Shown here: one piece after another, positions 1 to 64,000 of the stretch
How the letters are laid out: every line of letters starts with the position of its first letter
Numbering within the stretch: the first letter of the stretch is position 1
From: Candidatus Aenigmatarchaeota archaeon
GTDB taxonomy: Archaea > Aenigmatarchaeota > Aenigmatarchaeia > CG10238-14 > SpSt-28
Length of the DNA stretch: 64,000 bases
Direction of reading: 5' to 3'
NCBI GenBank assembly: GCA_038997165.1
Contig: JAWBAK010000002.1
Location: 3,083-67,082, forward strand
Notes under the pieces: model-generated
Told to the model about the DNA's origin: nothing
What the model saw: the letters and a program-made list of their open reading frames with translations, nothing else
The model's database searches: none
Position numbers and translations under genes: made by a program

Positions 1-16
1 GTTAAAATAATAATAT

Positions 17-89
17 GCCCCGGTAGCTCAGCAGGTAGAGCGCTGCTCTGGTAAAGCAGAGGTCCCGGGTTCAAATCCCGGCCGGGGCT
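17..89 (+). tRNA. tRNA-Thr (anticodon GGT)
   Basis: GC-rich cloverleaf read directly. Acceptor is gccccgg/ccggggc, D-arm gctc/gagc, anticodon stem ctgct/agcag with loop ctGGTaa, T-arm ccggg-ttcaaat-cccgg, discriminator U. Confidence 0.85.
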
Positions 90-123
90 TATCTTAAAAT
101 TTTTTTGATTTGCATTAAAAAAT

Positions 124-1317
124 TTAGGGGTTAAACCATTCTATTTCATAATATTTTGTTTCAGAGTTTGGAAGTTCAATTCTATTTGCAACATAATAAG
201 TTACACTACTTTCTCTATCAACTATAGCTATTAACAATCTTAATCCAATAGAATCCGCCAAATCTAATGCACTTGCTAAAAATTTTCCACTAATTTTTTC
301 ATCTTCTTGTAAACAAATTACAATATAAGAAGGATTTGAATTAATCGGATTTTCAACTTCATTTTTTTCGTTTCGATGATAAACAATAAAATCTATTGGA
401 GTTTTTTCTTTCATATAATCTTCTTTTTTCATTCCAGGAATTGCCATAATAAAAGTTTTTCTAACACTATGAGCAACTCTAATAGCTCTTGCTAATTCGC
501 TAGTTTGCATTTCTATATTTTTTGGAAAAACGTGAATTACATGCTTAGAATGAATCCATTCAATTCCCTTTCTTAATGGAGATGCTCCTGGAAAATAAAT
601 TCTAAAATGAGTTCCAAATTTTAAGCCACTTTTAATAATATATCCATTATCTCTCCATTCTTTATAAACTAAAAACATGTCCTCAAAATTATAAGTATAA
701 CTTTTTTCGTTTTCAATTATTTTTTCTAAATTTAATTTTTCATTTGAATTAATATCAAAAATTTCAAAGCCTTTATAACATAAATATGCAACTTCAAAAT
801 TATCTAAAACATGCATTTTTCCTTTATCAATATTTTTATAAACTCCATATTGTCCAAACCAATATTTTTCAAATAATTCTATCGATTTATTATCAAAAAA
901 GAAACCAATATGATTTTTTAAGTCATAATAAATTTTCATGTTTTTATAATTAGATAAATCAATATCTTGAGATGGATAATTTTTTGTAACGCCTTTTTCA
1001 AAATTTTTTAATTGAATTCTATTTGGATAAGTAATAAATAAGCCTCTAATTTTCCAATCTCTATATGTTAAATATTTTTCTAAAAATCTTTCATCAGAAA
1101 ATCTTTCTAAAAATTCCTTAATATTAATTATTTTGTTTTTTTCAAATAAATAAGCATTTCTTATTTCCATTAAATATAAAACTTCTTCTTTTTCTAATTC
1201 AACATAAGTTTTTAAAAAATTTCCAATAAAACTTTTTCTTAATTCTTCTTTTGAAAAATCATCAAAACAATAAAATTTTCCATCTTTTTCTAAACTAATT
1301 TTTATCTCTCTTTTCAT
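124..1317 (-). CDS. endA: tRNA-splicing endonuclease EndA, three-unit (epsilon2-like) architecture
   Basis: Central segment 'YKEWRDNGYIIKSGLKFGTHFRIYFPG...KHVIHV' matches the archaeal EndA catalytic repeat (Y/H/K triad region). An additional N-terminal unit and a C-terminal structural unit give 397 aa. The tRNA-Tyr in this window contains an intron. Confidence 0.55.
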   Translation of the reverse strand: MKREIKISLEKDGKFYCFDDFSKEELRKSFIGNFLKTYVELEKEEVLYLMEIRNAYLFEKNKIINIKEFLERFSDERFLEKYLTYRDWKIRGLFITYPNRIQLKNFEKGVTKNYPSQDIDLSNYKNMKIYYDLKNHIGFFFDNKSIELFEKYWFGQYGVYKNIDKGKMHVLDNFEVAYLCYKGFEIFDINSNEKLNLEKIIENEKSYTYNFEDMFLVYKEWRDNGYIIKSGLKFGTHFRIYFPGASPLRKGIEWIHSKHVIHVFPKNIEMQTSELARAIRVAHSVRKTFIMAIPGMKKEDYMKEKTPIDFIVYHRNEKNEVENPINSNPSYIVICLQEDEKISGKFLASALDLADSIGLRLLIAIVDRESSVTYYVANRIELPNSETKYYEIEWFNP

Positions 1318-1342
1318 AAATTAACTAAAAAATAAATTTAAA

Positions 1343-1981
1343 TTACTCTAATATTATCTTTAGCTTTCCTTTCTCAAATCTTTTTTCAATTATAGATTTT
1401 CCAGCAGGTTTAGAAATTATCTTAAAATAAGCTTTATCTTTTGCATAAGCTCTTATTTCAATACTTTCTTCTAATTCAGAAATTTCAATATCTTTAGCAC
1501 TTTCTACATCTGGCAAATCAACTTCAATTTCAATTCTATTTAATTCTCTTTTTATTTTAACTTCTGGCTCTTCAGTAATTTTAACTTCTCTAACTTCTTT
1601 AACTTTTTCTTCTTGCTTTTCTTCAACTTCTTCAATTCCTATTTTCTTTTTAATATTCTCTTTAATTTTTGGTTCTAATTCTTTATAATCTCCAAAAGTT
1701 TTAACATATACTTTTGGCTTTTTCCCACTTTCACTTTTTATTACTATACTTATTCCCCCACCTTTAATATAGGGCTCTTTTTCTAAATCAAAAGGCTTTA
1801 ACATTTCTTTAAAAACTCTTCTAAATGTTCTATCAAAATCTTCAAAAATATCTCTTAAATAATTTCTATCAAAAATTTCATCAAACATTCTAAATCCTAA
1901 AAAGCATCCACAATATGGACAATATGTCCAATTTGCTTCTATTTCTTTTCCACAACAAGGACAACTAACTCTTCTTCTCAT
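1343..1981 (-). CDS. Hsp20/alpha-crystallin family protein with N-terminal CxxC...CxxC zinc ribbon
   Basis: N-terminus 'CPCCGKEI...CPYCGC'. C-terminal 'VDLPDVESAKDIEISELEESIEIRA' resembles the Hsp20 ACD motif. Confidence 0.45.
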   Translation of the reverse strand: MRRRVSCPCCGKEIEANWTYCPYCGCFLGFRMFDEIFDRNYLRDIFEDFDRTFRRVFKEMLKPFDLEKEPYIKGGGISIVIKSESGKKPKVYVKTFGDYKELEPKIKENIKKKIGIEEVEEKQEEKVKEVREVKITEEPEVKIKRELNRIEIEVDLPDVESAKDIEISELEESIEIRAYAKDKAYFKIISKPAGKSIIEKRFEKGKLKIILE

Positions 1982-2165
1982 AAATAATTTATTTATTTAT
2001 AATTTAAACAAAATTGTATGGACATATTCTTTTTTTTATTAGGAGCTTTAGATACTTTAGCGGCATTAATAATTTTGCTAAATTTAAAAGAAAATATAAT
2101 TTTTATTATAATTGCTATATTTTTATTAATTAAAGGCTTATGGACTATAGTTTCTTCTTTTTAAA

Positions 2166-2783
2166 TTAAAAAATATTTTTTCCTATTATGTAAATAATAA
2201 TTGCTAATACAATTATTAAAGATATTATTTCTACTTGTTTGGAATATTCTAATGATTTTTTCCAATATTCTCCAAAAATAAATCCTAAACTAACTAAGAA
2301 AGAATTCCAAATTAAAAAACCTAAAAATGTTAAAACAAAATATATTTTTAATTCCATTTTAAAAATTCCAGCAGGTATAGAAACTAAACTTCTAAATCCA
2401 GGTACACATCGAAAAAAGAAAATTGTTAATAATTTATTTTTATTAAACCAATTTTCAGCAGTTTTTAATCTTTTTTTAGAAATAAAGAAATATTTTCCAT
2501 ATTTTTCAACAAAACCTCTTCCAAAATAACCCAAAAAATATAATGGTATAGTTCCAATAGTATTTCCAAGAGCTCCAACAATTATCGATAATACTAAAAA
2601 AATATAGCTTTTTTTTAAATATGCTAAATATCCTGCAAAAGGTAAAATAATTTCACTTGGTAAAGGAGCAAATAATGATTCTAAAAAAGATAAAACAAAA
2701 ATACCAAAAAAACTATATTTTTTTATAAATTCTAAAACAAAATAAAAAAATGTTTCATATAAATTTCCAAGCATCATTTCCAA
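2166..2783 (-). CDS. DedA/SNARE-associated (TVP38) family membrane protein
   Basis: Polytopic hydrophobic protein with DedA-like 'R..PG.R......AG...M....F' segment (RCVPGFRSLVSIPAGIFKM). Confidence 0.6.
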   Translation of the reverse strand: MEMMLGNLYETFFYFVLEFIKKYSFFGIFVLSFLESLFAPLPSEIILPFAGYLAYLKKSYIFLVLSIIVGALGNTIGTIPLYFLGYFGRGFVEKYGKYFFISKKRLKTAENWFNKNKLLTIFFFRCVPGFRSLVSIPAGIFKMELKIYFVLTFLGFLIWNSFLVSLGFIFGEYWKKSLEYSKQVEIISLIIVLAIIIYIIGKNIF

Positions 2784-3289
2784 ACTTCATAATTTTCATT
2801 TTTTCTTTCTTTTATTAGTCTAGATAATGAAAAAAGAAAATCTGATAATCTATTAATATAAATTAAAACATTATCATCTAAATTTCTTTTCTCTTTTAAT
2901 TTCCACAAACTTCTTTCAGCTCTTCTACAAATAGCTCTAGCATATTGTAAAAAAGTAAATTCTAAAGAACCAGAAATGTAAATAAAATTATTTAGAGGCT
3001 TTAAACTATTTTCTATACTTTCAATTTTTTTCTCAATATTTTTTATATCTTCTTCACTAATTTTATATTTTTCAAATCCAGCAATTATTGAAGAAATTTC
3101 AAAAATTTTTGTTTGAATATTTTTAATAATTTCGTTTAAATCATTATCTTTAATTAAACTTCTACAAATTCCTAATACACAATTTAATTCATCTAAATCT
3201 CCTAATGCATCAATTAAACATTCACTTTTTTTAACTTTTTCTTTTCCAATAATTGTTTCTCCTTTATCTCCACTACCAAATTTTTTCAT
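2774..3289 (-). CDS. ATP:cob(I)alamin adenosyltransferase, PduO-type
   Basis: N-terminal 'GSGDKGETIIGKEKVKKSECLIDALGDLDELNCVLGI' matches the PduO/MMAB family signature (TGDKGET...G.VDELNS.IG). Confidence 0.7.
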   Translation of the reverse strand: MKKFGSGDKGETIIGKEKVKKSECLIDALGDLDELNCVLGICRSLIKDNDLNEIIKNIQTKIFEISSIIAGFEKYKISEEDIKNIEKKIESIENSLKPLNNFIYISGSLEFTFLQYARAICRRAERSLWKLKEKRNLDDNVLIYINRLSDFLFSLSRLIKERKNENYEVWK

Positions 3290-3293
3290 AATA

Positions 3294-4142
3294 TTATTTC
3301 GCTAAAACTTTATTTTCAAGCTTTTTTAATGCATTATATTCCCATATTGTTAATCTACCTAATTTTGCACCAGGTGCTAATATTTCGGAATTTAATTTTT
3401 CAAAGGAACATACATCAATGTTTAAATTCTTTAAAATTTTTCTTAATTTTTTTGCTTTTTCTTCATTTTCAACAACTATTAAAATTCCCTTTCTTTTCTT
3501 ATACCTTCTTCCTCTCATTTTTCCTTTACCAGCTCTAATTTTCTTTTCTCTTATTCTTTCAAATTCTTTTTCTAATCCCAGCTTAATTAAAAATTCTCTA
3601 AATTCTTTAGCTTTTTTAATTTTTAAAAGTTCATCATTCGCAATAATAATTGGAAAATATTTTAATTCTTCAATTTTATGACCCCTCTTTATTACAAATT
3701 CTTTTATTAATGTTGCAATAGCAGCAGAAATTATTGCAATATTTCTTTCTTTTTTATTAATCTTTTGTTTCCAATCTTTTTCAACTTTCGGTGGATGAGC
3801 TCTTCTACCTTTTCTAACATTCGGAGCTATTCTAGCTTCGAAAATCATATGTAAAGGAGCTTTTCCGTGAATTCTTTGATGTCTTGCCATTCCTCTACCC
3901 ATTTGAGTAACATAAGCTCTAAATGGTCTTCTTCTGCCATGATAATGAGCACTAGTTCTTAATCCAGCAAAAATATCAGTACCATATGGTTGTCTTCTAT
4001 TGCTTTGAATTCTTAAAACATCTCTTAAAACTATATCCTCTCTAATCGGATAATTAAATATATTTTCGTTTATTTCTATTTCTCCTATTTTTTCTGCATT
4101 AATGTTTATAACATCTAGTTTCATTAAATAATTTAAATTCAA
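3294..4142 (-). CDS. rpl4: 50S ribosomal protein uL4 (L4P/L1e)
   Basis: 'PYGTDIFAGLRTSAHYHGRRRPFRAYVTQMGRGMARHQRIHG...APGAKLGRLTIW' is typical archaeal L4. The gene stands alone, not in an L3-L4-L23-L2 cluster. Confidence 0.85.
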   Translation of the reverse strand: MNLNYLMKLDVININAEKIGEIEINENIFNYPIREDIVLRDVLRIQSNRRQPYGTDIFAGLRTSAHYHGRRRPFRAYVTQMGRGMARHQRIHGKAPLHMIFEARIAPNVRKGRRAHPPKVEKDWKQKINKKERNIAIISAAIATLIKEFVIKRGHKIEELKYFPIIIANDELLKIKKAKEFREFLIKLGLEKEFERIREKKIRAGKGKMRGRRYKKRKGILIVVENEEKAKKLRKILKNLNIDVCSFEKLNSEILAPGAKLGRLTIWEYNALKKLENKVLAK

Positions 4143-4158
4143 AATTTATATTTTTTAA

Positions 4159-4914
4159 ATGAAAAGTTATAATGAAAAGGTTATTATTATAAATGAAATT
4201 AAAAATCCAAAGGTTAGTGTAATAATACCAACTTATAATGAAGAAAAATATATAGAAGATACATTACTTTCTATTAAATATCAAAGATTTAATTATCCAT
4301 ACGAAATTATTGTTAGCGATTCTAATAGTAAAGATAGAACAATAGAAATTGCCAAAAAGTATGCAGATAAAATATTAATAACTAAAAAAAGAGGTATATC
4401 AGTAGGAAGAAATTTGGGAGCAAAATATGCAAAAGGAAATATTTTAATTTTTGTAGATGCAGATACTATATTATTACCAAATACTTTAAAAGAAGTTTAT
4501 AAAGTTATAAAGAAAAAAGGAATATCTTTAGTTTTTGTACCTTTTTTATCGAGAGAATATTCACCAATTTCAAATTTCTACTTTTCATTCTCTTTTCATT
4601 ACGTAAAATTTCTTTATATAGTAAGAAAAATTGCACACATTCCTGGATTTTTTATGGCTTGTAAAAGAGAAGATTTTTTTAAAGTTGGTGGATTTAATGA
4701 AAAATTGAAGGTATTAGAGGATTTTGATCTTTCAGAAAAATTATCTAAAATAGGAAAAGTTTGTTTTGTAGAAAATACATATGTTTTAACTTCTTCTAGA
4801 AGAATTAAAAAATGGGGAACTAAGGCAATACCAAAATATTTAGCAACTTACTTTAATTATTTAATTTTTAAAAATGATAAAATTGGAAAAATTTTTTGGA
4901 AACCTATTAGATAA
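4159..4914 (+). CDS. family 2 glycosyltransferase
   Basis: 'VSVIIPTYNEEKYI...YEIIVSDSNSKDRT...FVDADT' GT-A fold with DxD. Confidence 0.7.
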   Translation: MKSYNEKVIIINEIKNPKVSVIIPTYNEEKYIEDTLLSIKYQRFNYPYEIIVSDSNSKDRTIEIAKKYADKILITKKRGISVGRNLGAKYAKGNILIFVDADTILLPNTLKEVYKVIKKKGISLVFVPFLSREYSPISNFYFSFSFHYVKFLYIVRKIAHIPGFFMACKREDFFKVGGFNEKLKVLEDFDLSEKLSKIGKVCFVENTYVLTSSRRIKKWGTKAIPKYLATYFNYLIFKNDKIGKIFWKPIR

Positions 4915-4916
4915 AT

Positions 4917-5411
4917 TTATTTTTTATATCCAATTTTTCTTAAAAATTCGTATCTCTCTTTTTTGTCTTCTTCTCTTTCTATTCCCAATGGGCTATTTCC
5001 ATCTATTACTCCAATTATTCCTCTTCCTTGCTCAGTTTCAGCAACTATTACTTGCAAGGGATTTGCAGTAGCTGCAAATATTCTTATAACTTCTGGAACT
5101 TCTTTAATATATTTTAAAACATTTATTGGATATGCATTTTTTATATATATTATAAAGGTATGACCAGCCCCTATTATTTTTGCATGTTCAACAGCTAAAC
5201 TTATTAATTCTTCATCATTTCCATCAAACCTTATTAATCTTTTTCCGCTTGCTTCACAAAAAGCAACTCCAAATTTTATATTTGGTAAGGAATTTACTAA
5301 TGCTTCATATAAATCTTCAACAGTTTTAATAAAATGTGCTTGTCCAAGAATTACGTTACAATCTTTTGGAATTTCTATTTGTATTACTTCAAATTTTTTA
5401 ACACTTTTCAT
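4917..5411 (-). CDS. adenosine-specific kinase family protein (archaeal ~160-aa family)
   Basis: '[50 protein letters not shown]...[20 protein letters not shown]' matches what I recall of this conserved archaeal family. The assignment is from memory. Confidence 0.4.
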
Positions 5412-5446
5412 AAAATTATAAATTTTTTAATAAATTATAAAGCTTT

Positions 5447-7720
5447 ATGTTACAAAAAGTTTGGGATAAAAGTATAGAAGAAAAAATTCTTGAAATTTGG
5501 AAAAATGAAAAATTAAGTTATAAAGGAGGTAAAAAAACTATTATTATTGATACACCACCACCATATCCAGCACCATTTTGGCATATTGGAGCAGCTTTAA
5601 GCTATACTTTACAAGATTTTATTGCTAGGATTTTTAGAATGTTTGGCTATAATGTAATTTTTCCTTTAGGTTTTGATAGAAATGGAATTCCTGTCGAATG
5701 GTATGTAGAAAAATATGAAGGAATAAAAATTGAAGATCTTGGAAGAGAAAAATTTTTAGAAATTTGTAAAAGTTATTTAGATAAATATATCGATAGAATG
5801 AAAAATATTTTAATAAGATTTTTAAATAGCTATGATTTTGAAAATATTTATCTTACCGATAGCGAAGAATATAGAGCTTTAACTCAAAAAACTTTCATAG
5901 AATTATTCAAAAAAGGATTAATTTATGAAGATTATAGACCAAATACTTATTGTCCCAGATGTAAAACAACAATAGCATATAGCGAAATTGAAAGGGAAGA
6001 AAGAATAACAAAACTTTATTACATTAAATTTAAGGTAAAAGAAAATAATGAAGAAATTATAATAGCAACTACTAGACCAGAATTATTGGAAGCATGTAGA
6101 TTAATAGCTTATAATCCAAAAGATAAAAGATATAAAAAATTAAAAGGAATGCATGCAATAGTTCCTATTTTTAATTTAGAAGTTCCAATAATTGAAAGAA
6201 AAGAAATAGATATGAATTTTGGTAGCGGAATAATGATGGTTTGTTCTTATGGGGATTTAGATGATGTAAAAATTCTTAATGAAGAAAAAGTAGAACCAAA
6301 AATTATAATTGATGAAAGTGGAAATTATATTGGAGAAAAATATAAAGGAAAAAAATTAAGCGAAGTAAGGGAATTAATAGTTAATGAATTAAAAGAAAAA
6401 AATTTAATAGTTAAAGAAGAGGAAATTATTCAAAATTTACCAATTCATGAAAGATGCAATACTCCAATTGAAATAATTCCAATGAAAGAATATTATTTAA
6501 AGCAAGTTGAATTTAAAGAAGAAATTCTTAAAATTGCAAAAAAACTTAAGTTTTATCCTAAAGAGCATAAAAAAAGATTAATTAGCTGGATAAAATCTGT
6601 AACAATAGATTGGCCAATTTCTAGAAGAAGATATTATGCAACAGAAATTCCTTTATGGTATTGTAAAAATTGTGGAAACGTTTTTTATTTCGAAGATAAT
6701 AAATATCATCAGCCTTGGAAAGAAAGAATAAATATAATTTGCGAAAAATGTAAAAGTAATGAATGGATTGGAGAAACAAGAACTTTAGATACTTGGTTCG
6801 ATAGCTCAATAACAATTTTATACCTAACTAAATATGGAACAGAAGATTTTGAAAAATTATTTTCTTCTATTAAACTAAGACCTCAAGGTTATGATATTAT
6901 TAGAACTTGGCTTTATTATACATTATTAAGAGTTTATCAATTAGTTGGAAAATCTGCCTTTGAAATTGTAATTATTAATGGTATGGGTTTAGATGCTTTA
7001 GGTAGAAAAATGAGTAAAAGTTTGGGTAATGTTATTTATCCAGAAGAAGTTATTGAAGAAATTGGAGCAGAGCCAGCTAGATTATGGTTTTCTATGGAAA
7101 TTACTATTGGAAATGATTATAGAATAGATAAAGAAAAAATTGCGGGAGCAAAAGCTTTCTTAACTAAATTAATTAATATTGCAAATTTTATTTCTAATTT
7201 TAAATATCAAAAAGAAATTATTGATAAACCTAGCGATAAATGGATAGTAAGTTTATTAATGAAAACAAAAGAAGAAGTTTTAAAACACTATAAAAAATTG
7301 GAAATTTCAAATGCAGTTAGAAAGATATATAGCTTTACTTGGGATATTTTTGCTTCTCATTATATTGAAATGGTTAAAAGAAGAGCTTATAATAACGATG
7401 AATCAGCTAAATATACTTTAAACTTTGTTTTTAAAGAAATTTTAAAATTACTAGCTCCTATAATACCAGCTACTTGCGATTATATTTATAGAGAACTATA
7501 TGGAAAATCAATATTATTAGAAAATTTTGGAAGGGTTAATAAAAAATTAATAGATAAAAACTTATTAGAAAAAACAGAGAAACTATTAGAATTTAATAGT
7601 TATATTTGGAAAAAGAAAAAAGAAATGAATTTAAGTTTGAAAGATCCTATTAATGAAAAAGTTTGGGAAGAATTAAAGGAATTTGAAAGCGATTTAGTTT
7701 TAATGCATAATTTGCAATAA
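5447..7720 (+). CDS. valS: valyl-tRNA synthetase (short form), class I aaRS
   Basis: 'PPPYPAPFWHIGAALSYTLQD...RMFGYNVIFPLGFDRNGIP', editing-domain 'ATTRPELLEACRLIAYNP', 'DTWFDSS', KMSKS 'KMSKSLGNVI'. The HIGH motif is degenerate (HIGA). Confidence 0.6.
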   Translation: MLQKVWDKSIEEKILEIWKNEKLSYKGGKKTIIIDTPPPYPAPFWHIGAALSYTLQDFIARIFRMFGYNVIFPLGFDRNGIPVEWYVEKYEGIKIEDLGREKFLEICKSYLDKYIDRMKNILIRFLNSYDFENIYLTDSEEYRALTQKTFIELFKKGLIYEDYRPNTYCPRCKTTIAYSEIEREERITKLYYIKFKVKENNEEIIIATTRPELLEACRLIAYNPKDKRYKKLKGMHAIVPIFNLEVPIIERKEIDMNFGSGIMMVCSYGDLDDVKILNEEKVEPKIIIDESGNYIGEKYKGKKLSEVRELIVNELKEKNLIVKEEEIIQNLPIHERCNTPIEIIPMKEYYLKQVEFKEEILKIAKKLKFYPKEHKKRLISWIKSVTIDWPISRRRYYATEIPLWYCKNCGNVFYFEDNKYHQPWKERINIICEKCKSNEWIGETRTLDTWFDSSITILYLTKYGTEDFEKLFSSIKLRPQGYDIIRTWLYYTLLRVYQLVGKSAFEIVIINGMGLDALGRKMSKSLGNVIYPEEVIEEIGAEPARLWFSMEITIGNDYRIDKEKIAGAKAFLTKLINIANFISNFKYQKEIIDKPSDKWIVSLLMKTKEEVLKHYKKLEISNAVRKIYSFTWDIFASHYIEMVKRRAYNNDESAKYTLNFVFKEILKLLAPIIPATCDYIYRELYGKSILLENFGRVNKKLIDKNLLEKTEKLLEFNSYIWKKKKEMNLSLKDPINEKVWEELKEFESDLVLMHNLQ

Positions 7721-7722
7721 AA

Positions 7723-8001
7723 TTATTTTTCTTCTTTTCTTTTATAGTATAGGTACAATATATAAATTACTGTAAAATATGCTAATGATAATGTTGGTGA
7801 AAATGCAAAAGCTGTTGGTAAAATTATATGTGCAGATTCAATATTTGATAATAGCGGTAAAAATGCTAAAATTAAAAATATAACAGCAAAATTCATTAAA
7901 GTTCTTATTAGTTCATCATTTTCTATTTTTTTAATTTTTTTATCTTTAAAATCTTCAAGAGTATTTTCTAAACTTTTATATTCATTTAGCTTTTTTTCCA
8001 T
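7723..8001 (-). CDS. small membrane protein, hypothetical
   Basis: 92-aa ORF with two hydrophobic helices. No family recognised. Confidence 0.3.
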   Translation of the reverse strand: MEKKLNEYKSLENTLEDFKDKKIKKIENDELIRTLMNFAVIFLILAFLPLLSNIESAHIILPTAFAFSPTLSLAYFTVIYILYLYYKRKEEK

Positions 8002-8045
8002 AAAATATTTATTTCAAATTTTATATTCATAATTATAGTTAGAAA

Positions 8046-8187
8046 CCCCCGGTAGCTCAGCGGTGGAGCGCCCGGCTGTAGATCTTTGCTAAATAAGCAA
8101 AGGGAGCAGTCGGCGCTCCCACACGGTTTAATGATAAGATGATTAACAGAAACCGGGAGGGCGTGGGTTCAAATCCCACCCGGGGGA
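8046..8187 (+). tRNA. tRNA-Tyr (anticodon GTA) with ~70-nt intron at canonical 37/38 position
   Basis: Acceptor cccccgg/ccggggg, D-arm gctc/gagc, anticodon stem cccgg...ccggg with loop ctGTAg interrupted by ~70 nt (approx 8082-8151), T-arm gtggg-ttcaaat-cccac, discriminator A. Exons sum to ~72 nt. Confidence 0.75.
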
Positions 8188-8195
8188 TCAATTTT

Positions 8196-9521
8196 TTATT
8201 TTTTTCTAAAAAGTTTTAATCCCAAATATACTCCACCTAGTGCAGCTAAGAATGAAAGTCCTATTATAATTGCAATGACTGATGGCTCAGTTAAAATTAG
8301 TAATCCTGTTGGTATTGTTGGTTGATGAATTTCTGGAGCTGGACAATCTTGTGGGCAATTTCTCCAATCTTCTCCTACTTCACATACATCATTTCCACAT
8401 ACAGGCTTAGGTAATTCTACAATTCTTTCAATTATTGGTTGCGTAATGTTTGTTATGTTATAGTATATTGGGGTTTCTATAATTCTTTCCTTTTCAACTA
8501 TTTTTTCTGTTGGAATTGCTACAAGTTCTCTTTGAACTTGAACTTGAGTTAATGGCTGAGGAGTATAATAAGAAGTAAATATTCCGTAAATTCCAAATGA
8601 ATCAACTATTGCATAAACATATGCTAAACTTTCATTTACAATTATTACCCCGCTTGCTGTTACTAATTTCCATATGTTATCTTCTAGCTTATAGAATCTT
8701 ATGTTAGATATATCTAAATTTTTTGAAATTAATAAGTTTGGATTGAAATAATACCTAATTTCTGCTAATCCAGAAAATGAAGAATGATTTTTTGTATTAA
8801 AATATATTATTCCTACTGGCCTTTCTTTTGGATTATTTCCAGCAAAAATAGTTGAATAAATTGCTACTGATAAATTCATAGATTGATTGTTCTGAAGATA
8901 AAACTCTAAATATTCATAAGTTGGGTAATCTATTCTTAATATTCCTTTTCCATCTTTTATCTCAACAACAGGCTCTATTAACAGTATTCCTATTTCGCTC
9001 ATTAATTCGAAAGTAATATTAAATCTTGCTGGTTTTAATGCTGGGTGGGAATATACTTTTATTGTTAAATTATTTTCGCTTAATGGTTGTAAGATATAGA
9101 AATATGTTTTGTTATAGCAATAAAAGGATAGCATATTATTTGACGGTTCTTCAAAATAATCACCAGTTTGTTCAAAAGATATAGGAGGTAATTCACATTT
9201 CAAATAATATTCAAATGGAGGTACTCCTGCTATCATAGATTTAGATAAGAGGTATGCTTCCACATTAAATTCATTACCATTTAAAACATAGTTAACATCT
9301 TCTGGAGTTATATTTACCCTTACAACTAATGGCATCCAATCATTTACTCTATACTTAAAGTATACTATAGCTTCAGAAACTCCTCCTGCATAAATATTAG
9401 TATCGAATTCTTTTACTATTGTAACATCTTTAAGTGGATTAATTAATAATACTTGAGATAGAGAAAAGTCTATTAAAATGCTTGCGAATATTATTGCTAT
9501 TAGTATTGTTTTTGCGTTCAT
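8196..9521 (-). CDS. secreted/surface protein with C-terminal Cys-rich motif and C-terminal TM anchor, hypothetical
   Basis: N-terminal signal-like helix, many NxS/T sequons, 'CGNDVCEVGEDWRNCPQDCP' followed by a hydrophobic tail 'LLILTEPSVIAIIIGLSFLAALGGVYLGLKLFRKK'. Confidence 0.4.
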   Translation of the reverse strand: MNAKTILIAIIFASILIDFSLSQVLLINPLKDVTIVKEFDTNIYAGGVSEAIVYFKYRVNDWMPLVVRVNITPEDVNYVLNGNEFNVEAYLLSKSMIAGVPPFEYYLKCELPPISFEQTGDYFEEPSNNMLSFYCYNKTYFYILQPLSENNLTIKVYSHPALKPARFNITFELMSEIGILLIEPVVEIKDGKGILRIDYPTYEYLEFYLQNNQSMNLSVAIYSTIFAGNNPKERPVGIIYFNTKNHSSFSGLAEIRYYFNPNLLISKNLDISNIRFYKLEDNIWKLVTASGVIIVNESLAYVYAIVDSFGIYGIFTSYYTPQPLTQVQVQRELVAIPTEKIVEKERIIETPIYYNITNITQPIIERIVELPKPVCGNDVCEVGEDWRNCPQDCPAPEIHQPTIPTGLLILTEPSVIAIIIGLSFLAALGGVYLGLKLFRKK

Positions 9522-10045
9522 GGTCCTAATGGCCTAACTTCTAATCTTGTTTCTGGACCAAAATATATTGTGCAAGGTTGATTTTCACAACTTATTCTAA
9601 CTACTAAATTATTTATATTAATAGTGTTATTAGTATTGCAAGATCCTATAATAGTACTACTTCCGTTAACTTGTCTAAAACCACCAGTAAGAGTACATAA
9701 AGAATCATCACCATTATATAGAATTATTTCTATTTTTCCCCCTTCAGAATATACATTCACGTATATAGTCCAATTAGCAGGATACCACTTAACATTAAGA
9801 GAATCTGTAGTAAATGTTTCATAACTTTTTGCGCTAATTGTAATACTACCACTTCCAGGTTTATTTAGTTTTAATTTATAGTCGCTATCTAAATAAAATA
9901 TTGGTGGATTTACATTTACATTAATATTCGCTTTTGCATAATAATCTAAAATTCCAGCAATCGATAAGCTAAATATAGATACTAGCATTATAGCTAATAT
10001 AATTCCTTTTTTCATTATTGTTACATTTATTTTTTTCTTCGTCAT
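9518..10045 (-). CDS. secreted beta-rich protein with N-terminal hydrophobic anchor (paralog of 10129-10767)
   Basis: N-term 'KKGIILAIMLVSIFSLSIAGILDYYAKA' shares the 'LSIAG(I/L)L(D/E)YYA' motif with the upstream gene. Possible class III (pilin-like) signal 'KKG|IILAIML'. Confidence 0.4.
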   Translation of the reverse strand: MTKKKINVTIMKKGIILAIMLVSIFSLSIAGILDYYAKANINVNVNPPIFYLDSDYKLKLNKPGSGSITISAKSYETFTTDSLNVKWYPANWTIYVNVYSEGGKIEIILYNGDDSLCTLTGGFRQVNGSSTIIGSCNTNNTININNLVVRISCENQPCTIYFGPETRLEVRPLGP

Positions 10046-10082
10046 GTCTTAGGCGATTTGTATTATTTTACTCGCCTAAGAC
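10046..10082 (-). promoter_or_regulatory. perfect 11-bp GC-rich hairpin (gtcttaggcga-15nt loop-tcgcctaagac) abutting the start codon of 9518-10045
   Basis: Inverted repeat read directly. On the minus-strand transcript it sits after a U-rich tract and 1 nt before the AUG. Confidence 0.4.
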
Positions 10083-10128
10083 AAAAATAAAAAAGATAAG
10101 AGGAGAGCATAGTCATACTATATTACTT

Positions 10129-10767
10129 TTATGCTGGTAATACTGTTACTGTTAATGTATATGCATCTGGCTTTGTTGCTGGATTCCAAACTACTTCTAA
10201 TTTAAAGTTTACTTGATTATTGTTTGGATTCAAAGTTATACCACTTATTGTTATCTTTTTGCTATCTTCGTCAGCGCTGATGGAATAACTATTACAACTA
10301 CTTGAACCTGGTGATGTTATTGTACAAGTTGTACCACCTATAGTTACATGATATTCTTTTATTTCCGTAAATAATCCCGTAAATCCATTATTTTCACTAC
10401 TATCAAGAGCAATTTCTACATTAACATCAGCCGAACCTTGATTTCCTTTGTATTTTATTGTAAATGAAGTTACTTCAGTTTTATCTCCTGCTGTTGCTGT
10501 TAGACTAACTTGATAAGGATTTTGGTAACCATACTCTTGATTATTGCTATCTACTATTACTACTCCTTGCTTTACTTCTATTGTTGCTACTGCTGATGCA
10601 TAGTATTCTAGAAGTCCTGCTATTGATAGTGCTGCTAGACCAAAGATTGCTAAAAATATTGCTAAAACTTTTATAGCTGCTTTGTTTGCGTTTGATCTTT
10701 TTGACATGAATATAATAGGAAAGAAAGTATTTAAAGCTTTCGTTAGTGCAAATTTCAATAAGTGCAT
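10129..10767 (-). CDS. secreted beta-rich protein with N-terminal hydrophobic anchor (paralog of 9518-10045)
   Basis: 'KAAIKVLAIFLAIFGLAALSIAGLLEYYASA', then a Thr/Ser/Gly-rich beta-like domain. Confidence 0.4.
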   Translation of the reverse strand: MHLLKFALTKALNTFFPIIFMSKRSNANKAAIKVLAIFLAIFGLAALSIAGLLEYYASAVATIEVKQGVVIVDSNNQEYGYQNPYQVSLTATAGDKTEVTSFTIKYKGNQGSADVNVEIALDSSENNGFTGLFTEIKEYHVTIGGTTCTITSPGSSSCNSYSISADEDSKKITISGITLNPNNNQVNFKLEVVWNPATKPDAYTLTVTVLPA

Positions 10768-10788
10768 AAAACTTAAAAAAATCCTTTT

Positions 10789-12240
10789 TTAAGCCAAAAT
10801 TTTTGGGATTTCTTCAATTTTTACTCTAATTTGCTCTTTTGTATTTCTATTTCTAATTGTAACAGTATTATCTTGCAAAGTTTGATAATCTATAGTAATG
10901 CAATAAGGAATTCCAATTTCATCCGCTCTTGCATATAATTTTCCAATAGAATCGCTAACATCAAAAATTACATCATCTTCAAAATATTTCTTCAAAAATT
11001 CATAAACTTCTCTAGCTTTTTTAATAATTTCTTCTTTATTCCTAACTAATGGAAAAACAGCAATTAAGTAAGGAGCTATTTCTTTTGGAAAATCAAACCA
11101 TAACCAATCTCTATCTTCTCTTAGCTTTTCAAAAAATATTGCCAAAATTATTCTATCTATTCCAAAAGAAGGTTCGACAACATGTGGAATAATTCCTTCA
11201 AAACTTAAATTTTCTTTACTATGTTTCATATGTGTAGATAAATCATAATCTGTTCTATATGCGTTTCCGACAATTTCTTTCCAACCTATTTCATCAAAAT
11301 AATATTCTAAATCGAAATTTCCAGCGGAATAGAATGGGGTTTCTTCTTCTAAAACATGTCTAAATCTTAATTTTTCTTTAGGAAAATTTAAAATTTCTGT
11401 AAAGAAAATAAACTCCTTAGCTAAAAAATATGCTTGCCATTTTGACTTTACAATATTTTTTTCTATTAATTCTTTTATCGAAAAAAATTCAACTTTATCT
11501 TCTTTTTTTCTTTGTGCTTCTCTAGTTAATATCGGAATTTTTATATCTAAATATTTTTCTATTGGACATTTTTCATCGCTAGGATTAAAAAATAATTCAA
11601 TTTCTGCTTGAGTAAAGCTTCTCATTCTTATTAAAAATTGTCTTGGAGAAATTTCATTTCTAAAAGAATAACCTATTTGTATTATTGCAAAAGGCAATTT
11701 TTTTCTATAGGCTTTTGCAATTCTTTTAAAATCAACAAAAATATTTTGTGCAGTTTCTGGCCTTAAATAAGCATCTATAGCATCTAAACTTCCTATAAAA
11801 GTTTTTAACATTAAATTGAATTCTTTTACATCTTCTAACTCTCCATTACATTCTAAACATCTTATATTATTTTTCTTTATTATTTCATTTAATTCTTCAA
11901 TACTTTTTCCCTCTACAAAAATTCCTAAAACTTCTTCTATTAAATTATCTGCTCTATATATTTTTTTACATTTTTTACATCTAGTAATAGGATCGCTAAA
12001 TCTTTCTAAATGTCCACTGGCTTCAAAAACTTTTCTTGGCAATACTATATTTCCTTCAATTTCAACAAAATTTTCTTCTTTAAAAAACTTTTTCCAAATT
12101 TTTATTAATTTTTGCTTAATTCTTAAACCTATTTCTCCATAATCAAAAAATCCAGATAATGAACCATAAATTTCTGCTGTAGGAAAAATAATTCCTCTTT
12201 TTAAGCATAGATTATATATTTTATCTAATTTACTTTCCAT
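10789..12240 (-). CDS. glyS: glycyl-tRNA synthetase (archaeal/eukaryal-type class II)
   Basis: 'LCLKRGIIFPTAEIYGSLSGFFDYGEIGLRIKQKL' N-terminus and class II motifs (FRNEISPRQFLIRMRSFTQAEIE, GIDRIILAI). Confidence 0.85.
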   Translation of the reverse strand: MESKLDKIYNLCLKRGIIFPTAEIYGSLSGFFDYGEIGLRIKQKLIKIWKKFFKEENFVEIEGNIVLPRKVFEASGHLERFSDPITRCKKCKKIYRADNLIEEVLGIFVEGKSIEELNEIIKKNNIRCLECNGELEDVKEFNLMLKTFIGSLDAIDAYLRPETAQNIFVDFKRIAKAYRKKLPFAIIQIGYSFRNEISPRQFLIRMRSFTQAEIELFFNPSDEKCPIEKYLDIKIPILTREAQRKKEDKVEFFSIKELIEKNIVKSKWQAYFLAKEFIFFTEILNFPKEKLRFRHVLEEETPFYSAGNFDLEYYFDEIGWKEIVGNAYRTDYDLSTHMKHSKENLSFEGIIPHVVEPSFGIDRIILAIFFEKLREDRDWLWFDFPKEIAPYLIAVFPLVRNKEEIIKKAREVYEFLKKYFEDDVIFDVSDSIGKLYARADEIGIPYCITIDYQTLQDNTVTIRNRNTKEQIRVKIEEIPKILA

Positions 12241-12247
12241 AAGTTTT

Positions 12248-13222
12248 TTACTCTACAATTTTATATTCTTCAATATTTTTCGAAATTTCTTTTATAGTTT
12301 TTATAGTATCTTCAAATTCTTTTAAATTAATATCAAAAAATTCTTTACTCGTTTCTATTTCGTTTATTTTTTCTTCAATTTTAGAAATTTTCTCTTTTAA
12401 TTGATTAATTTGCTCTTTTAATAAACTCATTTCATTATTTATCTTTTCTTCAATAATTTTTTTAATATCTGAAAGATTTTCTTCTTTAGTTGTAAATTTT
12501 TTGGCTTCTTTTCTTATTGATTCTAAAGAGTTTATTATTAGTTCTATTTTCATAGAATTTTCTTTAATAAAGCTATTAATTTTGCTATTCATTTCATTTA
12601 TTCTTTTTTCAAGATTTTCTTTTATTTGGTTAATAGTGTTTTCAAACAAATATAAATTCTGAATTCTATTGCTTACATTTTCTTCCAAAGCTTTGATTTC
12701 GCTTTTCAAATTTTCTATCGACTTTTCCAAAACATTCGTTTTTTCAAAATTTTCTTGCGCTATAGCATCGATTCTTTTGTTTAATTGTTCAGACAAAGCT
12801 TCAAACGAATGAATTCTATTGCTTACATTTTCTTCCAAAGCTTTGATTTCGCTTTTCAAATTTTCTATCGACTTTTCCAAAACATTCGTTTTTTCAAAAT
12901 TTTCTTTTAAATTTTTTAAATCTTCGGAAATTTTCTGTAAATTGTTTATGTATTCGCCACTTTTCGAAATATTAGCTTGAATATTTTCTAAAAATTTAAC
13001 ATTATTTTTTAAATTAATCAATTCCATTAGAAGAATATTTAGCGAATCTTCAATATTTTCGGCCTTTTCTTCAAAATTTTTTATTTTTTCCAATCTTTTT
13101 TCAATTTCTACTATTTCCTTTTTTATTACATTTATATCTTCGAAAAACTCTTTTGGCAAATTTTTAATATAAAGTGCCAATTTTTCGTAATCTAAATTTT
13201 TAGCTATTTCTTTAATTTCCAT
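12248..13222 (-). CDS. coiled-coil protein with internal duplicated segment, hypothetical
   Basis: Heptad-rich K/E/N sequence. 'FEKTNVLEKSIENLKSEIKALEENVSNRI' occurs twice. Confidence 0.45.
   Translation of the reverse strand: MEIKEIAKNLDYEKLALYIKNLPKEFFEDINVIKKEIVEIEKRLEKIKNFEEKAENIEDSLNILLMELINLKNNVKFLENIQANISKSGEYINNLQKISEDLKNLKENFEKTNVLEKSIENLKSEIKALEENVSNRIHSFEALSEQLNKRIDAIAQENFEKTNVLEKSIENLKSEIKALEENVSNRIQNLYLFENTINQIKENLEKRINEMNSKINSFIKENSMKIELIINSLESIRKEAKKFTTKEENLSDIKKIIEEKINNEMSLLKEQINQLKEKISKIEEKINEIETSKEFFDINLKEFEDTIKTIKEISKNIEEYKIVE
12664..12910. repeat. 97-bp perfectly identical direct repeat, two copies 150 bp apart (12664-12760 and 12814-12910) inside the coiled-coil gene
   Basis: Identical strings 'gaattctattgcttacattttcttccaaagctttgatttcgcttttcaaattttctatcgacttttccaaaacattcgttttttcaaaattttctt' read twice. 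Confidence 0.8.
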
Positions 13223-13251
13223 AAAAATAATTAATTATCATTTAATTATTA

Positions 13252-13998
13252 ATGAGAAAAATTGGGGATCCAAAAGAAAATGAATTAGTAATTTGTATAC
13301 CAAAGGATATATCTCCATATTCAATTACATGTAATATATTAGAATATCCAGAATACACAGGAATAATTAATATTAACGAAGTATACGTAAGATGGATTGA
13401 AGATATTAGAGAATATGTAAAAATAAATAAAACATATGTAGCAAAAGTTTTACAAGTCGATAAAAACAAAAAAATTGTAACTTTAAGTTTAAAAAGAGTT
13501 AAAGAAGAAGAGGAAAAGAAAAAGAGAGAGGAATTAAGATTAGAAAATAGATATGAAAAAATTTTAGAATTATCAGCTAAAAAATTGGGAAAAACATTAG
13601 AAGATGCATATAAAGAATTTGGATATGAAATTCTTAAAAATTTTGATAGCTTATCTAACTTTTTTATAAATCATAAAGATAAAATAGAAAAATTTATTCC
13701 AAAAGAATGGATAGAAGTTATAAAAGAATTATTAGAAAAAAAAGAGGAAAAAGTTTATGAAATTTCTTATATTGTAAAAGCTTCGACTTTTAAAACAAAT
13801 GGTTTAGAAATTATTAAAAATTATTTTCTAAATTTCGAAAATAAAAATATAGAAGTAAAATATTTGGGCTCTGGAAAATATTTAGTTAGAAAGATTTCTA
13901 AAAATCCAAAAAAAGATGAAAAAGAATTAATAAAATTAATCGAAGAGGGAAAAAATTTTTTCGAAGTTTTTGAATATAAAAAACATGAAAAAGATTAA
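13252..13998 (+). CDS. eif2a: translation initiation factor 2 alpha subunit (aIF2-alpha)
   Basis: S1-like N-domain ('INEVYVRWIEDIREYVKINKTYVAKVLQVDKNKKIVTLSLKRV') and 'LSAKKLGKTLEDAYKEFGYEIL' resemble aIF2-alpha. It is followed by nop10 as in the conserved archaeal cluster. Confidence 0.6.
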   Translation: MRKIGDPKENELVICIPKDISPYSITCNILEYPEYTGIININEVYVRWIEDIREYVKINKTYVAKVLQVDKNKKIVTLSLKRVKEEEEKKKREELRLENRYEKILELSAKKLGKTLEDAYKEFGYEILKNFDSLSNFFINHKDKIEKFIPKEWIEVIKELLEKKEEKVYEISYIVKASTFKTNGLEIIKNYFLNFENKNIEVKYLGSGKYLVRKISKNPKKDEKELIKLIEEGKNFFEVFEYKKHEKD

Positions 13999-14146
13999 GA
14001 AATGCATAAATTGCAAAATATATACAATGCAAGACATTTGTCCAAAATGTAAAAATCAAACAAAAATTGCTCATCCACCAAATTTCAAATTTGTAAAGTA
14101 TCTTAAATATATTCAAGCAACAAATAATTATGGCAATAATAATTAA
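13985..14146 (+). CDS. nop10: H/ACA RNP protein Nop10 (53 aa, below ORF-track cutoff)
   Basis: Hand translation gives 'MKKIKKCINCKIYTMQDICPKCKNQTKIAHPPNFKFVKYLKY...'. It has a CxxC...CxxC zinc ribbon plus the 'AHPP(R/N)F' Nop10 signature. It overlaps the aIF2-alpha stop and the next gene start. Confidence 0.55.
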   Translation: MKKIKKCINCKIYTMQDICPKCKNQTKIAHPPNFKFVKYLKYIQATNNYGNNN

Positions 14147-14897
14147 GGAATTCAAAAAAATAAAAACAAAGAATGGAATTTTTATTGAAGGAATGCCAGG
14201 AGTTGGAAATGTTGGATTAATAGCAGCTAGTTATTTAGTAGAGCAATTAAAGCCAGAAGTTTTTGCAGAATTACATACTGGCTATTTTGGACATGCAGTA
14301 TTAATAAAACCAAATGCCGAAATTCAACTTTTAAAAGGAACATTTTATTATTATAAAAATCGAGGAAAGGAAATTGTTTTTTATATTGGTGATCAACAAG
14401 CTATTTCTCCAGAAAAGACATTTGATTTGGTAAATAAAATATTGTCATATCTTAAAAAAATTGGAATAAAAACTGTAATAACTTTGGGCGGAATTCAAAA
14501 AGGATATCCAACAAAACAAAGAAAAGTTTACGGAGCTGTTAGCGAAGAAAAAGTTAAAGAAAAATTTAAAAATTTAAAAATTGATTTTGATAATGTAAGT
14601 AAAGATGTTGGAAGCATTATTGGGGCTGTTGGAATGCTAACAGGTTACGCAAAATATTATGGATTAGAAGGTTTATGTTTATTATCAGAAAGTTTTTCAA
14701 CACCTTTTGTACCAGATCATAAAGGGGCAAAGGCGCTATTAGAAGTATTAGAAAAGATATTAGAAATAGAAATTGATTACTCTAGAATTAATAAAAAAAT
14801 TAAAGAGCAAGAATCTATAGAGGAAAAATTATCTAAAGTTCCAATATCTCAACCAAAAGAAGAAGTTGAAGAGAAAAAGTTATCATATTTAGGTTAA
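14130..14897 (+). CDS. proteasome assembly chaperone (PAC2/PbaB-like, COG1938) family protein
   Basis: 'IFIEGMPGVGNVGLIAASYLVEQL' matches the PAC2-family N-terminal signature. Its position after aIF2-alpha and Nop10 follows the conserved archaeal neighbourhood. Confidence 0.55.
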   Translation: MAIIIKEFKKIKTKNGIFIEGMPGVGNVGLIAASYLVEQLKPEVFAELHTGYFGHAVLIKPNAEIQLLKGTFYYYKNRGKEIVFYIGDQQAISPEKTFDLVNKILSYLKKIGIKTVITLGGIQKGYPTKQRKVYGAVSEEKVKEKFKNLKIDFDNVSKDVGSIIGAVGMLTGYAKYYGLEGLCLLSESFSTPFVPDHKGAKALLEVLEKILEIEIDYSRINKKIKEQESIEEKLSKVPISQPKEEVEEKKLSYLG

Positions 14898-14955
14898 TCA
14901 GAACTTGAGTGAGTTATCATTAAATCAATGGATTAGATATTCATCATCATAATAT
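14895..14955 (-). ncRNA. candidate C/D box sRNA (2'-O-methylation guide)
   Basis: The minus strand reads 'gATGATGA-atatctaatcc-aTTGA-ttta-ATGATAA-ctcactcaagtt-CTGA'. C, D', C' and D boxes are present with 11-12 nt guides. The D' guide is complementary to 'GGAUUAGAUAU', close to the universal 16S 'GGAUUAGAUAC' region. The surrounding region is locally GC-richer and noncoding. Confidence 0.45.
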
Positions 14956-15066
14956 ATTTTTGCCCTCTCAGCACTTAAGGGTTATTTCATTTTTCTTTCT
15001 GCCCATCATACATCATTGAGTTTGGCATAATATCAAATTATTTTATATTTAAAAAAACAATAATTT

Positions 15067-18000
15067 ATGATAAATAAAAGAATTTCTTTCGCGCTAATTT
15101 TCTTTCTAACTTTTTTATTTATAGAATTATCTTTCTCTAATTCTGCATATTTAATTCAAAAAGAAAAATTAGACGAAATATTAAAAAATAATAATTTTAT
15201 AATCTTATCTAAAATAAAATGTTATTTCGATAAAATATGTGCTTTAGATAAACCAATTAAAGGTTTTGAAAGTTATTTTTTTGAAGATAAGAAAATATTT
15301 AAAATTCATAGATTAGAGAGTTTATCAATTATAGATGCATATAGAGTTTGGAATACTAGTTTTGAAAATTTAAATTTAACTGGAAATAGTGTAAAAATTG
15401 CCATTTTAGATACTGGTATAGATATTTATCATCAAGATTTAAATTATTCTCTAGATAGTTGGAAATGTTTTTATTCTATTAACGAAAATGTTATAGAAAA
15501 TGATTGGAGCTATTGTAACGATGATAATGGTCATGGAACTCATGTAGCTGGAATAATTGCAGCTAGATATTTAGGAAATATTTCAAAGTGCTTTGAAGGA
15601 TATCCATGCGGAATAGCACCCAACGCAACATTATTTATTGCAAAAGTTTTTGATTCTAATGGATATGCATATTTAATAGATATACTAAATGCTTTAGAAT
15701 GGGCAGTTAATAATAGTGTAGATATTGTTTCTATGAGTTTTGGTATAGACTTATCGAGTTTTGGATTAAATTCATGCTATCCTCTTGGAAATTCTAGTTT
15801 AGAAAAAGCAATATATCTTTTTAATAGCTTATTAGATGAAATTTCTATTAAATACAATATAATTTTTGTAGCTTCCATAGGCAATAATCCTAATTCAATA
15901 TCTTCACCAGCATGCGCGAAAAATGTAATTGGAGTAGGTGCTATTAATAAAAATAAAAATATAGCATATTTTAGTTCAAGAGGTCCTATAGATAATAGAA
16001 TTAAACCAGATATAGTTGCTCCAGGCGTAAATATAAATTCTACCTTTCCAATAAATTCATATAAATCATTGAGTGGAACTTCAATGTCAACACCTTTTGT
16101 AAGCGGTGCTTTAGCTATTTTGATAGAAGCATTAAGAGAGAATAATATTTCTTATTCTTCTCAAGAATTAAAAGCAATTCTTTTAACTTCTCCAAACGAA
16201 GAATTTAGAAATAATATTTTTGGAAGTGGAGTTTTAAATGTTACTGAATTAATAAGAATTAGAAATAATTTTTTAACATTAAATATTGAAAAAAACGAAA
16301 CTTTAAGATTTAAAGTAAATAAAACAGATAATTATCCTTTCAAATTTACTATTTATAGGCATGAAAGATTTGAAGATTTAAATTTAGTTAGAGTAAGAAT
16401 AATTAAAGATAATAATGTAATTTTTGAAAGCGAAACCTTCGATAATGTCTTTCAATATAAAAATAATAGCTTAAGTGGAGAATTTTATATAGATGTAGAT
16501 ATTAAGATAATCAATAAAAGCAATACCAGCAATAAACAATTAAATCTTTTTACTTTTACATTTTCTCATAAAGTTTTAAATTTAACTGAATATCTTGAAG
16601 AAAATTTAAATAATTCTGTAGTATCGATGCTCAATGTTATTATTGATTCTCCAATAGAATTAAAATTAAATTTAGCAAATAGAACAATTAGAATTTTTAT
16701 TAGAGATTTTTCTGGTAATCCTATAGTAGCAGATAAAATAAATATTACTATATTAAATATTTCAGATAAAATTGTAAATACAACAGCTTATTTCAATAAA
16801 TCCGAAATTAATTTTACACTTCCGCCTAATCTAAATGAAAATTATTATAAACTTTATGTTATTGCTGAAAAAGAAAAAAGATTTGGAATTGCATATATTA
16901 ATTTTACTTATTTCTCATTCGAATTTTTAAGTCCTAGGGAAATTTTAAAGGTAATGAATGGAGATATTTTAAATATAACATTAAGATTTAATTATACAAA
17001 TATAAGTGTTTCACAAGCTTATTTGTATCTTGAAAATAATACAAATAAAAATATTTCTCTTAATTTTTCAAAAGAAAATTCAATTATAAGTAATATAACA
17101 TTAATTAATTTAGAGGAAGCAGGTAAATATTATTTATTCTTAAATATTTCTTTAGATGAAAATAACGGTGAATACTTTATTTTAAATCTTCCATTAATAG
17201 AATTTTCGCCAATATTTGATTATAATATTTCTTATCTTAAAAATTTGTTTGCAGATAAAGAGTATGTCTTTAATGTTTCGATCTTTCATATTAACGGAAC
17301 GAAACTTCAAATTAATAAAACTTTATGCATAGAAAATTCTACAACAAAAATATTTTGTAATTCTACAATTGATGATAGTGTTAGAATTCTTACAAACGTA
17401 TCTTTTGAGGGATTTTATAATCTTACTATAAATGTATTACACAACTCTAACTATTTAAATAAAAGTTTTCCAATAAAAATTGAATTTGAGCCAAATATTT
17501 TAATAATTGAGTTAGAAAAATCAACATTTACTATTTTTGAGCGACTAAATTTATCAGCAAGATTAATAAATTCTACAAAAAATTCTGAATGTACTTTTTG
17601 CAAAATATTTGTAAACATGACAGATAGCGAAGGAAGAGTAATATTCTTAAATAAGGAGTTAGAAGAGATTAAAAACATAAAAATTCCTAAAGACTTTAAA
17701 AAAGGAGTATATAATTTAACTCTTTTTTCAAAAATAAATCCAATTATTATAAATACAACTCAAATAAACGTAGAAACTTTAGATATTTCAACTAATGTTT
17801 CAGAAATGATATTTCCTAACTATCACAATGTTACAATAAATATCTCTATAAGTGAAAATGCAAATGTTAGTATAAATATAACTAAATATAATGTTAGTGG
17901 AATATTTCAAATAGTTTTAGATCCTTCGAATATAATTGATGGTTGTACTCCTGAAATAAATTCAGAAGGAATTTTGTGGTGTAATCAAACTAATAATATT

Positions 18001-19917
18001 ATTTTATCTATAAATTCTAGTGAAACTGCCACATTCTATATCGAAATTATTGCATTTGGGGAAAATTTAAATGGATATCTATTAGATAAATTTTATTCTG
18101 GTTTTTTAATTAGGCCATTAGAAAAAATAAATAGAAATGGTTGCGATGATATAAGAAGCGAAGACACTTTTTTAAATCCATTTATTAGGAATCATTGTTT
18201 TATAGATGAAAAGAATCAAAAAGATTTAGCAATAAATAAAAACGAAAAAATTAAATTTTTGGCAATCGCTTATGCAGGTGCTACATTAGATAAAAATATT
18301 TCAGTAAATGTAACTATAAATGTAACAGATGACTCTAATCTTACTATTTTTCAGAATACATCAAGTTTTAAAGATTTAATAAATTTTGAAATATTTAATT
18401 TCACAAAAAAAGGATTATATTTAATTAACTTAACTTTTGAGTTTAATAATATAACTAAAATAGAAACTTATAATTTAAGTGTTTATGAATTAAACTTTTC
18501 TATACAAATACCTAAAAATTACACCAAAGTTAATGATATATTAAGTATTTTTATTTTTGTTAATAGAACAAATGGAATTTCTGAAGAAATAATAAATAAC
18601 ATAACTTCTATATTTCTTTTAACACAAAATGCTAAAATAAAAAATTATAGATATGATAAATCATTACAAAAAATAGAAATTAACATTTCTTTTTCTAATC
18701 CATTTTTTGGAGATATAACTTTAAAAATTGAAGACGAATTAGGAATAGAAAGTAATATAACTATTAGAAATCTTACAGCATATCATTATGAAATTGAAAT
18801 TTCTTATCCAGAAACAGTATTCGTAGATATGGTATTTGCAGTAAAGGCTAGTTCTAAATTATTGCCCTCAAATATAAATATTCAAGCAAATTATACTATA
18901 GAGTATAGTGGAACGTGTTCTTTAGTTTCATCGAAAAATATTTTAAATACTAAAGAGGCATCTTTCATATTTAATGCAACTGATATTGGTGAGTGTAGTA
19001 TTAATATTAATTCAAACGCTACTTATTTAGATCTATTTTTTGAAAGTTATGGTCAAGCAAAAATTTCTATTTTATCTCCTCCTAAAAAAACAGAACCAAT
19101 AGAACTTCCTCAAATTCAACAATTAGCATTACTTATAAGAAAAGCTTCGGATATAATTGAAATAAAGGAAAATTCCTGGAACACAACTGTAATTTTTGTA
19201 AAAAGTATTGGTAGGAATATGAATGTTTCAGCAAAAATATTAAATTATCCAGAACATTTAGTTCAAATAATTCCTCCTAAACAATTAATCGAAGCTGATA
19301 AAGAAGGAATATTTTTGTTTAACATTTCTTTAGATAAAAATGAGACAAGAGAAGAATTTAACATAACTATTTTGTTTAATGGAAGTTTTATTACTAATAA
19401 AACTGATTTAAAGATTAAAGTTTTACGATTAAAGATAGAGGACAAAAAAATAGAATTAGAAAACGAAATTAGAGAATTGGAGAACGAAATTTCTGAATTA
19501 GAAAACAAAATAATAGAATTAAACCAAAGAGAATTATTAGACGAAATTTTAAATATAAAAAATTTGTTAGATTTAGCAAAAGAAGAGTTAAATAAAGGAA
19601 ATATAGCAAAAGTAATGGAAATTATTAACGATATAAAAAATTCAATAAACTATATAAAAAATTCAATAAACTATGTTAAGAATAAGTTAAATGAACAGCA
19701 AACAAAAGTAATGGAAAAACCAAACAATTTTACATTTTTATTAATAATTTTATTAATTATTGCTGGAATTTCTGCAATAATTTTTGTATTATTTATATAT
19801 CCAAAACTTAAATTTAAAAAACCATATTATGATATTAAAAAACAAAAATTTGTTTGGACAAAAGAAGATGAATCTGTTTGGGAAAAGCTGAAAGAAAAAT
19901 GGAGGAAAAAACAATAA
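15067..19917 (+). CDS. giant subtilisin-like (S8) serine peptidase, surface-anchored (1616 aa)
   Basis: Signal peptide, S8 catalytic triad motifs 'ILDTGIDIYHQD', 'HGTHVAGIIAA', 'GTSMSTPFVSGALA'. Then ~1100 aa with dozens of NxS/T sequons, coiled-coil 'ELENEIRELENEISELENKIIEL', and a C-terminal TM helix plus basic tail. Confidence 0.8.
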   Translation: MINKRISFALIFFLTFLFIELSFSNSAYLIQKEKLDEILKNNNFIILSKIKCYFDKICALDKPIKGFESYFFEDKKIFKIHRLESLSIIDAYRVWNTSFENLNLTGNSVKIAILDTGIDIYHQDLNYSLDSWKCFYSINENVIENDWSYCNDDNGHGTHVAGIIAARYLGNISKCFEGYPCGIAPNATLFIAKVFDSNGYAYLIDILNALEWAVNNSVDIVSMSFGIDLSSFGLNSCYPLGNSSLEKAIYLFNSLLDEISIKYNIIFVASIGNNPNSISSPACAKNVIGVGAINKNKNIAYFSSRGPIDNRIKPDIVAPGVNINSTFPINSYKSLSGTSMSTPFVSGALAILIEALRENNISYSSQELKAILLTSPNEEFRNNIFGSGVLNVTELIRIRNNFLTLNIEKNETLRFKVNKTDNYPFKFTIYRHERFEDLNLVRVRIIKDNNVIFESETFDNVFQYKNNSLSGEFYIDVDIKIINKSNTSNKQLNLFTFTFSHKVLNLTEYLEENLNNSVVSMLNVIIDSPIELKLNLANRTIRIFIRDFSGNPIVADKINITILNISDKIVNTTAYFNKSEINFTLPPNLNENYYKLYVIAEKEKRFGIAYINFTYFSFEFLSPREILKVMNGDILNITLRFNYTNISVSQAYLYLENNTNKNISLNFSKENSIISNITLINLEEAGKYYLFLNISLDENNGEYFILNLPLIEFSPIFDYNISYLKNLFADKEYVFNVSIFHINGTKLQINKTLCIENSTTKIFCNSTIDDSVRILTNVSFEGFYNLTINVLHNSNYLNKSFPIKIEFEPNILIIELEKSTFTIFERLNLSARLINSTKNSECTFCKIFVNMTDSEGRVIFLNKELEEIKNIKIPKDFKKGVYNLTLFSKINPIIINTTQINVETLDISTNVSEMIFPNYHNVTINISISENANVSINITKYNVSGIFQIVLDPSNIIDGCTPEINSEGILWCNQTNNIILSINSSETATFYIEIIAFGENLNGYLLDKFYSGFLIRPLEKINRNGCDDIRSEDTFLNPFIRNHCFIDEKNQKDLAINKNEKIKFLAIAYAGATLDKNISVNVTINVTDDSNLTIFQNTSSFKDLINFEIFNFTKKGLYLINLTFEFNNITKIETYNLSVYELNFSIQIPKNYTKVNDILSIFIFVNRTNGISEEIINNITSIFLLTQNAKIKNYRYDKSLQKIEINISFSNPFFGDITLKIEDELGIESNITIRNLTAYHYEIEISYPETVFVDMVFAVKASSKLLPSNINIQANYTIEYSGTCSLVSSKNILNTKEASFIFNATDIGECSININSNATYLDLFFESYGQAKISILSPPKKTEPIELPQIQQLALLIRKASDIIEIKENSWNTTVIFVKSIGRNMNVSAKILNYPEHLVQIIPPKQLIEADKEGIFLFNISLDKNETREEFNITILFNGSFITNKTDLKIKVLRLKIEDKKIELENEIRELENEISELENKIIELNQRELLDEILNIKNLLDLAKEELNKGNIAKVMEIINDIKNSINYIKNSINYVKNKLNEQQTKVMEKPNNFTFLLIILLIIAGISAIIFVLFIYPKLKFKKPYYDIKKQKFVWTKEDESVWEKLKEKWRKKQ

Positions 19918-20792
19918 TTTATAAAAATGGAATTTCGATAAATCAAAAATATTTGCTTGATCCTTTGGTTGCAGATTTAATTTCTTTTGTATCCCATGCT
20001 CATATAGATCATGCTCCATATTTAGTTGTAAAAAAACCTTTTGCAACAGAAGAAACAATAGATTTAATTCAAGTTAGAGATAAAAATTTTATTGGAGAGA
20101 AAGTCAAATATAATAAAAAATATAATATTGATAATATAAGTTTTGAATTTTTTGATTCTAAACATATTTTGGGTTCTGCAATGATTTATTTAGAATTAGA
20201 TGGAAATTCTATATTATATACAGGCGATTTAAGAACAATAGAATTTAATAAAGATGTAGATATTCTTATAATAGAATCAACATTTGGAAGTAAAGAATAT
20301 ATTTTTCCAAATAGAGAAGAAGAAATAGAAAGACTAATAAAATTTATTAGAGAAAAAGTAGATATTCTAAATAAAAAAGTAGAAATAGGAGCTTATCCGC
20401 TAGGTAAAGCTCAAGAAATAATAAAAATTTTAAACGATTATGGATATATTCCTTCAGCTACAAAAACAATTGAAAAATTTAATGAAATTTATAGAAAATA
20501 TAAAATAAAATTAAAAACTTCTAAAAATTCACAAATTTTAATTAGATCAATGAATGAAGTTATAAACAATCCATTAGAAGGTTATTATCATGCTTTTTGT
20601 AGTGGATGGGCATTAGTAAGAAAATTTGAAAATATAGAAGGTTTTGTTATTTCTGATCATTTAGATTTTAATGGATTAATAGAATTTGTAAAAAATATTA
20701 ATCCAAAAAAAATTTATACTGTTCATGGATTTTCAGAAATATTTGCTAATGAATTAAGAAAGATGGGATTTAATGCACAACCCCTAATTTAA
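19878..20792 (+). CDS. MBL-fold metallo-hydrolase (beta-CASP-like small nuclease candidate)
   Basis: 'SHAHIDHAPY' (HxHxDH), 'YTGDLR', 'IIESTFG', terminal 'VHG'. The true start may be the internal Met at ~19899 to avoid overlap with the peptidase gene. Confidence 0.5.
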   Translation: MGKAERKMEEKTIIYKNGISINQKYLLDPLVADLISFVSHAHIDHAPYLVVKKPFATEETIDLIQVRDKNFIGEKVKYNKKYNIDNISFEFFDSKHILGSAMIYLELDGNSILYTGDLRTIEFNKDVDILIIESTFGSKEYIFPNREEEIERLIKFIREKVDILNKKVEIGAYPLGKAQEIIKILNDYGYIPSATKTIEKFNEIYRKYKIKLKTSKNSQILIRSMNEVINNPLEGYYHAFCSGWALVRKFENIEGFVISDHLDFNGLIEFVKNINPKKIYTVHGFSEIFANELRKMGFNAQPLI

Positions 20793-21295
20793 GGTAAAAA
20801 TTTTTTTCTCCATTTTTCTTTTAATTTTTCAAATTTTTTCTCTTCTTCATTTTCTTTTTCTATTTTATTTTCTTCTTTTTTTTCTTTAATTTCAACTTTT
20901 ATTGCTAAGAGTTTTTGCCATATTTGATTTAGTTCAGCTTCACTTATTTCATTGGGTTTGTTTTGAATAATTGGAATATCTTCGTTGCTATAAATAGGAT
21001 AAATTCTTATATTAAAATGTTTTAATGGAGATCTTATAATTGCTATTTGTACATCTATAGCATTCAGAACATCTTTAATACCTTTTGCTAATTCTAATGA
21101 TTTTTTAAGACAATGATAAGAAGTTTCTAAATCAAAATCAAAGGTTTCATAATGAAATCTTGGAACCAATATTACCATACCTTTTGTTACTGGTCTAATA
21201 TCTAAAAAAGCCACACATTTTTCATCTTCGTATATAATATAGCTAGGAATTTCCTTTTTTACTATTTTACAAAAAATACATTCTTGAACTTCCAT
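20789..21295 (-). CDS. HIT-family-like protein with degenerate histidine triad
   Basis: N-terminal 'CIFCKIVKKEIPSYIIYEDEKCVAFLDIRPVTKGMVILVPRFH' is HINT-like. The expected HxHxHxx is replaced by 'KHFNIRIYPI'. It has a K/E-rich tail. Confidence 0.45.
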   Translation of the reverse strand: MEVQECIFCKIVKKEIPSYIIYEDEKCVAFLDIRPVTKGMVILVPRFHYETFDFDLETSYHCLKKSLELAKGIKDVLNAIDVQIAIIRSPLKHFNIRIYPIYSNEDIPIIQNKPNEISEAELNQIWQKLLAIKVEIKEKKEENKIEKENEEEKKFEKLKEKWRKKFLP

Positions 21296-21860
21296 ATAAA
21301 TTATAAATTAAATTACTGTAAATTTTGTTAGCAACATACTTTCCAATTGTTCTTGCTTCTTTTTCTTCTTCCGAATTGAAATAATCAAAAAAATTTTTAA
21401 ATTGATGGCTACTTCTTTTTATTTTTCCTTTTAAATCTTGAATATAGTGAGTTAGTTCATGAGCTATTGTTTCTATTAATTTTTTTGGATATTTGAATAG
21501 CCATTTTGGTATATAAATTGCAGCATCATAAATTCTTCCATAAAAATCTTTTACGCTTCTGTACATTCCCAAAACAATTGCATTATTATATAAAGAAGGT
21601 AAATTATCTACTACATAAATTTTAACTCTGTTTAAATATTCTCTTGGAATATTGAATATTTTGGTAATTTCTTTTTTAATTTGGGAGTATAATGTTTCAT
21701 ACGAAGTATTTATTTCAGAAAAAGAATTATTTAAATTTAAATAAGAATAATTTGAAGGTAAGGAGATAAAATAAAGATTTCTATTTAAATTTTTTACGAA
21801 ATTATTATAAAGCTTATATAATTTTTCCATTAGTTCTTTGAAAAATTCTTTTTCTCTCAT
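21267..21860 (-). CDS. putative zinc metallopeptidase (HExxH), hypothetical
   Basis: 'IETIAHELTHYIQDLKG' HExxH motif. No other family features recognised. Confidence 0.3.
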   Translation of the reverse strand: MREKEFFKELMEKLYKLYNNFVKNLNRNLYFISLPSNYSYLNLNNSFSEINTSYETLYSQIKKEITKIFNIPREYLNRVKIYVVDNLPSLYNNAIVLGMYRSVKDFYGRIYDAAIYIPKWLFKYPKKLIETIAHELTHYIQDLKGKIKRSSHQFKNFFDYFNSEEEKEARTIGKYVANKIYSNLIYNLYGSSRMYFL

Positions 21861-21898
21861 AAATTAAAAATATATATTAATTTTGAATTAATTAATTT

Positions 21899-22363
21899 AT
21901 GAAATCAAAAGCTCAAGCAGCTTTAGAGTTTTTAATGACATATGGTTGGGCAATATTGCTAGTAATAGTAGTAGTAGGAGCACTTTATGCAACAGGGATG
22001 CTTAAGCCATGTAGATGGGTAGGATTACAAGCAAAGGAATTTCCACTAAGTGAGGTAAGAGTAGTACCAATAAGATTAACAAAAAATGATTTAGTATTTG
22101 AAGTTTATTATCAACAAGCAGGTAATGCTGAATATGTAAGTGTTTCAATTTCAGGAACAGCAGATGGAAAATCTGTAACTATAGGTAATATAACAAATAC
22201 TACCTATTCATTTAGTTCCACAAGCCCAGTAACAATTACAGTATCTCTTTCAGAATTAAGTGGTGGAGAATGTGCGGATTTTGATATAACAATAGAATAT
22301 ATAAAACCAGGAGCAACAGCAACGAGCAAAGTTAGTGGAAAAATAACAGGACCTGTAAGTTAA
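21899..22363 (+). CDS. archaeal type IV pilin-like protein with class III signal peptide
   Basis: 'MKSKAQAALEFLMTYGWAILLVIVVVGALYA' is the canonical archaeal prepilin N-terminus (K-A-Q|A-ALEFLMTYGWA). The rest is a Thr/Ser-rich beta domain. Confidence 0.6.
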   Translation: MKSKAQAALEFLMTYGWAILLVIVVVGALYATGMLKPCRWVGLQAKEFPLSEVRVVPIRLTKNDLVFEVYYQQAGNAEYVSVSISGTADGKSVTIGNITNTTYSFSSTSPVTITVSLSELSGGECADFDITIEYIKPGATATSKVSGKITGPVS

Positions 22364-22384
22364 TTTCCCTAATTTTTTATTTTT

Positions 22385-22546
22385 TTAAATTATAAATCTT
22401 AATATTAAAATTAAAATACCAATAAGAACTGAAATAATTATAACTTGCTCAATTTTCAATTTAATTTTAGATTCTGGTTCTTCTTCTAAATGAATTAAAC
22501 CTCCATATCCAGCAGGCATCAAATATTTTTTGGCTTTCTTCACCAT
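22385..22546 (-). pseudogene. secG: Sec61-beta/SecG-like ORF disrupted by an apparent -1 frameshift
   Basis: Frame A gives 'MVKKAKKYLMPAGYGV*'. The adjacent frame continues '...LIHLEEEPESKIKLKIEQVIIISVLIGILILILRFII*'. Joined, these resemble the archaeal Sec61-beta C-terminal TM region ('GLIRY.EE...IK..P..V' pattern). Confidence 0.25.
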
Positions 22547-23849
22547 AATAAAATTAAGAGAATATCTTTATATGGAAATAGTAAAAAATTATTATTCTAA
22601 TGAAAAGATATTAGAATTTTTAGTAGAGTTTGCAAAAGATAGAGAAGTTGTTGCCGTATATAAAGATGGAAAATATGGAAAGAGACCAGATATATTACAA
22701 TATCCAGCAGATATTATTTCAAAAGTAGAAGAAGGTGCTATTGCCTTTCATTGTACAGCAGAAAAATGGAAAAACCCAATGCAATTAAGAGCAGGAATGA
22801 TAAAAAAAGATTACGATGAATTAAGATTATCATGGGACTTAGTCATAGATATAGATATTAAAGATTTTGAAATAGCAAAATTAGCTACAAAGGTAATAGT
22901 GGAATTTTTAAAATCATATCAAATAAAAAATTTATTAGTTAAATTTACTGGCGGAGATAGTTTTCATATAATTATCCCTTCTCAAAGTTTTCCAGAAAAT
23001 TTTAATAAATCTCCAATTTCGTTACAATATGAAGAATTGAGTAGAAAAATTATAGAATTTATTAAACAATCTACAGAAGAAGAACTAAGAAATCTTATTA
23101 TTGAATTTTTTAATCCTAAGGAGCTATCTCAAAAACTTAATAAATCTTTGGATGAACTTTTTGAAAATAATGTTTTAAAACCATTTAAATTTATAAATAT
23201 AGATGTTTTTGGAGTTAGACATTTATTTAGAATGCCATATTCTTTACATGAAAAAACTTTATTAGTTAGTCTACCAATAAATCCAAAAGAAATAATGAGT
23301 TTTAAAAAAAGTGATGCACATCCAGAAAAAGTTATATTTGATGAAAAATTAGTTAGATTTGAATATAAAAACGATGCAATTTATTTATTAATAGAAGCTA
23401 TAGAAAGAGTAAAAATAGAAGTAGAAAAAGAAATAGAAGAATTAAAAGAAAAAGTTGAAGTTGGAAAAAAAAGAAAAATTCCTTTTGAATATTTTCCACC
23501 ATGCATAAAAACAATTCTTAACGGTTTAGAAGATGGAAGAAATAGAAGCATCTTTGTATTAATAACTTTTTTAAGAAATGTAGGTTATTCTTGGGAAGAA
23601 ATAGAAAAAATATTGCACGAATGGAATGAAAAAAATAGACCTCCATTAAGAGAAGGAATAATAAGAACTCAATTTAGATGGCATGTGAGACAAGAAAGAA
23701 ATTTATTAAGTCCTAATTGTGATCATCCAGTTTTCTATAAAGATTATGGCGTCTGTAAGCCCGATGAATTTTGTAAGGAAATAAAAAATCCCTTATCTTA
23801 TGCTTTAAAAAAATTCTTAAAAGATAAAAAAATTAAAAAAGAAGAATAA
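22530..23849 (+). CDS. priS: DNA primase small catalytic subunit PriS (AEP) with C-terminal 4-Cys PriL-CTD-like extension
   Basis: AEP motifs 'WDLVIDIDIKD' (DxD) and 'FTGGDSFHIIIP' (sGxRGYH-like). C-terminal ~120 aa contains C..(PPC), (PNC), (GVC), (EFC) and a helical 'LEDGRNRSIFVLITFLRNVGYSWEEI' segment. Confidence 0.55.
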   Translation: MAFFTIIKLREYLYMEIVKNYYSNEKILEFLVEFAKDREVVAVYKDGKYGKRPDILQYPADIISKVEEGAIAFHCTAEKWKNPMQLRAGMIKKDYDELRLSWDLVIDIDIKDFEIAKLATKVIVEFLKSYQIKNLLVKFTGGDSFHIIIPSQSFPENFNKSPISLQYEELSRKIIEFIKQSTEEELRNLIIEFFNPKELSQKLNKSLDELFENNVLKPFKFINIDVFGVRHLFRMPYSLHEKTLLVSLPINPKEIMSFKKSDAHPEKVIFDEKLVRFEYKNDAIYLLIEAIERVKIEVEKEIEELKEKVEVGKKRKIPFEYFPPCIKTILNGLEDGRNRSIFVLITFLRNVGYSWEEIEKILHEWNEKNRPPLREGIIRTQFRWHVRQERNLLSPNCDHPVFYKDYGVCKPDEFCKEIKNPLSYALKKFLKDKKIKKEE

Positions 23850-24001
23850 TATGGAAATTATAACTATATATATTCCCAAAAGTATAAATCTAGAAATTTC
23901 TATTATAATATTATCTTTAATTATAGCTACGCTATTATTTTTTAAGCTTTTATCTATAAGGAAAAAATTAAAAATAAGAAAAATTCCAGAACTTCCTTAA
24001 A

Positions 24002-24427
24002 TTATGAAGATTCTTTATAAACTTCATATGCTATTTTATTTAGAAAACTAATTCCTTTAGGAGTTAATTTTCTTCCTTTTTTTTCTACTTTTTCGACAAG
24101 ACCAGCTTTTTCTAATTGTTGCAAAATAGTTCTAATAATTTTTCCACTGGCTTTTTTAAATTTTTCTCTTTGTCTTTTATGTTGTTTTCTTCTTCCATAG
24201 TAAGTTCTTAATCTACTTACTCCAACAGGACCATCTATATATAATCTTCTTAATATACTAGCAGCTCTAATGTACCAAAAATCTTCTTGCTCTGGAGGCC
24301 TTTCGTTAGCACAGGAATTCTTAGCAAATAATGCCCATCTTGGAGGTTTAATTATTTCTATCTTTTTTAACTCTTCTTTAACTCTTTCTATTAATTTTTG
24401 TGGATCAACGTCGTATACAGTTACCAT
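24002..24427 (-). CDS. rps19e: 30S ribosomal protein eS19 (S19e)
   Basis: 'VYDVDPQKLIERVKEELKK...PPRWALFAKNSCANERPPEQEDFWYIRAASILRRLYIDGPVGVSRLRTYYG' is typical S19e. Confidence 0.85.
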   Translation of the reverse strand: MVTVYDVDPQKLIERVKEELKKIEIIKPPRWALFAKNSCANERPPEQEDFWYIRAASILRRLYIDGPVGVSRLRTYYGRRKQHKRQREKFKKASGKIIRTILQQLEKAGLVEKVEKKGRKLTPKGISFLNKIAYEVYKESS

Positions 24428-24458
24428 AAAGAATATTTAAAAAGTTATATAAAAATTT

Positions 24459-24662
24459 ATGTCGATAGAAGAGATTAAGCAAAAAATAATAGAAATTTTA
24501 AAAGTAAAAAATATAATAAGTAAAAAAGAGCTTTTAAACATAATAGAAAATAAAGAAGATGTAGAAAAAGCAATTTATGAATTACTATCGAATAATATAA
24601 TTTTTGAAATTAATATTTTAGGTGGAAATTATTATGGCCTTAAAAATATTAAAAATAAATAA
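24459..24662 (+). CDS. small hypothetical protein (possible wHTH)
   Basis: 67-aa ORF, helical. No motif recognised. Confidence 0.25.
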   Translation: MSIEEIKQKIIEILKVKNIISKKELLNIIENKEDVEKAIYELLSNNIIFEINILGGNYYGLKNIKNK

Positions 24663-24945
24663 GGAAAAATTATTATTTATTCTTTTTGTTATTCTTATTT
24701 TTTTAATGTTTTTGCTAGATGCTTCAACTACAAAAGTTAACTTATGTAAAATTAATGGAAATGCTACGAATCAAACTTGTATTGTTCCTCCTATTCAAGT
24801 ATTTCCATACTTGAAAGAGTGAGTTCTAAGATTTAATTAACTACTTTTAGATAGTTAATAAGCCTAATATAATATATTTATTTAGATAAAAGGAAGATAA
24901 GAATATTAAAAAATCTATATATCCACTTGGCGCATTTTTATAAAT

Positions 24946-25251
24946 ATGGAGGAAAAAAGAGAAGAGAAAAAAAGGTCAGACGAATTAGAAAATGTGTTGA
25001 AAATACTAATTGTTTTAAAAAAACTAAACGGTTGGATATGGATTAGAGAAATAGCAAGAAGAGTAAATTTACACCATAAGACAGTTTCTCGCATTTTAGA
25101 TAAATATTTTAGACCATTCATAGAGGAGCAAAGAATTTTACCTTTTAGAGCTAGACTAGTGAGATTAAAAGATAATATTGATGAAGAAAAATTTATAGCT
25201 TTTTGGAAAATAAAAAAGTTGCAGGAAATATATGAAAAAAGATTTAAATAA
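24946..25251 (+). CDS. winged-helix/HTH DNA-binding protein, hypothetical regulator
   Basis: 'IREIARRVNLHHKTVSRILDKY' HTH-like segment. Confidence 0.4.
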   Translation: MEEKREEKKRSDELENVLKILIVLKKLNGWIWIREIARRVNLHHKTVSRILDKYFRPFIEEQRILPFRARLVRLKDNIDEEKFIAFWKIKKLQEIYEKRFK

Positions 25252-25253
25252 TT

Positions 25254-25817
25254 ATGAGTTTAATTGAGAAGTTTAAAAAGTTTTTTCTTAGAAAGAAAAG
25301 TTCCCTAGAAGCTCTTCAACAAAGCGACGAAACTCTAGAAAAAAAGACAAATATAGAAGAAAATATTTTAGAAAGAAATAATGAATTAGGTTTGATAGAT
25401 GAAAAATTCTTATATGGATATATTTTAAAAACTCTAAAATCTATTGAAGAAAGTTTAAAGAGAATAGAGTACAACATGGTAACAAAAGATTGGGCAGCTT
25501 TAAATTTATCAGAAAAGAAGGACATTGAAAATTTGTTAAACAAATTAGACGAAAAAATAGAGAACATAAAATTTATTTTACCATCTGCTTCAAGCGCTTT
25601 AAGCAGATCGAGCAGATCAAGTGAAATTATTAAGAAAGCCGTTGAAATAATAAGGGAAAGAAAAGAAATAAGTTATGAGGATTTAGCTAGGGAATTAGGA
25701 ATTTCAAATAGTTATTTGAGAGCAATAGCTAGTTTGATAGAGATGAATAATCCAAATATAAAAAGAAATATAAGAGATAAGAAAGGATATTTTATATACT
25801 TTGAAAAAATAGATTAG
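25254..25817 (+). CDS. hypothetical protein with C-terminal HTH domain; contains in-frame copy of the local palindromic repeat
   Basis: C-terminal 'ISYEDLARELGISNSYLRAIASLIE' HTH. The linker 'SASSALSRSSRSSE' is encoded by gcttcaagcgctttaagcagatcgagcagatcaag, which is related to the downstream intergenic palindromes. Confidence 0.4.
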   Translation: MSLIEKFKKFFLRKKSSLEALQQSDETLEKKTNIEENILERNNELGLIDEKFLYGYILKTLKSIEESLKRIEYNMVTKDWAALNLSEKKDIENLLNKLDEKIENIKFILPSASSALSRSSRSSEIIKKAVEIIRERKEISYEDLARELGISNSYLRAIASLIEMNNPNIKRNIRDKKGYFIYFEKID

Positions 25818-25835
25818 TAAAATACTTTTAGAATT

Positions 25836-26090
25836 GCTTAAGCGCTTAAGCAGTTCAAGCATGTTGACTAGTTACTTTTAAAAATTTAAAAATTAATATA
25901 TGGTTCGTAAGCCTACGATATTATCTAAATTAATCATGAAATTCTTTAATTTATAATTAAATGTTTTAATTCTTCAAATAGAAATGCTTTAACTGCTTGA
26001 AGCGCTTGAAGCGCTTATAAGCATAAGCAGCAAAAGAAATTTTGAAATATTTCTTCTGCTTAAGCGCTTAAGCAGATCAAGCAGTTAATA
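25836..26090. repeat. cluster of palindromic elements: two perfect 16-bp palindromes GCTTAAGCGCTTAAGC (25836-25851, 26058-26073), each followed by CAG(T/A)TCAAGCA...TTGAC, plus a composite variant (25995-26030)
   Basis: Read directly. Each element is its own reverse complement. A related copy lies in-frame inside the CDS at 25587-25621. Confidence 0.8.
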
Positions 26091-26166
26091 TATTGACAAA
26101 ATTAAATATAATATCACTAAAAAATAAAATATTTTATTTCTAAATGATAATTATATAACTTTTAGA

Positions 26167-26412
26167 AATTCTCACATTTTATATTATACTTTCATTTATA
26201 TTTTATAGTTAGTTTTATATCGAGAACTATCTCACATTTATTTTAATATTTGTAAAAGCTCTTTTTAAACAATTTAGAAGAATTATCTCTCACGTTTATA
26301 ATGAGAAACTAAACAAATTTAAAATTTAGATTTTTAAGTTCTAAATAGTATTAAACAAATTTTATTATTCTATAGTGGCAAACTATCTTTAGTCTTCTCT
26401 CACATTTTACAG
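26167..26412. repeat. iteron-like motif (a)T(T/A)TCTCACATTT(T)A x4 in direct orientation (starts ~26173, 26232, 26291, 26399), first three with exact 59-bp spacing, plus one inverted copy at 26808-26826
   Basis: Motif occurrences read directly. Only the ~10-12 bp core is conserved; flanks are not. Confidence 0.6.
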
Positions 26413-27253
26413 AAAAATAACTAGTAACTATTTTTAAATAACTATTATTAAACAAATTACTTATTCATAGATAGTACTAGAAAAGTCAATTTTTTATCAT
26501 TATTTATGAATTTAAAACATAAAGTAAAAAATTATATACTCAATTATATATAATTTTTTGTATAAATTATTAAAAGGTACTAAATAATTTACTTAAAAAA
26601 TAGTGAAAATATTATAAAAAACAGCATTCCATTATTATTATTCTTCTATAGATTTATTTAAATTATTTTTAATTTTTTTATATGTATAAACTTTTTATAT
26701 TTTAAACTTAACTTTAAATCTCTTTAAATATAGCTTTATCGTAAAAATATACCTTTAAAAATTTATAGCTGGCTCTGTAGACCAGTTATAAATTTTTAGA
26801 ATTTAAAAAAATGTGAGAGTTTTTAATTTATTTATTTACTTAATAGTAATTGTTAATAGATTTAAAGAATAAATAAAAAATATTCTGAAAATTAGTGAAC
26901 AAACTTTTTTCTAATATTTGTTAAAATGTTTATTATCCAGATGGCGCATCTATAAGATTCGAGAATTTTATTTTTTATGTCTTTTGTTTTTTCGAAAATA
27001 ATAAATATCTTAAAAGATAAAAGATTATAACTATACAAAACAAAAATATATGCTTATTTCTAAGAAGGAACTTAATAAAAAATTGAAATTAAAAATTTCA
27101 AAGTACAAAAATCAGAAATTATATTGCAAACTATCCTTTTTATAAGAATTGCGATATAAAAGTAAAAAATATTACTAATACTTAAATGTCATATTGGTAA
27201 GAGTGAAAAATTAAAAAAAGAAATATATGAAAGATATTTGGTACTTCTTTCTA

Positions 27254-28069
27254 CTAGTATCTATAGTTTTGATAAATCTGTTTAACTCTATTTTCTAGTT
27301 CATGCACCAAATCTTTTACTGTTCTAGAAGAGAGTAATACTTTTTCTATCTTTTTAAATTCTTTATTTATATCATATGATTTTTCTATACACTCTAAAAT
27401 ATCTTTTACAATATCAATAGAGGGTATGTTTTTTGCATTTAAGTTTTCTGATATTTTTATTGTACCTAACCAAGCATATATTTCACTTAAATTTCTGAAA
27501 TTCTCTGCTTTCTCTTGAATGCTTCTAAAGTGTAAAATAAAGCTTATAAAATTCAAAATAATAGTAATGATTGTAAAAATTGAATATGTTTCTTTACCAT
27601 TTATTATTTCTTTAAATGTTTGTACAAGGTTGTTTAAACTATTTTCATAATTTTTCAAAGCGTTTTTAATTTCGTTTGATGCTAATGAATTCAAAATATA
27701 CTTTGCGTGCATTAGTTCGTGAGGTAATGTTTCAACATCTTTACCATCGATCTTTACATAATCCTTTATTATAAGAATAATTGATCCTTCTTTATATAAT
27801 AGTGGGATTGTTATACCACCCAATTGTATAGAGTTATAAATTAATTCTGATATTATTAGATTTGCTCTATAAACTTCTGTATTTTTAGTAACGTTCTCAT
27901 CTAGATCAATACCTTTACTAGCAAGTTTATTTACGGCATTTTTTACTTCCTCTTTTGAAACTCTCTCAACCAAACCTATTTTTTCTGCTTTTTCAAATAG
28001 ATCTTCTATTAAATCTTTATTTTCTTTTCTTATATGGTTTGCATGTATTGTAGGTATATTATCATTCAT
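27254..28069 (-). CDS. HExxH-motif membrane-associated protein, hypothetical metallopeptidase
   Basis: 'ETLPHELMHAKYILN' followed by a TM segment 'YSIFTIITIILNFISFILHF'. Confidence 0.3.
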   Translation of the reverse strand: MNDNIPTIHANHIRKENKDLIEDLFEKAEKIGLVERVSKEEVKNAVNKLASKGIDLDENVTKNTEVYRANLIISELIYNSIQLGGITIPLLYKEGSIILIIKDYVKIDGKDVETLPHELMHAKYILNSLASNEIKNALKNYENSLNNLVQTFKEIINGKETYSIFTIITIILNFISFILHFRSIQEKAENFRNLSEIYAWLGTIKISENLNAKNIPSIDIVKDILECIEKSYDINKEFKKIEKVLLSSRTVKDLVHELENRVKQIYQNYRY

Positions 28070-28184
28070 AAGTAATTATATTAGATTTGAAAATATATAT
28101 TTTTTATTGATAACTATGAATGTTAAACATCTAAAATAAATTAAAAATCCCTCTTTATAATTTTTTTAAAATTATATAATATTT

Positions 28185-28310
28185 ATGGAACACGCTTCAA
28201 TTAAAACTGCTATTTTTATTGGTATTGCAATTTTAATAATTTTATTTTTCATAATAATAGGTATTTACTATTTTAAAATTTTATCAACGCAAGTAGCTAT
28301 TACCCCATAA
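28185..28310 (+). CDS. tiny single-pass membrane protein 1 of 7 (41 aa)
   Basis: Hand translation gives MEHASIKTAIFIGIAILIILFFIIIGIYYFKILSTQVAITP. It is the first of seven tightly packed same-strand mini-ORFs. Confidence 0.3.
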   Translation: MEHASIKTAIFIGIAILIILFFIIIGIYYFKILSTQVAITP

Positions 28311-28312
28311 AA

Positions 28313-28489
28313 ATGCCTATAGAAATATCAACAGAATTGCTTTATATATTAATTTTTTTCTTGATAATTGTAGCAGTAATATTAACTTTTATTTTTTCTG
28401 GTTTCGATATCAATAGAATGCAAGAAAGTATTTCAAGTTTTTGGGATAGTGTAGATAGATTTGCTAAGAAAATATTTGGAGAAAAATAA
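28313..28489 (+). CDS. tiny single-pass membrane protein 2 of 7 (58 aa)
   Basis: MPIEISTELLYILIFFLIIVAVILTFIFSGFDINRMQESISSFWDSVDRFAKKIFGEK. Confidence 0.35.
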   Translation: MPIEISTELLYILIFFLIIVAVILTFIFSGFDINRMQESISSFWDSVDRFAKKIFGEK

Positions 28490-28491
28490 TT

Positions 28492-28677
28492 ATGGAAGTA
28501 AATTTTTTGATCCTAATAATTCTAGGTATTATAATTTTTTCAATTATTTTAATTGTAATATTTTCTATGATTTGGCCTTCGAAGTTTTCTACATTTTTAA
28601 AAGAAGCATGTTTATTAACAGTTGGAAAATTTTTTGCACAACCATATATATGTGAAGCTTTTAGAGTAGCAGAATGA
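28492..28677 (+). CDS. tiny single-pass membrane protein 3 of 7 (61 aa), CxnC tail
   Basis: TM helix, then 'EACLLTVGKFFAQPYICEA'. Paralogous to protein 4 ('EFCKITIGNIPFIGEGVCET'). Confidence 0.4.
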   Translation: MEVNFLILIILGIIIFSIILIVIFSMIWPSKFSTFLKEACLLTVGKFFAQPYICEAFRVAE

Positions 28678-28865
28678 TTCCGATAAGAACTCTTATAATA
28701 ATTTTTTTAATAATTATTGCAATTATATTTTTAATTTCGATTATCTTTGCATTTTTTAAGGGTGGAGGAGTAGCTCAAGTTTTTTATGAATTTTGCAAAA
28801 TAACTATTGGCAATATTCCATTTATTGGAGAGGGTGTTTGCGAAACTTTAATAAAAGAGATATAA
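28674..28865 (+). CDS. tiny single-pass membrane protein 4 of 7 (63 aa), CxnC tail
   Basis: Overlaps the previous stop (ATGA). TM helix + 'FFKGGGVAQVFYEFCKITIGNIPFIGEGVCETL'. Confidence 0.4.
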   Translation: MIPIRTLIIIFLIIIAIIFLISIIFAFFKGGGVAQVFYEFCKITIGNIPFIGEGVCETLIKEI

Positions 28866-28876
28866 AAAAATAATTT

Positions 28877-29038
28877 ATGGAGCAAACGATTTGGATAATA
28901 ATTCTTATAGTTATTGCAATTCTTTCGTTTATTGTAATATTGAGCATAATATCTTTAGCAAGAGAAGGTGGAATGAGAAGTTTAGGAGATTTGTTTAATT
29001 TATCTAAATTTTTGGAAATTGTTGGAATAAAGAAATGA
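28877..29038 (+). CDS. tiny single-pass membrane protein 5 of 7 (53 aa)
   Basis: MEQTIWIIILIVIAILSFIVILSIISLAREGGMRSLGDLFNLSKFLEIVGIKK. The GG motif after the TM matches protein 4. Confidence 0.35.
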   Translation: MEQTIWIIILIVIAILSFIVILSIISLAREGGMRSLGDLFNLSKFLEIVGIKK

Positions 29039-29187
29039 TAGAGGATGAATTATGGATAGTTTTAGGAATTATTTTATTAATAATAGTTGGAATTTTAATT
29101 TATCTAGCTATAACTAATCCAAAATTTCAAGAATTGATAAAGAATATGATATGGAATCTCAAAATTCCAAAACCTTGGAAAAAATAA
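29035..29187 (+). CDS. tiny single-pass membrane protein 6 of 7 (50 aa)
   Basis: MIEDELWIVLGIILLIIVGILIYLAITNPKFQELIKNMIWNLKIPKPWKK. Start overlaps the previous stop (ATGA). Confidence 0.35.
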   Translation: MIEDELWIVLGIILLIIVGILIYLAITNPKFQELIKNMIWNLKIPKPWKK

Positions 29188-29188
29188 T

Positions 29189-29314
29189 ATGCAAATACCA
29201 ATTAAAATAGTAATTATTATAATAATTTTAATAATTTTAATTACTTTTGCAATCTTTTTTGCAACTTTTTTAAAATCTTCTATTGCTAATATTTTATCTC
29301 AAATATTTGGTTAA
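29189..29314 (+). CDS. tiny single-pass membrane protein 7 of 7 (41 aa)
   Basis: MQIPIKIVIIIIILIILITFAIFFATFLKSSIANILSQIFG. Confidence 0.3.
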   Translation: MQIPIKIVIIIIILIILITFAIFFATFLKSSIANILSQIFG

Positions 29315-31305
29315 ACTTGAACTATTGTTTCTATCATTGGAGTTAATATTAGTGAACTAAAGAGAACTGTTAATATATATAATATTAGTGATATTATCAA
29401 TGTTTTCGAAAGAAAAGAAAGAAAATTATATCTTTCTAATCCACTTTCTAAACCGACAATTAATAAACTTGAAATTATTATCATTTCAACCAAATAAATA
29501 CCTAATGAAAAAGTTATAGATCCAAAAGAAATTGAACTTACTGTAGATGCAGAAATAAATGGAATACCAGTTAAAGGTAAAGCTTCTGTTGATTCCTGAG
29601 TTGGAAGTTCTCCAATACTAAAGAATACTTTAATAATTAGAGATAATAGAATAATTACTAATGAAATTCCAGTTCCAATTATAATTGGCATTAAGAATGT
29701 TATTATAAATTTTAGATTATTTACGTTATCACTTATTAATTCTTCAATCTTTGCTTGAAGTTTAAAAAGGTTAGATAAATATTCAGAAATTATTATCATA
29801 GTATCTCCAGCAAATCTATATCCTTTTTTATAACTTTCGATTATAATTTCAAAAGAATTTTTTATAATACTTGATGGATATATTTTTATTATTTTTTCTA
29901 TTGATTCTTTTAAATTTCCACTATAGGATAATATTGATAACAATTTTTCAAATAATTTTCCAATTTCAAATTTTTTATATCTTTCAATTCCTTTATTAAT
30001 TGCAATCTCTAAAGGATTTCCAGCTCTTAAATAATAACCTGTTTGATACAATACTGTTGGAAATTCGCTTTCTATTTTTTCAATAATTTTTCTTTTTAAT
30101 AAAATATTTCTTAATGCAAAAATTAAAATTAGTGAGATTGGAACAAACAATAAAAATAATGATGAAATTGCAAGAAAAACTAATGTAAAATTATCTCTTA
30201 ATAATTCCTCACACTCTTCTTTACTTAATGTCAAATCTTTTGGTTTTGTTTTAAATTTTGTATTTGCCCATTCTACACATTTTTCAAAATTATAATTTAG
30301 TGAAATAAAATTTGGAAGAGTTAAAGAGGAAAGAATTAATGATATTAAAATTCCAACAAAAATTAAATTAATTTTAAAGTTAGAAAATTTTATTTCTAAA
30401 GGATTTTCTATAAGAAGAAAGGAAATTGTTAATGGTCTAGAAGTTATTAAAGTTATTATTACTAGAAATAAAATTATTGGTAAAATTACATTGAAAACTA
30501 TTACTAAAGTTGTGAAAGAAAAAATTTGAGGGAAAAAAATAGAAAATAGTGGTAAAATAGTTAAAGAAAGTAAAGGCAAAATTACACCTAATCCTAAAAT
30601 AATTGTTGATGGTAATTTTAAACTTCTCGCATATTTTTCCATTCTTTGAAAATTTTCTTCATGCATTACTCTTATCGCTTCTTTTATTAAATTTTCTGAA
30701 GAATATGGATTTTCACTATATGCTATCAATAATTTTAATGCTTCGCAAAATTCTTTCGCTTCTTTATACCATCTTTCGATTATTTCATTTAAACCTTCTT
30801 TAATTGTAGTTTCTCCAACTAAAAATTTAGCTAAAATTCTTTTAAAATCTTTTCCAATTTCACCACTTAAATTACTCGCAACTAAAACAACAGCTCTTTC
30901 TAAATTTGGAACTTGTTTTAAAGAAATACTCATATATATAATTGCATGCATCATTTCGCTAGAGGCAAAATTTCTAATTAGTTTAGCTTTAAGAAATGGA
31001 TAATAATATATTAAAAATGAAATTAAGGATAATAATATAAAAAAAATAAAAGATATTGAGAATCCTAATGAAAAAGCTAATATTGCAATTCCTATTATTC
31101 CAAAAAGAAAAATTAGAATTGCTGCAGAAAAATTTGAAGCTGGAGGTATTCTTAATCTACAAAATTTATTAACTTCATTATATAACTCTTCTTCTTCTTT
31201 TGGAATTTTAATTTTTATTATTTGAAAACTAAAATTACAAAGTAATTCGTAAAAAGAAAGTTTTTTGGATTTTTTATATTCTTCAATAATTTGGTTTACA
31301 TCCAT
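29311..31305 (-). CDS. TadC/FlaJ-like (T2SS-F family) polytopic membrane platform protein candidate
   Basis: 664 aa. Two ~130-170 aa helical cytoplasmic segments alternate with TM bundles. These are 'NLERAVVLVASNLSGEIGKDF...' and '...TVLYQTGYYLRAGNPLEIAINKG...'. The second carries the GspF/TadC-like 'L..aG.pl..Al' motif. The assignment is by pattern only. Confidence 0.4.
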   Translation of the reverse strand: MDVNQIIEEYKKSKKLSFYELLCNFSFQIIKIKIPKEEEELYNEVNKFCRLRIPPASNFSAAILIFLFGIIGIAILAFSLGFSISFIFFILLSLISFLIYYYPFLKAKLIRNFASSEMMHAIIYMSISLKQVPNLERAVVLVASNLSGEIGKDFKRILAKFLVGETTIKEGLNEIIERWYKEAKEFCEALKLLIAYSENPYSSENLIKEAIRVMHEENFQRMEKYARSLKLPSTIILGLGVILPLLSLTILPLFSIFFPQIFSFTTLVIVFNVILPIILFLVIITLITSRPLTISFLLIENPLEIKFSNFKINLIFVGILISLILSSLTLPNFISLNYNFEKCVEWANTKFKTKPKDLTLSKEECEELLRDNFTLVFLAISSLFLLFVPISLILIFALRNILLKRKIIEKIESEFPTVLYQTGYYLRAGNPLEIAINKGIERYKKFEIGKLFEKLLSILSYSGNLKESIEKIIKIYPSSIIKNSFEIIIESYKKGYRFAGDTMIIISEYLSNLFKLQAKIEELISDNVNNLKFIITFLMPIIIGTGISLVIILLSLIIKVFFSIGELPTQESTEALPLTGIPFISASTVSSISFGSITFSLGIYLVEMIIISSLLIVGLESGLERYNFLSFLSKTLIISLILYILTVLFSSLILTPMIETIVQV

Positions 31306-31340
31306 AATAAATAAATAAGTTTACCATATATGTATATATT

Positions 31341-34046
31341 ATGAAATTATTAGAAGAAGTTGCAATAAGATTTTTAATAGGTATATTTATTGCATCTCTT
31401 ATAGGTTTTTTATTTTGGTGGTTAGTTATTCATAATGAAACAGATAGAATTGTTGAAAGAAATTTTCAAAAATTTTATTCTGCATTAGATGAAGCATGTT
31501 CTAGAAGATCTACAATAAATAATCCTACAAAAGTTTATGTAGAAATTCCTCAAAAAAGATTTCAAAATCCATTCGAAGCAGGAATAAATTGGTTAAAAGA
31601 AAAATTAGGAATTCCAGTTCCATTTACTGCTTTTCAAGATCCATATTATAATTTTCATTGGGAATTTTTTCCGCCAGAACCACCATATACATTTGGACAA
31701 GGTATTCCAGAATCTTTAGCTGCATTTTTTATTCCATGGAGCGAAGATTTACCTTGGAGTTCTAATTTAATATTAACTATGGCTTTTAATGCATATGCTT
31801 TGGGATTAGATATGTTTGAAGCAGTAAAGCAACTTGAAAAAGCAAAATCTAAAGCTTATTTATCTATAAAACACAAAATGTCTAATTTTGGGAAAAAAAT
31901 TCTTAATAATTTCGATGAAATAAAAATAATTGTTAAAGCGGTAAATGAAATGGAAGAATATATTAAAAAAGTTGGAAACTATGTTATTAGAGTAAAAGGT
32001 ACTGCAATAAAAATTGCAGATGTTAGTGGAAAAATTATTCATGAAATTAAATTTATATCTAAAGTAACCACAATGTATGCATTATTTTGTCTAGCAATAG
32101 AAGATAAAACTTTAGGAGAATGTTTTACTGAAGGAGTAATTTTTGGAGTAGGTGCAGATGTAGGTAAATTAATAATGAAAAATGTTGTTTTTCCTCGTAT
32201 AAAGAAAAAATTAGAAATTTATTATTCAATTACTGTTGGAAAAATTAAAAAAGGTTTTTCAGAATTTTTAGAGTATGTTTCTGACGAAGTAAAATCGATA
32301 AAATATAAATTTCTTGGAATGGAAAATATTGTTGCTGAAAATATAGATGAAATAAATAAATTAACCGATGACATTAAAAATCTTGTAGATGATGCCAAAA
32401 AATTATTAAATGAGGGAAAAAATTCTGAAGCTCTTAGCAAAATAAATGAAGCAAAAGGAAAATTAAAGGCAATTTCTTCATTAATTGAAGATACTTCTAA
32501 AAAAGCACCACCAGACTACTTTTCGGCTTTATTCTTTACACAAATTGAAATTGAAAAACTACAAGATGAAATAAATGATATAATAAAGAGATGTCCTGAA
32601 GATTTAATAAAAGATATTTCAAAAGGTTTTGTTGAACTAGATTCTCTAGTTAAATCTACAGAAGAGTTACACGATGATATTCATACAAAATCTACAAAAA
32701 AAGTTTTAGAGAGAAAAGGATTTAATTTTGAGTATGATGAAAAATTAAAAAGAAATGTATATGTATTAACAGAAGAAAGTAATAAAGATTTATTTAATGA
32801 ATTTAAAGAAGCAATAGAAGCTAGAAAAGCGATGGGAGAAACAATTTATAGTTATGGAGATTTTAAATTTCAATATGATGAAAAAGGAAACTTAATAAAA
32901 GTTATTTACGATCCATTTGATCCAGATAGCATTACAAATACTATAAAAGAAGGTATTTTGGGTTATCCAAAAAAATTTTTGGCATATTTAGAAGAAAAGG
33001 CATTTATTCATAATAAATTAGTAGATGGAGATGCTGTTGCTAAAGTATTAGAAGATATGAAAGATGATCTTCAAAGAGATGAAAACTTAAGAAAAAGATT
33101 ATTAGAAGCATTTAAAAAAATAGGACATGAAATTGATGAAGATGAATTAATTTATAGAATTGACGATACTATAAGAAAGTATAAAGCTGGAGAAAATTTA
33201 GTATTAGTTGTAGAAAAAAATAGTGAATTAGGAAAACTCTTTGATAAATTACCAAGCGACATTTCTTCACAAGATCTTTCACATTATATTAGAAAAGCAA
33301 TTTATGATGCTATAAAACAAGGTGATGATACTGAATTAAAAAATTTATATGGGTTGATAAATGGAAAAACTTTAAGAATTAAAGAAGATATGGAAATATT
33401 TTTTAGAAGAGGTGTTATAGGATATGCTGCCTTAAGAGCTATTGATTTATACACACCTTTAGGAGCAAGTTGGTGGGATAAATATATTTCTTACTATGGT
33501 TATGAAGGTCAAAAAATTCCTGTAGGATGTCAAACTCAATGTGATGAAGGAAAAATTTGTTTGCAGTTAGGAGCATGCATTAGACAATTTGATTTACCCG
33601 AAAGCTGTCAAAAAATTGGTATAAAAGATGTAAAAATAAAAAGAAATAGTATTGTTGCAAATGATCCAAGATTTTATTTAGTTAGTCCATGCTATGCTGA
33701 ATTAGAAATTTTTATTGATAATTCTGATGCAATACTATTTATTCTTCCAAAAATAGATAAAAATAGGTTAAATGAACCAAATTATTGTTATGCAACAGAG
33801 AATTTTGTTAATTGGTACATAGGTACTTATATTGCTCAATATACAACTAGATGTGTGGGAGCAATAGGTTGCGCTATACTAACTGGTGGTCTTGGAGCTA
33901 TAGATGCTGTTTTGGCATGTTTATTTGGAGCTGCAGGAGGTGTTTGTGGAGTTGTTGTAGATTTAATAGATTTAGCGTTTTCATTTTTAAAAGAATCTAC
34001 TTTTATTTGGCCAACAGTTTATCAAACTTATCCTTGGTTAGCATGA
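31341..34046 (+). CDS. large (901 aa) membrane-anchored coiled-coil / Cys-rich protein, hypothetical; first gene of six-gene coupled operon
   Basis: N-terminal TM, long helical middle, Cys-rich segment (CQTQCDEGKICLQLGACIRQ...), C-terminal Gly/Cys-rich hydrophobic segment. No P-loop seen. Confidence 0.45.
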   Translation: MKLLEEVAIRFLIGIFIASLIGFLFWWLVIHNETDRIVERNFQKFYSALDEACSRRSTINNPTKVYVEIPQKRFQNPFEAGINWLKEKLGIPVPFTAFQDPYYNFHWEFFPPEPPYTFGQGIPESLAAFFIPWSEDLPWSSNLILTMAFNAYALGLDMFEAVKQLEKAKSKAYLSIKHKMSNFGKKILNNFDEIKIIVKAVNEMEEYIKKVGNYVIRVKGTAIKIADVSGKIIHEIKFISKVTTMYALFCLAIEDKTLGECFTEGVIFGVGADVGKLIMKNVVFPRIKKKLEIYYSITVGKIKKGFSEFLEYVSDEVKSIKYKFLGMENIVAENIDEINKLTDDIKNLVDDAKKLLNEGKNSEALSKINEAKGKLKAISSLIEDTSKKAPPDYFSALFFTQIEIEKLQDEINDIIKRCPEDLIKDISKGFVELDSLVKSTEELHDDIHTKSTKKVLERKGFNFEYDEKLKRNVYVLTEESNKDLFNEFKEAIEARKAMGETIYSYGDFKFQYDEKGNLIKVIYDPFDPDSITNTIKEGILGYPKKFLAYLEEKAFIHNKLVDGDAVAKVLEDMKDDLQRDENLRKRLLEAFKKIGHEIDEDELIYRIDDTIRKYKAGENLVLVVEKNSELGKLFDKLPSDISSQDLSHYIRKAIYDAIKQGDDTELKNLYGLINGKTLRIKEDMEIFFRRGVIGYAALRAIDLYTPLGASWWDKYISYYGYEGQKIPVGCQTQCDEGKICLQLGACIRQFDLPESCQKIGIKDVKIKRNSIVANDPRFYLVSPCYAELEIFIDNSDAILFILPKIDKNRLNEPNYCYATENFVNWYIGTYIAQYTTRCVGAIGCAILTGGLGAIDAVLACLFGAAGGVCGVVVDLIDLAFSFLKESTFIWPTVYQTYPWLA

Positions 34047-34462
34047 TCAAAATAAAAAAATTAAAATTATCTGCATTTATAACTTATTTAGTTTTATTTT
34101 TTTCAATGATTTTTGTTATAATTTTTTTATATTTAGGAATTAACATTCTTTTGATAAATATTTATAAAAACAATTTTTTTATTTCAAAAAGTACTTCTGA
34201 ATTTCTTTCTGCAATTATGAATTCTTTATTTTCTTCTACAAATAATATTACTATAGAAATTACATTTCCAAAAGAAGAAATGGAAATATATTTTTTTGAT
34301 GAGAATATAACTGTAAAGAAAGGAAAAGAATTTTTTTCTTCAAAAATTTTTAAACCAAGTTATATTAATTTTAATGTTTCAAATAATGTTATAAAAACAA
34401 CATCGTTTTATAATACAAAAATTCTAATAATAAAAGTAAACGATGAAATAAAAATAATATGA
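34043..34462 (+). CDS. N-terminally anchored small protein (operon gene 2), hypothetical
   Basis: Start ATG overlaps the upstream TGA (ATGA). 'MIKIKKLKLSAFITYLVLFFSMIFVIIFLYLGI' TM, then a polar domain. Confidence 0.4.
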   Translation: MIKIKKLKLSAFITYLVLFFSMIFVIIFLYLGINILLINIYKNNFFISKSTSEFLSAIMNSLFSSTNNITIEITFPKEEMEIYFFDENITVKKGKEFFSSKIFKPSYINFNVSNNVIKTTSFYNTKILIIKVNDEIKII

Positions 34463-34854
34463 AATTGCAAATTTCATTTATTCCAGAATCAATGTTAGAT
34501 GTTTTAACTTTAATAATTGTAATTTCTATGACATTTGGAATGTATATTTTATATACAGAATATAAATTAATTTTAAAAAGAGATGAAAATTTAGATTTTC
34601 AAAATTATAATTTTGCTCAAGTTTTTATTGGAGATAAATGTATACTTTATAATAATATTAGCAAAGGAATTTTAGATTATAATAAAATAAAAAATAAACA
34701 AAGTTGTTTAAATTTAGAAAAAAATATAAGCATTATTTTAAATTCGGAAAAAATTGTTTATAATAACGATTGCGATTTTTCTAATACAAAAGTTATAATT
34801 CCGATAATAGTTTTTAAAGAAAGTTTTCAAGAAGCAAAATTAATAATATGTTAA
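34459..34854 (+). CDS. N-terminally anchored small protein (operon gene 3), hypothetical
   Basis: Overlapping start/stop. TM 'VLTLIIVISMTFGMYILY'. Confidence 0.4.
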   Translation: MKLQISFIPESMLDVLTLIIVISMTFGMYILYTEYKLILKRDENLDFQNYNFAQVFIGDKCILYNNISKGILDYNKIKNKQSCLNLEKNISIILNSEKIVYNNDCDFSNTKVIIPIIVFKESFQEAKLIIC

Positions 34855-35243
34855 TTCCAAAAATAATTACAACATTTTTAACATTAATTTTTTCAATTAT
34901 AGCTTTTTCTTTTGTTTATTTTTTATTGCAAAATTTACCAAAAGCAAAAGTAGAAATACAATATAAATTAAGAGAGGAAAATCCTTTTTCTTCTCATCTA
35001 TGTCAAGTATTTTTAAGTTCAGATGAAATAAAAGAACTAATTATAAAAACAATTAAAAAAGAAAATATTGAAAATTCTAAAGCATTAATTTTAGATAGGC
35101 TTTCTAATTTAATTGAAGATAGAGGATTTGAAATAGTAATTTCAAACGAAAGTATAAAAAAAGGAGCTTTATCGTATGAAGATATATATTCATGCTACTT
35201 TTTTTATAATAAAAAATTGTATGAAATAATAATAAAAATATGA
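34848..35243 (+). CDS. N-terminally anchored small protein (operon gene 4), hypothetical
   Basis: 7-nt overlap with the previous gene. TM 'ITTFLTLIFSIIAFSFVYFLL'. Confidence 0.4.
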   Translation: MLIPKIITTFLTLIFSIIAFSFVYFLLQNLPKAKVEIQYKLREENPFSSHLCQVFLSSDEIKELIIKTIKKENIENSKALILDRLSNLIEDRGFEIVISNESIKKGALSYEDIYSCYFFYNKKLYEIIIKI

Positions 35244-35608
35244 AAACATTAATTGGAAATTTAATATTATTTTTATTACCTTTAGTACTTTTTATAATTG
35301 CTTTTTATTTAACGGCAGGTATTTTAAGTAGAGAAATAAGTGTTATAGATATTTCTTCTAAAATTTTTAATGTAATAAATGAAGCTGAAATTTATAAACA
35401 ACAAATAAGAAATATTACGTTAGAAAAACTAAAAGAAAATAATAATTTAAAAGAATTTTCATTTAGTGGATATTATACTTTTTTCAAAATTTCAATAATT
35501 GAAAGAGATAATTCTCAAATAAAAATAGAAGTTTTTGGATATCCAAAAGAGGAAATAATTGGTATAAGACTGATTATTCATTATATCGATGAAATAAAAT
35601 TATGGTAA
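35240..35608 (+). CDS. N-terminally anchored small protein (operon gene 5), hypothetical
   Basis: ATGA overlap. TM 'LILFLLPLVLFIIAFYLTAGIL'. Confidence 0.4.
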   Translation: MKTLIGNLILFLLPLVLFIIAFYLTAGILSREISVIDISSKIFNVINEAEIYKQQIRNITLEKLKENNNLKEFSFSGYYTFFKISIIERDNSQIKIEVFGYPKEEIIGIRLIIHYIDEIKLW

Positions 35609-36810
35609 ACGAACTCTTAATATTTTTATTGATTATTTTTATAGTTATATCTGTAATTACTTATTTTATTATCTCTACAATAACTAAAGTAGAAATTAAA
35701 GAATATGTTCCAAGAATTATTTTTTCGAGAGATGCTTTTTTAGATATTAATTTTCTTTTTTCCGATTTTGATGGAAAATCTTCTGAATACAATTATGCAT
35801 TTTACATTCAAAATAATTTTTTAAACACATTAAATTTAAATATTTTTTCAGAATTTTTAATTTTAGATGAAAATGTAAAAATTTCTTTATATAAAGAAGA
35901 GTTTTCTGATTTATTAGCTTCTAATGTTAAAAAGAGATATGATATTTCATTTAAAAATATTTTTGATAATTCAAAGATTAGCGGATTAAATTTTTGTGAA
36001 GAGGAGAGAAAAGCTATTTTAGGCTGTAAATATGAATGTTGTAAAGGAGATAATATAAATGATGGAATTTGTTGGAAAGATTGCAAAATTTATAAATTAG
36101 ATCTTTCTGAGAAAAAAAGAAATCTTTATTGTCAAATTTTTCCAATTATTTATACTTCAATAAACTATTCGGCTATTATAAATGGAACTGTTGAAATTAG
36201 TAAAAATACTTATGAAGATAGAATTAAATGGAATGTAAGAAAATCGCCAATTAATATTTTTGTAAGACCATCTCCAATACCATATAATAATCTTTTACCT
36301 TTAATGCTTACTTTTGAAATAGAGGGGGAAAATGTGTTTCTAAGAAAGTTAAGGCTAGAAATTATAAATTATTCTATTGAAATTGAAACTTTTTTTGAGA
36401 AAAAGATAGAAAGTTTAGAAGCATCACAAATTTGCGAAATAGAAGTAAATAGATTTATTAATGGAAAAGTATATCTTGGAAAAGAAAAGAATTGTACTTT
36501 TGAACCTTTAAACATTACAGTTAAAAGAATTTTAAAAGATAGAGTTGAAGAAAAAATAGCAACCAAAAATGAAGATATAAACAAATTAATAAATTCTGTT
36601 TGTAAAGAATATATTTCTGATGGAAAAATAGACTATGAAAACTGTGCAAAAGAATTAAATAAAAGAGAATATAATATTTGTAGTTTATATAGTGATTTAG
36701 AAATTTGTAAAATTGGAGAAGAAAAGTTAAATAAAATAATTATTCTTATTTCAGCTGAAATTGAAAAGAGAGAAGAATATAGAAAAAAATTAATACCAAC
36801 TTTTTGTTAA
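35602..36810 (+). CDS. N-terminally anchored Cys-rich extracellular protein (operon gene 6, 402 aa), hypothetical
   Basis: TM 'LLIFLLIIFIVISVITYFII'. Cys cluster 'CEEERKAILGCKYECCKGDNINDGICWKDCK' plus later Cys pairs. Confidence 0.4.
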   Translation: MVNELLIFLLIIFIVISVITYFIISTITKVEIKEYVPRIIFSRDAFLDINFLFSDFDGKSSEYNYAFYIQNNFLNTLNLNIFSEFLILDENVKISLYKEEFSDLLASNVKKRYDISFKNIFDNSKISGLNFCEEERKAILGCKYECCKGDNINDGICWKDCKIYKLDLSEKKRNLYCQIFPIIYTSINYSAIINGTVEISKNTYEDRIKWNVRKSPINIFVRPSPIPYNNLLPLMLTFEIEGENVFLRKLRLEIINYSIEIETFFEKKIESLEASQICEIEVNRFINGKVYLGKEKNCTFEPLNITVKRILKDRVEEKIATKNEDINKLINSVCKEYISDGKIDYENCAKELNKREYNICSLYSDLEICKIGEEKLNKIIILISAEIEKREEYRKKLIPTFC

Positions 36811-37170
36811 TTACTTTATTTTACAGCCACAAAGCTTTACTAAACAATCTTTAAAAGATCTTAAACCCAAATAATTACATATATTTTTGTAACTTGCAAA
36901 ATCATCTCCATCTTTTACACCAATATCTTTATTCTTGATTTTTGATGATAAATCATCTTCTGAAATTCCAAGATCATATGGACTACTTACTTCAATTGCT
37001 AAACATTTTGTTTTATCAACTATTTCCGAACAAAATATACTTTTTATATTTTCTCTTTTCATCCAATCTAAAGGGCTACTTCCTATTCCTAGCCAAGATA
37101 AAACAAAAAGTGCTGTTACTATTAAAATTACAATTATTATTATTATTTCTAGTGTTGTTAAAACTTTCAT
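36811..37170 (-). CDS. small N-anchored Cys-containing secreted protein, hypothetical
   Basis: 'MKVLTTLEIIIIIVILIVTALFVLSWLG' TM, then a domain with 5 Cys. Confidence 0.35.
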   Translation of the reverse strand: MKVLTTLEIIIIIVILIVTALFVLSWLGIGSSPLDWMKRENIKSIFCSEIVDKTKCLAIEVSSPYDLGISEDDLSSKIKNKDIGVKDGDDFASYKNICNYLGLRSFKDCLVKLCGCKIK

Positions 37171-37203
37171 AATAATATATTAAGTAGTTTTTAAATATTT
37201 TTT

Positions 37204-37276
37204 TGGGCCCGGCGGGATTTGAACCCGCGACCTACCGGTTAAGAGCCGGCCGCTCTACCTACTGAGCTACGGGCCC
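37204..37276 (-). tRNA. tRNA-Lys (anticodon CTT)
   Basis: Reverse complement folds into gggcccg acceptor, gctc/gagc D-arm, gccgg-ctCTTaa-ccggt anticodon arm, T-arm cgcgggttcaaatcccgc. Confidence 0.85.
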
Positions 37277-37376
37277 ATAAATTATCTTAGTTTTCTTTTT
37301 TCATAGAAAATAATTTTTATTATACAATTATGTTAAATATTAAAATCTATAATATAAAAAATTTTAAATTTTATCT

Positions 37377-38285
37377 ATGAAAGATTTAGAAAGCAAATTG
37401 TATCAAAATTCTCAATATAAAAAATTAGAAGAAAAATTAAGAAAAGAATTAGATGAAAGATATCCTATGTTAAAAGAAAGTGAAATTAAAGAAATTCAAA
37501 CTGTTTTTTCTTTTATACCCCATGCAACAGAAAAATATATTGTATTATCAAAAATTAATATTGCAGATATTATAAATTTTAGCTATGCTACATATCTTAT
37601 AAATTACATTAATAGCTATCCAAATACATTATCATCTTTTTCTGCTCTTATTAACTTAGCTTTTATTCTATCTTTGTATACATTTTTAATTTTTTATAGA
37701 AAAAATTTAAAAATACATGAAATGATTCACTCATATAGATTAAGATATTTTCATTTTTATCAAAAAATTAAAGGTAAAGAAAAAGATAGCTCTTTCATTT
37801 CTAACATTCGAGAGAAATTAAAAGAAAATGTAATTAATTCTGATAACAAAATTCTTTCTTTCTTTTCCAGAGAATTTTTGTTAATATTATCTATTCCATC
37901 TTTTATAAAATATTTTATAAAAAGTTTTGATAAAAAGAAATTTTATTTTTGGGAAGAAAAAATTACTGAGTATGAAAAGGAAAGAATAACTGGTAAAAAA
38001 TCTTTTCTTCTTTCCAATCGAGAAAGAAAATTTTTAGAATTTTTAGAATCTTTAAGAACAGATAGTTATATACCAATTGAAGAAAAACAAATAGATAAAA
38101 TAAAAAATTCAAATTTAGATGAAAATTTAAAGAATTTAATTTTAAATGAAATAGAAGAAATAAAAAGCAATAAAGAATTTAAATTTTTTATTGAAAATAT
38201 TCCTGTTTTTATTCCAAAATACGAATTAATAGATAAACTTTATGAAGAATGGAAAAAATCTTCTAATCTTTATCAAAAAAACTAA
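37377..38285 (+). CDS. hypothetical membrane protein with intramembrane HExxH (HEMIH)
   Basis: 'LAFILSLYTFLIFYRKNLKIHEMIHSY'. Otherwise no recognisable family. Confidence 0.3.
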   Translation: MKDLESKLYQNSQYKKLEEKLRKELDERYPMLKESEIKEIQTVFSFIPHATEKYIVLSKINIADIINFSYATYLINYINSYPNTLSSFSALINLAFILSLYTFLIFYRKNLKIHEMIHSYRLRYFHFYQKIKGKEKDSSFISNIREKLKENVINSDNKILSFFSREFLLILSIPSFIKYFIKSFDKKKFYFWEEKITEYEKERITGKKSFLLSNRERKFLEFLESLRTDSYIPIEEKQIDKIKNSNLDENLKNLILNEIEEIKSNKEFKFFIENIPVFIPKYELIDKLYEEWKKSSNLYQKN

Positions 38286-38707
38286 TAAAAATTTTTCTTA
38301 TAATATCTATAATTAATCCAAAAAATAATAAGTAAAAGAGAAGTTCAAAGTTAATTGTTATTTTTATTATATCAAAATTTAAAAAATTTTTATATTCAAA
38401 TTCTATTTTTCCAAAATTTAAAACAAAAACTATAAAAATTAAAATAAAAATAGAATAAATTATAGAAAAAACTTTTGCCATTTTATTTTCTAATAAAATT
38501 GAAAGAAAAGAAGAAAACGAAATTGTTAATCCTAAAAAAAAAAAAGAAGATAAATATTTGTATTATAGGTTTCGATAATAAAGCTACAAAAATTAAGATT
38601 AAAAAATTTGCAATTGATAATTTCATAGTTTCCTAAAATTATTATTAAAAAAGGTAGTGTAAAAAACAAAAAGTTTAGTAAAAATATAAAAAAAGCTTTT
38701 ACTAATT

Positions 38708-39223
38708 TCATATTTTTAAAAATTGAGAAAATTTTGTTTGAATAATAAATGATATTTTTAAAACATCTTCAATATTTATAACTATAAAACCTTTAAGTTT
38801 TGAATTATTAATTTCTTCAATTATTTTATTTTTTATTTCGTTAGGATCTTTATAAGTATCTATTAATTTAGTTGCATAGTTCTTAATTTCATCTTCTAAT
38901 AATGTTTTATTTAAAAAATTTATAAAAACACTTTTTTCTTTATTAGCTTCTATATCTGTTTCTAATTTAATAAAACTAATAGTTTTATTAAAAATAAATA
39001 TATTGAAATCAAAAGTTAAGTTTTTAATTTTTAGAGGGCTTGGATTAAAAATTGTAATTTCTCGGATTTCTATTTCAGATTTTTGTGTTTTTTCAAAAAT
39101 TTTAGAGTTAGAAATAAAAAAGTTAATTAAAGTAAAAATCGAAAGAAAAAATAATATCAAAGAAATTAAAAACAACAAAATTGAAAATATAAATAATAAT
39201 TTATTAATTAACTTTATTTTCAT
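38708..39223 (-). CDS. N-anchored secreted protein, hypothetical
   Basis: Signal/TM 'LLFIFSILLFLISLILFFLSIFTLINFF'. Confidence 0.3.
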   Translation of the reverse strand: MKIKLINKLLFIFSILLFLISLILFFLSIFTLINFFISNSKIFEKTQKSEIEIREITIFNPSPLKIKNLTFDFNIFIFNKTISFIKLETDIEANKEKSVFINFLNKTLLEDEIKNYATKLIDTYKDPNEIKNKIIEEINNSKLKGFIVINIEDVLKISFIIQTKFSQFLKI

Positions 39224-39268
39224 AATAAATTTTGCATAAACTTAAATAAATACATCTAAATACTTATT

Positions 39269-39595
39269 ATGGAATTCGGAATAAAAATAAAGAAAAGAGA
39301 CGGAAAAGTTGAAGATTTTATTATAGAAAAAATTGTTGTTAGTATTTTAAGAAGTGGTGCAGATATAAAAACTGCTAGAAAAATTGCTTATATTGTTTTA
39401 GGAAAAATACTAGAAAAAAATAAGAAAGAAATTTCAACAAAAGAGCTAACAAAAATTGTACTAAACTTACTTAAAAAAGAAAATTCTATAGCATACAAGA
39501 ATTGGATTATATTTAATAAATATTTAAAGAAAAAAAGAAAAGATTTGGAAAAAGAATTATCAAAAAATTTATTAGAATACTTAAAAAAGAAATAA
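39269..39595 (+). CDS. stand-alone ATP-cone domain protein
   Basis: 'IKKRDGKVEDFIIEKIVVSILRSGADIKTARKIAYIVLGKI...ISTKELTKIVLNLL' follows the ATP-cone pattern (KR.G..E.F...KI...I...). Confidence 0.5.
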   Translation: MEFGIKIKKRDGKVEDFIIEKIVVSILRSGADIKTARKIAYIVLGKILEKNKKEISTKELTKIVLNLLKKENSIAYKNWIIFNKYLKKKRKDLEKELSKNLLEYLKKK

Positions 39596-39609
39596 AAGAG
39601 GGGAAGGAA

Positions 39610-40761
39610 TTATTTAAGTACTTCAATTCCAAGCAAACTACTTGTTTCTCTTGTTAAAGCTCTTTCAGTTGAAATTCTTCCTAAAATATATGGAGACTTT
39701 ACTCCAGTAACTATTGTAATAACTTGAATTCTTCCTTCGTATTCTGGCATAATTCTTGCTCCTACAAAAACTGTTGCACTAGGATCTAATTGAGAGTATA
39801 CATGATGCATTATTTGATGCACTTCTTCTAATTTCAAATCTTCTCCACCAGTTACATGCACTAATGCACCAGCAGCTCCTGTATAATCAACATCTATTAA
39901 TGGATTTTGCAATGCTTTCATAACAGCATCTCTTGCTCTATCGCTCGAAGAGCTTTCAGCTATTCCTAGTGCTGCAACACCACCACCTGTACTCATTACA
40001 CTTCTTACATCTGCATAATCTAAGTTAATTAAACTAGGTAACGTTATTGTTTCGGTAATTCCTTTTATCATATTAGCAACTAATTCATCTGCAACTGCAA
40101 AAGCTTGTTGCAATGTTAAATTTCCAGCATATTTTAGTAATCTATCGTTTTCAATAACAATAACAGTATCAGCATGTTCTCTTAATCTAGCTAATCCTTC
40201 TTCAGCTTTGAATCTTCTAGATCCTTCTGCACTAAATGGCATTTCAACAACTCCAATAACTAATGCTCCCATAGATTTTGCTATCTCTGCAACTACTGGA
40301 GCAGCTCCAGTACCAGTACCTTTTCCTAATCCAGCTAATACAAAAACCATGTCTGCTCCTTCTATAGCTTCTTTAATTTCGTTTCTACTTTCTTCAGCAG
40401 CTTTTCTTCCAACTTCAGGAATTCCACCACAACCTAAACCCCTTGTTAATTCTCTTCCTATTAAAATTCTTTTATCTGCTTTTGTTACAGCTAAATGTTT
40501 TGCATCAGTATTTAATGCTACAGTGGTAGCTCCATAAACTCCTAATTCATGCAATCTTGTAATTGTATTGCAACCAGCACCCCCAACACCTACTGCAACA
40601 ATTTTTGCTTTTTTAACATCTACACCAAATTGTTCTTTTGCTAATTGAAAATAATCTACATCTTTTCTAATTACTCCACTAGAAACTTTTGCAGCTAATC
40701 TTAAGTTTGGATTTTCTTCTTCAAGTGCTCTTCTTAGTGCAGATTTTATTATTGTCTCCAT
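39610..40761 (-). CDS. ftsZ: cell division GTPase FtsZ
   Basis: 'AVGVGGAGCNTITRL', tubulin signature 'GLGKGTGTGAAPVVAEIAK', T7 loop region. Confidence 0.9.
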   Translation of the reverse strand: METIIKSALRRALEEENPNLRLAAKVSSGVIRKDVDYFQLAKEQFGVDVKKAKIVAVGVGGAGCNTITRLHELGVYGATTVALNTDAKHLAVTKADKRILIGRELTRGLGCGGIPEVGRKAAEESRNEIKEAIEGADMVFVLAGLGKGTGTGAAPVVAEIAKSMGALVIGVVEMPFSAEGSRRFKAEEGLARLREHADTVIVIENDRLLKYAGNLTLQQAFAVADELVANMIKGITETITLPSLINLDYADVRSVMSTGGGVAALGIAESSSSDRARDAVMKALQNPLIDVDYTGAAGALVHVTGGEDLKLEEVHQIMHHVYSQLDPSATVFVGARIMPEYEGRIQVITIVTGVKSPYILGRISTERALTRETSSLLGIEVLK

Positions 40762-40933
40762 TGTTTTATCGAAATCTATATATTTATGTTCTACGATTAT
40801 CTATTTAGAAGCTTCAGAGCCTAAAAGGTGCCATTATCTCCTAAAGAATTTCGACCCCCCTATAAAATTTCTCTTTGTTTATAGGATTTATTATTTTCTA
40901 TAAAAAATTGTATAAATGCAATTTAAATTTTCG

Positions 40934-41554
40934 CTATTTTAATTCGATAAAAGAAACGTAACAAATAAACTTTTTTTCAATTCTTTTACCTATTTTTTTA
41001 ATTTTATAAAGTTTTTGATTAAAATTTTCGATTATAGGAACTAGCAAGATACCATTATCTTTTAGTTGATTAACCCAAAATGGTGAAATTTCTTTTGTAG
41101 CGGCGCTTACAGCAATTTTATCAAATGGGCTATATTCTTCTAAGCCGTATTTTCCATCTCTTAGAAAAATCTTACATTTATCTATATAATTGGTTTTTTC
41201 CAAATTTCTTTTTCCAAATTCAAAAACATCTTTATCTATTTCTATTCCATAAACTTCTCTTTTTGTAATTTCATAGGCATAAGCTAATAAAATTCCTGAA
41301 CCAAATCCTATTTCTAAAAATTTATCGTCTTTTTTTAATTCTAATTCTTCCAAATATATTGCATGCATGTGTGGAGCAGAAATCGTGGCATCTTTAACAA
41401 TAGGCAATGGCATATCTAAATATGCTTTATCTTTTAAATCTTCTCTAACAAAATCTCTTCTATCAACTTTGAGAAACGCTTCTTTAACTTCTTTTCTTTT
41501 AATAATTTTTTCTTTTTCTAATTTTTCAACCAACGCTTCTAAACTATAATGCAT
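40934..41554 (-). CDS. pcm: protein-L-isoaspartate O-methyltransferase
   Basis: 'VDRRDFV...YLDMPLPI...ATISAPHMHA...LEIGFGSGI' PIMT motifs. Ends at 41554; the aIF5B ORF begins at 41558. Confidence 0.8.
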   Translation of the reverse strand: MHYSLEALVEKLEKEKIIKRKEVKEAFLKVDRRDFVREDLKDKAYLDMPLPIVKDATISAPHMHAIYLEELELKKDDKFLEIGFGSGILLAYAYEITKREVYGIEIDKDVFEFGKRNLEKTNYIDKCKIFLRDGKYGLEEYSPFDKIAVSAATKEISPFWVNQLKDNGILLVPIIENFNQKLYKIKKIGKRIEKKFICYVSFIELK

Positions 41555-41557
41555 AAA

Positions 41558-43288
41558 TTAAACAAGTTTCCATTCTTTTAATAATTCTTTTTCTTCTTCG
41601 CTTAAATAATCAAAATATTTTTTAAGTATTTCTAAATCTTTTTGAGAAATATCAGAAACTAAAATATCATCTTCTTCGAAAGTTCTTCCTATAATAGCGT
41701 TTTCTATACTAATTGCAACTTTTTCATTTTTAGTAGCAAATTCAATACTTCTATTTTCTTTTTGTATATCGTTAACAATTCCTACTTCTTTTCCATCTTC
41801 TCTTTTTAATTTAACACCTTTAAATAATCTACCTTTTAATATTTCAACACCAAAAATCGCAGGATTACTTCTTCTAAATATAAAACCTTTTAACACTTTA
41901 ATAATTACAGGTCTATTAATTTTCGATAATTCATATTTTGCTTCATTTCTCTTTTTTTCTTCTAAATAATTTTTTATTTCTTCAACAATTCTATAAATTA
42001 CATTTCCTTCAATAATTTTTACATTTTTTTGATTTAATGTTTCTCTTTCTTCTTCGCTTATTTGAACATTAAATAAAACTAAAATTTTATATTTTTCGTC
42101 TCTAATTAAATCTAAATCAATAATATCTTCTTTCTTTAATTTCCCAACACCAGTTTTTTTAATTGGTATTTTCTCTTTTTCTAACATATTAATTATAGCT
42201 TCTAAACTTCCAAGAGTATCTGCTTTTACTATTATTCCATCTAATTCTTTTTTAAAAATTATGTTTTCGAAACTCATTTTTAATTCATTTTTTAATTTTT
42301 CAATTTCTTTTTCATCCTTTATAACTCTAAATTCACTACCAGCAATTACATTTTCTAAATTATCAGCAAAAATTCTTATACCGGCAGAGGCTACTATTTC
42401 GTTAACATACTCAAATTCTTTTTCATATCTAATGTCTTTTAATTCTTTAGGAACCATTATGAATTTTATTTTTGTTATTATTGGTTCATGTGAAGCAATT
42501 ACTATTGAATCTCCTTTTTTTAATTTTCCATCATAAAGAATGCAATCAGCAACAATGCCTAAACCTTTTTGTTCTCTTAATTCTAAGATTATTCCTTTTG
42601 TTTCTTGAGAAATGTATAGTCTGTCTTTAAGAAATATTTGAGATAATCCACTAATAATTAGTAATAGTTCAGCTAACCCTTCTTTTGTTTTAGCAGAAAC
42701 AGGCACTATTGGTATTTGTGATTTGAAATCGGTAATTCTATCGAATCTTTCACTAATAAAATTAAACTCATATAGTTTTGCAACTATTTCGTATAATTTT
42801 TTATCTAATTCGAAAATCGTTTGTTGAGATTGAAATAGTACACTTTCTAAAAAAGATAAAGAATTAGAATTTTTCCAATTTGGCAATTTATCAATTTTAT
42901 TTAAAGCAATTAAAAAAGGAATTTTATAATTCTTTAAAATTTCTAAGCATTCTATGGTTTGTTCTTCGATACCTTCAATTATATCAATAACTAAAATTGC
43001 AATATCAGAAATACTTCCACCTCTTTTTCTTAAGTGAGAAAATGCTGCGTGACCTGGAGTGTCAATTAATAATATTCCATTGAATTTTATTTCAAATTTA
43101 AATTTTTTTAATAAATCTCCACAAATTTTTTCTATTACATTTTTTGGAATGAAAGTTGAAGAAATGTGTTGAGTAATTTGTCCTGGTTCTTTTAAAGCAA
43201 CTAAAGAATTTCTTATAGCGTCAGCTAAAGAAGTTTTGCCATGATCAACATGACCCATTAATGTTACTATTGGTGCTCTTAGCTCCAT
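41558..43288 (-). CDS. infB: translation initiation factor aIF5B (IF2 homolog)
   Basis: 'RAPIVTLMGHVDHGKTSLADAIR', 'IDTPGHAAF', 'NKIDK' GTPase motifs plus C-terminal beta-barrel domains. Confidence 0.85.
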   Translation of the reverse strand: MELRAPIVTLMGHVDHGKTSLADAIRNSLVALKEPGQITQHISSTFIPKNVIEKICGDLLKKFKFEIKFNGILLIDTPGHAAFSHLRKRGGSISDIAILVIDIIEGIEEQTIECLEILKNYKIPFLIALNKIDKLPNWKNSNSLSFLESVLFQSQQTIFELDKKLYEIVAKLYEFNFISERFDRITDFKSQIPIVPVSAKTKEGLAELLLIISGLSQIFLKDRLYISQETKGIILELREQKGLGIVADCILYDGKLKKGDSIVIASHEPIITKIKFIMVPKELKDIRYEKEFEYVNEIVASAGIRIFADNLENVIAGSEFRVIKDEKEIEKLKNELKMSFENIIFKKELDGIIVKADTLGSLEAIINMLEKEKIPIKKTGVGKLKKEDIIDLDLIRDEKYKILVLFNVQISEEERETLNQKNVKIIEGNVIYRIVEEIKNYLEEKKRNEAKYELSKINRPVIIKVLKGFIFRRSNPAIFGVEILKGRLFKGVKLKREDGKEVGIVNDIQKENRSIEFATKNEKVAISIENAIIGRTFEEDDILVSDISQKDLEILKKYFDYLSEEEKELLKEWKLV

Positions 43289-43319
43289 AAACTTCCATAA
43301 GCAAAAGATTTATTTTAGA

Positions 43320-44360
43320 TTATAAAATAAGTTTTGCAACAAATTTACTTCCTTTTATTCCATCTACTCTTTTTATTTCTATTATATTTTTGTTTACTAA
43401 ATCTTTTAGTAAATAGTTAAACATTCTTCTTTTAATATTAAATTTTTTGTTTATTATTTCAAAAAGCTCTGTAGTTGTCATTTCTTTTTCTTTTAATAAA
43501 TTAATTATTTCTTTTTGTCTTTCATCATAAATTAACTTAATTTTTTCATCCAAAGTATCAATTTTTTTCTTTTCAAAATTTTTGATTACTTCTTTAATTA
43601 TTTCAACACTTAATTTATTTTCATTTTTATCTAATAAAATTTCTAGTGCTTTTTTTAAAACTTTCAAAATTATTCTTACATCACTATTGTAATTATAAGC
43701 TAGGTTTGCAATTAGAGTTATTGCAGCTTTATCATAATTATTTTGAAAAATTAATTTTACTCTCTCTTCAGCAATTGTTTTAAGCTGTTCAAAAGTATAT
43801 TGTTTAAATTCTAATTCATCAAAATTTAATGAACTTAAAACTCTTTGATCTAAATTTAAAATAAAATCTTTATTATTTGAAATTAAAATCAAATAAGGAT
43901 AATAATTATATAAAAAGGTCATTCTTGAAAAAATATAAAGAATTTCATTTATATCTTTAACTTTATCTATTTCATCTATACATATTACAATCTTTAAATT
44001 TGAATTTTTTAAATAATTGACAATTCTTTCTAATATTTCTTCTTTTGAAACACCCCTTATTTCTAAAATTTTTAATTCTTCTGCGATTTTAGATAATAAT
44101 AGCGATGAAGTATTATAAACGAAAGCATTAAGATAAACATATTTAACTCCTAATATTTGAAAATTTTTAAAAACATATTTAACGCTAGCTGTTTTTCCAA
44201 GACCACTACTTCCAAAAATTAAAAGATAAGTTGGTTTAAAATTTTTGGAATATTTTTCAATCTTATCTTTAATAAAGAGAATTTGAGATTCTCTAAATGG
44301 TAATTTTTCTGGGATATAATTTTCATCTAAAAAATCAAAGATATTTTCTACAGCGCTCAT
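43320..44360 (-). CDS. cdc6: Orc1/Cdc6 family replication initiator (short, 346 aa)
   Basis: Walker A 'GSSGLGKTAS', Walker B 'ICIDEIDK', C-terminal winged-helix-like segment. Confidence 0.7.
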   Translation of the reverse strand: MSAVENIFDFLDENYIPEKLPFRESQILFIKDKIEKYSKNFKPTYLLIFGSSGLGKTASVKYVFKNFQILGVKYVYLNAFVYNTSSLLLSKIAEELKILEIRGVSKEEILERIVNYLKNSNLKIVICIDEIDKVKDINEILYIFSRMTFLYNYYPYLILISNNKDFILNLDQRVLSSLNFDELEFKQYTFEQLKTIAEERVKLIFQNNYDKAAITLIANLAYNYNSDVRIILKVLKKALEILLDKNENKLSVEIIKEVIKNFEKKKIDTLDEKIKLIYDERQKEIINLLKEKEMTTTELFEIINKKFNIKRRMFNYLLKDLVNKNIIEIKRVDGIKGSKFVAKLIL

Positions 44361-44391
44361 AATTAAATATTTAAAGTCAGTGTAATGTTTT

Positions 44392-45492
44392 ATGGATATA
44401 AATGAGAGGTTAAAATTGATTAAATTACCACCAACTGAAGAAATAATTACAGAAAAAGAATTGATTGAATTATTACAAACAAAAAATAATATAGTTGCAT
44501 ACGATGGATTTGAACCAAGCGGATTACTTCATTTAGGTAGCGGAATATTAAGATCGATAAAAACTAATGATTTTATAGAAGCCAAAATTAGATTTATAAT
44601 TTATATTGCGGATTGGTTTGCATATTTAAATAATAAATTTGGTGGAAACCTAGAATTAATTAAAAAAGCAGGAGAATATTTTATCGAAGGTTGGAAGGCT
44701 TGTGGAATGAAAGTAGATAAAGTAGAGTTTGTTTGGTGTAGCGATTTAATTAAAGATCCAGAATATTGGGAAATGTTTTTGAAGATATCTAAATTAGTAA
44801 CTATTAATAGAGTAAGAAGAGCTGTAACTGTTGCTGGCAGACAAAGCATTGAGATTAAAAATCCAAGCTTATTAATTTATCCCTTAATGCAAGCAACAGA
44901 TATTTTTATGCTAAATAATAAAGAAGGTATTGATATTTGTCAACTTGGTATGGATCAAAGAAAAGTTAATATGCTAGCTAGAGAAATAGCCGAAATTTTA
45001 GGAAGAAAAAAACCAATAGCTGTTCATCATCATTTATTATTAGGTTTACAAGCCGGAGAAAGAATGGGTAAATTTGACGAAGATGAAAAAGTAAATAGAG
45101 AAATAAGTTTTAAAATGAGTAAAAGTAAACCAGAAACAGCAATATTTATTCATGATAGTGAAGAAGATGTTAAAAGAAAAATTTTAAATGCTTTTTGTCC
45201 ACCTAAGCAAATAGAAATGAATCCAATTTTAGAAATTTGTAAATATATTATTTTTAGAAAATTTGATAGAATGATTATTAAAAGAGAGGAAAAATATGGT
45301 GGAAATATCGAAATCTTAAGTTATGAAGAATTAGAAAAATTATATATTGATGGAAAAATTCATCCATTAGATCTAAAAAATGCTGTAATAGAATATTTAA
45401 ATATAATTTTAGAACCAATTAGAAATTACTTTGAAAAAGAAAAAGCAAGAAAATTATATGAAATAGTAAAAACAGCACAGATTACCAGATAA
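44392..45492 (+). CDS. tyrS: tyrosyl-tRNA synthetase (archaeal type)
   Basis: Collinear with M. jannaschii TyrRS by memory: 'AYDGFEPSGLLHLG', 'YPLMQATDI', 'CQLGMDQRKVNMLAREI', 'KMSKSKPETAIFIHDSEEDVKRKI', 'GNIEILSYEELEKLY...HPLDLKNAV'. HIGH is H-L-G-S. Confidence 0.85.
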   Translation: MDINERLKLIKLPPTEEIITEKELIELLQTKNNIVAYDGFEPSGLLHLGSGILRSIKTNDFIEAKIRFIIYIADWFAYLNNKFGGNLELIKKAGEYFIEGWKACGMKVDKVEFVWCSDLIKDPEYWEMFLKISKLVTINRVRRAVTVAGRQSIEIKNPSLLIYPLMQATDIFMLNNKEGIDICQLGMDQRKVNMLAREIAEILGRKKPIAVHHHLLLGLQAGERMGKFDEDEKVNREISFKMSKSKPETAIFIHDSEEDVKRKILNAFCPPKQIEMNPILEICKYIIFRKFDRMIIKREEKYGGNIEILSYEELEKLYIDGKIHPLDLKNAVIEYLNIILEPIRNYFEKEKARKLYEIVKTAQITR

Positions 45493-45552
45493 TATTTATC
45501 ATTATTTGTTACTACTGAAAAGTATTTATATTTTTTCTTTCTTAAATATAGT

Positions 45553-45909
45553 ATGTTCAAAGGACCTTGTGGAAAAGTAAAAGACTGGAAAGAGTTGTTA
45601 GATGAAAATACAAAGCAAACTTTAAAGGAATTGATTCAGAAAACTCAACTCTATATGCCAGCAATATGTGCAGCAGATGATGTAAAAATAGCCCAACTTT
45701 GGATAGCTTTAGTAATGTTAAAAAAAGAATTGGATGAAAAATCAAAGCTTTTAGAAATTGCAGTACAACCTTGGAAAGCAATAATAGAAATAGGAGAAAC
45801 AGAAAAGAGAAAAACTATTGAAAGAATAGTTAGCGATATAATTCAACCAAAAGATAAAGAACAAAAAGAAATTGTTGATAAGTTGGTAGATTCATTAATG
45901 AAATTCTAA
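45553..45909 (+). CDS. hypothetical protein
   Basis: 118-aa helical ORF. No family recognised. Confidence 0.3.
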   Translation: MFKGPCGKVKDWKELLDENTKQTLKELIQKTQLYMPAICAADDVKIAQLWIALVMLKKELDEKSKLLEIAVQPWKAIIEIGETEKRKTIERIVSDIIQPKDKEQKEIVDKLVDSLMKF

Positions 45910-45933
45910 TCTTTTTTTATTTTTTTATTTGTA

Positions 45934-47124
45934 TTAAATTTTTATTAAATGTAATTTTTGAATGTTATTATCTTTTATTAATACTGGTACTTCATTTAAT
46001 GTTAAGTCAGAAAATGATTCGCGCATTCCAAATAATATTTTTTCTAAGTCACTTACTTGAGAAGAAGAAATTGTAACATAAGTAAGATTTGCGGGCTCAG
46101 AAATTTTAATATTTTTTAAATTACAATTTAGTAGATTTGCTCCAGAAAGATTAGCACCGGAAAGATTTGCTCCAGAAAGATCAGCACCTTCTAGGTTAGC
46201 TCTTAAAAGATTTGCTCCAGAAAGATCTGCATTTCTTAAATTGGCTTTATAAATATCTGCTTCGGTTAAATTTGCTTTTGGGAAATTTGCTCCACGTAAT
46301 ACTGCATATTTTAAATTGGTTTGTGATAAATCTGAGCCAGAAAAATCTGCTTCTGATGCTATACTAGTACTAAGAATTGCTTTATGTAAATTCGATTCTA
46401 AAAATTTTGCTTCTAAAAGAATTGAATTATAAAGACTTGCCCCTTGTAAATTAGTATTTGTAAAAGATGCATTTTTTAAATTAGAATAATCAAGATATGC
46501 TTCTCTTAGTTCACAATCAATAAACTTTGCTTTTTCAAAATTCCCTTCAGAAATATCTGCTCTTTGGAAACCACATTTAGAAAAAGTAGCATTTTCAGCA
46601 TCTATATGTGAAAAATTTCCTTCGTTAAATAATGTATTTATAGCAGTTACGTTTCTTAATGTTGAATATTGAGAATTCGAATTTTTAAAAATACATTCTA
46701 AAAATGTTGAATTAGTAAAATTTGTATAAGGACAATATGAACCAAAAAAAGATACATTTGAAAATTTACATTCTTTAAAATTTGAACCAGAAAGATCTGT
46801 AAAGGAAAAATCTACTTTATCAAATTTTGAATAATTAAAATTTCCTCGAGAAATAACAGCTCTTGTAAAATCTACATTTTCTGCTTGTAAATTTGGTAAA
46901 GAAAGATTTGGCATTATAACTCCAATAAATAAAGAATCTCTAATAATAGTTGGTTCACAGGAAAACCTATTTTTCTTTTGTTCTTCAATAAATTTTTTAT
47001 ATTTTTCATATCTACTTAAATCATCTTCTTTCACTCTTATATTTCTTAATTCTTTTGAATGGTATAATCTTTCTATAAAATTCTCTCCATTAATTTTTTG
47101 ATATTTATTTTTTGTACTTTCCAT
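45934..47124 (-). CDS. pentapeptide-repeat protein
   Basis: Long run of A(D/N)LxG pentapeptides ('ADLSGANLLRANLEGADLSGANLSGANLSGANLLNCNL'). Confidence 0.8.
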   Translation of the reverse strand: MESTKNKYQKINGENFIERLYHSKELRNIRVKEDDLSRYEKYKKFIEEQKKNRFSCEPTIIRDSLFIGVIMPNLSLPNLQAENVDFTRAVISRGNFNYSKFDKVDFSFTDLSGSNFKECKFSNVSFFGSYCPYTNFTNSTFLECIFKNSNSQYSTLRNVTAINTLFNEGNFSHIDAENATFSKCGFQRADISEGNFEKAKFIDCELREAYLDYSNLKNASFTNTNLQGASLYNSILLEAKFLESNLHKAILSTSIASEADFSGSDLSQTNLKYAVLRGANFPKANLTEADIYKANLRNADLSGANLLRANLEGADLSGANLSGANLSGANLLNCNLKNIKISEPANLTYVTISSSQVSDLEKILFGMRESFSDLTLNEVPVLIKDNNIQKLHLIKI

Positions 47125-47201
47125 ACTACTTATAGGAAGTTAATTTATTTATTTTTTTCTTTTTTTAAATTACTATAAATATTTTCCTAAAACTAATATT
47201 T

Positions 47202-47528
47202 ATGGTTGAATTAAGTGAAGAAAAACAAAGAGAATTTTTAATTTTGCAGCAACAATATCAAAATGTAATTGTTGAAATAGAAACTTTAAAAATAAGAAAT
47301 AAGGAAATTGAAGAAGTTTTAGAAGAACTTCAAAAATCCGAAAGACAAGAAGCATATAAATTAATTGGAAATGTTTTAGTTAAAAAAAGTAAAGAGGAAA
47401 TAATAAATGAGCTTAAAGAAGAAAAAGAAATTATTGATTTAAGATTTAAAAATTTAGAAAAACAAAAGCAAAAATTAGAGGAAAAATTAAATGAGTTTAG
47501 AAAATTATTGGAGAAAAAAGAGAAATAA
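47202..47528 (+). CDS. pfdB: prefoldin beta subunit
   Basis: Two coiled-coil arms flanking 'EAYKLIGNVLVKKSKEE' beta-hairpin region. Size 108 aa. Confidence 0.65.
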   Translation: MVELSEEKQREFLILQQQYQNVIVEIETLKIRNKEIEEVLEELQKSERQEAYKLIGNVLVKKSKEEIINELKEEKEIIDLRFKNLEKQKQKLEEKLNEFRKLLEKKEK

Positions 47529-47551
47529 TAATATTTTTTCTTTATAATATT

Positions 47552-47887
47552 ATGGTAATAAAGAAAATTGTTGAAAAACTGAAAGGAAAGAAAAGAGAAA
47601 TAGAAGAGGAAGAAGTTGAAATAGTAACACCAGAAGAAGAAAAGAAAAATAAAGTATATGTAATGAAATTAAAAGATTTTAACGATACATATCAAGTTCA
47701 AAATTTATTAAGAGAAGGATATGTTGTTATTTTGAGTATAAAAGAGTTGAAAACGAAAGATGTAAGTGAATTAAAAAGAAGTGTAGATAGAATAAGAAAA
47801 ACTGTTGAAGCTATTGGTGGAGATATTGTTGGAGTAGAAGAAGATATTATTATAGCAACACCCAGTGGAATTAAAGTAGAAAGATAA
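47552..47887 (+). CDS. sepF: SepF-like (DUF552) cell-division protein
   Basis: 'VYVMKLKDFNDTYQVQNLLREGYVVILSIKEL...KRSVDRIRKTVEAIGGDIVGVEEDIIIATP' follows the SepF core pattern. Confidence 0.5.
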   Translation: MVIKKIVEKLKGKKREIEEEEVEIVTPEEEKKNKVYVMKLKDFNDTYQVQNLLREGYVVILSIKELKTKDVSELKRSVDRIRKTVEAIGGDIVGVEEDIIIATPSGIKVER

Positions 47888-47939
47888 ATTTTTAATTTTT
47901 TAGATAAAGCTTAAGTCGTTACCTAGTTGCACAGTTATC

Positions 47940-47947
47940 TTTAAATA
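47940..47947 (+). promoter_or_regulatory. TATA box (tttaaata) ~25 nt upstream of thermosome ATG, implying leaderless transcript
   Basis: Position and sequence read directly. Spacing is typical of archaeal promoters. Confidence 0.4.
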
Positions 47948-47968
47948 TACTTTTTTAAATTATTATAT

Positions 47969-49642
47969 ATGGCCGAACAACCAAAAGCCTTACTTGCTCA
48001 ACTAGGAGGACAACCAGTACTAATATTACCAGAAGGAACAATAAGAACTACAGGAAGGGATGCTCTAAGAAATAATATAGCAGCAGCAAAGGCTTTAGGA
48101 GAAACAATAAAATCAACTTTAGGACCTAAAGGAATGGATAAAATGCTAGTAGATAGCTTAGGAGATATAACAATAACAAACGATGGAGTAACAATACTAG
48201 AAGAAATGGAAATAGAACATCCAGCAGCTAAAATGTTAGTTGAAGTTGCAAAAACTTTAAATCAAGAAGTTGGTGATGGAACAACAAGTAGTGTAGTTTT
48301 TGCAAGTGAATTATTAAGAAAAGCGGAAGAATTATTAGATCAAGATATTCATCCAACTGTAATAATTAGAGGATATAGAATTGCACTAGATATTGCTAGA
48401 AAAACATTAGAAAAAATTGCAAAAAAAGTTACATTAAAGGATAGAGAAATATTAAAGAAAATTGCGCTAACTTCAATGAGTGGAAAGTCTGCATTAGCTC
48501 AAAGTCCAAAAATAATGGAAAAAATAGCAGATTTGGTTGTTGAAGCTGTATTAACTGTTGCTAAAGAAGAAAATGGAAAAATAATTATCGATAGAGAAGA
48601 TATAAAAAGAGAAAAGAAAGCAGGTGGAAGTATTGAAGATACAGAATTAATTAAAGGAATCGTAATAGATAAAGAGGTTGTTCATCCACAAATGCCAAAA
48701 GTTGTTAAAGATGCAAAAATCGCATTATTAGATACTGCATTAGAAGTTAAGGAAACAGAAACAGATGCAGAAATTAGAATTACTAAACCAGAAGAACTAA
48801 AAGCATTTCTAGCTGAAGAAGAAAAAATGCTTAAAGAAATGGTTGAAAAAATTGCAAAAGTAGGAGCTAATGTTGTATTTTGTCAAAAAGGAATAGATGA
48901 TTTAGCTCAACATTTCTTAGCTAAAAAAGGAATATTAGCTGTAAGAAGAGTTAAAAGAAGTGATATGGAAAAGTTAGCTAAAGCAACTGGAGCAAGAATT
49001 GTAACCAATTTAGATGATTTAACTGAAAAAGATTTAGGATATGCAGAAATTGTTGAAGAAAAAAGAGTTGGTGGAGAAAATATGGTATTTGTAAGAGGTT
49101 GTAAAAATCCAAAATCTGTAACTATATTAGCTAGAGGAGGTACAGAGCATGTAGTTGAAGAAATCGATAGAAGCATTGAAGATGCTATCGGTGCAGTAAC
49201 TTCTGCATTAGCAGATGGATATTTTGTTGCTGGTGGAGGAGCACCTGAAATGGAAATTGCAATTAACGTTAGAAAAGAAGCTCAAAAATACAGTGGAAGA
49301 GAACAGTTAGCAATATTAGCTTTTGCAGATGCAATAGAAGTTATTCCAAAAGCTATTGCAGAAAATGCGGGAATGGATACTATCGATATTATATTAAAAT
49401 TAAGAGCTGAACACGAAAAAGGAAATGTAACATATGGAGTAGATGTTGATAAGGGAGATGTAGGAGATATGCTAGAAAAAGGAGTAATTGAACCATTAAG
49501 AGTTAAAACACAAATGATAGCTAGTGCAACAGAAGCTGCAGAAATGATATTAAGAATAGATGATATAATTGCAGCAGGAAAATCAAAGAAAGAAGAAGGT
49601 AAAAAAGAAGAAGAGGGAGAAGAATCAGTTGGTGAAGACTAA
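47969..49642 (+). CDS. ths: thermosome subunit (group II chaperonin)
   Basis: '[12 protein letters not shown]', 'ITNDGVTIL', 'VGDGTTS', 'GGGAPE'. Acidic Gly/Glu-rich tail. Confidence 0.9.
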
Positions 49643-49645
49643 TTC

Positions 49646-50020
49646 TTAACTTTCTTTTATTTTTATTTTTTCTTCAAGTTTTTCCAATCGCTTTTTATCA
49701 TTTAAATTTAAATTTATTATCATTACTTTAGAAGGATGAATAGGCACTAATACTTCTTCTCCTCTAGCTCTTTTTCTTGTTATACCTTCAACATATACTC
49801 TTAACTTTTTATAATCAATTTTAACTATTTTTCCTTTTTTACCTTTATATTTTCCCCTCATTATTATTACTTCATCACCAACTCTTAATGGAAAACTTCT
49901 TCTTTTATACTTTTCTCTTAATTCTTTTGATAAATGTGCTGATAGCAATTTTCTTCTAATATGCCATTTAGCTTCTTTTAATTTTTTTCTTTGTTTTCTA
50001 GGCTTTTTACTTTTTGTCAT
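49646..50020 (-). CDS. rpl24: 50S ribosomal protein uL24
   Basis: 'LSKELREKYKRRSFPLRVGDEVIIMRGKYKGKKGKIVKID' KOW domain, collinear with archaeal L24 by memory. Confidence 0.8.
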   Translation of the reverse strand: MTKSKKPRKQRKKLKEAKWHIRRKLLSAHLSKELREKYKRRSFPLRVGDEVIIMRGKYKGKKGKIVKIDYKKLRVYVEGITRKRARGEEVLVPIHPSKVMIINLNLNDKKRLEKLEEKIKIKES

Positions 50021-50064
50021 TATTATGATAAATTAATATTAAAAATTTAAACTTTTTAGTTTAA

Positions 50065-50427
50065 TTATTTAACTGTTACAGATTTTGCTAAATTTCTAGG
50101 ATAATCTGGATTATTTCCTTTTTTTATAGCTAAAAGATAAGCTAAAATTTGCATTGGAATTATTTGATAGATAACTATATCTTCTCTTCCATCTGGTATT
50201 TTTATCCAAATATCAAAAACAGGATCATTAAATGGAGAAACTCTAAGCTTGCTGGAAAAAAGATTGGAAACTGAAATAACAATAAAATCTTTACCTTTAA
50301 TTTTTGATTTAGATGAATATTTTTGTGTCGCTATTAAAGAAAAAGATTTGAATGGAGATGGATATATAGATAAAATTGATATCTTAGAAATAAATAAATT
50401 ATAAGTAAAATTTTTTGATTTTTGCAA
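50065..50427 (-). pseudogene. remnant of glmS (glucosamine-6-phosphate synthase) C-terminal SIS domain
   Basis: Last ~45 aa '[46 protein letters not shown]' matches the GlmS C-terminus (...[26 protein letters not shown]). Upstream residues do not match, and no N-terminal glutaminase or first SIS domain is present. Confidence 0.45.
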
Positions 50428-50839
50428 TTAAACCATAAGTTGAATTTTCTATTTCATTATAGTTAAATTTAGCTTTTGCAATTCCAATTAAATTATTGTT
50501 TTCATCAATTACTATTATATCATCTCCACTCCTAAAATCTTTACTATATTCTAAAATATTTTTTCTTATTATGTTTTTTGTTTTTTTAATATCATTTATA
50601 AATTCATTCTTAACTTTTATATAAAACTTTTTAGTTTCAACTAAAATTTTAGTGAATTCTATATTAATCGAAAAGAGAAAAAATTTTGGATTTAGATACA
50701 AAAATAAATTGTTGTTTAAATAAATTTCAATTTTTCTTGATCTAAATCTTTTTATTTTTAAATCTAAATTTTCAATTCTTTTTCTTATTTCTCTTCCAAA
50801 TTGAAATTCAACTATATCTAATAATTCTTCTAAATTCAT
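50399..50839 (-). CDS. PUA-domain-like small protein, hypothetical
   Basis: '[26 protein letters not shown]' resembles a PUA beta-barrel motif. Confidence 0.3.
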
Positions 50840-50870
50840 AATTTACAATAAATTTTAAAAATACTATTAT

Positions 50871-50953
50871 GCCGGGGTCGCCTAGTGGATATGGCGCGGG
50901 CCTGGAGAGCCCGTGGGCGAAAGCCCGCGTGGGTTCGAATCCCACCCCCGGCG
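50871..50953 (+). tRNA. tRNA-Ser (anticodon GGA), class II with long variable arm
   Basis: gccgggg acceptor, cgggc-ctGGAga-gcccg anticodon arm, variable arm tgggcgaaagcccgcg, T-arm gtgggttcgaatcccac. Confidence 0.85.
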
Positions 50954-50994
50954 AAATTTTTTAAATAATTTTTCTTTTTGCTATTATTTTCTTT

Positions 50995-52392
50995 ATGAAC
51001 AATTTCAATCTAATTTCAGCATATATCGCAACAATTATAATTCTTGTTATAACTATTGGAATCGGAGCTGTTCTTTATTTATATTTTAGTGGATATATTT
51101 CACAATTAACTTCTGAAACAGAAGAAGCAACAACGATAAAATCTATTATTGAATGTTCAAAAGCAAGAATTGATAGCTATGCGTATATAACTACTACTAC
51201 TTCAAAAGATTTTAAATATGGAGATTTTAACTATAGAATTCCAATAACAATAACAGAAAGAAGCGGAAATACTTTAATTGACTACCAAGTCTTAGTAGTA
51301 ATAAATACACAAAATTTAATTTCTCAAGGCAAAATGAGAAATGATTGTGGAGATATTAGATTTACCGATAGTGATGGAAAAACTTTATTGAATTATTGGA
51401 TTGAACCGAATACATGTAATACCGAAAATACGAGAATTTGGGTTAAAGTTCCATACATTCCTGCTAGTTCAACAAAAACAATTTATTTATACTATGGAAA
51501 CCCAGAAGCAACATCTTTAAGCAATGGAACAGCTACATTTATTGCTTTTGATTGGAAATTTGATGGACCAATCTCAGCAGGAACATATCATACTTGCGCA
51601 TTATTATCTAATGGCTCTATCATGTGCTGGGGAAGTAATTGGGCTGGTCAACTAGGTCTCGGCTACACATCATATTCAGAACAAACCCCCAAACAAGTTA
51701 TTGGTATAGACAATGCAATAGCAATATCAACAGGAGCTTTTCACACCTGCGCATTACTCTCTAATGGTTCTATCATGTGCTGGGGAGATAACACTGCCGG
51801 TCAATTAGGTCTCGGATATACAAGTGATCCTATACCCTACCCACAGCAAGTTATTGGTATAGATAATGCCATTGTAATTTCATCAGGAGCTTATCACACC
51901 TGCGCCTTACTATCTAATGGTTCTATCATGTGCTGGGGATATAACGGACATGGCCAACTAGGTCTTGGCTACACAATAGACTATGCACCAATCCCACAAC
52001 AAACACTAAACTACAACTTAGGTGGTATGTATTTCAAAACCAACGATATTTACACACCACATACTCCAAACGATATTTATTTTGTTAGGGTTTATGTAGA
52101 AATAGAACCAACAGTTTCTTTAGGAAGTGAAGAAACTTCACCAATAATAAAACTAACTATGATAAATTTAGGTATTGAGTTAGGTAAAAGATATTTAATA
52201 AAATTAATCTATGAAGATGGAAAAGTAATTGTTAGAAATATAACTCTCGATAAAAATCTTAGCTCTGGAGAATCAAAAGAAATTTATTTAACAGATTTAT
52301 CAAAAGGAAGAATTAGGAAAATAGAAATTTATAGTATAGATGTTTGTCCAAATATGTTAGTTGGAATTAGAAGTGTAAATATTGAGGTTTAA
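50995..52392 (+). CDS. N-anchored secreted protein with DUF2341-like domain and three RCC1-like repeats
   Basis: 'DIRFTDSDGKTLLNYWIE...IWVKVPYIP...IYLYYGN' (DUF2341-like). Then 3x 'GAYHTCALLSNGSIMCWG(S/D/Y)N..GQLGLGYT' RCC1 repeats, encoded by ~150-bp near-identical DNA repeats (approx 51580-52010). Confidence 0.7.
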   Translation: MNNFNLISAYIATIIILVITIGIGAVLYLYFSGYISQLTSETEEATTIKSIIECSKARIDSYAYITTTTSKDFKYGDFNYRIPITITERSGNTLIDYQVLVVINTQNLISQGKMRNDCGDIRFTDSDGKTLLNYWIEPNTCNTENTRIWVKVPYIPASSTKTIYLYYGNPEATSLSNGTATFIAFDWKFDGPISAGTYHTCALLSNGSIMCWGSNWAGQLGLGYTSYSEQTPKQVIGIDNAIAISTGAFHTCALLSNGSIMCWGDNTAGQLGLGYTSDPIPYPQQVIGIDNAIVISSGAYHTCALLSNGSIMCWGYNGHGQLGLGYTIDYAPIPQQTLNYNLGGMYFKTNDIYTPHTPNDIYFVRVYVEIEPTVSLGSEETSPIIKLTMINLGIELGKRYLIKLIYEDGKVIVRNITLDKNLSSGESKEIYLTDLSKGRIRKIEIYSIDVCPNMLVGIRSVNIEV

Positions 52393-52787
52393 ACAACTAT
52401 ACTTGCAATTTTTCCTATTGCACTAAATCTTTCAACAACTTCTTTAGCTACTGGTCCTCTAATTTCTGTTCCTTTCGGTTCTCCTTCTTCATTAACAATT
52501 ATAGCTGCATTATCTTCAAATTTGACTCTTAATCCATTAGCTCTTCTTATTTCTTTTCTTTGCCTAATAATTACAGCCCAAAATAATTGTTTTTTAACTT
52601 CTGGAGTTCCATCTACAACACTAACTTTAACCATATCTGCTAATCCTGCTTTAGGATATCTTTTTCTTCTTCCTTTATAACCTCTTACAGCAATAATTTT
52701 TAAAATTCTTGCACCACTATTATCTGCACAAACTAAATAACTTCCAACGTTTAAAGCTTTTGTTATTTTAGAAGTTATACCTTTCAT
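52389..52787 (-). CDS. rpl14: 50S ribosomal protein uL14
   Basis: 'VGSYLVCADNSGARILKIIAV...VKKQLFWAVIIRQRK' is typical L14. Confidence 0.9.
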   Translation of the reverse strand: MKGITSKITKALNVGSYLVCADNSGARILKIIAVRGYKGRRKRYPKAGLADMVKVSVVDGTPEVKKQLFWAVIIRQRKEIRRANGLRVKFEDNAAIIVNEEGEPKGTEIRGPVAKEVVERFSAIGKIASIVV

Positions 52788-53119
52788 ATTTTAGCTATTA
52801 CTACAAAATGTTTTGTTTTTGAAATTGGTCTAGTTTCACCTATTAAAACTTTATCACCATCCTTAACTTCTATACAATCTGGCAAATGAGCTTTAATTTT
52901 GCTTCTTTTTCTCATATATCTTTCATATTTTGGAACATAAACTACATAATCTCTTTGAACAGTAACTGTTTTGCTCATTTTTGTAGAAACTACAATTCCC
53001 TCTAATAACTTTCCTCTAATTTTAGTGTGACCATGCCATGGACATCTAGTATCGCTACAAAATTTTTCTGGTGGCTTTATTCCTTCTATTCCAATATTGT
53101 TAATTTTAACTTTTGCCAT
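52784..53119 (-). CDS. rps17: 30S ribosomal protein uS17
   Basis: 'GIVVSTKMSKTVTVQRDYVVYVPKYERYMRKRSKIKAH...KDGDKVLIGETRPISKTKHFVV'. Confidence 0.85.
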   Translation of the reverse strand: MAKVKINNIGIEGIKPPEKFCSDTRCPWHGHTKIRGKLLEGIVVSTKMSKTVTVQRDYVVYVPKYERYMRKRSKIKAHLPDCIEVKDGDKVLIGETRPISKTKHFVVIAKI

Positions 53120-53125
53120 ACTAAA

Positions 53126-53722
53126 TTAATCAATACCTAAAATTTTATATATTTTTTCTTTATTTAATTTTTTTACATTTAAAAATTTTATTTTTGCATT
53201 TTTAGCTGCTAATTTATCATATTTACTATCCCCAATAAACACTAAATTTTTTGTTTTAAATTTATTCATTATTTTTATTAAACCTTCTTTATTTGGCTTT
53301 GAATTTTTTACATCTTCTTTACAAACTAAATAATCAAAATATTTTTCTAATTTAAATTTTTTAAGAATTATTCTAGTAATTTTTTTAGATGAAGAAGTAA
53401 ATAATGCAATTTTAATATTTTTTTGTTTTAATTCTTTTAAAATATTAATAACTTTCCTTTTTTTCCTAATTTTTCCAATATTTTTTATAAAATATTTATC
53501 CTTCAGAAGTCTAATTTTTTTAATTTCATTAGAAGAAATATTAGGAATTAAAATTTTAATAATTTCTTCTAATTGAATTCCAACTAATTTTTTAAATTCT
53601 TTATATAATTTTTCAATATTTTTATATCCTAAAGACTTAACTGCAAATTTAAAAGCTTTTGCATGTAATTCAACACTATCAACTAATGTTCCATCTAAAT
53701 CAAAAACTACTACAAATTTCAT
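53126..53722 (-). CDS. HAD-superfamily hydrolase
   Basis: Motif I 'VVFDLDGTLVDS'. Motif IV region 'VFIGDSKYD'. Confidence 0.7.
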   Translation of the reverse strand: MKFVVVFDLDGTLVDSVELHAKAFKFAVKSLGYKNIEKLYKEFKKLVGIQLEEIIKILIPNISSNEIKKIRLLKDKYFIKNIGKIRKKRKVINILKELKQKNIKIALFTSSSKKITRIILKKFKLEKYFDYLVCKEDVKNSKPNKEGLIKIMNKFKTKNLVFIGDSKYDKLAAKNAKIKFLNVKKLNKEKIYKILGID

Positions 53723-53727
53723 AAAAA

Positions 53728-53895
53728 TTAAGTTTTTATTTTTTTTCTTCGCCAGTTTGTTTCTATGTAAGTTCTAATTCTTCTAGTTTTTATTCTTTTT
53801 AATCCAAATTTTTTAATACTAGCCCAAATAGGGGCATCTTTAATTTTTGCTATTCTGGCTAATTTTATTTTTTTTGTTATGTGTTTTATTGCCAT
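53728..53895 (-). CDS. rpl39e: 50S ribosomal protein L39e (55 aa, below ORF-track cutoff)
   Basis: Hand translation gives 'MAIKHITKKIKLARIAKIKDAPIWASIKKFGLKRIKTRRIRTYIETNWRRKKIKT'. The L39e pattern is 'KK.KLAK..K.N...P.W...KT.R.......R.WRR'. Confidence 0.55.
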   Translation of the reverse strand: MAIKHITKKIKLARIAKIKDAPIWASIKKFGLKRIKTRRIRTYIETNWRRKKIKT

Positions 53896-53924
53896 AACAT
53901 TTAGAAATTAAATATTAAAATATT

Positions 53925-54515
53925 TTAATAAAACGATATAGGTAGAATATTCAAATCTTTATAACCACAAGTTTTTTTAATATAATATATTGTTTTAATA
54001 TCTAAATCTTTAACTAGTAATTCTCTAATATTTTCGTAATTATCTTTTCTTATAGCTTCTCTAATCATAGAAGAAGAAATAGATCTCTCTTTATCGTATA
54101 TAACTTTAACGTTAATACCAAAAAAATTAAAAGTAAAAAAGTATAAAGAATAAATTAATTTTCTACTAAGATCTCTTGTAAATATAATAACACTATTTTT
54201 AGAATTTTCAGAAGTTTTACAAGAACTTAAAATTAAATATTGAATATTTTTTAAGAAATTTATATCGAGAATATTTTGTGGTATAATATGGCATTTATTT
54301 CTAAGAAAAGGATAATCATTAATAATAGATCTGATATAATTAATTCTTAATTTAATAGGTATTGGATTTTTTTGAGATAAAATTTCTTTTCCATTTTTTT
54401 CATAGTATATAGGTACAATTATTATTTTATCGCAATTTTCAAAATAATTTATAAGAGTTTTAAAATGTCCTTTATGAAATGGTTGAAATCTACCAATATA
54501 AATTCCTATAATCAT
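53925..54515 (-). CDS. nadM: nicotinamide-nucleotide adenylyltransferase (archaeal NMNAT)
   Basis: 'IIGIYIGRFQPFHKGH' (H/T)xGH nucleotidyltransferase motif, ~190 aa. Confidence 0.7.
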   Translation of the reverse strand: MIIGIYIGRFQPFHKGHFKTLINYFENCDKIIIVPIYYEKNGKEILSQKNPIPIKLRINYIRSIINDYPFLRNKCHIIPQNILDINFLKNIQYLILSSCKTSENSKNSVIIFTRDLSRKLIYSLYFFTFNFFGINVKVIYDKERSISSSMIREAIRKDNYENIRELLVKDLDIKTIYYIKKTCGYKDLNILPISFY

Positions 54516-54551
54516 AATAATTAAAGAATTTATTCTTTTAAAGTAGTTAAT

Positions 54552-55460
54552 TTATTTTAATAAGGATAATTTAAATAAAATTGGTAGTGCTATTGTTGCA
54601 TCACAAAAAATATTAATATGTTTTGCGTTTTCTTTAATTTTATTCCAGCTTATTGCCTCTCTAGTTTTAGCTCCACTTAAGCTACCATCTTCTTCAATTG
54701 CAGTAGAAATATATATTGCATAGTCTAACCCATTTTTAAATTGGGCATGCCAAATTGCATGATGCTTAGAAATTCCACCACCAATTATTAATGCACCCAA
54801 TTTTTTACTTTTCCAAATAATATCGCTTATTAAGCTTTCATCTAAAGAAATATTAATGATAAAATCTTTATATTTTTGATTAAACAACCATATTTGATAT
54901 CCAACGGCACCATCGAAAATTCCAGGAACTACTATTGGAATTTTATTTTTATTTGCCCAATATAATATAGAGCTTTCATTTAATTCCTCCCCAATTATCC
55001 AGCACAATTCATAAGTTGATATTTCTTTTTTCTTTTCATAGATTTTTTTCAATAAATTTTGCATAAAATTTTCAATAGTTTTTCCATAATTTTCAAAAGG
55101 AATTAATATATTACCTAATCTATGAAATCCTTTATTTTTTAATTCTTTATCATCTATTTCAAAATATCCTTGATAATAATTTCCAAAAGATTTTGCAATG
55201 TCATGATCTAACGTTCCACAAGTTGTAATTATTAAATCAAAATACTTCTCTTTTATTAAATCTTTGAATAATCCTCTTAATCCTGTAGAAACCAAATTTC
55301 CGGTAAAAGTTAATATTTTAGTAACATTTTTATCAAATATAAATTCTTTCAAAATTTCTGATGCTATATATAAATTTCTTGCTTGAAAGCCGCCAATATT
55401 TTCAAATACTAAATTTAGATTTTTTAAATCTTCTAATGAAATATCTTTAACATTTTTCAT
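54552..55460 (-). CDS. dys: deoxyhypusine synthase
   Basis: 'FHRLGNILIPFENY', 'ISTAIEEDGSLSGAKTREAISWNKI...DATIALPIL' DHS C-terminal signature. Confidence 0.75.
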   Translation of the reverse strand: MKNVKDISLEDLKNLNLVFENIGGFQARNLYIASEILKEFIFDKNVTKILTFTGNLVSTGLRGLFKDLIKEKYFDLIITTCGTLDHDIAKSFGNYYQGYFEIDDKELKNKGFHRLGNILIPFENYGKTIENFMQNLLKKIYEKKKEISTYELCWIIGEELNESSILYWANKNKIPIVVPGIFDGAVGYQIWLFNQKYKDFIINISLDESLISDIIWKSKKLGALIIGGGISKHHAIWHAQFKNGLDYAIYISTAIEEDGSLSGAKTREAISWNKIKENAKHINIFCDATIALPILFKLSLLK

Positions 55461-55487
55461 AAATAAGAATATTTTTTATTTATTCTT

Positions 55488-57797
55488 ATGGACAAAAATG
55501 AATTAAGAAATTATTTTTCAAAAAATTGGCACGAATATTACTATTTAGATTTTTTTAAGGAATATGGTTTTAAAAGAAAGCAATGTATAAAATGTAAAAG
55601 ATTTTTTTGGACTTTAGATGAAAATAGGAATACATGCAATGATTCTAGTTGCGATGGCTATTCGTTTATTGGCAAAAAGATAGAAGATATTGATTATATT
55701 GAGGCATGGAAAAGAATTGAAAAATTTTTCATAAAAAATGGACATGAAAGTATAAGAAGATATCCTGTAGTTGCTAGATGGTTTCCAGATTTATATTTTG
55801 TAGTAGCAAGTGTTGTAAATTTTTATAGAAAAGTTAATGGAAACATAGATTTTGAATTACCTGCAGATAAAGTAATTGTTCCTCAATTTTGTTTAAGATT
55901 TAACGATCTAGAAAATGTCGGAATTACTGGTAGACATTATGTAAGTTTTGTAATGATTGGTCAACATACTATTCCAGAACAAAATGGATATTGGAAAGAT
56001 GAAACAATTAGATTAGATTTCGAATTATTAACAAAAGAATTTAAAATAGATCCTATAGAAATAACATTTATAGAAGATGTTTGGATAGGTTCGCAAGCTT
56101 TTGGATATAGTTTAGAATATTTTGTTAGTGGATTAGAATTGGGAAATGCAGTATTTACAGAATTTGAATTTTATGGAAATTCATTTAGAAAACTTTCTAA
56201 AAGATTTGTAGATATGGGTGCTGGATTAGAAAGATTTCCTTGGCTATTAAGTGGAAAACCTAATAGTTATTTAATAACTTTTGAACCAGTAATAAATTTT
56301 ATTATAAAATCTGAAGGAATAAAATTTGATGATGATTTTCTTTTTAAATTCTATTATAATGCCGGTTATTTTGATTTAACAGAAATAGATATAGAAGATT
56401 TTTATAAGAATATAAGTAACAAAATAGGATTAAATATAGAAGAAATAAAGAATAAAATAAATTTATATTCTTCAATATTTAGGATTGCAGATTTTAGTAG
56501 AGCACTATTATTAGCAATAAATGATGGGGCATTACCAAGTAATGTTGGTGGCGGATATAATTTAAGAATAATTCTTAGAAAAATTCTAAAATATTATGAG
56601 CAAAATAAATTCAATTTTGATTTAATAAAAATTTTTGAAATTTTAGCAAATCAATTAGAATATTTTGATAATACACTAAAAGAAAGCATTGATGTTATTC
56701 AAAAGGTTATTGAAGTTGAAAAGAAAAAGTATCAAAATACAAAACAACAAGCTATAAAAGTTGTAAAAAAAATTCTAAGTGAAAAAGGCAAATTAGAAAA
56801 AGATGATATAAGATTATTATACGAAAGTTTTGGAGTAAGGCCAGAATTTTTAGAAGAGGAATTAGGAATAAGAATTGATAAAAAGATTATTGAAGATATA
56901 AGAAAAAAAGAAGAAATTAGAATTGAAGAAAGAAAAATAAACGTTCCTAATATTGAAGTCAAGGAAATGTATTATGATGATATTTATGAATTCGAAGCAA
57001 AAATTGAAAAAATAATTGATAATTATATAATATTAGATAGAACAGCATTTTTTCCTACGCAAGGGGGCCAAAAATACGATACAGGATTTATAGAAAATTC
57101 TAAAGTTATAGAAGTAATTAAAGTTGGGAAAACAATATTACATAAAGTTGATAGCTTAGAAAATTTAAAAGAAGGACAAATAGTTAAATGTAAGATAGAT
57201 GTAGAAAGAAGAAAGCAATTGACTATTCATCACGATTCTGCTCATATAATTTTGGCTGCTGCTAGAAAAGTTTTAGGAAAACATGTATGGCAAGCTGGTG
57301 CAGAAAAAGATGTAGATAAAGCTAGAATAGATATTACTCATTTTGAAAATTTAAATGAAAAACAAATCGAAGAAATAGAAAATTATGCGAATGAAATTGT
57401 TAATAAAAATTTAAAAATAGAGAAAGAGATTTTAGATAGAAGTGAAGCAGAAAAAAAGTATGGATTTAAGATATATCAAGGAGGATACGTACCAGAAAAA
57501 AAGATTAGAATTGTTAAAATAGGAGATATTGATATAGAAGCGTGTAGTGGAACACATGGAAACAATACTAAAGAAATTGGATTAATAAAAATAATTTCTA
57601 CTAAAAAAATCTCAGATGATATTATTAGAATAGAGTTTGTAGCTGGTGATGCTGCTATAAAATTTTTAAAAGAAAAAGAGAAAATCTTAGATGAAATATG
57701 TAACTTTTTAAATTGTTCATATGAAGAAGCAATCGAAAAAGTAAAGAATCTATTTAATTTATGGAAAGAAAGGAGAAAAAAATTAAATAATTTTTAG
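55488..57797 (+). CDS. alaS: alanyl-tRNA synthetase (archaeal type, apparently C-terminally short)
   Basis: Editing/second-site region 'HHDSAHIILAAARKVLGKHVWQAGAEKDVDKARIDITHF...EACSGTHGNNTKEIGLIKI' (HxxxH...CxxxH). 769 aa with no obvious C-Ala/DHHA1 domain. Confidence 0.7.
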   Translation: MDKNELRNYFSKNWHEYYYLDFFKEYGFKRKQCIKCKRFFWTLDENRNTCNDSSCDGYSFIGKKIEDIDYIEAWKRIEKFFIKNGHESIRRYPVVARWFPDLYFVVASVVNFYRKVNGNIDFELPADKVIVPQFCLRFNDLENVGITGRHYVSFVMIGQHTIPEQNGYWKDETIRLDFELLTKEFKIDPIEITFIEDVWIGSQAFGYSLEYFVSGLELGNAVFTEFEFYGNSFRKLSKRFVDMGAGLERFPWLLSGKPNSYLITFEPVINFIIKSEGIKFDDDFLFKFYYNAGYFDLTEIDIEDFYKNISNKIGLNIEEIKNKINLYSSIFRIADFSRALLLAINDGALPSNVGGGYNLRIILRKILKYYEQNKFNFDLIKIFEILANQLEYFDNTLKESIDVIQKVIEVEKKKYQNTKQQAIKVVKKILSEKGKLEKDDIRLLYESFGVRPEFLEEELGIRIDKKIIEDIRKKEEIRIEERKINVPNIEVKEMYYDDIYEFEAKIEKIIDNYIILDRTAFFPTQGGQKYDTGFIENSKVIEVIKVGKTILHKVDSLENLKEGQIVKCKIDVERRKQLTIHHDSAHIILAAARKVLGKHVWQAGAEKDVDKARIDITHFENLNEKQIEEIENYANEIVNKNLKIEKEILDRSEAEKKYGFKIYQGGYVPEKKIRIVKIGDIDIEACSGTHGNNTKEIGLIKIISTKKISDDIIRIEFVAGDAAIKFLKEKEKILDEICNFLNCSYEEAIEKVKNLFNLWKERRKKLNNF

Positions 57798-58310
57798 AAT
57801 TTTTTTAACTTCAACAATTACTTTTTAATCATGCTTAAAATAAATTATTCTAATTTACAAAAATTTTTATTTTTCTTCCATATTATTTAAATGGAAAACG
57901 AAATAGAAATTTTAATAAAAAAGTATAAAATACTTAAAGAAATTTCTAAATTTTTAAAAGTTGAAGACGAAAAAATTTTAAATACTTTAAAAAGATTTAG
58001 GAAAGAAATTGAAAATAGTTAGTTTAATTAAATTTTTTATAGACTATAATGCTTTAAGAATGTTATCTTGAAATATATAAATTTCGCTTGTTAATTCTGT
58101 AATTTTATAGAAGTGAGATTTAGTTTTTTCTAGCTTTTTAGATCTTTTTTTGTCTAAGAGTTTTTTAATTTTTTAAAATGTTTATGAATTAAATTTTTCA
58201 ATATTTAAGAAAAATAAGCTTTTCGCTTCATTAACTTTTAGATTTTTCATTACTATTTGTATGTCTTGACTAATTCTATTAAATTTTTCAATAATTAAAT
58301 CTAATAAACA

Positions 58311-58394
58311 TGCGGGGGGTGGGATTTGAACCCACGAAGGCACTAAGCCAACAGGTTCTGAGCCTGTCGCCTTTGACCGCTCGGCCACCCCCGC
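58311..58394 (-). tRNA. tRNA-Leu (anticodon CAG), class II
   Basis: RC folds as gcggggg acceptor, acagg-ctCAGaa-cctgt anticodon arm, long variable arm tggcttagtgccttc, T-arm gtgggttcaaatcccac, discriminator A. Confidence 0.85.
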
Positions 58395-58813
58395 CTATAA
58401 AAAATTAAAAATTTTAACTTAGAATTTTTGAAAACATATTCGCTATTTTTCAATAAATTTATATTCCAATTTTCATAGCATAATCAATTCTGAGAACTAT
58501 TCTATTTCTAAAAGAAAAAGTAGTAATATCTGGATTTTTTCCTATATATTCTGTTATTTCTTTTCTGCTAAATCTCAAATTTTTAAACTACTCAAGAATA
58601 TGTGGAAATCTATCAACGATTTTTTAATACCTTCATATGAACTGCAAGGAGAAAAATGTTGATACTTTTTTGACCTTCTAAAGAGTTTTTCTAATATTTT
58701 TTCCTTTACTTTTTTAAGAGGTATATTATTATTTTTGGTGGAATAATACTATTTGTAAATCTTTTATAAACAAATTTATTCTTTACTTATAAATAGTAAA
58801 TAAATTTATATAT

Positions 58814-61348
58814 TTATCCTAATAGGCATGTATTCCAACCACATTCTAAGCAATTTAAACAATTTTCTCTAAAAACAATTAGATTACTCCCACAATTTGG
58901 GCATCTAAAAATTTTGTTTTCGATTTTTTTCGAAAAATCTTTTTCTTCTAATGATTTTACTTCTACACTAAACGATTTTAGCATTTCTAATGTTTTTTCA
59001 TTGTAAAAAATTTTTTTAATTGAATGTTTAAATTTATATACGGGTAATTTTGAACCTTCTCTAAATATTGTTATCCCTTTTAATCCTAGTTTATAAGCAA
59101 AATAAAATGCGTTTAAAATGTCTTTCCAAGAAGTTTCAAAAGGCATATTTATAGTTTTACTTATTCCATTATCAACCCAAAAACTAAATTCGTATTGAGC
59201 TCTTAAATGATCTTGCCAAGGAATTTCGTAAGCAGTAACAAAATATTCTTTCATATCATTTGGAATTTCCTCAATATTTTGAATGCTTCCACTTTCTGAA
59301 ATTTTTTTAATTATTTCTTCTTTATATAATCCTCTTTCTTTTAATTGAATTTCTAATTCATAATCAACATAATAAAACTTTCCTATACTAATTTCCTTTT
59401 CAAAAACTAAAGCAAATTGTGGTTCAATACTAGCTGAAGTATCTGCAATCATAGAAACAGTGCCAGTAGGTGCAATACTAATTAATGCAACATTTCTAAT
59501 TCCATTTTTTACTTTTTCTTTTATTTCATTCCAGTTATAATATGTTTTTTCTAATTCATATACACCTCTAAATCCTAAAAATCCTTTAGAATGTAAGCTT
59601 TTTTCAAATTCTGGATAACTTCCTCTTTTTTCTGCTAACTCAATAGAAGTTAAAGTAGCGTAATAAGCTAAAGTTTCTGCAATTTTTCTCATAAATTCAA
59701 AACTTTCTTCGCTATTGTATCTAATTTTTAATGCAAACAAAGTTTCAGCTAATCCCATTATTCCCAAACCAATTCTTCTTAGTTTTTTTGTTTTCTCTTC
59801 AATTTCCTTTAAAGGAAAAATGTTTACATCGATAACATTATCTAAAAATCTAGTCGCAATTTTAATTGTTTGAACAAATTCATTCCAATCAAAATAAGTT
59901 TTATCATTTTCTCTTCTAATAAACGCATATAAATTTATTGAACCTAAATTGCAACTTTCATAAGGATATTGTGGAACTTCTCCACAAGGATTTGTTGCTC
60001 TAATTAATCCATAGGATTTTTTCATCACATTATACTTATTAATGTTTTCTAAAAAAAGTACTCCAGGCTCCGCAGAATTCCATGCATTTTTTGCAATTTC
60101 AATAAATAAATCTCTTGCATTAATTTTTTTCCAAATTTTTCCATCTCTAGGATTAATTAATTCAAACTCTTCATTATTTTCAAAAGCTTTAATAAATTTT
60201 TCATTAATTAAAACAGAAATATTAAAGTTTTCTAAAAAACCTTCTTTATTTTTTGAAGAAATAAATTTTTCTATATCTGGATGCCATATTTCTAAAATTC
60301 CCATATTTGCTCCTCTTCTTTTTCCACCACTTTTAATTACATTTGTTAAAGTATCTATTAATTGCATAAAAGAAATTGGTCCGCTTGCATTTCCATAAGT
60401 ACTTTTAATAATATCACCTTCTGGCCTAATTTTTGAATAATTTACTCCTACTCCTCCACCACTTTTAAAAATTAATGCAATATTTTTTGCTAAATTCATT
60501 ATACTTTCTATACTATCTTCAACGTCTAAAACAAAACAAGCACTTAACATTCCTAATTTAGTACCTGCATTGAATAATGTAGGAGAATTTGGGAAAAATT
60601 TTTTATATGCCATTAGATTAAAATATTCTAAAAAATTTTCGTAATATTTATCAAATTCTCCATTTTCTAACATTTTTAAAAATTCGCTCCAACTAACTTT
60701 CATCTTTTGTTTAGAGTTTAATTCGTCATACAAAGCTTTCATTCTTTCTAAATGATATTTATTCCAAAAAACTTTTTTTGCTAAAGAAATTTTTCCTTCA
60801 AAATTTTCTGCATTAAATTCTTCATATTCATGAACTTTTTGTTTACCATTTTTATCAAAAATCTTTTCATCGTATAATATATCAGGTATTACTATTAATG
60901 CAGCAACTCTTTCAAATAATTGTTTTGGTGTTTCAATTATTTTGCCATTTTCATCTCTTAATAAATATCTTGATGCAAGAACTCTTAAAGCATTAATGGA
61001 GAATCTTTTATCGATTTCATCTAAAAATTCTTTATTTAGTATCTTTTTCTTTTCTTCTCTTATTTTTTCTCTTTCTTTTCTATATAAAATAAAAGCTTTA
61101 GCAGTTTCATATAGATTATTTTCTATTAAAACTTGCTCAATAATGTCTTGAATTTCTTCTACGTGCGGATATTTATCTTTAAATTTTTGAGATATTTTGC
61201 TTAATACTTGGTTAAGTAAATTTTTTAATAAATTTTCTTCAAATTTATTACTTGCAATCAAAGCTTTTTTGATTGCATTTTCAATTTTTTCTATTTTAAA
61301 ATCTTGCAAATAATTTTCTCTTTTTATAACTTTTGAGGGTAAGTTCAT
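58814..61348 (-). CDS. nrdJ: class II (adenosylcobalamin-dependent) ribonucleotide reductase with N-terminal ATP-cone and C-terminal zinc ribbon
   Basis: '[24 protein letters not shown]' class II active-site motif. N-terminal ATP-cone ('[17 protein letters not shown]'). C-terminal 'CPNCGS...CLNCLECG'. Confidence 0.8.
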
Positions 61349-61372
61349 AAAAATAATTTTGATATTATTTTT

Positions 61373-61648
61373 ATGAATTCTATAATTGCTGTAAAAATGA
61401 AATTATATGGAAAAGTTCAAAAAGTAGGATTTAGATTCTTTTTATCTAAGCATGCAGAAAGATTAGGAATAAAAGGTTATGCAAAAAATTTAGAGGATGG
61501 TTCTTTAGAATGTCATTTTGAAGGTAATGAAGAAAAAGTTAGAGAAATAATAGAACTTGCAAAAAAAGGACCACCACTTGCAAAAGTTAAGAAATATGAA
61601 ATTTATAAAACTGATATAAAAAATTTTGAATCGTTTGAAATCTATTAA
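61373..61648 (+). CDS. acyP: acylphosphatase
   Basis: 'LYGKVQKVGFRFFLSKHAERLGIKGYAKNLEDGSLECHFEG' AcP signatures. Confidence 0.7.
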   Translation: MNSIIAVKMKLYGKVQKVGFRFFLSKHAERLGIKGYAKNLEDGSLECHFEGNEEKVREIIELAKKGPPLAKVKKYEIYKTDIKNFESFEIY

Positions 61649-61656
61649 AAATTTAA

Positions 61657-63132
61657 ATGTTTACAATAAAAGAAAGAGATTTAGCGGGAAGAATCGGAAC
61701 TTTAAAATTAAAAAATGGAGAAAAAATAGAAACACCATATTTGTTTCCTGTAGTAAATTTTTTTCATTCAGAAGTTTCTTTAGACGATATAAAAAAAGCT
61801 GGATTCGATGCAATATTAGTTAATGCATACATCCTATTGAAGCACAATTTTGATAAAGAAATTCACGAATATACAAAATTTAAAAAAGTAATGAGCGATA
61901 GTGGAGCTTATCAGCTATTACAATATGGAGATATAGATGTTAGTAACGAAGAAATAATAGAATATCAAAAAAAGATAAATACAGATATTAGCGTTATATT
62001 AGATTATCCAACAGGTAAATTAAATTATGAAAATGCAAAATTTACTGTTGAAGAAACAATAAAAAGAGCTAAAGAGGCAAAAAATTTAATAGATGATAAA
62101 AGATTGTGGGTTTATCCAATTCAAGGAGGGAGTTTTGAAGATCTTTTAGAAAAAAGTATTATTGAGGGAATAAAATTGGATTATGATATTTATGCAATTG
62201 GAAGTCCAACAGTATTAATGACTGAATATAAATATGAAGAATTGTTTAAAATAATTTTAAAAGTAAAATCATTATTACCATTTAATAAGCCTGCTCATTT
62301 ATTTGGTGCTGGTCATGCGCATTTAATTCCGTTTGCAGTAGCTATGGGAATTGATTTATTTGATAGTGCTAGTTATATTCTATTTGCAAGAGATTTAAGA
62401 TATATGAGTTTTAATAGAACTTATGATTTTAATGAATTAAAATTTTTGCCATGCAATTGTGAAGTTTGTAGAAAATATTCTATAGAAGAATTAAGAGAAA
62501 TTAATAAAAATGAATTAATAAGATTGTTAGCAATTCATAATTTATACGTTATTAAAAAAGAATTGGAAAATACAAAGCAAGCAATAATAGAGGGAAGATT
62601 ATGGGAATATTTAAGAGAAAAATCTTTTTCTCATCCATCGCTATATAAGGCATTTAGAATTTTTGAAAATTATAAAAAATATTTTACGGAACATTCGAAT
62701 TTTTTTAAAATTTTTCAAAAAGCAATTTTTCTTTACGATTCATTTGATTTAAATAACCCAAAAGTTATTATTGTTAGAGAAAAGTTAAAAGAAATGAACA
62801 AAGATACTAAAGAAAAAATTCTATTATTTCCGTATTTGGTTTGGAAGAAAAATGAAAATATTTTTCTGAAATTTAAAGAAAAATATAAGAATTTTGAAAT
62901 ATATTTCTATTGTCCATATTTTGGAATATTTAAATATAGCTTAAGATTTACTTATCCATTCTTTCAAAGCGAAATGAGCGAAATTTATGACGAAAAACTT
63001 TTTCAAGATTTAAGCAATGAAATAAATTCTTTCTTAGAAAATAGAAAAATAAAGCAAGCTATTATAGTAATTCCGAAAGGTTATGTATTAAAAATAAAGT
63101 CGAGAGATAATTTATTAAAGATTTTCGTCTAA
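61657..63132 (+). CDS. tgtA: archaeosine tRNA-guanine transglycosylase (ArcTGT), apparently without C-terminal PUA domain
   Basis: 'MFTIKERDLAGRIGTLKLKNGEKIETPYLFPVV' matches the ArcTGT N-terminus. Zinc site 'CNCEVCRKY...H'. 491 aa. Confidence 0.75.
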   Translation: MFTIKERDLAGRIGTLKLKNGEKIETPYLFPVVNFFHSEVSLDDIKKAGFDAILVNAYILLKHNFDKEIHEYTKFKKVMSDSGAYQLLQYGDIDVSNEEIIEYQKKINTDISVILDYPTGKLNYENAKFTVEETIKRAKEAKNLIDDKRLWVYPIQGGSFEDLLEKSIIEGIKLDYDIYAIGSPTVLMTEYKYEELFKIILKVKSLLPFNKPAHLFGAGHAHLIPFAVAMGIDLFDSASYILFARDLRYMSFNRTYDFNELKFLPCNCEVCRKYSIEELREINKNELIRLLAIHNLYVIKKELENTKQAIIEGRLWEYLREKSFSHPSLYKAFRIFENYKKYFTEHSNFFKIFQKAIFLYDSFDLNNPKVIIVREKLKEMNKDTKEKILLFPYLVWKKNENIFLKFKEKYKNFEIYFYCPYFGIFKYSLRFTYPFFQSEMSEIYDEKLFQDLSNEINSFLENRKIKQAIIVIPKGYVLKIKSRDNLLKIFV

Positions 63133-63139
63133 ATTTATA

Positions 63140-64000
63140 TGGTATCGATGCTAGAAAATGTAATAAAAATATATAAAAGAGGAATAGAATTAAATAATTA
63201 TCCAAAAGAATTTGAAGACCTTATACTAAAACCTCAAAGAATTCTAAAAGTTTCTTTGCCTATAAAAACGTCAAAAGGATTAAAAGTTTTTGAAGCATAC
63301 AGAGTTCAACATAATAATTTTTTAGGACCATATAAAGGAGGAATTAGATATTATGAAAATGTTACATTAGAAGATGATATTGCTTTAGCAATGATAATGA
63401 CACTAAAAAATAGTTTAAATAATTTACCATATGGAGGAGCAAAGGGTGCAATAAAAGTTAATCCAAAAGAATTAAGTATCGAAGAGTTAGAAAAGCTAAG
63501 TAGAGAATATATAAGAGCAATTAGTATAATAATAGGAAAAGAAATAGATATTCCAGCTCCAGATTTAGGAACAAGTTCTCAAATAATGGCTTGGATGATA
63601 GATGAACTATCTAAAATAGAAGGTTTCAATTCATTCGCTACAATAACTTCTAAACCATTAGAATTATTTGGAAATCCAATAAGAGAATATGCTACAGGTT
63701 ATGGAGTAGCCTTTATTTCTAAATTAATTGGAGAAAAAATCTTAGATGGTATAGAAAATAAAAGAATTTCGATTCAAGGATTTGGAAATGTTGGTAAATG
63801 GAGTGCATATTGGTTAGAAAAGTTCGGTGCTAAAATTGTTGCCATTTCAGATTCTTCAGGAACAATATATAATGAAAATGGTTTAAATATAGAAGAGGTT
63901 GAAAAAATAAAAATGAAAACAAATAAAGTAATAGAATATAAAGATTGTAAAAAAATAGAGGATCCAAATTATTCTTTGTATGTTGATTGTGATATATTAA
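63140..64000 (+). CDS. gdhA: glutamate dehydrogenase (partial, 3' end outside window)
   Basis: 'GPYKGGIRYYENVTLEDDIALAMIMTLKNSLNNLPYGGAKGAIKVNPKELS...IPAPDLGTSSQIMAWMIDE...QGFGNVG' GDH motifs incl. Rossmann GxGxxG. Confidence 0.8.

Follow-up and report, generated by a model that had tools for sequence, protein, structure and literature searches.

Two predicted box C/D guide RNA genes in an intergenic spacer of a Candidatus Aenigmatarchaeota genome, and similar modules in rRNA and tRNA introns

Two dual-guide units in one spacer

Does the 169-bp spacer between a PAC2-family gene and a subtilase gene of a Candidatus Aenigmatarchaeota archaeon (GCA_038997165.1) encode small guide RNAs, and if so, which nucleotides would they address? 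The window, i.e., the whole stretch of DNA that was analyzed, comprises 64,000 nucleotides of contig JAWBAK010000002.1 (3083-67082), and features are numbered from its first letter. The source genome totals 652 kb in four contigs, has a GC content of ∼24%, and is ∼94% complete; its DNA was seen in hot-spring metagenomes only (17 of the 17 runs returned were hot-spring DNA metagenomes), and the relatives of the PAC2-family gene were MAGs labeled Candidatus Aenigmatarchaeota. The PAC2-family gene (14130-14897, plus strand; stop codon at 14895-14897) is convergent with the RNA units, both of which are located on the minus strand inside the spacer, and the opposite flank is formed by a subtilase gene encoding 1,616 aa (15067-19917, plus strand). 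The original prediction had described a locally GC-richer gap, which holds relative to the adjacent spacer (0.28-0.29 vs. 0.14-0.22) but not relative to the neighboring coding DNA, where GC content is similar.

Unit 1 (14898..14947, minus strand) reads as a complete dual-guide box C/D sRNA, 50 nt from C box to D box, both by direct inspection and in architecture scans. It consists of a C box AUGAUGA (14941..14947), which is invariant in five congeneric genomes; a 12-nt D′ guide, atatctaatcca (14929..14940); a D′ box UUGA (14925..14928), replaced by YTGA or ATGA in other genera; a 4-nt spacer, ttta (14921-14924), that varies in both length and sequence among congeners; a C′ box AUGAUAA (14914..14920), which congeners keep despite the varying spacer; a 12-nt D guide, ctcactcaagtt (14902..14913); and a D box CUGA (14898..14901) ending one base before the PAC2-family stop codon, all on the minus strand. 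The minus-strand architecture originally proposed (C ATGATGA, D′ TTGA, C′ ATGATAA, D CTGA) was thus confirmed, as was the 12-nt length of the second guide; however, the first guide is 12 nt rather than the 11 nt claimed, which makes the geometry more canonical. In the MFE fold, unit 1 lacked a terminal stem and was less structured than shuffled sequence, which fits guides that have to stay single-stranded.

A "weaker second C/D-like unit" had also been suspected upstream on the same strand, and it proved to be genuine and fully formed, with 12/12 guide geometry and guides matching 16S C1402 and 912. Unit 2 (14961..15027, minus strand) is likewise a complete dual-guide box C/D sRNA by sequence and architecture scans, and it has a terminal stem (UGCC/GGCA plus CUC/GAG) that is seen in the MFE fold. 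From C box to D box (15016..14968), it comprises a C box AUGAUGU (15010..15016), a parse backed by modules of the form TGARGA-NTGAYGGGCAG-NNGA in relatives; a 12-nt D′ guide, atgatgggcaga (14998..15009); a degenerate D′ box AAGA (14994..14997), for which other genera have TTGA, ATGA, or TAGA; a 3-nt spacer, aaa (14991-14993); a degenerate C′ box AUGAAAU (14984..14990); a 12-nt D guide, aacccttaagtg (14972..14983); and a D box CUGA (14968..14971), again all on the minus strand, the C′ and D boxes being read from the sequence and from the congener alignment. Although degenerate, the internal boxes still keep their GA (D′) and UGA (C′) cores.

Both units therefore have a C box (consensus RUGAUGA) near the 5′ end and a CUGA D box near the 3′ end, short D′-C′ linkers (4 nt in unit 1 and 3 nt in unit 2, within the 3-9 nt range of linkers able to form a K-loop), and C-D′ and C′-D spacers that are exactly 12 nt in all four cases. 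The full architecture was expressed as a pattern (a C box with a UGA[A/G/U]G core, 12 nt, NNGA, linker, NUGANNN, 12 nt, CUGA), in which the relaxed core takes in the AUGAAGA C-box variant that an exact UGAUG core misses. This pattern matched the genome four times, the reversed genome zero times, and 40 block-shuffled genomes 0.225 times on average, and units 1 and 2 are two of the four genomic matches. A search of the window against Rfam at gathering thresholds returned tRNAs only and no C/D family at the locus, where the best score was 19.4 bits for sR5 (RF01304) against a threshold of 40. At permissive thresholds, the sub-threshold matches at the locus were all to C/D families, and such scores are usual for C/D sRNAs with new guides. 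On their architecture, both units are assigned to the archaeal box C/D class but to no named Rfam family, and they are very probably a well-known kind of RNA newly found in the Aenigmatarchaeota lineage.

The units share the ∼50-nt length and the C-12-D′-3-4-C′-12-D layout of archaeal dual-guide C/D sRNAs from Pyrococcus (the sR series), Sulfolobus, Pyrobaculum, and N. equitans, as well as rRNA guides of ∼10 bp that obey the N+5 rule, genomes that encode fibrillarin, Nop5, and L7Ae, the clustering of two genes, and an sRNA that abuts the end of a protein gene (PMC7994747, PMC4644070, PMC6009581). They differ from these RNAs in that they match no Rfam family at threshold and in that unit 1 combines an rRNA guide with a tRNA guide. 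The repertoire also looks very small, with ∼4 free-standing genes plus intron-borne ones, compared to 26 in N. equitans and >100 in many hyperthermophiles. No sRNA annotation was found for Aenigmatarchaeota, so two C/D guide RNAs (of roughly four to six genome-wide) would be added to this DPANN lineage.

The two sRNA genes are probably co-transcribed in tandem from the minus strand, unit 2 followed by unit 1, and there is precedent for C/D sRNA genes clustering in twos or threes (PMC7994747). A TATA-like element, TTTAAATA (15046..15053, minus strand), precedes the terminal stem of unit 2 by ∼26 nt and is a possible promoter for such a dicistronic transcript, and a T5 run (14874..14878, minus strand) that follows the D box of unit 1 after ∼20 nt is a possible archaeal oligo-T terminator; however, both weigh little because the DNA is so AT-rich, and the region upstream of unit 2 was not conserved in two of the congeners (G004 and G005). 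The genome encodes the necessary protein partners, specifically fibrillarin (269 bits), an adjacent Nop5 (155 bits), and L7Ae (106 bits), all above Pfam cut-offs. By analogy with known members of this RNA family, L7Ae would bind the C/D and C′/D′ kink motifs of each RNA, Nop5 and fibrillarin would join the L7Ae-bound RNA, each RNA would present its two 12-nt guides to their targets, and fibrillarin would 2′-O-methylate the target nucleotide opposite the fifth guide base, counted upstream from D′ or D. What the sequence shows is the anatomy of the units, its excess over chance, their complementarity and conservation, and the protein genes; transcription, RNP assembly, and the methylations are inferred.

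Predicted targets in 16S rRNA and tRNA-Ser(UGA)

The four guides were compared with the organism's own 16S rRNA, 23S rRNA, and 47 tRNAs called by ARAGORN (8,631 nt in total), and a match was counted as a contiguous duplex that takes in the fifth base upstream of D′ or D (N+5); E. coli numbering was obtained by alignment of the own 16S to E. coli rrsH. All four guides of units 1 and 2 formed such duplexes of 10-11 bp, against a chance of ∼2% per guide. Ten Watson-Crick pairs were present for the unit 1 D′, unit 1 D, and unit 2 D guides, whereas the unit 2 D′ guide had nine plus one G·U; among 3,000 random genomic 12-mers, ∼2% reached ten Watson-Crick pairs and ∼10% reached nine. The joint chance of the four matches is on the order of 1e-6. 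In a looser scan, both guides had matches of at least 9 bp at only three loci in the genome, namely unit 1, unit 2, and a third locus at C1:263694-263742, and at none in the control. With these matches and the architecture considered together, we put the probability that units 1 and 2 are functional C/D guide RNA genes at about 0.9.

The D′ guide of unit 1 pairs with positions 739-748 of the own 16S (GGGAUUAGAUACCCC) through ten contiguous Watson-Crick pairs, GGAUUAGAUA, and both terminal guide bases are left unpaired. Its N+5 nucleotide is position 742 (E. coli U788) in the helix 24 loop, inside the duplex, which supports the original proposal that this guide is aimed at the 16S GGAUUAGAUAC segment. 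The D′ guide of unit 2 pairs with positions 1357-1366 (CUGCCCGUCA) through 10 bp, nine of them Watson-Crick and one G·U, and its N+5 nucleotide is position 1360, or E. coli C1402, in the decoding center. The D guide of unit 2 forms 10 bp with positions 867-876 (ACUUAAGGGU), and its N+5 nucleotide is position 870 (E. coli 912), a U in the own 16S, at the 3′ end of helix 27. The D′ guide of unit 1 would thus direct methylation of 16S U788, and the D′ and D guides of unit 2 that of C1402 and 912, respectively; on the strength of these duplexes, ribose methylation at all three sites is predicted with considerable confidence.

Bacteria place the ribose methyl group at C1402 with a protein enzyme that needs no guide RNA. 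Ribose methylation of this nucleotide has been recorded in E. coli, in yeast (Cm1639, with snR70 as the guide), in human (Cm1703), and in Arabidopsis (PMC2794176). Yeast snR70 targets 18S Cm1639, equivalent to E. coli Cm1402 and human Cm1703, at the top of helix 44, and this is the nucleotide equivalent to the predicted target of the unit 2 D′ guide; the correspondence is one of functional equivalence only, as homology of the guide RNAs cannot be shown. Position 912 was counted as a sensible target because helix 27, which holds it, is a conserved archaeal methylation hotspot (PMC7994747). The 0.65-Mb genome would keep guides for a few decoding-center sites, including a C1402 methylation common to the three domains, and the retained guides hint at the modifications that are indispensable to a minimal ribosome.

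In 16S, ∼490 nt separate the two targets of unit 2, and this unit may therefore also join distant 16S segments during folding, i.e., act as a folding chaperone for 16S. In the 30S structure, 912 and C1402 presumably both lie around the neck and decoding center. Dual guides directed at distant 16S strands are also present in N. equitans sR17 and sR15, which are proposed chaperones (PMC4644070); however, they address the two strands of helices 28 and 30 rather than the unit 2 positions, and the chaperone role is speculative for these RNAs and for unit 2 alike.

The second guide of unit 1, which the original prediction had left to be checked against the organism's own rRNA and tRNA, matches pre-tRNA-Ser(UGA). 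The duplex is 11 bp long (ten Watson-Crick pairs plus one G·U) and runs across the 5′ exon-intron junction, covering exon positions 30-36 and the first four intron bases, and its N+5 nucleotide is the wobble base, U34. Intron bases supply three to four of the 11 pairs, so the duplex depends on the intron while N+5 falls on position 34; the spliced tRNA offers 7-8 bp compared to 11 on the precursor, and the D guide of unit 1 should therefore act on unspliced tRNA-Ser(UGA). ARAGORN places the intron at 36/37, a 37/38 splice fits the sequence equally well, and the U34 prediction is independent of this choice. The MFE fold of pre-tRNA-Ser gave neither a cloverleaf nor a bulge-helix-bulge (BHB). 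From the complementarity, U34 of tRNA-Ser(UGA) is the probable site of this guide, which amounts to a prediction of intron-dependent Um34 and is held less firmly than the 16S sites.

Similar guides are known from other archaea. C/D RNA-guided Cm34 has been described for Haloferax elongator pre-tRNA-Met (sR-tMet) and pre-tRNA-Trp (PMC4033218; PMC11408192), and Pyrobaculum has guides for U34 and C34, each directed at one tRNA (PMC6009581). Like sR-tMet of Haloferax volcanii and the wobble-34 guides of Pyrococcus and Pyrobaculum, unit 1 would be trans-acting, with N+5 on position 34 of a single tRNA species, and the sR-tMet substrate is a pre-tRNA, as predicted for unit 1 (Joardar et al. 2011, listed in PMC4033218; PMC6009581). 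Unit 1 differs in its target, U34 of tRNA-Ser(UGA), and in that the intron is itself C/D-like; no earlier report of a guide for U34 of tRNA-Ser(UGA) was found. In Pyrobaculum, the second guide of tRNA-targeting sRNAs is usually an orphan (PMC7994747), whereas in unit 1 the second guide targets rRNA.

The strongest competing explanation is that both units are genuine C/D sRNPs that serve 16S for the most part, by guiding its methylation, chaperoning its folding, or both, and that the tRNA-Ser match is fortuitous, the D guide being an orphan or having some other target. A single match of 10-11 bp has a ∼2% chance per guide, orphan guides are common (PMC7994747), and the guide is unseen outside the genus, so that covariation is unavailable; within the genus, guide and target are both invariant, and the pairing is thus without covariation support. 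However, the N+5 nucleotide coincides exactly with wobble position 34, which is the classic site of C/D-guided methylation in tRNA, and the target stretch GACUUGAGUGA, with its four intron bases, is invariant in five congeneric genomes even though much of the intron body varies. The core of the D guide is also invariant in these five genomes. A coincidental tRNA match is accordingly considered unlikely, though it is the alternative that survives best, and a guide directed at pre-tRNA-Ser(UGA) is preferred.

The order-wide genomes were searched for the tRNA-Ser guide with a pattern combining the boxes with the exon part, and no such guide was found outside the window's genus. Pattern matches in three genomes (G090, G043, and G027) were attributed to chance, as the reversed control also matched twice; the tRNA-Ser query had no match in any of the three, and the G090 match was apparently coding sequence, with neither an upstream C box nor a matching tRNA.

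Conservation and alternative readings of the locus

The locus was present in four congeners at 88-99% identity, with both units in G001, G004, and G005 and unit 1 only in G006. Among these genomes, the boxes and guide cores were invariant, and the D′-C′ linkers, the flanks, and unpaired terminal guide bases varied; this combination of invariant boxes and guides with variable linkers is the conservation pattern of a guide RNA. Within the unit 1 D′ guide, the core TATCTAATC was invariant and only terminal unpaired positions varied, and in G005 the U788 guide lost one pair at its 3′ end and gained one at its 5′ end, so that duplex length was kept. The D box region of unit 1 in G006 reads CTTGA, which may reflect a one-base register shift or an assembly error. 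Across the order, a module consisting of a C box, the U788 guide, and a D′ box was found in 16 of the 118 genomes of the order, once in each, with zero reversed-pattern matches. The C1402 module was found in 18 of these genomes, spanning five families, with zero control matches, and it carries U or C opposite G1405, giving either G·U or G-C.

This pattern bears on a second alternative, that the spacer holds cis-regulatory DNA, such as a promoter or terminator of the subtilase or PAC2-family gene, or decaying, non-functional remnants of intron-derived C/D modules. The spacer must indeed also hold the subtilase promoter, the internal boxes of unit 2 are degenerate, and other genera carry the U788 module inside an intron, which makes it conceivable that a module moved and then decayed. 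However, the invariance of the 12-nt guides and boxes alongside variable linkers follows the logic of a guide RNA and not that of a promoter, and conservation is lowest in the upstream AT-rich region. Decay would also be expected to erode the guide-target duplexes, whereas each of the four guides still forms a duplex of full length with its current target. Regulatory DNA or remnants are thus improbable, and functional guide RNA genes are the favored interpretation.

Least probable of all, to the point of being nearly negligible, is a chance co-occurrence of box-like words and rRNA-complementary 10-mers in AT-rich intergenic DNA with no RNA gene, since, even though ATGA-rich words are frequent in a genome of 24% GC, the architecture was expected 0.23 times per genome and seen four times, twice in one spacer, the four guide matches have a joint chance of ∼1e-6, boxes and guides are selectively conserved in congeners, and the modules recur across families while controls are empty.

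Guide modules in rRNA and tRNA introns

Several C/D modules were observed inside introns, both in the source genome and in its relatives. The targeted tRNA-Ser(UGA) intron is 65 nt long and has a C/D layout of its own, as does the tRNA-Ser(CGA) intron, and in the tRNA-Ser(UGA) intron the initial four bases of the C-like box lie within the duplex formed by the D guide of unit 1. The first guide of this intron is conserved and matches 16S over 9-11 bp, which puts N+5 on E. coli A1408; predictions for S. acidocaldarius and N. equitans include the same site (PMC4644070). In G006, where the locus is without unit 2, the tRNA-Ser(UGA) intron carries as its second guide a 12-mer identical to the D guide of unit 2.

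The 16S genes of the window's genus are uninterrupted and span 1,473-1,479 nt, and those of other genera span 1.5-3.2 kb, with insertions at recurrent sites. One of these insertions follows own position ∼755 (approximately E. coli 801 by alignment offset) and forms a canonical BHB, in which 3-nt bulges at the inferred splice sites flank a 4-bp helix (exon CCCG/intron CGGG). In four genera (g2, g4, g11, and g17), this intron is ∼80-100 nt long and carries the U788 module ∼10 nt downstream of its target, together with a D-type guide for an overlapping segment, with N+5 at ∼U793. A second intron, at site 1429/1438, contains a complete dual-guide sRNA enclosed in a stem, and its guides are directed at A1408 and at the anti-Shine-Dalgarno region (N+5 at ∼C1535). 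Between the 16S-intron and tRNA-intron versions of the A1408 guide, a compensatory change was observed: host 16S 1409 is C or A, and the guide correspondingly has G or U. Overall, 52 insertions from 24 16S genes contained 15 strict C-12-D modules, compared to zero in reversed sequences, and eight guides with at least 9 bp to host exons, compared to zero in the control.

The U788 module occurs exactly once in each genome that carries it, either intron-borne or free-standing. Because any U788 guide must carry this sequence, common descent of the free-standing and intron-borne modules is not assertable, and their likeness is best taken as functional equivalence only. A broader proposal, to which we give even odds, is that C/D modules of Aenigmatarchaeota travel in BHB introns of 16S and tRNA-Ser genes as well as in free-standing genes. 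If so, guide modules would move between rRNA introns, tRNA introns, and independent genes, and the arrangement in rRNA introns would be an archaeal parallel to intron-encoded snoRNAs, with the host gene doubling as the target; by linking free-standing sRNA genes to intron modules, the relatives bear on the origin of intron-encoded snoRNAs. No paper describing C/D guides hosted in archaeal rRNA introns was found in the literature searched, of which coverage was incomplete. A precedent for guides that reside in BHB introns and act on the host RNA comes from Euryarchaeota, whose tRNA-Trp intron harbors a box C/D RNA (PMC11408192), and it bears on the 16S introns of relatives and on the tRNA-Ser introns of the source genome; however, the locus in the window is free-standing, and the intron hosts here are 16S and tRNA-Ser genes. 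Compared to the locus itself, its intron-hosted relatives are the more novel lead. One further motif, GGGAAAGTCC, located downstream of the U788 module in relatives, was considered as the CR-I motif of RNase P RNA but proved to be 3′ exon sequence of 16S; the source genome has its RNase P RNA elsewhere.

Box C/D modules within 16S rRNA introns

In other Aenigmatarchaeota genera, 16S rRNA genes are interrupted by a bulge-helix-bulge (BHB) intron of ~80–100 nt that carries C/D modules and lies about 10 nt 3′ of GGAUUAGAUACCC, after position ~755 of the 16S rRNA of G000, the genome that contains the window. This intron is present in the 16S rRNA genes of G012 (sequence stretch L085) and G057 (L046), and at the same site in L082, L084, L081, L061, L062, L078, and L080; its modules are predicted to point at the adjacent exon, specifically at U788 and about U793 (E. 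coli numbering). A further intron, inserted after G000 16S position ~1429–1438 (L046, L075, L078, L080, and L074), contains an 8-bp stem enclosing one complete canonical dual-guide C/D sRNA. Of the two guides in this sRNA, one is predicted to act on E. coli A1408, and the other is complementary to the anti-Shine-Dalgarno region (UCACCUCC), which would place N+5, the target nucleotide paired to the fifth guide base upstream of D or D′, at about C1535. Strict C-12-D modules numbered 15 in 52 16S insertions, versus 0 in the reversed control, and a literature search found no description of C/D guides hosted by rRNA introns.

tRNA introns

The introns of tRNA-Ser(UGA) (65 nt; G000:C1:374688-374838, or L031:189-339) and tRNA-Ser(CGA) (56 nt; G000:C1:396278-396419) are both arranged like box C/D RNAs, with spacers 12 nt long. 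In the tRNA-Ser(UGA) intron, the conserved first guide is complementary to 16S rRNA around A1408, and there is an overlap between the C-like box and the predicted target of the D guide in unit 1, one of the two tandem C/D sRNA candidates in the window. In the congener G006, the second guide of the tRNA-Ser(UGA) intron (L035:662-802) is the 12-mer AACCCTTAAGTG, identical to the D guide of window unit 2, and the G006 counterpart of the window locus lacks unit 2; thus, one specificity is housed either in a tRNA intron or in a free-standing unit, depending on the species.

Several of the shorter G000 tRNA introns (C1:136196-136313, 245970-246075, 392084-392210, 422074-422176, and 549078-549185) share a 3′ end consisting of GCUUUGAA (GCUCUGAA in one), 2–4 nt, and a C′-like box (UGAUAAG, AUGAUAA(G), AUGAAAG, or AUGAAG). 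This end motif resembles a D′-linker-C′ K-loop and is a possible L7Ae binding site, or it may merely be part of the BHB pairing. The 142-nt intron-containing tRNA at window 8046-8187, matched by Rfam, was called tRNA-Tyr(gta) with a 70-nt intron by ARAGORN on the whole genome and was not called on the window alone.

Free-standing candidates and chained modules

The free-standing C/D repertoire of G000 seems to comprise only about four genes. In addition to the two window units, there are two canonical candidates: G000:C1:263694-263742 (plus strand), with 10-bp matches to the genome's own 16S rRNA at positions 489 and 361, and G000:C1:394852-394900 (minus strand), whose C box is the variant AUGAAGA and whose matches are weaker, at 8–9 bp. 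In family f3 (G020, G026, and G029), intergenic chains (L043, L044, and L045) each contain four C-12nt-D modules, equivalent to two fused dual-guide units, with a U788 guide among them; the C boxes follow the AUGARGA pattern, and degenerate sequences (CCAA, CTAA, and CGGA) occupy the internal D-type box positions.

Follow-up and report, generated by a model that had tools for sequence, protein, structure and literature searches.

The question raised by this locus is why a chromosome fragment of an Aenigmatarchaeota (DPANN) archaeon, about 88% of which is covered by ORFs of at least 80 aa (summed ORF lengths), should harbour a long stretch devoid of genes. The stretch concerned, 25818-27253 of the window (the whole 64-kb piece of DNA that was analysed; 75.8% AT), is the largest gene-free region of the window and is flanked by convergent ORFs at 25254-25817 (+) and 27254-28069 (-). 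An earlier note, made from the letters alone, had described it as a convergent intergenic region without ORFs of 60 aa or more, and the ORF list bears this out: the longest frames lying wholly inside span 34, 48 and 31 aa. A frame reading LLEALEAL... across palindrome cluster 2 was considered as a hidden gene and discarded, since it has no start codon and is immediately preceded by a stop codon. The window holds a second gene-free stretch of about 1 kb (57797-58814), and repeats comparable to those of the island are absent from it as well as from the gap at 38285-38708. On sequence grounds, the island is best described as a DNA-level platform for a large protein-DNA complex, neither gene nor junk. 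The locus comprises the following features, from left to right.

24914-24939, plus strand: HTH1 promoter region, with TATA-like CTATATAT (24914-22), box B CCACTTGGCGCA (24923-34) and then TTTTT
24946-25251, plus strand: HTH1, a winged-helix/HTH protein of 101 aa, conserved as a gene pair with HTH2
25254-25817, plus strand: HTH2, 187 aa, with a C-terminal winged helix in the AlphaFold2 model
25585-25621, unstranded: palindrome cluster 0, CTGCTTCAAGCGCTTTAAGCAGATCGAGCAGATCAAG, inside the HTH2 gene
25835-25861, unstranded: palindrome cluster 1, TGCTTAAGCGCTTAAGCAGTTCAAGCA, containing the perfect 16-bp palindrome 25836-25851
25984-26037, unstranded: palindrome cluster 2, a GCTT-n-AAGC run containing 2.4 copies of GCTTGAAGC
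26056-26085, unstranded: palindrome cluster 3, CTGCTTAAGCGCTTAAGCAGATCAAGCAG, containing the second 16-bp palindrome 26058-26073
26170-26179, plus strand: iteron 1, exact copy of TCTCACATTT
26230-26239, plus strand: iteron 2, exact copy of TCTCACATTT
26288-26297, plus strand: iteron 3, variant TCTCACGTTT, with the consensus TCTCACATTT at the same place in the sister genome L007
26398-26407, plus strand: iteron 4, exact copy of TCTCACATTT
26411-26765, unstranded: AT-rich segment between the direct iterons and the inverted iteron, 355 bp, 86.8% AT with peaks of 90-93%
26531-26568, unstranded: block P, TATAC(A)CTCnnTTATATATAATTTTTTGTATAA, near-invariant (invariant columns 126-163 of alignment A2)
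26763-26791, unstranded: palindrome H, TTATAGCTGGC-TCTGTAG-ACCAGTTATAA, 29 bp with arms of 11 bp and a spacer of 7 bp
26809-26818, minus strand: inverted iteron, AAATGTGAGA on the plus strand, at a fixed 16-17 nt after palindrome H
26937-26952, plus strand: box B', CCAGATGGCGCATCTA, the second HTH1-promoter box in the same orientation, at the right edge of the conserved island
26961-27253, unstranded: AT-rich tail, present in alignment A2 in the window only, with no conserved counterpart in relatives and probably outside the element

The 64 kb contain four exact copies of the iteron TCTCACATTT, where 0.27 would be expected (none of 100 shuffles reaches four), and all four fall within the gap. 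Four direct copies, the first three exactly 59 bp apart, together with one inverted copy, had been claimed in the earlier note. The four sites do exist, although the third (26288) is a variant and the coordinates were off by 1-3 bp; the inverted copy is likewise present, slightly displaced from the position given, while the spacings are 60, 58 and 110 bp. A 59-bp tandem repeat was rejected, as Tandem Repeats Finder yields no such unit, the spacers are unrelated and only a motif of ~10-16 nt recurs. Spacing of ~58-60 bp is limited to the window lineage and L009, with 36-172 bp in other relatives, so that a periodicity of 59 bp is, on the loci compared, not a general property. In related islands the iteron class is CTCTCACA, in 4-8 direct copies, with the logo aAwCT-CTCAC-ATTT. 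Its confinement is marked: across five species, the islands (6.3 kb) contain CTCACATT 21 times and the flanks (106 kb) not once, the counts for CTGCTTAA in the same DNA being 23 and 4. One inverted copy follows the 4-8 direct copies at a distance of 334-413 bp in 5 of 6 islands; in L006 the exact inverted CTCACA is absent and the variant GTGAGAG follows palindrome H.

The palindromes claimed in the earlier note (two perfect ones of 16 bp and a composite cluster) were recovered by sequence search. Both exact copies of GCTTAAGCGCTTAAGC in 64 kb lie in the gap (25836-25851 and 26058-26073), where the expectation is 0.10 even with three mismatches allowed. The island palindromes are also designated GCTTAAGC palindromes. 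Cluster 1 overlaps the HTH2 stop codon in most relatives, and cluster 0 codes for the disordered HTH2 linker SASSALSRSSRS. Over six HTH2 genes, serine is encoded by AGC in 20 of 43 cases (background 10.8%) and alanine by GCT in 12 of 12 (background 39%); as judged from this codon usage, the GCTT/AAGC palindromes reach into the HTH2 coding sequence and constrain its codons. The counterpart repeats of the distant locus L017 are direct (AATC)n units instead of hairpins.

The box type CCAnnTGGCGCA occurs exactly twice per locus, in the HTH1 promoter and at the island edge, and the 64-kb window holds only these two exact copies of box B/B'. The promoter stretch 24914-24939 is invariant in six relatives, and 8 of 11 positions are shared between the iteron and the 3' half of box B. 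Since box B lies between the TATA element and the ATG (24946), it occupies an operator position of a probably leaderless mRNA, which, by its placement, is the classic archaeal repressor position of HTH1. A gene for a PF0610-like winged-helix/Zn-ribbon protein begins 38 nt downstream of box B' in L012.

In six related genomes the island follows the same two winged-helix genes and is gene-free over 1.1-1.4 kb where complete (1146 bp in L002, 1221 bp in L003, 1337 bp in L006 and 1130 bp in L012); in L009 and L007 the gene pair is likewise followed by these motifs, up to contig ends that fall inside the island. The module order is constant: palindrome clusters (from inside HTH2), direct iterons, AT stretch with block P, palindrome H with the inverted iteron, and the CCAnnTGGCGCA box. 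This layout is kept although HTH2 is only 52-64% identical and the island as a whole only 54-61%, while the spacers between motifs change freely by indels. The interval equivalent to the AT-rich segment measures about 330-410 bp in relatives. Block P is partly palindromic (TTATAC...GTATAA) with a TATA-like core; its conserved part has also been called a 36-bp block, within a stretch of 87% AT. Palindrome H is present as a single copy per locus in every window-clade relative. In relatives, variable genes begin directly after box B', the right flank being an insertion hot spot, and the small neighbouring ORFs share no homology between lineages.

Distant relatives retain both genes, the CTCTCAC iteron core and lineage-specific short repeats, with the iterons placed upstream of HTH2. 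Six such loci carry 3-7 GTGAG iterons in one orientation, whose positions relative to the HTH2 start codon recur (-24, -48, -74, -88 and -110), and one or two further GTGAG iterons lie immediately upstream of HTH1. Upstream of the iterons, L014 and L017 also show an ATATAT..AGAGTGT motif related to block P, while palindrome H was not found in the distant loci and a metagenome scan for it returned 0 matches. The order of iterons followed by short repeats, shared with the distant loci, prompted the idea that the left half of the island derives from the 5' end of an HTH2-like gene that was inverted and has decayed; an ORF remnant and conserved spacing are lacking, which leaves the idea speculative.

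As far as these alignments reach, five short-motif classes are confined to the island and keep the same order in related Aenigmatarchaeota, and the HTH1 and HTH2 genes accompany the island both physically and in evolution. The suggestion of specific protein-binding motifs, as opposed to AT-rich noise, is thus strongly supported by their confinement to the island and the conserved layout. Furthermore, distant Aenigmatarchaeota have the gene pair and the iteron core together, so that the link to both adjacent genes is much stronger than could be known from the window.

Two upstream HTH proteins had been announced in the earlier note; the AlphaFold2 model supports a winged helix in the second, whereas the Pfam HTH calls, including those for HTH1, stay below threshold. 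Homologues of HTH1 are 77-100% identical within the clade, and more distant ones (27-45% identity) adjoin HTH2 homologues in 5 of 6 distant loci, the L014 copy being recognised by eye. The HTH2 family comprises 89 cluster representatives and more than 100 clusters at 90% identity, and a protein-based metagenome scan added one short contig and nothing more. In the AlphaFold2 model, HTH2 runs from a cationic amphipathic N-terminal helix through a disordered stretch, a helical hairpin and a disordered Ser/Ala/Arg linker to the winged helix; the N-terminal helix is conserved (MGxFDxLKKLFKRK; hydrophobic moment 1.4-2.0). Sequence and profile searches of Pfam, NCBIfam, PHROGs, PADLOC and PDB, together with Foldseek, gave generic winged-helix/HTH matches only for HTH1 and HTH2, and Foldseek with the HTH2 model returned generic winged-helix regulators only. 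Similarity to the Orc1/Cdc6 winged-helix domain, to Cdt1/WhiP or to plasmid Rep proteins was not detectable in either protein, and matches to the ParB, RHH and SegB families were absent.

The reading preferred here, with a probability of roughly 0.4, is that two autoregulated winged-helix proteins bind the island, which would constitute a replicator-like nucleoprotein site and probably an origin. HTH1 and/or HTH2 would bind box B and thereby autoregulate their operon, and would also occupy the palindromes and the CTCTCACA iterons of the island. Autoregulation alone appears insufficient, because the island motifs are kept although they lie upstream of no gene in the window clade. By its architecture, the layout would act as an archaeal replicator, in which repeats surround an unwinding element holding an essential internal motif, and the winged-helix pair would mark the site, recruiting or assisting Orc1/Cdc6 and MCM encoded elsewhere. 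Given this replicator-like layout, the island would most likely be a chromosomal replication origin.

Repeats on either side of an AT-rich stretch, as in archaeal oriC, are present in the window and in relatives. As in origins of the Orc1/Cdc6 type, several repeats lie on one side of this stretch with an inverted copy opposite, an extra conserved motif sits within it, and the large intergenic region is near replication genes, with a fused primase gene 2 kb away in the window clade and, in L018 and L019, a PolB gene at 6.5-7 kb. In Sulfolobus oriC1, the unwinding element contains the essential ucm motif at the position corresponding to that of block P (PMC12141716). An origin without ORB elements and with a non-Orc1 winged-helix initiator has a precedent (PMC4010727), as does a coding gene containing ORB clusters (PMC1904270). 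The locus also differs from this type. The ORB/mini-ORB consensus is a TTCC..GAA dyad, for example TTCCAGTGGAACT, and is not matched by the iterons (PMC1904270): the island repeat reads aAwCT-CTCAC-ATTT against the ORB dyad TTCCA..GGAA. Dyads of the form TCCA-n-TGGA or TTCCA..GGAA are absent from the island, and the window has three isolated ones only. Further, the island adjoins small winged-helix genes without an AAA+ domain, and a gene for an initiator ATPase was not found beside it. The Orc1/Cdc6 gene (43320-44360) lies 16-17 kb away, packed between the aIF5B and Trp/Tyr-tRNA synthetase genes with spacers of 31 bp on either side, in agreement with the claim that it has no adjoining intergenic space. 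In a closed genome of another DPANN phylum, the origin defined by skew adjoins cdc6 (PMC5905446).

A skew or gene-orientation signature, a further mark of such origins, was not found at the island. Regression of GC and AT skew over the window, corrected for coding strand, reveals no switch at the island, with an R2 gain of at most 4% at any breakpoint, and the estimate pooled over 10 loci is beta -0.002 +/- 0.011, for flanks of only 6-37 kb. Skew is absent in many archaea. Over the same 10 loci (flanks 6-37 kb), genes oriented away from the module account for only 43% of the flanking coding bases, and the EF-2/S7/S12/RNA polymerase operon of L016 and L020 is directed towards it. The earlier note had offered a replication origin, a centromere-like site or a regulatory region, and the tests suggested there do not yet favour an origin over either of the other two.

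Among better-known replicators, Sulfolobus oriC3 with WhiP offers a parallel in that a region without ORBs is paired with an adjoining non-Orc1 winged-helix gene, a pairing which could be lineage-specific or captured from elsewhere. Unlike that system, two proteins are encoded here, of which HTH2 bears a helical hairpin and an amphipathic helix at its N-terminus, and HTH1/HTH2 show no similarity to Cdt1/WhiP (Pfam, NCBIfam, PDB profiles, Foldseek), which leaves the resemblance functional only. Iteron plasmids (RepA, pi, RepE) likewise place an AT-rich region next to direct iterons and beside a winged-helix gene, with autoregulation through an iteron-related operator, as is predicted here. In contrast to these, the island is chromosomal and archaeal, its spacing is irregular (36-172 bp against arrays of ~22 bp), HTH1/HTH2 lack Rep_3 or WH1-WH2 homology, and plasmid or viral homologues were not found. 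The origin of phage lambda lies inside gene O, in the part coding for a linker, and the present locus resembles it in having binding-type repeats within the coding sequence of the presumed binding protein, where they encode a flexible linker.

Transcription control only, in which iterons, box B, block P and palindrome H are operators and promoters of an HTH1/HTH2 regulon, is a doubtful explanation of the island, albeit one to be taken seriously; it could include an unannotated non-coding or antisense RNA from the island or a long leader of the downstream gene. The position of box B between the TATA box and the HTH1 ATG, the strong TATA-like core within block P and the box B' ahead of the PF0610-like regulator gene in L012 are all in keeping with such control, and the iterons of distant loci sit at recurring sites before HTH2, as plain promoter operators would. 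Nevertheless, the iteron array of the window clade lies downstream of HTH2 and upstream of no gene and yet is conserved, the leftmost iterons have no consistent TATA box across species, and 1.1-1.4 kb of control DNA would be extreme in so densely coding a window. The sequence downstream of the candidate promoters is unconserved, so that a conserved RNA product is not evident. It is unlikely, in turn, that the island is a centromere-like or anchoring site, at which an HTH2 dimer would bind the palindromes and/or iterons and tether the locus for segregation or nucleoid organisation, possibly to the membrane via the N-terminal amphipathic helix. The combination of cationic amphipathic helix, disordered spacer, helical hairpin and winged helix in HTH2 resembles DNA-membrane tethers such as Noc, the membrane-binding role of the helix being putative. 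The perfect 16-bp palindromes are parS-like in form, and binding-type palindromes occur in and around HTH2's own gene, just as parS lies within spo0J/parB; iteron arrays overlapping the promoter of the binder operon are typical of the ParR-parC and TubR-tubC centromeres, and TubR is a winged-helix protein, as is the presumed binder here. A 16-bp perfect palindrome, iteron arrays, sites in or beside the gene of a DNA-binding protein and an operator overlapping centromere-type sites are shared with one or another of parS-ParB, ParR-parC, TubR-tubC and SegAB. Unlike these systems, the locus has no partner NTPase gene (ParA, ParM, TubZ and SegA types are absent from all 12 neighbourhoods read) and no homology to ParB, RHH or SegB proteins, and known centromeres are simpler, several times smaller and without counterparts of modules P and H.

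It is very improbable that the island is a source of structured non-coding RNA of one or more kinds, for instance from the GC-rich hairpins of 25836-26085 or from a hairpin at palindrome H. GC-rich patches often mark RNA genes in a genome of 24% GC, and the segment 25820-26110 folds far better than shuffles on both strands (z = -5.2 and -6.0); these scores were set aside because they hold equally for both strands and follow from the palindromes. An Rfam 15 scan of the window at the gathering threshold gave five tRNAs only, a relaxed scan with E up to 10 over 25400-27500 only sub-threshold miRNA-hairpin noise, and ARAGORN with a C/D-box scan no RNA candidate in the island. In L006, palindrome H is the inverse of the L002 copy, with the G.T pair replaced by an A.C mismatch on the plus strand and the reverse on the minus strand, so that neither RNA strand keeps the hairpin. 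The direct (AATC)n repeats of L017 also speak against RNA, and the rest of the island, at 80-87% AT, is atypical of structured RNA. Equally remote is the proposal that palindrome H is a dif- or att-like recombination site and the island the scar or boundary of an integrated element that carried HTH1 and HTH2. Palindrome H does have the geometry of a recombinase core and appears flipped in L006, the whole unit is bracketed by two B boxes as direct repeats, and a hot spot for insertions forms its right flank. L016 and L017 carry tyrosine recombinase genes at 3.5-5 kb from the module, and other loci are flanked by PIN, RM, OLD and MCM-like genes. A dif site was nevertheless rejected: the archaeal consensus, WTKDSMTATAA-N6-TTATATSHMAA (28 bp, 11-bp arms, 6-bp spacer; PMC4640148), has TATAA/TTATA at the spacer, whereas palindrome H (11-7-11) has CTGGC/GCCAG at the spacer and TTATA at the outer ends. 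Moreover, palindrome H is missing from the distant loci, an integrase is absent among the annotated genes near the island in window-clade loci, and one flank consists of stable core genes in each lineage (S19e/primase, Peptidase_M24/Rhomboid or the EF-2 operon). Searches for mobile-element homologues in IMG/VR (protein and box B) and PLSDB gave no match.

To our knowledge, no replication origin or centromere has been experimentally defined in any DPANN archaeon, and no paper describing either for Aenigmatarchaeota was found in the literature. The locus provides a precise and testable candidate: its short motifs are defined, and its two proteins are small and soluble. As an origin, it would join WhiP-oriC3 as a second case in Archaea of specification by winged-helix proteins other than Orc1; as a centromere or tether, it would represent a novel kind of system that works without a motor. 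On both readings, binding-type sites appear to be embedded in, and to constrain, the coding sequence of their most probable binder. More tentatively, Aenigmatarchaeota may possess a phylum-specific replicator or centromere system independent of an adjoining Orc1/Cdc6, in which the winged-helix pair defines the origin and/or segregation site, HTH2 tethers this site (possibly to the membrane) via its amphipathic helix, and the binding sites within its own gene co-evolve with it, from AAGC/GCTT to AATC/GATT. If true, this would be the first description of origin or centromere recognition in DPANN archaea, and the proteins would form a novel class of archaeal replicator binders.

The gene-free gap that the earlier note placed at 25818-27253 (hereafter the island) does lie between convergent ORFs and holds no ORF of at least 60 aa, in a window of about 24% GC in which ORFs of at least 80 aa span about 88% of the length. 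Archaeal markers in the window include ribosomal protein S19e, a fused PriS-PriL primase, Orc1/Cdc6, FtsZ, a thermosome subunit and an intron-containing tRNA, and the nearest proteins in public data are labelled Candidatus Aenigmatarchaeota (a DPANN phylum). The short motifs described previously are real: GCTTAAGCGCTTAAGC is found at 25836 and 26058 only (0.1 expected), and exact TCTCACATTT, the iteron, has four copies in 64 kb (0.27 expected), all inside the island. One listed iteron copy, at 26288, has a mismatch, and the proposed exact period of 59 bp had to be abandoned, the spacings being 60, 58 and 110 bp with unrelated spacers and no such unit returned by Tandem Repeats Finder.

The island and the gene pair to its left (window coordinates)
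24946-25251 (+): HTH1, 101 aa
25254-25817 (+): HTH2, 187 aa
26170, 26230, 26398 (+): exact TCTCACATTT
26809-26818 (-): exact TCTCACATTT

Homologues of HTH2 (187 aa) in the window clade (the near relatives) share 52-95% identity, and in L002, L003/L004, L006 and L012 a gap of 1.1-1.35 kb without genes comes after the HTH1-HTH2 pair, beyond which the gene content varies from genome to genome; L007 and L009 carry the same motifs on contigs that both end within the island. Despite an overall identity of just 54-61% between species, the order of modules is identical across these islands, and between the two closest genomes compared, indels alter the spacers and leave the motif blocks unchanged. Further, CTCACATT has 21 copies in 6.3 kb of islands and none in 106 kb of flanks, and CTGCTTAA has 23 and four copies, respectively; the motifs are thus island-specific in the sampled sequence.

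Modules of window-clade islands, in conserved order
Module 1: three to four clusters of GCTT-n-AAGC palindromes plus AAGCAG repeats, the start usually being the HTH2 stop codon; one more cluster in the gene
Module 2: four to eight direct iterons, logo aAwCT-CTCAC-ATTT (39 sites)
Module 3: AT-rich interval of 330-410 bp holding block P, 36 bp and near-invariant (in the window, the interval is 86.8% AT versus 75.8% window-wide)
Module 4: palindrome H, 29 bp, TTATARCTGGC-N7-GCCAGYTATAA, with a single inverted iteron 16-17 nt after it
Module 5: box B', CCAnnTGGYGCA

Nothing in any relative corresponds to the final 290 bp of the interval (26961-27253), where conserved motifs are absent too; transcription from a TATA-like TTTATTAT right before box B' could run into this segment, antisense to the 271-aa gene. 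The right border is an insertion hot spot, its gene content differing in every relative: the islands of L002 (11767-12499) and L012 (around 8030) are about 95% identical, and two extra L002 genes (DUF218 and a 71-aa ORF) lie directly after box B', before a PF0610-like gene. In L006 (2883-2911), palindrome H differs from the L002 copy at four positions when the two are read directly and at one when it is flipped, so that it reads as the reverse complement; it may have been inverted in that lineage.

Box B is present in exactly two copies, both (+), in every locus complete at both ends, one (box B') at the right edge of the island and the other between a TATA-like CTATATAT and the HTH1 start codon, where the surrounding promoter stretch is invariant in all relatives. 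Archaeal repressor sites usually lie between the TATA box and the start codon, and this position therefore suggests that box B mediates autoregulation of the HTH1/HTH2 operon. By direct sequence reading, the 3' half of box B (TGGCGCATTTT) and the iteron (TCTCACATTTT) agree in 8 of 11 positions. In the AlphaFold2 model of HTH2 (mean pLDDT 69, built on nine sequences), an N-terminal helix of low confidence leads into a disordered stretch; a helical hairpin and a second disordered segment, the linker, follow, and the C-terminus is a winged helix, which is modelled with confidence. The conserved N-terminal helix, MGxFDxLKKLFKRK, is cationic and amphipathic and may bind membrane. Foldseek and PDB profile searches with HTH2 returned generic winged-helix regulators only, and neither HTH1 nor HTH2 matches any characterised family. 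The linker SASSALSRSS is encoded by GCTTCAAGCGCTTTAAGCAG, a motif that also fills the island start, and its codons in six HTH2 genes are biased (Ser AGC 20/43 versus a background of 10.8%; Ala GCT 12/12 versus 39%; P values are indicative only, the genes being phylogenetically related). Therefore, constraint acts here at the nucleotide level.

The HTH2 family extends to 89 cluster representatives by profile search and to more than 100 clusters at 90% identity in a second search, several carrying the Aenigmatarchaeota label. Six distant loci (L014 and L016-L020; about 25-37% identity) were read, and all six have three to seven GTGAG iterons in a single orientation within the 450-730 bp, free of genes, that precede the HTH2 homologue. 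Their logo (aAcT-CTCAC-Ttt) shares its core with the window iterons, and they recur at -24, -48, -74, -88 and -110 from the start codon. An HTH1 homologue lies just downstream on the opposite strand (the L014 copy was identified by eye). In the three loci read base by base (L014, L016 and L017), an iteron adjoins its start, and a lineage-specific short repeat fills the 5' coding part of the HTH2 homologue, where it encodes the disordered N-terminal region, and recurs at or after the 3' end.

Lineage-specific repeats at distant loci
L014, 6031-6129 and 6605-6627: AAGCGCTT palindromes
L016, 6050-6093 and 7443-7485: AATCGATT palindromes
L017, 6015-6136 and 6644-6681: AATCAATCA direct repeat, 19-nt AATCAATCAATCAATCACA unit

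The half-site appears to shift from AAGC to AATC between lineages. Box B stands beside an iteron in L014 too, P-like motifs are present in some distant loci, and palindrome H is restricted to the window clade. One flank of the module is stable per lineage (S19e and primase; Peptidase_M24 and Rhomboid, with PolB a few kb on; or an EF-2/S7/S12/NusA operon), and the other is variable (PIN, HEPN, RM, integrase and MCM-like genes). At distant loci, tyrosine recombinases, PIN toxins, an OLD-family nuclease, an Eco57I-type RM enzyme and a 452-aa MCM-domain protein are encoded in the variable flank (L016 1-854; L017 1449-2375; L019 23-4787; L014 1-4483), which resembles mobile or defence DNA integrated right beside the module. 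Seven HTH2-family proteins (P0021, P0028, P0039, P0048, P0063, P0068 and P0124) are extended at the C-terminus by a domain of about 120 aa (D...E-L-K pattern, weak XisH match), encoded in L014 as a separate ORF directly after HTH2 (6698-7108), which may adopt a PD-(D/E)xK nuclease-like fold. A 42-aa CxxC...CxxC zinc-ribbon ORF lies between the HTH2 and HTH1 homologues of L017 (6740-6868 (-)), with similar sequence in L014 (about 7170-7275 (-)) and L016 (about 6700-6830 (-)); in window-clade relatives, the island instead has a PF0610-like winged-helix/Zn-ribbon gene on its right. Neither protein has a counterpart in the window by tblastn (best E-values 0.018 and 8.3).

Apart from the island, several other genes of the window merit description.

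8046-8187 (+): 142-nt tRNA called by Rfam (56 bits) and not reported by ARAGORN, presumably with a long archaeal intron
22530-23849 (+): primase small and large subunits fused in one 439-aa ORF with PriS and PriL Pfam domains
28185-29314 (+): seven back-to-back ORFs of 41-63 aa with single hydrophobic segments, one with a weak Flp-pilin-like match
29311-31305 (-): 664-aa T2SSF/FlaJ-like membrane protein adjoining the small-ORF array
39610-44360 (-): tight co-directional block of Orc1/Cdc6, aIF5B, protein-isoaspartate methyltransferase and FtsZ

The primase region of L012 (3578-4846) is called as two ORFs (246 and 172 aa), either a real split or a frameshift error; in L002, with its closely similar island, the primase is fused. 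The small-ORF array recurs in L003 and is therefore probably a pilin gene cluster. At 346 aa, Orc1/Cdc6 is short, and Pfam gives no Cdc6_C match for it, yet the protein aligns to residues 11-361 of 1FNN.

The island thus consists of DNA motifs in a conserved array and is linked genetically to two winged-helix proteins; one of the motifs lies at the operator position in the promoter of these proteins, and another forms part of the coding sequence of HTH2. HTH1 and HTH2 would bind these motifs, with autoregulation acting through box B, and the island would nucleate a large complex. All functional statements derive from architecture and comparative genomics, and among described origins, centromeres and RNAs none matches the motifs. 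A structured RNA, a recombination site or a mobile-element scar is improbable, even when the three are taken jointly. No Rfam family or C/D-box candidate was found for the island; 25820-26110 folds well because of its palindromes, and symmetrically between strands; H has one asymmetric position, which L006 carries swapped, so that an RNA hairpin is kept on neither strand; and L017 has direct repeats. The folding, H and the L017 repeats argue for DNA sites rather than RNA. Palindrome H does not fit the archaeal dif consensus, and searches for mobile-element, plasmid, virus and defence-system homologues found none. A purely regulatory role is rather unlikely: the iterons are promoter-proximal in distant loci, but the size of the island and the lack of a target gene in the window clade count against it. 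There, autoregulation alone is insufficient, because the iteron array precedes no gene and is nevertheless conserved with P and H. Somewhat more doubtful is a centromere or membrane-tether site, which would suit the architecture of HTH2 and the placement of its sites (like parS in parB) but has no motor gene.

Ranked first, tentatively (probability roughly 0.4), is a replication origin with dedicated winged-helix recognition proteins, because of its geometry, the placement of block P and a precedent. Like the archaeal replicator plan of repeats, AT-rich stretch and inverted repeat (PMC4010727), the island runs from repeats through an AT-rich stretch with an internal invariant block to an inverted repeat; in position, block P corresponds to the ucm motif that is essential in Sulfolobus oriC1 (PMC12141716); and oriC3-WhiP exemplifies an origin specified by a non-Orc1 winged-helix protein (PMC4010727). 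The earlier note had rightly seen no intergenic space beside orc1/cdc6, 16 kb from the island, and a closed genome of another DPANN phylum has its skew-defined origin beside cdc6 (PMC5905446). The island contains no ORB dyads (consensus from PMC1904270). A skew switch did not appear, nor did a gene-orientation switch, in the window or pooled over ten loci, a weak test with flanks as short as 6-37 kb per genome. No paper on origins in Aenigmatarchaeota was found in the literature. The module would belong with those that pair a replicator or centromere with its own binding protein.

Follow-up and report, generated by a model that had tools for sequence, protein, structure and literature searches.

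What a 9-kb locus of membrane-anchored proteins does in an archaeon is not obvious from its annotation, and the question is whether it encodes a new kind of surface apparatus or a variant of a known one. Surface filaments are leading candidates for attaching DPANN archaea to the hosts on which they live, and most DPANN pilus genes are unannotated. The locus lies in a 64,000-nt stretch of contig JAWBAK010000002.1 (assembly GCA_038997165.1), here called the window, and all coordinates are positions in that window. An initial annotation, made without database searches, read the locus as a candidate undescribed filament or attachment system of a DPANN-like cell. The source organism is indeed a DPANN archaeon, a tiny member of the Aenigmatarchaeota, and the annotated open reading frame (ORF) coordinates all agreed with the ORF listing. 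We consider it likely that the module from 28185 to 37170 is an Aenigmatarchaeota-specific type IV pilus cassette ("type B") comprising a platform and about 14 proteins that are pilin-like or pilus-associated, that its ATPase is encoded elsewhere, and that it serves to build an adhesive surface filament.

RESULTS

Organization of the locus

The module (Table 1) begins with a plus-strand tandem array of seven small ORFs (28185 to 29314; 41, 58, 61, 63, 53, 50, and 41 aa), the last of which overlaps with its stop the 3' end of the platform gene. The platform gene diverges, across a putative promoter region, from an operon of six plus-strand genes (31341 to 36810), each start overlapping the previous stop by 4 to 7 nt, and the gene for a 119-aa Cys protein converges on the operon. 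The maximal ORF of the second operon gene begins at 33851, but the start listed in Table 1 is preferred because it gives a 4-nt overlap and fits the orthologs. An HExxH membrane protein gene beside the module had been counted as part of the system, but it sits in a strain-specific insertion of about 1.2 kb that is absent from a conspecific metagenome-assembled genome (MAG; L088). HExxH proteins were also considered as a stand-in prepilin peptidase and rejected, as they are mutually unrelated, belong to no family, and are missing from the conspecific MAG.

Table 1. Features of the module and the adjacent HExxH gene. E values are from phmmer, dN/dS is against the conspecific MAG, and a slash marks the leader cleavage site.
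Feature	Coordinates	Strand	Evidence
HExxH membrane protein (HELMH)	27254..28069	-	
t1, 41-aa single-pass membrane protein, species-specific	28185..28310	+	Kept in L088; dN/dS 0.07
t2, 58-aa tiny pilin homolog without canonical leader (MPIEISTELLY)	28313..28489	+	L001 47 aa, 2e-11; L033 58-aa prepilin MKG/VTELNW, 5e-5
t3, 61-aa tiny pilin homolog, two Cys, leader lost (MEVNFL)	28492..28677	+	L001, 8e-17; L004 MKIA/LEINV, 2e-9; L011 MKG/VIELNW, 3e-8; L033, 4e-6; dN/dS 0.21
t4, 63-aa tiny pilin homolog, two Cys, leaderless	28674..28865	+	L004, 4e-6; L001, 3e-4; L033 71-aa MKG prepilin, 1e-4; dN/dS 0.17
t5, 53-aa small membrane protein (MEQTIW)	28877..29038	+	L001, 8e-23; L004, 1e-8; L011 MELPMN, 3e-6; L013, 1e-4; dN/dS 0.03
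t6, 50-aa small membrane protein (MIEDELW...IKIPKPWKK)	29035..29187	+	L001, 2e-14; L004, 1e-8; by inspection, L091 46 aa (...IKIPKPWK) and L095 44 aa (MDDDEFW); dN/dS 0.10
t7, 41-aa small membrane protein, kin to t5-type family	29189..29314	+	L011 63 aa, 2e-5; L033 54 aa, 4e-5
PilC/TadC/FlaJ/T2SS-F superfamily platform protein, 664 aa	29311..31305	-	About 10 hydrophobic segments, two cytoplasmic helical domains
Divergent intergenic region, platform gene/operon	31306..31340	.	35 bp; coordinates from ORF listing
901-aa giant pilin-like protein	31341..34046	+	L033 769 aa, 8e-86; L011 and L013 with leader MKG/LTISAQMLKF; AF2 model; dN/dS 0.20
orf2, 139-aa pilin-like protein (...KLKLS AFITYLVLFF)	34043..34462	+	L001 MVLKA/SAFITY, 6e-28; L004, 2e-11; L033 MLKG/SVITTH, 4e-5; dN/dS 0.12
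131a, pilin-like protein (MKL QISFIPE)	34459..34854	+	L001, 2e-27; L004, 4e-18; L033 MSKG/QSQVTPE, 4e-7; L011, 7e-7; dN/dS 0.05
131b, small N-anchored protein, leaderless in most loci	34848..35243	+	L001, 2e-19; L004, 2e-5; positional counterpart L033 156 aa MRKG/MLVASL; dN/dS 0.11
122-aa pilin-like protein (MKT LIGNLIL; orthologs MKG or MKA)	35240..35608	+	L001 MKG/IVANL, 6e-30; L004 MKA/ILHF, 1e-5; L011 MKG/YVKYL, 4e-6; dN/dS 0.14
402-aa Cys-rich (14 Cys) N-anchored protein	35602..36810	+	L001 387 aa, 4e-77; dN/dS 0.22
119-aa Cys-containing type IV pilin	36811..37170	-	Window MKV LTTLE, conspecific MKA/LTTLE; dN/dS 0.13

The 664-aa protein is a platform

The likeness of the 664-aa protein to T2SS-F/TadC/FlaJ platforms, proposed from its helical domains and one sequence segment, was supported, and we conclude that it is a TadC/FlaJ/PilC-type platform. 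A profile search returned Pfam T2SSF (PF00482) over residues 123 to 249 (E = 5e-5; 23.7 bits, below the gathering cutoff of 25.2) and no unrelated transporter family. T2SSF was the sole recurrent family among the platform homologs (9 of 15 members), and the second half of the protein matched it in three of seven (E = 0.004 to 0.06) and in the L033 ortholog (E = 0.0027). Moreover, the modeled cytoplasmic domain is a helical bundle with the PilC/EpsF fold, and the model is a polytopic tandem repeat of two helical domains, each followed by transmembrane helices. An in-register alignment of the two halves spans 132 columns but is weak (hhalign P = 0.0036). Foldseek with the full model matched EpsF, the remainder being mostly noise, and sequence searches of the PDB with the protein or its profile found nothing. 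Some near-identical copies at NCBI are already named "type II secretion system F family protein," and thus the description of the locus as belonging to no recognizable family was too strong. A profile scan of metagenomes recovered only four loci. Homologs of the platform adjoin a T2SSE/FlaI-type ATPase in L003, L005, the P0016 contig, L033, L011, L013, L092, L095, and L096, but not in the window, L001, L004, or L088. We note that ATPase adjacency is typical of the platform family rather than strictly defining.

The same gene families lie behind an ATPase in related archaea

Uncharacterized type B loci of other Aenigmatarchaeota (L033, L011, L013, L095, and L096) contain the gene families of the window. 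Their platforms are 28 to 34% identical to that of the window (2e-115 to L033), and they share the 901-aa homolog, the tiny pilins, four proteins of about 130 to 150 aa, the Cys pilin, and a Cys-rich protein of about 330 to 400 aa. For the last of these, the 366-aa L004 counterpart (MMRG/IILK) is alignable and in the same gene position but gave no phmmer match, and those of L091 (329 aa) and L095 (332 aa), with MKG/MKA leaders, were assigned by position and inspection. In the ATPase-linked loci, a T2SSE ATPase with its coiled-coil and membrane partners is followed directly by all the other genes in one orientation, and 7 to 8 of 10 to 13 proteins have class III leaders of the MKG type. The window lacks the ATPase and any canonical leader, and its platform gene is inverted. 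The platform and pilin families co-occur in related genomes, including in ATPase-linked loci, which speaks against an undescribed apparatus.

The small proteins are prepilin homologs, mostly without leaders

The tiny ORFs t2 to t6 have orthologs in other species, dN/dS is 0.03 to 0.21 for t1 and t3 to t6, and t7 is intact, though uncalled, in the conspecific MAG. We conclude from these comparisons that t1 to t7 are real genes; their conservation in relatives was a point on which the initial annotation had staked its reading. The ratio is uninformative for t2, which has only six changes, and a phmmer search of the related loci detected no t1 ortholog outside the species. The t5 family is leaderless in nearly all loci, the exception being an L004 copy with MKCG. 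The t6 protein has an acidic N-terminus and a basic tail, and on inspection, several small proteins share this pattern; read by the positive-inside rule, it could point to a topology other than that of a pilin.

An N-terminal hydrophobic α-helix of about 20 to 25 residues is present in all 14 proteins, and seven (t2, t3, t4, orf2, 131a, 122, and 901) are homologous by phmmer to MKG-bearing proteins of L033, L011, or L013. The suggestion that the small N-anchored proteins are pilin-like therefore holds, as their homologs are prepilins with class III signals. The absence of canonical signals holds as well: the [KR][GAS] cleavage motif occurs in 0 of 14 module proteins of the window strain, with near-misses in the 119-aa (MKV) and 122-aa (MKT) proteins, and the remainder begin at the helix. 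Because the ORFs are maximal, no leader is hidden, and standard prepilin processing is inapplicable to most of these proteins. Canonical leaders are found on 1 of 14 proteins in the conspecific MAG (MKA), 3 of 12 in L001, and 5 of 11 in L004, compared with 8 of 10 in both L033 and L011 and 7 of 12 in L095. Leaderless members in the ATPase-linked L095, L096, and L091 weaken, however, any simple rule by which leaders would be lost whenever the ATPase is unlinked. By sequence, the module proteins showed no similarity to the pilin families of the Sulfolobus, Haloferax, and Methanococcus adhesive pili discussed below.

The 119-aa protein matches a pilin from a canonical locus (L006_16491_89; 7e-5), shares a Cys pattern with L003 and L006 pilins, and belongs to a family with M[KR][AGS] N-termini; only five relatives were found among 1.84e9 representatives. 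The 901-aa protein comprises an N-terminal hydrophobic helix, a coiled coil, an alpha/beta region, a Cys-rich beta domain, and a hydrophobic C-terminus. Its AF2 model (pLDDT 67) extends the helix at residues 2 to 31 to residue 55 and had no credible structural neighbor by fold search, nor did the protein match a Pfam, NCBIfam, or PHROG family. The family numbers 23 proteins, all from Aenigmatarchaeota, and identity within the species is just 84%. The protein is a candidate tip or adhesin subunit, and together with the 402-aa protein it probably forms the exposed or adhesive part.

No ATPase or peptidase is linked to the module

The reported lack of a secretion ATPase and prepilin peptidase holds for all 64 kb: searches turned up neither a T2SSE ATPase nor a remnant of one, and no orphan Walker-A protein or candidate polytopic peptidase, in the window, which covers about 28 kb upstream and 27 kb downstream of the module. 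Neither was found within 10 kb of the module in L001, L004, or L088; past the window ends, sequence reached at most a 4-kb Logan contig. A scan of GTDB contigs with an Aenigmatarchaeota ATPase gave 79 loci, none from known close-clade assemblies, but the scan is insensitive below 65% identity, where detection hangs on a single 8-mer. An apparent pairing of platform and ATPase in one MAG, based on similar NCBI accession offsets, was rejected when the proteins proved to be in different assemblies.

DISCUSSION

How the module might work can be proposed from its relatives. Ancestrally, the whole cassette ran co-directionally behind a T2SSE ATPase of about 745 aa; in the clade of the window, the platform gene has flipped between the tiny-gene array and the operon, and the cassette occupies another genomic neighborhood, one without the ATPase. 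The pilin-like proteins would insert in the membrane by their N-terminal helices, and the platform, powered by a hexameric ATPase encoded elsewhere, would lift them into a surface filament by which the cell attaches to a host or substrate. We infer that the ATPase acts in trans, as would a prepilin peptidase for the few remaining canonical leaders.

Alternatively, the module may be an exapted derivative that lost the ATPase and/or peptidase and forms a static, membrane-anchored surface or contact complex rather than an extruded pilus. The ATPase is unlinked in every close-clade locus seen, the ATPase scan matched no close-clade assembly, at most 1 of 14 proteins in the species has a canonical leader, and strong purifying selection indicates that the genes still do something. 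The scan was insensitive, however, and leaderless members of ATPase-linked loci mean that leaderlessness does not imply motor loss. Moreover, the residues that linked and unlinked platforms have conserved are found in the cytoplasmic domains, the parts that contact the ATPase in studied type IV pilus and type II secretion systems, and the 119-aa pilin keeps its MKA leader in the conspecific MAG. We consider such a derivative unlikely, and give only slightly more credence to a broader proposal for this thermophilic Aenigmatarchaeota clade. In it, the cassette, under purifying selection, would work without prepilin processing and with its platform genetically uncoupled from the ATPase. Translation of the pilin homologs would begin at, or a few residues from, the point where processed relatives start once cleaved (M-EVNFL versus MKGVI-ELNWK). 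The pilins would then be "leaderless," and the system might even be independent of the ATPase. Simple decay is very improbable. Lost ATPase linkage, lost signal motifs, and, in the window strain, replacement of A by V at position -1 of the 119-aa pilin might suggest a nonfunctional remnant, but no ORF is broken in any of five assemblies from three species, and selection contradicts decay (dN/dS 0.03 to 0.22 with many synonymous changes; 84 synonymous versus 10 nonsynonymous changes in the platform). Least probable is an integrated virus or mobile element encoding membrane proteins. A tRNA-Lys abuts the locus, orphan membrane proteins are many, and module similarity is discordant with housekeeping similarity. 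Nonetheless, there is no integrase or tRNA-derived direct repeat, the sole PHROG match is marginal and of unknown function (131a; E = 0.008), FtsZ, primase, and S19e are the same neighbors in L004 and L088, the tRNA is kept in L088, and the homologs are parts of ATPase-linked pilus loci. We rejected integration on the PHROG, neighbor-gene, and direct-repeat evidence.

Thus, the initial annotation was right to see a type IV filament locus but not an undescribed apparatus, as the pilus cassette is a rearranged form of one that is ATPase-linked with canonical leaders in related Aenigmatarchaeota. The locus is fast-evolving, and we regard it as a known adhesion machine in an unusual form rather than as a novel type of apparatus. 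It shows how far a pilus system can drift, unlinked from its ATPase, rearranged, and without signal peptides, and still be assigned. Behind an ATPase that hardly changes, one cassette of platform and pilins is exchanged for another, and the break falls at the stop codon of the ATPase gene. Among orthologous pilin-like proteins, some have a leader and others do not. Should those without one still assemble, processing by prepilin peptidase could no longer be assumed to be obligatory.

A general description exists of DPANN pilus islands whose pilins are undetectable "dark matter"; in it, hypothetical signal-peptide proteins beside FlaI/TadC are interpreted as diverse pilins (Makarova, Wolf & Koonin 2019; PMC6393860). 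The window locus belongs to this category, but the description relies on in-locus FlaI and signal peptides, and the locus looked unrecognizable because both cues are missing. The archaeal adhesive type IV pili (Sulfolobus Aap/Ups, Haloferax PilA-PilB3C3, and Methanococcus Epd) classified by Makarova, Koonin & Albers 2016 (PMC4858521) likewise have a TadC/FlaJ-type platform and several pilins that begin with a hydrophobic helix; they also evolve fast and in a modular way, and their components can act in trans. Their pilins, however, depend on class III leaders that PibD, FlaK, or EppA removes, and their ATPase and TadC form the conserved module with pilins in trans, whereas the window keeps TadC with the pilins, apart from the ATPase, which is the opposite split. 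Bacterial Tad/Flp pili also combine tandem pilins of about 50 aa with a TadB/TadC-type platform, but the window is archaeal and lacks a secretin and other Tad components, the Flp motif (G/xxxxEY) is absent from all of t1 to t7, and a single two-domain platform stands in place of TadB plus TadC.

Identity of the locus

The window has a G+C content of ~24% and an archaeal gene content that includes FtsZ, S19e, primase, Orc1/Cdc6, and aIF2-type genes. The assignment to DPANN stands because the closest matches in the databases are proteins of "Candidatus Aenigmatarchaeota" metagenome-assembled genomes (MAGs). Assemblies GCA_038735415.1 and GCA_038996665.1 belong to the window's species, and MAG isolate names (JZ, DRTY, and QQ) suggest that the hot-spring communities of origin are those of Tengchong. 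All ORF coordinates in the initial annotation proved correct, the divergent genes are separated by 35 bp, neighboring operon genes overlap by 4 to 7 nucleotides, and the best start of the second operon gene, orf2, lies at position 34043.

We identify the 664-aa protein as the platform of a type IV filament system. Pfam T2SSF matched residues 123 to 249 below its cutoff (23.7 bits against 25.2) and was the sole Pfam family to recur among 15 platform homologs, being present in 9. T2SSF matches to the second half of the platform were weak, the ortholog in the ATPase-linked locus L033 scored with its second half, and the two halves are in register (hhalign P = 0.0036). Moreover, some near-identical copies were already named "type II secretion system F family protein" by the NCBI pipeline, and all distant homologs examined were directly downstream of a T2SSE ATPase, the filament assembly motor, of ~750 aa. 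A platform followed the ATPase in nearly all of the 79 Aenigmatarchaeota ATPase loci with sufficient downstream sequence. Thus, the T2SSF match, the NCBI naming, and the position of the homologs bear out the earlier suggestion of a TadC-like platform.

Two cassette types, which we label type A and type B, are found behind the ATPase in Aenigmatarchaeota. Type A was seen in loci L003 and L006, and the rarer type B was seen in L011, L013, L033, L047, L085, L092, L095, and L096. The window genes are collinear with type B, the order of which starts with the ATPase, the platform, and three or four tiny proteins, continues with a Cys pilin of ~90 aa, a 714- to 801-aa protein, and four ~130- to 150-aa proteins, and ends with a Cys pilin of ~115 aa and a Cys-rich protein of ~330 aa. 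One-to-one phmmer links to type B were found for the platform (2e-115), the 901-aa protein (8e-86), and t2, t3, t4, t5, t7, orf2, 131a, and the 122-aa protein (1e-4 to 3e-8), and the 119-aa protein matched a type A pilin with a common Cys pattern. Most such proteins in ATPase-linked loci start with class III prepilin signals (MKG/, MSKG/, or MRKG/, where the slash marks cleavage), as does the large-protein homolog (MKG/LTISAQMLKF). Given the collinearity, the phmmer links, and these signals, the window locus is, by homology, a type IV pilus cassette, and the proposal that its small proteins are pilin-like holds. In proposing a TadC-like platform and a role in filaments or adhesion, the initial annotation was right in kind, but it was wrong to call the locus undescribed, as undetectable pilins adjoining FlaI/TadC are a general situation in DPANN (Makarova, Wolf and Koonin, PMC6393860). 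We conclude that the locus belongs to an uncharacterized type IV pilus family of Aenigmatarchaeota, within which it is unlinked from the ATPase, rearranged, and mostly without leaders.

Coordinates of features in the window and in other Aenigmatarchaeota loci (L numbers)
Feature	Coordinates	Strand	Description
tRNA-intron endonuclease gene	124-1317
Rfam tRNA match	8046-8187		142 nt
Surface protein gene	8196-9521		441 aa
Surface protein gene	15067-19917		1616 aa
ORF-free gap	25818-27253		1.4 kb; GC-rich element at 25835 and 26057
Insertion	26950-28150		~1 kb
HExxH gene	27254-28069		271 aa, HELMH; in insertion 26950-28150
Tiny genes t1 to t7	28185-29314	+
Platform gene	29311-31305	-	664 aa
Operon	31341-36810	+	901-aa, orf2 (139 aa), 131a, 131b, 122-aa, and 402-aa proteins
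Cys pilin gene	36811-37170	-	119 aa
Insertion	37287-38274		~1 kb
Second HExxH ORF	37377-38285		302 aa, HEMIH; in insertion 37287-38274
L010 segment shared with L011	5263-8655
L011 segment shared with L010	6839-10234
L044 ATPase	about 8001-10226
L050 ATPase	about 607-2862
L059 ATPase	about 7983-10226
L083 interrupted ATPase	4218-9554		1778-aa ORF
L004 syntenic gap	15727-16857		gene-free
L001 syntenic gap	16899-17077		gene-free

Erosion of leaders

Canonical [KR]-x0-1-[GAS] leaders were present on 8/10 proteins in L033, 8/10 in L011, 7/12 in L095, and 7/13 in L091, all ATPase-linked. The counts were 5/11 and 3/12 in the close-clade loci L004 and L001, 1/14 in the conspecific L088, and 0/14 in the window, in agreement with the earlier remark that the N-termini lack canonical class III signals. 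Leaderless proteins begin at, or a few residues from, the mature N-terminus of their relatives (M-EVNFL versus MKGVI-ELNWK), and the window proteins have no hidden leader because the ORFs are maximal. In the window strain, codon 3 of the 119-aa pilin gene puts Val at the predicted -1 cleavage site (MKV/LTTLE), where Ala, Gly, or Ser stands in all the rest of the family. The Val is a strain polymorphism, as the conspecific MAG has the canonical MKA/LTTLE, and this one substitution could block prepilin processing. Moreover, leaders are missing from t5- and t6-like families and from the L091, L095, and L096 Cys pilins even where the locus is ATPase-linked. Thus, leaderlessness is a trait of the cassette that is extreme in the window and not a simple consequence of unlinking.

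Source of the ATPase

As first reported for a secretion ATPase, no T2SSE ATPase, ATPase remnant, or orphan Walker-A protein was found within the 64-kb window (best tblastn E value about 0.7), nor was any polytopic protein besides the platform. In the window, in L088 and L089 from the same species, and in L001 and L004, the cassette neighbors FtsZ, primase, S19e, and tRNA-Lys, and no ATPase lies within 10 to 29 kb. In these loci, the platform gene lies in inverted orientation, with the array of tiny genes on one side and the operon on the other. A GTDB genome scan for the ATPase returned no close-clade assemblies, which is weak evidence, as detection below 65% identity rests on one 8-mer. Perhaps the cassette is an exapted derivative that works without an ATPase, and we consider this unlikely. 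Rather, the locus is probably a functional pilus cassette, the platform and pilins of which would be driven in trans by an ATPase encoded elsewhere in the genome. Such an ATPase gene would probably adjoin a TRM5/TP-methylase neighborhood, as in L006, L095, and L096. L010 and L011, from species-representative genomes of the scan, share 97.1% DNA identity over 3.4 kb spanning the entire ATPase (98.8% identical as protein) and its upstream partners. Similarity stops at the ATPase stop codon, the adjacent platforms are 37 to 40% identical, and a type A cassette follows in one and a type B cassette in the other. The junction is a sharp cassette-replacement breakpoint, and thus cassettes were exchanged there, with one ATPase type serving very different platforms. 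Moreover, the ATPases of L044, L050, and L059 have no platform within up to 8 kb downstream, even as L044 and L059 keep the conserved upstream partners (the contig ends within the upstream flank of L050), and their platforms must be encoded elsewhere. Cassette exchange and platform-less loci together make an ATPase in trans plausible. Such modularity is in line with that described by Makarova et al. 2016 (PMC4858521), but there the break separates ATPase/TadC from the pilins, whereas here it falls between ATPase and TadC.

Pilus ATPases interrupted by insertions also occur in Aenigmatarchaeota, among them those of L083 and L077 and proteins P0056, P0059, P0066, and P0088. PF14528 and PF14890, which we take to be LAGLIDADG/intein families, were found in interrupted proteins of ~1250 aa, and the large insertions are likely inteins.

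Selection and possible recombination

Relative to L088, dN/dS was 0.03 for the platform (84 synonymous and 10 nonsynonymous changes) and 0.03 to 0.21 for t1 and t3 to t6; t2 alone was uninformative. In the operon, the values were 0.05 to 0.14 for the small proteins and about 0.2 for the two large ones (901 and 402 aa). The module genes are functional, and that the locus is the decaying remnant of a pilus locus is very improbable. A virus or mobile element seems equally far-fetched, as there was only one marginal PHROG match of unknown function, att repeats were absent, and chromosomal synteny is conserved. Two strain-specific insertions bracket the module exactly, and the conspecific L088 MAG lacks both. 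Each contains an HExxH gene, the products of which are unrelated to each other and matched no family. The HExxH protein once proposed as part of the apparatus is thus excluded, its gene being in a strain-specific insertion.

Housekeeping genes evolve far more slowly than the module. Identity between the window and L004 was 94% for FtsZ, 83% for S19e, and 77% for primase but 43% for the platform and 28% for the 901-aa protein. L001 is more distant than L004 by primase (64%), yet closer by platform (56%). Within the species, dS relative to L088 was 0.23 to 0.53 in the module (28151-37286) and 0.03 to 0.15 in most flanking housekeeping genes. Both the high dS and the discordance seen with L001 and L004 point to recombination at the locus or to allelic diversity that is long-lived.

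The 901-aa protein family has 23 members, in Aenigmatarchaeota only. In the model (pLDDT 67), the N-terminal helix is pilin-like and the C-terminal helices are hydrophobic, with a long coiled coil, an alpha/beta region, and a beta domain rich in Cys in between, and a search for structural neighbors found none. We infer that the protein may be an exposed adhesin or tip, a role that fits its within-species variability (84% identity, second to the 402-aa protein at 81%, the most variable gene).

Other features of the window

In the ORF-free gap, a GC-rich element of 27 nt, TGCTTAAGCGCTTAAGCAG[T/A]TCAAGCA, occurs twice, along with five TCTCAC[AG]TTT boxes, which are all of those in the 64-kb window; an Rfam search of the gap gave no match. 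The syntenic gap of L004 has the same motif classes, that of L001 has a GCTTAAGC class motif, and the motif-bearing gaps always adjoin a conserved HTH gene pair. The window gap may serve as an origin of replication or as a large region of regulation. Other large surface proteins are encoded near the locus, the 1616-aa protein having a subtilase domain and the 441-aa protein, with no Pfam family, having a signal-like N-terminal segment and a hydrophobic C-terminal anchor. Finally, the Rfam tRNA match (56 bits) was not called by ARAGORN and is probably an intron-containing tRNA, and a tRNA-intron endonuclease is also encoded in the window.

Follow-up and report, generated by a model that had tools for sequence, protein, structure and literature searches.

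Seven conserved membrane micro-protein genes adjoin a type IV filament platform gene in an Aenigmatarchaeota lineage

The 64-kb stretch of DNA analysed here (the window) belongs to a Candidatus Aenigmatarchaeota genome of about 22–23% GC, that of an uncultivated hot-spring archaeon of the DPANN. On its forward strand, positions 28185–29314 hold seven consecutive ORFs with ATG starts, here termed mini1 to mini7, which encode 41, 58, 61, 63, 53, 50 and 41 amino acids (aa), respectively, and together cover 98.6% of the region. The six junctions measure 2, 2, −4, 11, −4 and 1 nt, the negative values being ATGA overlaps. The initial annotation had described seven back-to-back ORFs of 41–63 aa with ATGA-type overlaps or spacers of 2–12 nt; the ORFs were borne out by the coverage and by the shuffles described below, and the spacers came close to the actual 1–11 nt.

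T-rich sequence in a 22% GC genome easily produces frames rich in Ile, Leu and Phe, which would speak for chance ORFs or for a coding strand opposite to the one read here. However, at a stop-codon probability of 0.095 per codon in the region, ORFs of 41–63 codons are rare. Shuffling the region's bases 2,000 times yielded an average of 0.36 such ORFs and never more than 3, compared with the 7 observed, and ORF coverage in the shuffles did not exceed 41%. The reverse strand of the region holds a single ORF of at least 30 aa, and the pattern of conservation, with pN lower than pS, is specific to the frame. Chance ORFs were rejected on the shuffle statistics together with the frame-specific conservation, and either form of this explanation retains virtually no probability. 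The seven ORFs are real, conserved genes, each coding for a different micro-protein that crosses the membrane once.

Each product has one hydrophobic stretch of 22–24 residues followed by a polar tail, in agreement with the helix of ~22 aa and short polar tail described initially. In all seven minis the stretch starts at residue 4–8, after about 4–7 N-terminal residues, and the best 19-residue Kyte-Doolittle mean is 3.3–3.7. In mini1 (28185..28310) the helix lies between MEHASIK and a tail beginning YYFKILS, and in mini2 (28313..28489) it follows MPIEISTELLY and precedes an amphipathic tail. The tail of mini3 (28492..28677) carries the invariant residues Cys40 and Cys54 (KEACLLTVGK...ICE); an AF2 model of this protein has three helices (mean pLDDT 83), the first comprising residues 3–27. 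Its paralogue mini4 (28674..28865), with Cys41 and Cys56, has a start codon that overlaps the mini3 stop (ATGA). The tail of mini5 (28877..29038) reads ..GG.RSLGDLFNLSKFLEIVGIKK and includes an N-[LI]-S sequon conserved within the clade. mini6 (29035..29187) has the N-terminus MIEDELW, and the stop codon of mini7 (29189..29314) overlaps convergently with that of the neighbouring platform gene. A TATA-box-like element, TTTATAAT, was spotted by eye on the forward strand at 28154..28161, 24–31 nt upstream of the mini1 ATG, and is possibly the promoter of a leaderless transcript. That an ORF track had missed five of the genes holds for a cut-off of 60 aa, which reveals just two of the seven, but not for the gene callers behind public assemblies: these call all seven minis, six of them exactly as read here, under annotations of 'hypothetical' only.

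The neighbouring gene (29311..31305, reverse strand) encodes a 664-aa polytopic membrane protein. Judging from a Pfam match just under threshold, from its AF2 fold and from the pairing of its homologues with an ATPase, it is the platform protein, of the FlaJ/TadC/PilC type (T2SSF), of a machine for type IV filaments. Against PF00482 (T2SSF) it scores 23.7 bits (E 5e-5), just below the cut-off of 25.2, and 5 of the 11 members of the platform family match this model. A profile search against PDB sequences returned no match. The AF2 model (pLDDT 80.3) contains the fold of the EpsF cytoplasmic domain; Foldseek matched it locally to 2vma_A with a probability of 0.96, a target-normalised TM of 0.71 and an rmsd of 3.1 over 118 columns, with poor global E-values. 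The assignment also rests on gene order: in 28 fetched loci the platform homologue has an ATPase homologue as its immediate upstream neighbour, which in 4 of them (L008, L012, L013 and P0016) is recognized as Pfam T2SSE. In the window clade the platform is not paired with an ATPase. Comparing ~30 larger window ORFs with Pfam, and searching the window and the clade loci by tblastn with the L013 ATPase, revealed neither an ATPase nor an A24 prepilin peptidase, whether in the window itself (64 kb) or, for the clade relatives, over a distance of 10 kb.

The rest of the cluster lies beyond the platform gene. On the forward strand it comprises a 901-aa protein (31341..34046) with an N-terminal TM helix, a coiled-coil middle, a Cys-rich C-terminal part and a hydrophobic end; four overlapping genes (34043..35608) for proteins of 139, 131, 131 and 122 aa, each with an N-terminal hydrophobic helix; and, as the last gene on this strand, a 402-aa protein (35602..36810) that starts with a TM helix and is otherwise Cys-rich. 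A 119-aa pilin-like protein (36811..37170) that begins MKV-LTTLEIII and has a Cys-rich C-terminal part is encoded on the reverse strand. In two more distant loci, L013 and L047, the ATPase, the platform, the mini block, the large protein and five pilin-like proteins with class III-type leaders form one collinear operon, in which the 901-aa protein comes after the mini block. A third locus, L048, further supports the operon membership of the minis.

Most orthologues of the larger cluster proteins carry M[KR][GAS] leaders, as seen for p122 in 8 of 9 cases. For the four overlapping genes these class III-type leaders read MKS|SAFITY, MKG|QM.., MRKG|LLPAK and MKG|IV.. in the orthologues, and the window copies read MK-L, MK-L, M-L and MK-T at the leader positions. 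Orthologues of the 119-aa protein (p119) start MRG|LTTIE and MRA|LTTLE, which places Glu at +4 or +5. The −1 residue of the larger pilin-like proteins drifts between G/A/S and L/V/T, even among sister genomes.

A lack of conservation in close relatives had been raised as the observation that would count against the minis. All seven orthologues recur there in the same order beside the gene for the 664-aa membrane protein (L002, L003, L005, L010/L014 and L011), and partial blocks with five and four minis are present in L009 and L007, respectively. Each mini has its own group of 1:1 orthologues, and each of these groups is subject to purifying selection. pN was below pS for all seven minis in comparison with both L003 and L005, and for six of seven in comparison with L002, where mini2 showed no synonymous change; computable dN/dS values were about 0.03–0.48. 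The gene order is fixed across platform divergence as low as 54% identity. Relative to L002, a 98%-identical strain, the window's minis show 85–98% identity and its platform differs less. mini5 is the most conserved of the seven, with 83% identity to L003. The mini1 group has a conserved ME(Q/E)..K N-terminus. The mini6 N-terminus is identical in 6/6 window-clade orthologues and reads MDDEFW in L013, and most mini6 orthologues end in a basic KIPKPW tail.

The seven proteins had been described as a diversifying family of paralogues. Profile-profile comparison of the seven orthologue alignments with hhalign joins only minis 3 and 4 (probability 96.9%, E 1.4e-10, 54 columns), and a single paralogous family of seven was rejected; all other pairs reach 2.5–64% and align over little beyond the hydrophobic helix. 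Minis 3 and 4 share E.C..T.G...CE, a motif that includes both Cys pairs. The Cys motif first noted for these two proteins is indeed common to them, but as written it was off by a one-residue indel. A GG motif after the helix, proposed to link minis 4 and 5, found no support (hhalign 18%). DNA repeats within the array amount to 72–88% matches between short AT-rich stretches that are mostly helix-coding, so a recent duplication has not taken place.

None of the minis reached a curated cut-off in Pfam, NCBIfam or PHROGs. A word-indexed profile search recovered 18 proteins of the mini3/4 family, and an exhaustive HMMER search with the mini3/4 profile recovered 16 among 1.84 billion representatives. 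Wherever a match carries a source name, it is a 'hypothetical protein' from a MAG assigned to Aenigmatarchaeota, and no match has a Pfam domain. All family members with a named source or a read context come from the same archaeal lineage, and the platform gene adjoins every mini3/4 homologue whose context was read (12/12 loci). No relatives were found on viral contigs, and the cluster is part of the chromosome, where it lies in synteny between S19e and FtsZ (L003); a provirus or mobile element was rejected on these grounds.

Prepilin leaders of the class III type were sought as G/A/S at −1 preceded by a charged residue at −2, immediately in front of the hydrophobic domain (FlaFind-type criteria, PMC4371748). 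None of the seven window minis passes, although the canonical pilin encoded at 21899–22363 passes the same test (KSKA|QAALEF). The Pfam Flp and Class_IIIsignal models do not match any of the seven, the Flp processing motif G/XXXXEY is absent from all of them, and the window minis have no EppA-type leader (5–13 residues ending in Gly, with Gln at +1 and Glu at +5). Two further features of class III substrates were found. All seven minis have the N-terminal hydrophobic helix of ~20 residues, and they are associated with machine genes: besides the adjoining platform in 12/12 contexts, the ATPase, platform and minis form one operon in L013.

Leader-like starts are present in more distant orthologues of some minis. 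Those of mini2 start MKG|QKLPF in L013 and MKG|ITIHFDLLY in L047, distant mini3 orthologues start MKG|VMETS, MKS|SLELS or MKG|LELN, and the L013 mini7 orthologue starts MKKA|TGIPLK. For some of the MKG forms the start codon is ambiguous, as an internal Met in L013 mini3 would yield METS.... Minis 1, 5 and 6 have no consistent leader across the lineages examined, in which the motif test is passed only by isolated orthologues of minis 1 and 5. Partial echoes of the EppA-type leader occur in L013 mini2 (KG|Q) and in p131a orthologues (MKG|Q). Together with the identity of the platform and the ATPase-led operon, these distant leaders support, and considerably strengthen, the connection of the minis with type IV pilus biology and a TadC-like gene that the initial annotation had drawn. 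Lys and Arg are commoner on the C-terminal than on the N-terminal side of the helix in all seven mini groups, and the N-termini of minis 2, 3, 5 and 6 are net acidic (−3 in mini6). By the positive-inside rule this charge distribution predicts an N-out/C-in orientation, the opposite of that of a prepilin.

Helix-only pilins of comparable size are known from M. maripaludis, in which EpdE/MMP1685 has 74 aa (62 mature) and other small pilins, the essential minor pilin MMP1283 among them, have 67–76 aa (54–63 mature) (PMC3875500). The minis resemble the Epd pilins in being helix-dominated, with 40–63 residues and no globular domain, in the presence of several small species per genome, and in having a FlaJ/TadC-type platform and an ATPase possibly outside the locus. 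In contrast to the Epd pilins, whose leaders of 5–13 residues with the signature given above are cut by EppA, the window minis begin with Met plus 2–6 residues without a −2/−1 motif, and sequence similarity to the Epd pilins was not detectable. Epd genes are scattered, whereas the minis form a seven-gene block. Minor pilins and pseudopilins (FimU-PilVWXE, GspHIJK) are likewise a fixed set of different subunits encoded beside machine genes, but they possess globular domains of at least 100 aa and canonical class III leaders.

Within the DPANN, uncharacterised proteins encoded beside a secretion ATPase (termed 'FliI' in that paper) and TadC have been predicted to be pilins (PMC6393860). The minis share with such 'dark matter' predicted pilins (PMC6393860, PMC4858521) the N-terminal hydrophobic segment, the TadC-like neighbour, fast evolution and frequent conserved Cys residues. 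These predictions rest on FlaFind-type signal peptides, whereas the minis have no recognisable class III site, and they further differ in their length of 41–63 aa and their seven fixed orthologue groups. The mini block is not described in either paper; in the retrieved passages of a 2026 survey of archaeal TFF (10.64898/2026.04.22.720090) it was likewise not found, and 'Aenigmat' was absent.

With a probability of roughly 50%, we read the minis, judging from sequence and gene context, as pilin-like subunits that consist of a helix only and have the size of Flp or EpdE, or as membrane accessories, in a type IV filament machine specific to this lineage. The odds are about even that together they make up a conserved 'small-subunit block' of a T4P-like cluster found only in a single Aenigmatarchaeota/DPANN lineage. 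Of the seven, at least minis 2, 3, 4 and 7 would be helix-only mini-pilins of about the size of a mature Flp pilin or EpdE/EpdD; a leader ancestry is assigned to mini4 because it is the paralogue of mini3, whose distant orthologues carry leaders. After insertion the tail of these four would face outward, and in minis 3 and 4 the two Cys residues could be joined there by a disulfide. The platform, powered by an ATPase encoded elsewhere, would then extract the minis into a short filament, a pseudopilus or a priming complex. Minis 1, 5 and 6, which are leaderless and have acidic N-termini, might serve as additional subunits or stay in the membrane as partners of the platform.

In the window clade the leader appears to have shrunk to Met or Met plus one residue. 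Translation would start at, or 1–2 residues before, the mature N-terminus of the relatives, as in MP-IEISTELLY versus MKG|ITIHFDLLY, ME-VN.. versus MKG|VMETSVN.. and M-LIPK.. versus MRKG|LLPAK... With a leader reduced to this extent, the minis would probably be made without prepilin-peptidase cleavage. The full proposal, that the clade makes 'pre-processed' pilin-like subunits and assembles up to seven different helix-only subunits into a fibre, pseudopilus or priming complex without a prepilin-peptidase step, is speculative and on present sequence evidence unlikely.

Several results weigh against mini-pilins: the negative class III test with its passing control, the charge bias towards N-out/C-in, the inconsistent leaders of minis 1, 5 and 6, the unmatched Flp and Class_IIIsignal models, and the missing ATPase and A24 peptidase over the distances searched. 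The lack of the class III motif, and the charges where they favour N-out/C-in (minis 2, 3, 5 and 6), would instead suit membrane-resident accessory subunits that stabilise, align or regulate the platform and never enter a filament. The seven 1:1 groups keep motifs of their own (MIEDELW...KIPKPW; ...FNLSKFLEIVG), suggesting fixed contacts rather than a polymer. Their tightest linkage is to the platform gene and persists after loss of the ATPase from the locus, and additional membrane proteins have been noted in archaeal T4P loci (Makarova et al., PMC4858521). However, if all seven minis were accessories, it would be harder to explain why the orthologues of minis 2, 3 and 7 share MKG/KKA leaders with the pilin-like proteins of the same operon, and why the two invariant Cys residues of minis 3 and 4 recall the Cys-rich portions, presumably extracellular, of other cluster proteins. 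Helix-only pilins this small are, moreover, already known (PMC3875500). We regard an exclusively accessory role as possible, if somewhat doubtful.

Membership of the Flp/Fap pilins of a Tad-type system, suggested by the adjoining TadC-like gene, is refuted by the motif test and highly improbable. Like the bacterial Flp pilins of Tad pili, which go with a TadC platform and a TadV peptidase, the minis have a mature size of ~45–60 aa, a helix with a short tail and a tandem gene arrangement, and mini7 gives a faint match to Pfam Flp1_like (E 0.013, 15.4 bits, cut-off 33.5). Unlike them, the minis possess neither a leader nor G/XXXXEY, stay below the Flp thresholds, and are archaeal and lineage-specific, the mini3/4 family numbering 16 representatives among 1.84 billion. 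The initial suggestion of a Flp-like pilin array therefore stands as regards size and architecture, but not as regards the class III motif, the processing motif or any Pfam/NCBIfam threshold. The alternative suggestion of bacteriocin-like or membrane-active peptides, extended here to toxin- or holin-like peptides diversifying under conflict, could draw on the tandem array of short hydrophobic peptides and on their divergence from L002, which exceeds that of the platform. It gained no support and we consider it very improbable, given strict 1:1 orthology in a fixed order to 54% platform identity, purifying selection (pN < pS) and obligatory linkage to the platform, placement within the T4P-like cluster operon being the rule. 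Pfam scans of the flanking proteins revealed no exporter, immunity or leader-processing family, and PHROG matches and viral-contig relatives were absent. The features of a class II bacteriocin cluster (leader, exporter and immunity genes, strain-variable content) were not seen; gene content is fixed in the relatives.

Four parts define a type IV filament system: an ATPase, a platform, subunits with class III leaders and a prepilin peptidase. In the minis and several larger pilin-like proteins of this cluster the leader appears to have been lost or degraded, and it is still present in relatives. If the minis are still assembled, the peptidase step would be dispensable for some pilin-like subunits, and tiny proteins, routinely lost to ORF length cut-offs and not represented in Pfam/NCBIfam, would belong to the core surface machinery, which in DPANN is thought to serve host contact. 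Should assembly not take place, the minis would constitute a novel group of accessory subunits in the membrane that belong to an archaeal platform protein. Peptidase-free assembly, if true, would mean that an otherwise universal processing requirement of type IV filaments has been bypassed.

Seven ATG-initiated ORFs of 41, 58, 61, 63, 53, 50 and 41 codons (mini1 to mini7) lie at 28185-29314 on the + strand, spaced by 2, 2, −4, 11, −4 and 1 nt, and both overlaps are ATGA. Given the base composition of this segment, stops are expected at a frequency of 9.5% per codon, and 2000 shuffles yielded a mean of 0.36 such ORFs (maximum 3) with 4.7% coverage, against the seven ORFs and 98.6% coverage observed. 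The reverse strand contains a single ORF of at least 30 aa. In every product a single hydrophobic stretch of 22-24 residues follows 4-7 N-terminal residues and precedes a polar or amphipathic tail. Coordinates, spacing, ORF statistics and hydrophobicity thus bear out the initial annotation of seven small helix-plus-tail ORFs. Its remark that the ORF track had missed some of them reflects merely a length threshold, and gene calls on the identical public contig include all seven. Exact sequences of six of the seven are present in the protein collection, where every named NCBI entry reads 'hypothetical protein'.

One-to-one orthologues of all seven minis occur in the same order in the related loci L002, L003, L005, L010/L014 and L011, with partial sets in L009 (five) and L007 (four). 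Identity to the L003 proteins ranges from 48 to 83%, comparable to that of the adjacent platform protein (72%) and higher than that of a 901-aa neighbour (43%). For all minis pN was lower than pS against both L003 and L005, as it was for six of the seven against L002, where mini2 has zero synonymous differences; computable dN/dS values were ∼0.03-0.48. The ordered orthology and the excess of pS over pN establish that the seven ORFs are genes. The proposal had been staked on conservation in close relatives, and the minis are conserved there. Shuffle statistics and conservation with pN below pS likewise exclude chance ORFs.

The seven proteins had been regarded as one diversifying family of paralogues. 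Profile-versus-profile comparison of the seven orthologue-group alignments linked only mini3 and mini4 (96.9%, E=1.4e-10, 54 columns), all other pairs remaining at or below 64% with alignments that span little beyond the hydrophobic helix. Mini3 and mini4 each contain a C..T.G core and an invariant pair of cysteines spaced by 9-14 residues, and in the AF2 model of mini3 (pLDDT 83) the transmembrane (TM) helix is followed by two short helices bearing both cysteines. DNA repeats within the array are only 72-88% matches over short AT-rich stretches, mostly helix-coding. Because only one pair relates by profile and the repeats are short and imperfect, the array is seven distinct families of common architecture and no diversifying family. 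A word-indexed search of 5.8 billion sequences returned 18 mini3/4 family proteins and an exhaustive HMMER scan of 1.84 billion returned 16 representatives; none in either set has a Pfam domain or a name except 'hypothetical protein', and all source-named members come from Aenigmatarchaeota MAGs. Against Pfam, NCBIfam and PHROG families, all seven minis stayed below the curated cut-offs.

Beside the minis, 29311-31305 (−) encodes a 664-aa polytopic membrane protein. It is 98% identical to a protein of a Candidatus Aenigmatarchaeota MAG (L002) and has homologues at 72%, 56%, 54-55% and 43-45% identity in related MAGs. Against Pfam T2SSF it scores 23.7 bits, just below the threshold of 25.2, and five of 11 family members match. 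A domain of its AF2 model (pLDDT 80) matches the EpsF cytoplasmic domain (2vma_A, probability 0.96, target-normalised TM-score 0.71). Most telling is gene context: in 28 loci examined a ∼750-aa ATPase homologue lies directly upstream of the platform homologue, and it is Pfam T2SSE at every locus with precomputed annotation. Based on these three lines of evidence the 664-aa protein is a FlaJ/TadC/PilC-type platform. The TadC-like neighbour suggested in the initial annotation is therefore real, and mini3/4 homologues adjoin the platform gene in all 12 loci with readable context. A related ATPase-platform pair (platform 25-29% identical) is widespread in metagenome loci L016-L046, on contigs of 30-52% GC and usually without adjacent minis; in several, two conserved divergent genes of ∼210 and ∼130-160 aa precede the pair.

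Distant relatives with mini homologues carry these genes in one collinear + strand operon. The order in L013, whose platform is 37% identical to that of the window, is ATPase, platform, mini1, mini2, mini3, mini5, mini6, mini7, a small Cys-rich protein, a homologue of the 901-aa protein and five proteins of 117-143 aa; L047 and L048 show portions of this arrangement. Among the window and its close relatives the platform gene points the opposite way to the minis, and no ATPase was found in the window or in flanks of up to 10 kb at the clade loci. In L007 the minis follow the platform and share its strand. Directly upstream of mini1 we observed a GC-rich tRNA-like sequence in L005, L011 and L014, a divergent 271-aa gene in the window and a 102-aa wHTH/zinc-ribbon gene in L003; synteny therefore breaks at this edge of the array. 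The 901-aa protein (31341-34046, +) starts with a TM helix, continues through a coiled-coil middle into a C-terminal third rich in Cys, and ends in a hydrophobic Gly/Cys-rich segment. It has no family match and is conserved at 38-43% identity; it always follows the mini block or platform and may serve the machine as an envelope component or anchor.

The window is archaeal, encoding FtsZ, aIF5B, S19e, primase and an intron-bearing tRNA, with a GC content of ∼23%. A 142-nt Rfam tRNA match at 8046-8187 (+), unreported by ARAGORN, presumably contains an intron; a tRNA splicing endonuclease is encoded at 124-1317. Two HTH genes lie just upstream of a very AT-rich, ORF-free stretch of 1.4 kb (25817-27254; 13-26% GC in 200-nt segments, open frames of at most 53 codons). 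Within it the palindrome-bearing element TGCTTAAGCGCTTAAGCAG(T/A)TCAAGCA occurs at 25835-25861 and 26057-26083, and a degenerate copy lies at 26012-26038. L003, L005 and L007 preserve short islands of the stretch, which has no credible Rfam match; it could represent operator sites, origin-like repeats or an undescribed RNA. A probable large surface protease is encoded at 15067-19917 (+): a 1616-aa subtilase (Peptidase_S8) whose N-terminus is signal-like, with numerous N-x-S/T sequons and a TM helix at the C-terminus. A 465-aa protein at 50995-52392 (+) combines DUF2341 with RCC1 repeats; in archaeal T4P loci DUF2341 has been linked to PilY-like adhesins of the pilus tip (PMC4858521).

Archaeal class III signals have a charged residue at −2 and G/A/S at −1, followed by the hydrophobic domain (PMC4371748). 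A scripted motif test on this definition passed none of the seven window minis, while the control, a canonical 154-aa pilin outside the cluster (21899-22363, +; starting MKSKAQAALEFLMTYGWAILLV; MKSKA↓QAALEF, signal KA↓Q, Glu at +5), passed. Membership among Flp or class III pilins fails for the window minis. The canonical signal of the 154-aa protein implies a continuing need for a prepilin peptidase in this genome.

Orthologues tell more. Mini2 begins MKG↓QKLPFNLTF and MKG↓ITIHFDLLY in L013/L047 versus MP-IEISTELLY in the window; mini3 begins MKG↓VMETSVNW and MKS↓SLELSINW in L013/L047 and MKG↓LELN in the homologue P0041 versus ME-VNF; and mini7 in L013 begins MKKA↓TGIPLK versus MQ-IPIK. The larger proteins p139, p131a, p131b and p122 (34043-35608, +) and p119 (36811-37170, −) are clearly class III-type with three-residue leaders. 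Eight of nine p122 orthologues begin MKG↓I, MKS↓I or MKA↓I (MKT in the window), and six of ten p139 proteins MKS↓, MKG↓ or LKA↓. For p119 we found MRG↓LTTIE or MRA↓LTTLE, with MKV-, MKL- or MKL- in three others including the window. P131a has MKG↓Q in L047 and in a longer L013 ORF but MKL-Q throughout the window clade, and p131b has MRKG↓LLPAK in L013 but M-LIPK in the clade. Because of these leaders, the cluster encodes genuine pilin-like proteins, and pilin ancestry is common to three of the seven mini families, or four counting mini4 as the paralogue of mini3. Minis 1, 5 and 6 show no consistent leader in any lineage examined and have conserved acidic N-termini (ME(Q/E), MEQ.IW and MIEDELW).

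The apparent loss of class III leaders is the most interesting feature of the block. In the window clade leaders are cut to Met (+1), or G/A/S has given way to another residue at −1. Among close relatives the −1 residue of the larger pilin-like proteins (34043-37170 and orthologues in L003-L014, L013 and L047) alternates between G/A/S and L/V/T: p119 is MRG in L003 and MKL in the sister MAG L004, and p122, MKG in most genomes, is MKT in the window. Such drift suggests relaxed or altered processing of the three-residue leaders.

The topology signals conflict. In all seven groups Lys/Arg is commoner after the helix than before it, and minis 2, 3, 5 and 6 have N-termini of net negative charge. 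By the positive-inside rule this pattern points to an N-out/C-in orientation for these four, the reverse of a prepilin. Conversely, an outside tail is favoured by the invariant cysteine pair of mini3/4, resembling the Cys-rich, presumably extracellular parts of other cluster proteins, and by a clade-conserved N-[LI]-S sequon in mini5. Mainly owing to this conflict, we regard it as a possible though less probable alternative that the minis are accessory subunits. The suggestion of bacteriocin-like, toxic or membrane-active peptides found no support: gene content is fixed across relatives, selection is purifying, Pfam scans of the neighbours gave no exporter or immunity family, and no viral relatives were found.

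Mature Flp pilins, also helix-only, are comparable in size to the minis. In Methanococcus maripaludis, EpdE has 74 aa (62 mature), three further pilins, including an essential one, mature to 54-63 aa, and the ATPase and platform genes sit in other loci; helix-only pilins of mini size therefore exist (PMC3875500). Makarova and colleagues predicted that uncharacterised DPANN proteins beside a secretion ATPase (their 'FliI') and TadC are pilins, and pointed out that archaeal T4P loci hold additional membrane proteins and conserved cysteines (PMC6393860, PMC4858521). The passages retrieved from these papers and from a 2026 archaeal TFF survey (10.64898/2026.04.22.720090) describe neither the mini block nor leaderless forms, and the string 'Aenigmat' is absent from the survey. 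Functionally and by ancestry, the minis are best read as mini-pilin-like subunits of a type IV filament machine. These seven distinct micro-proteins are a real, conserved and previously unnamed block of a lineage-specific type IV filament cluster.
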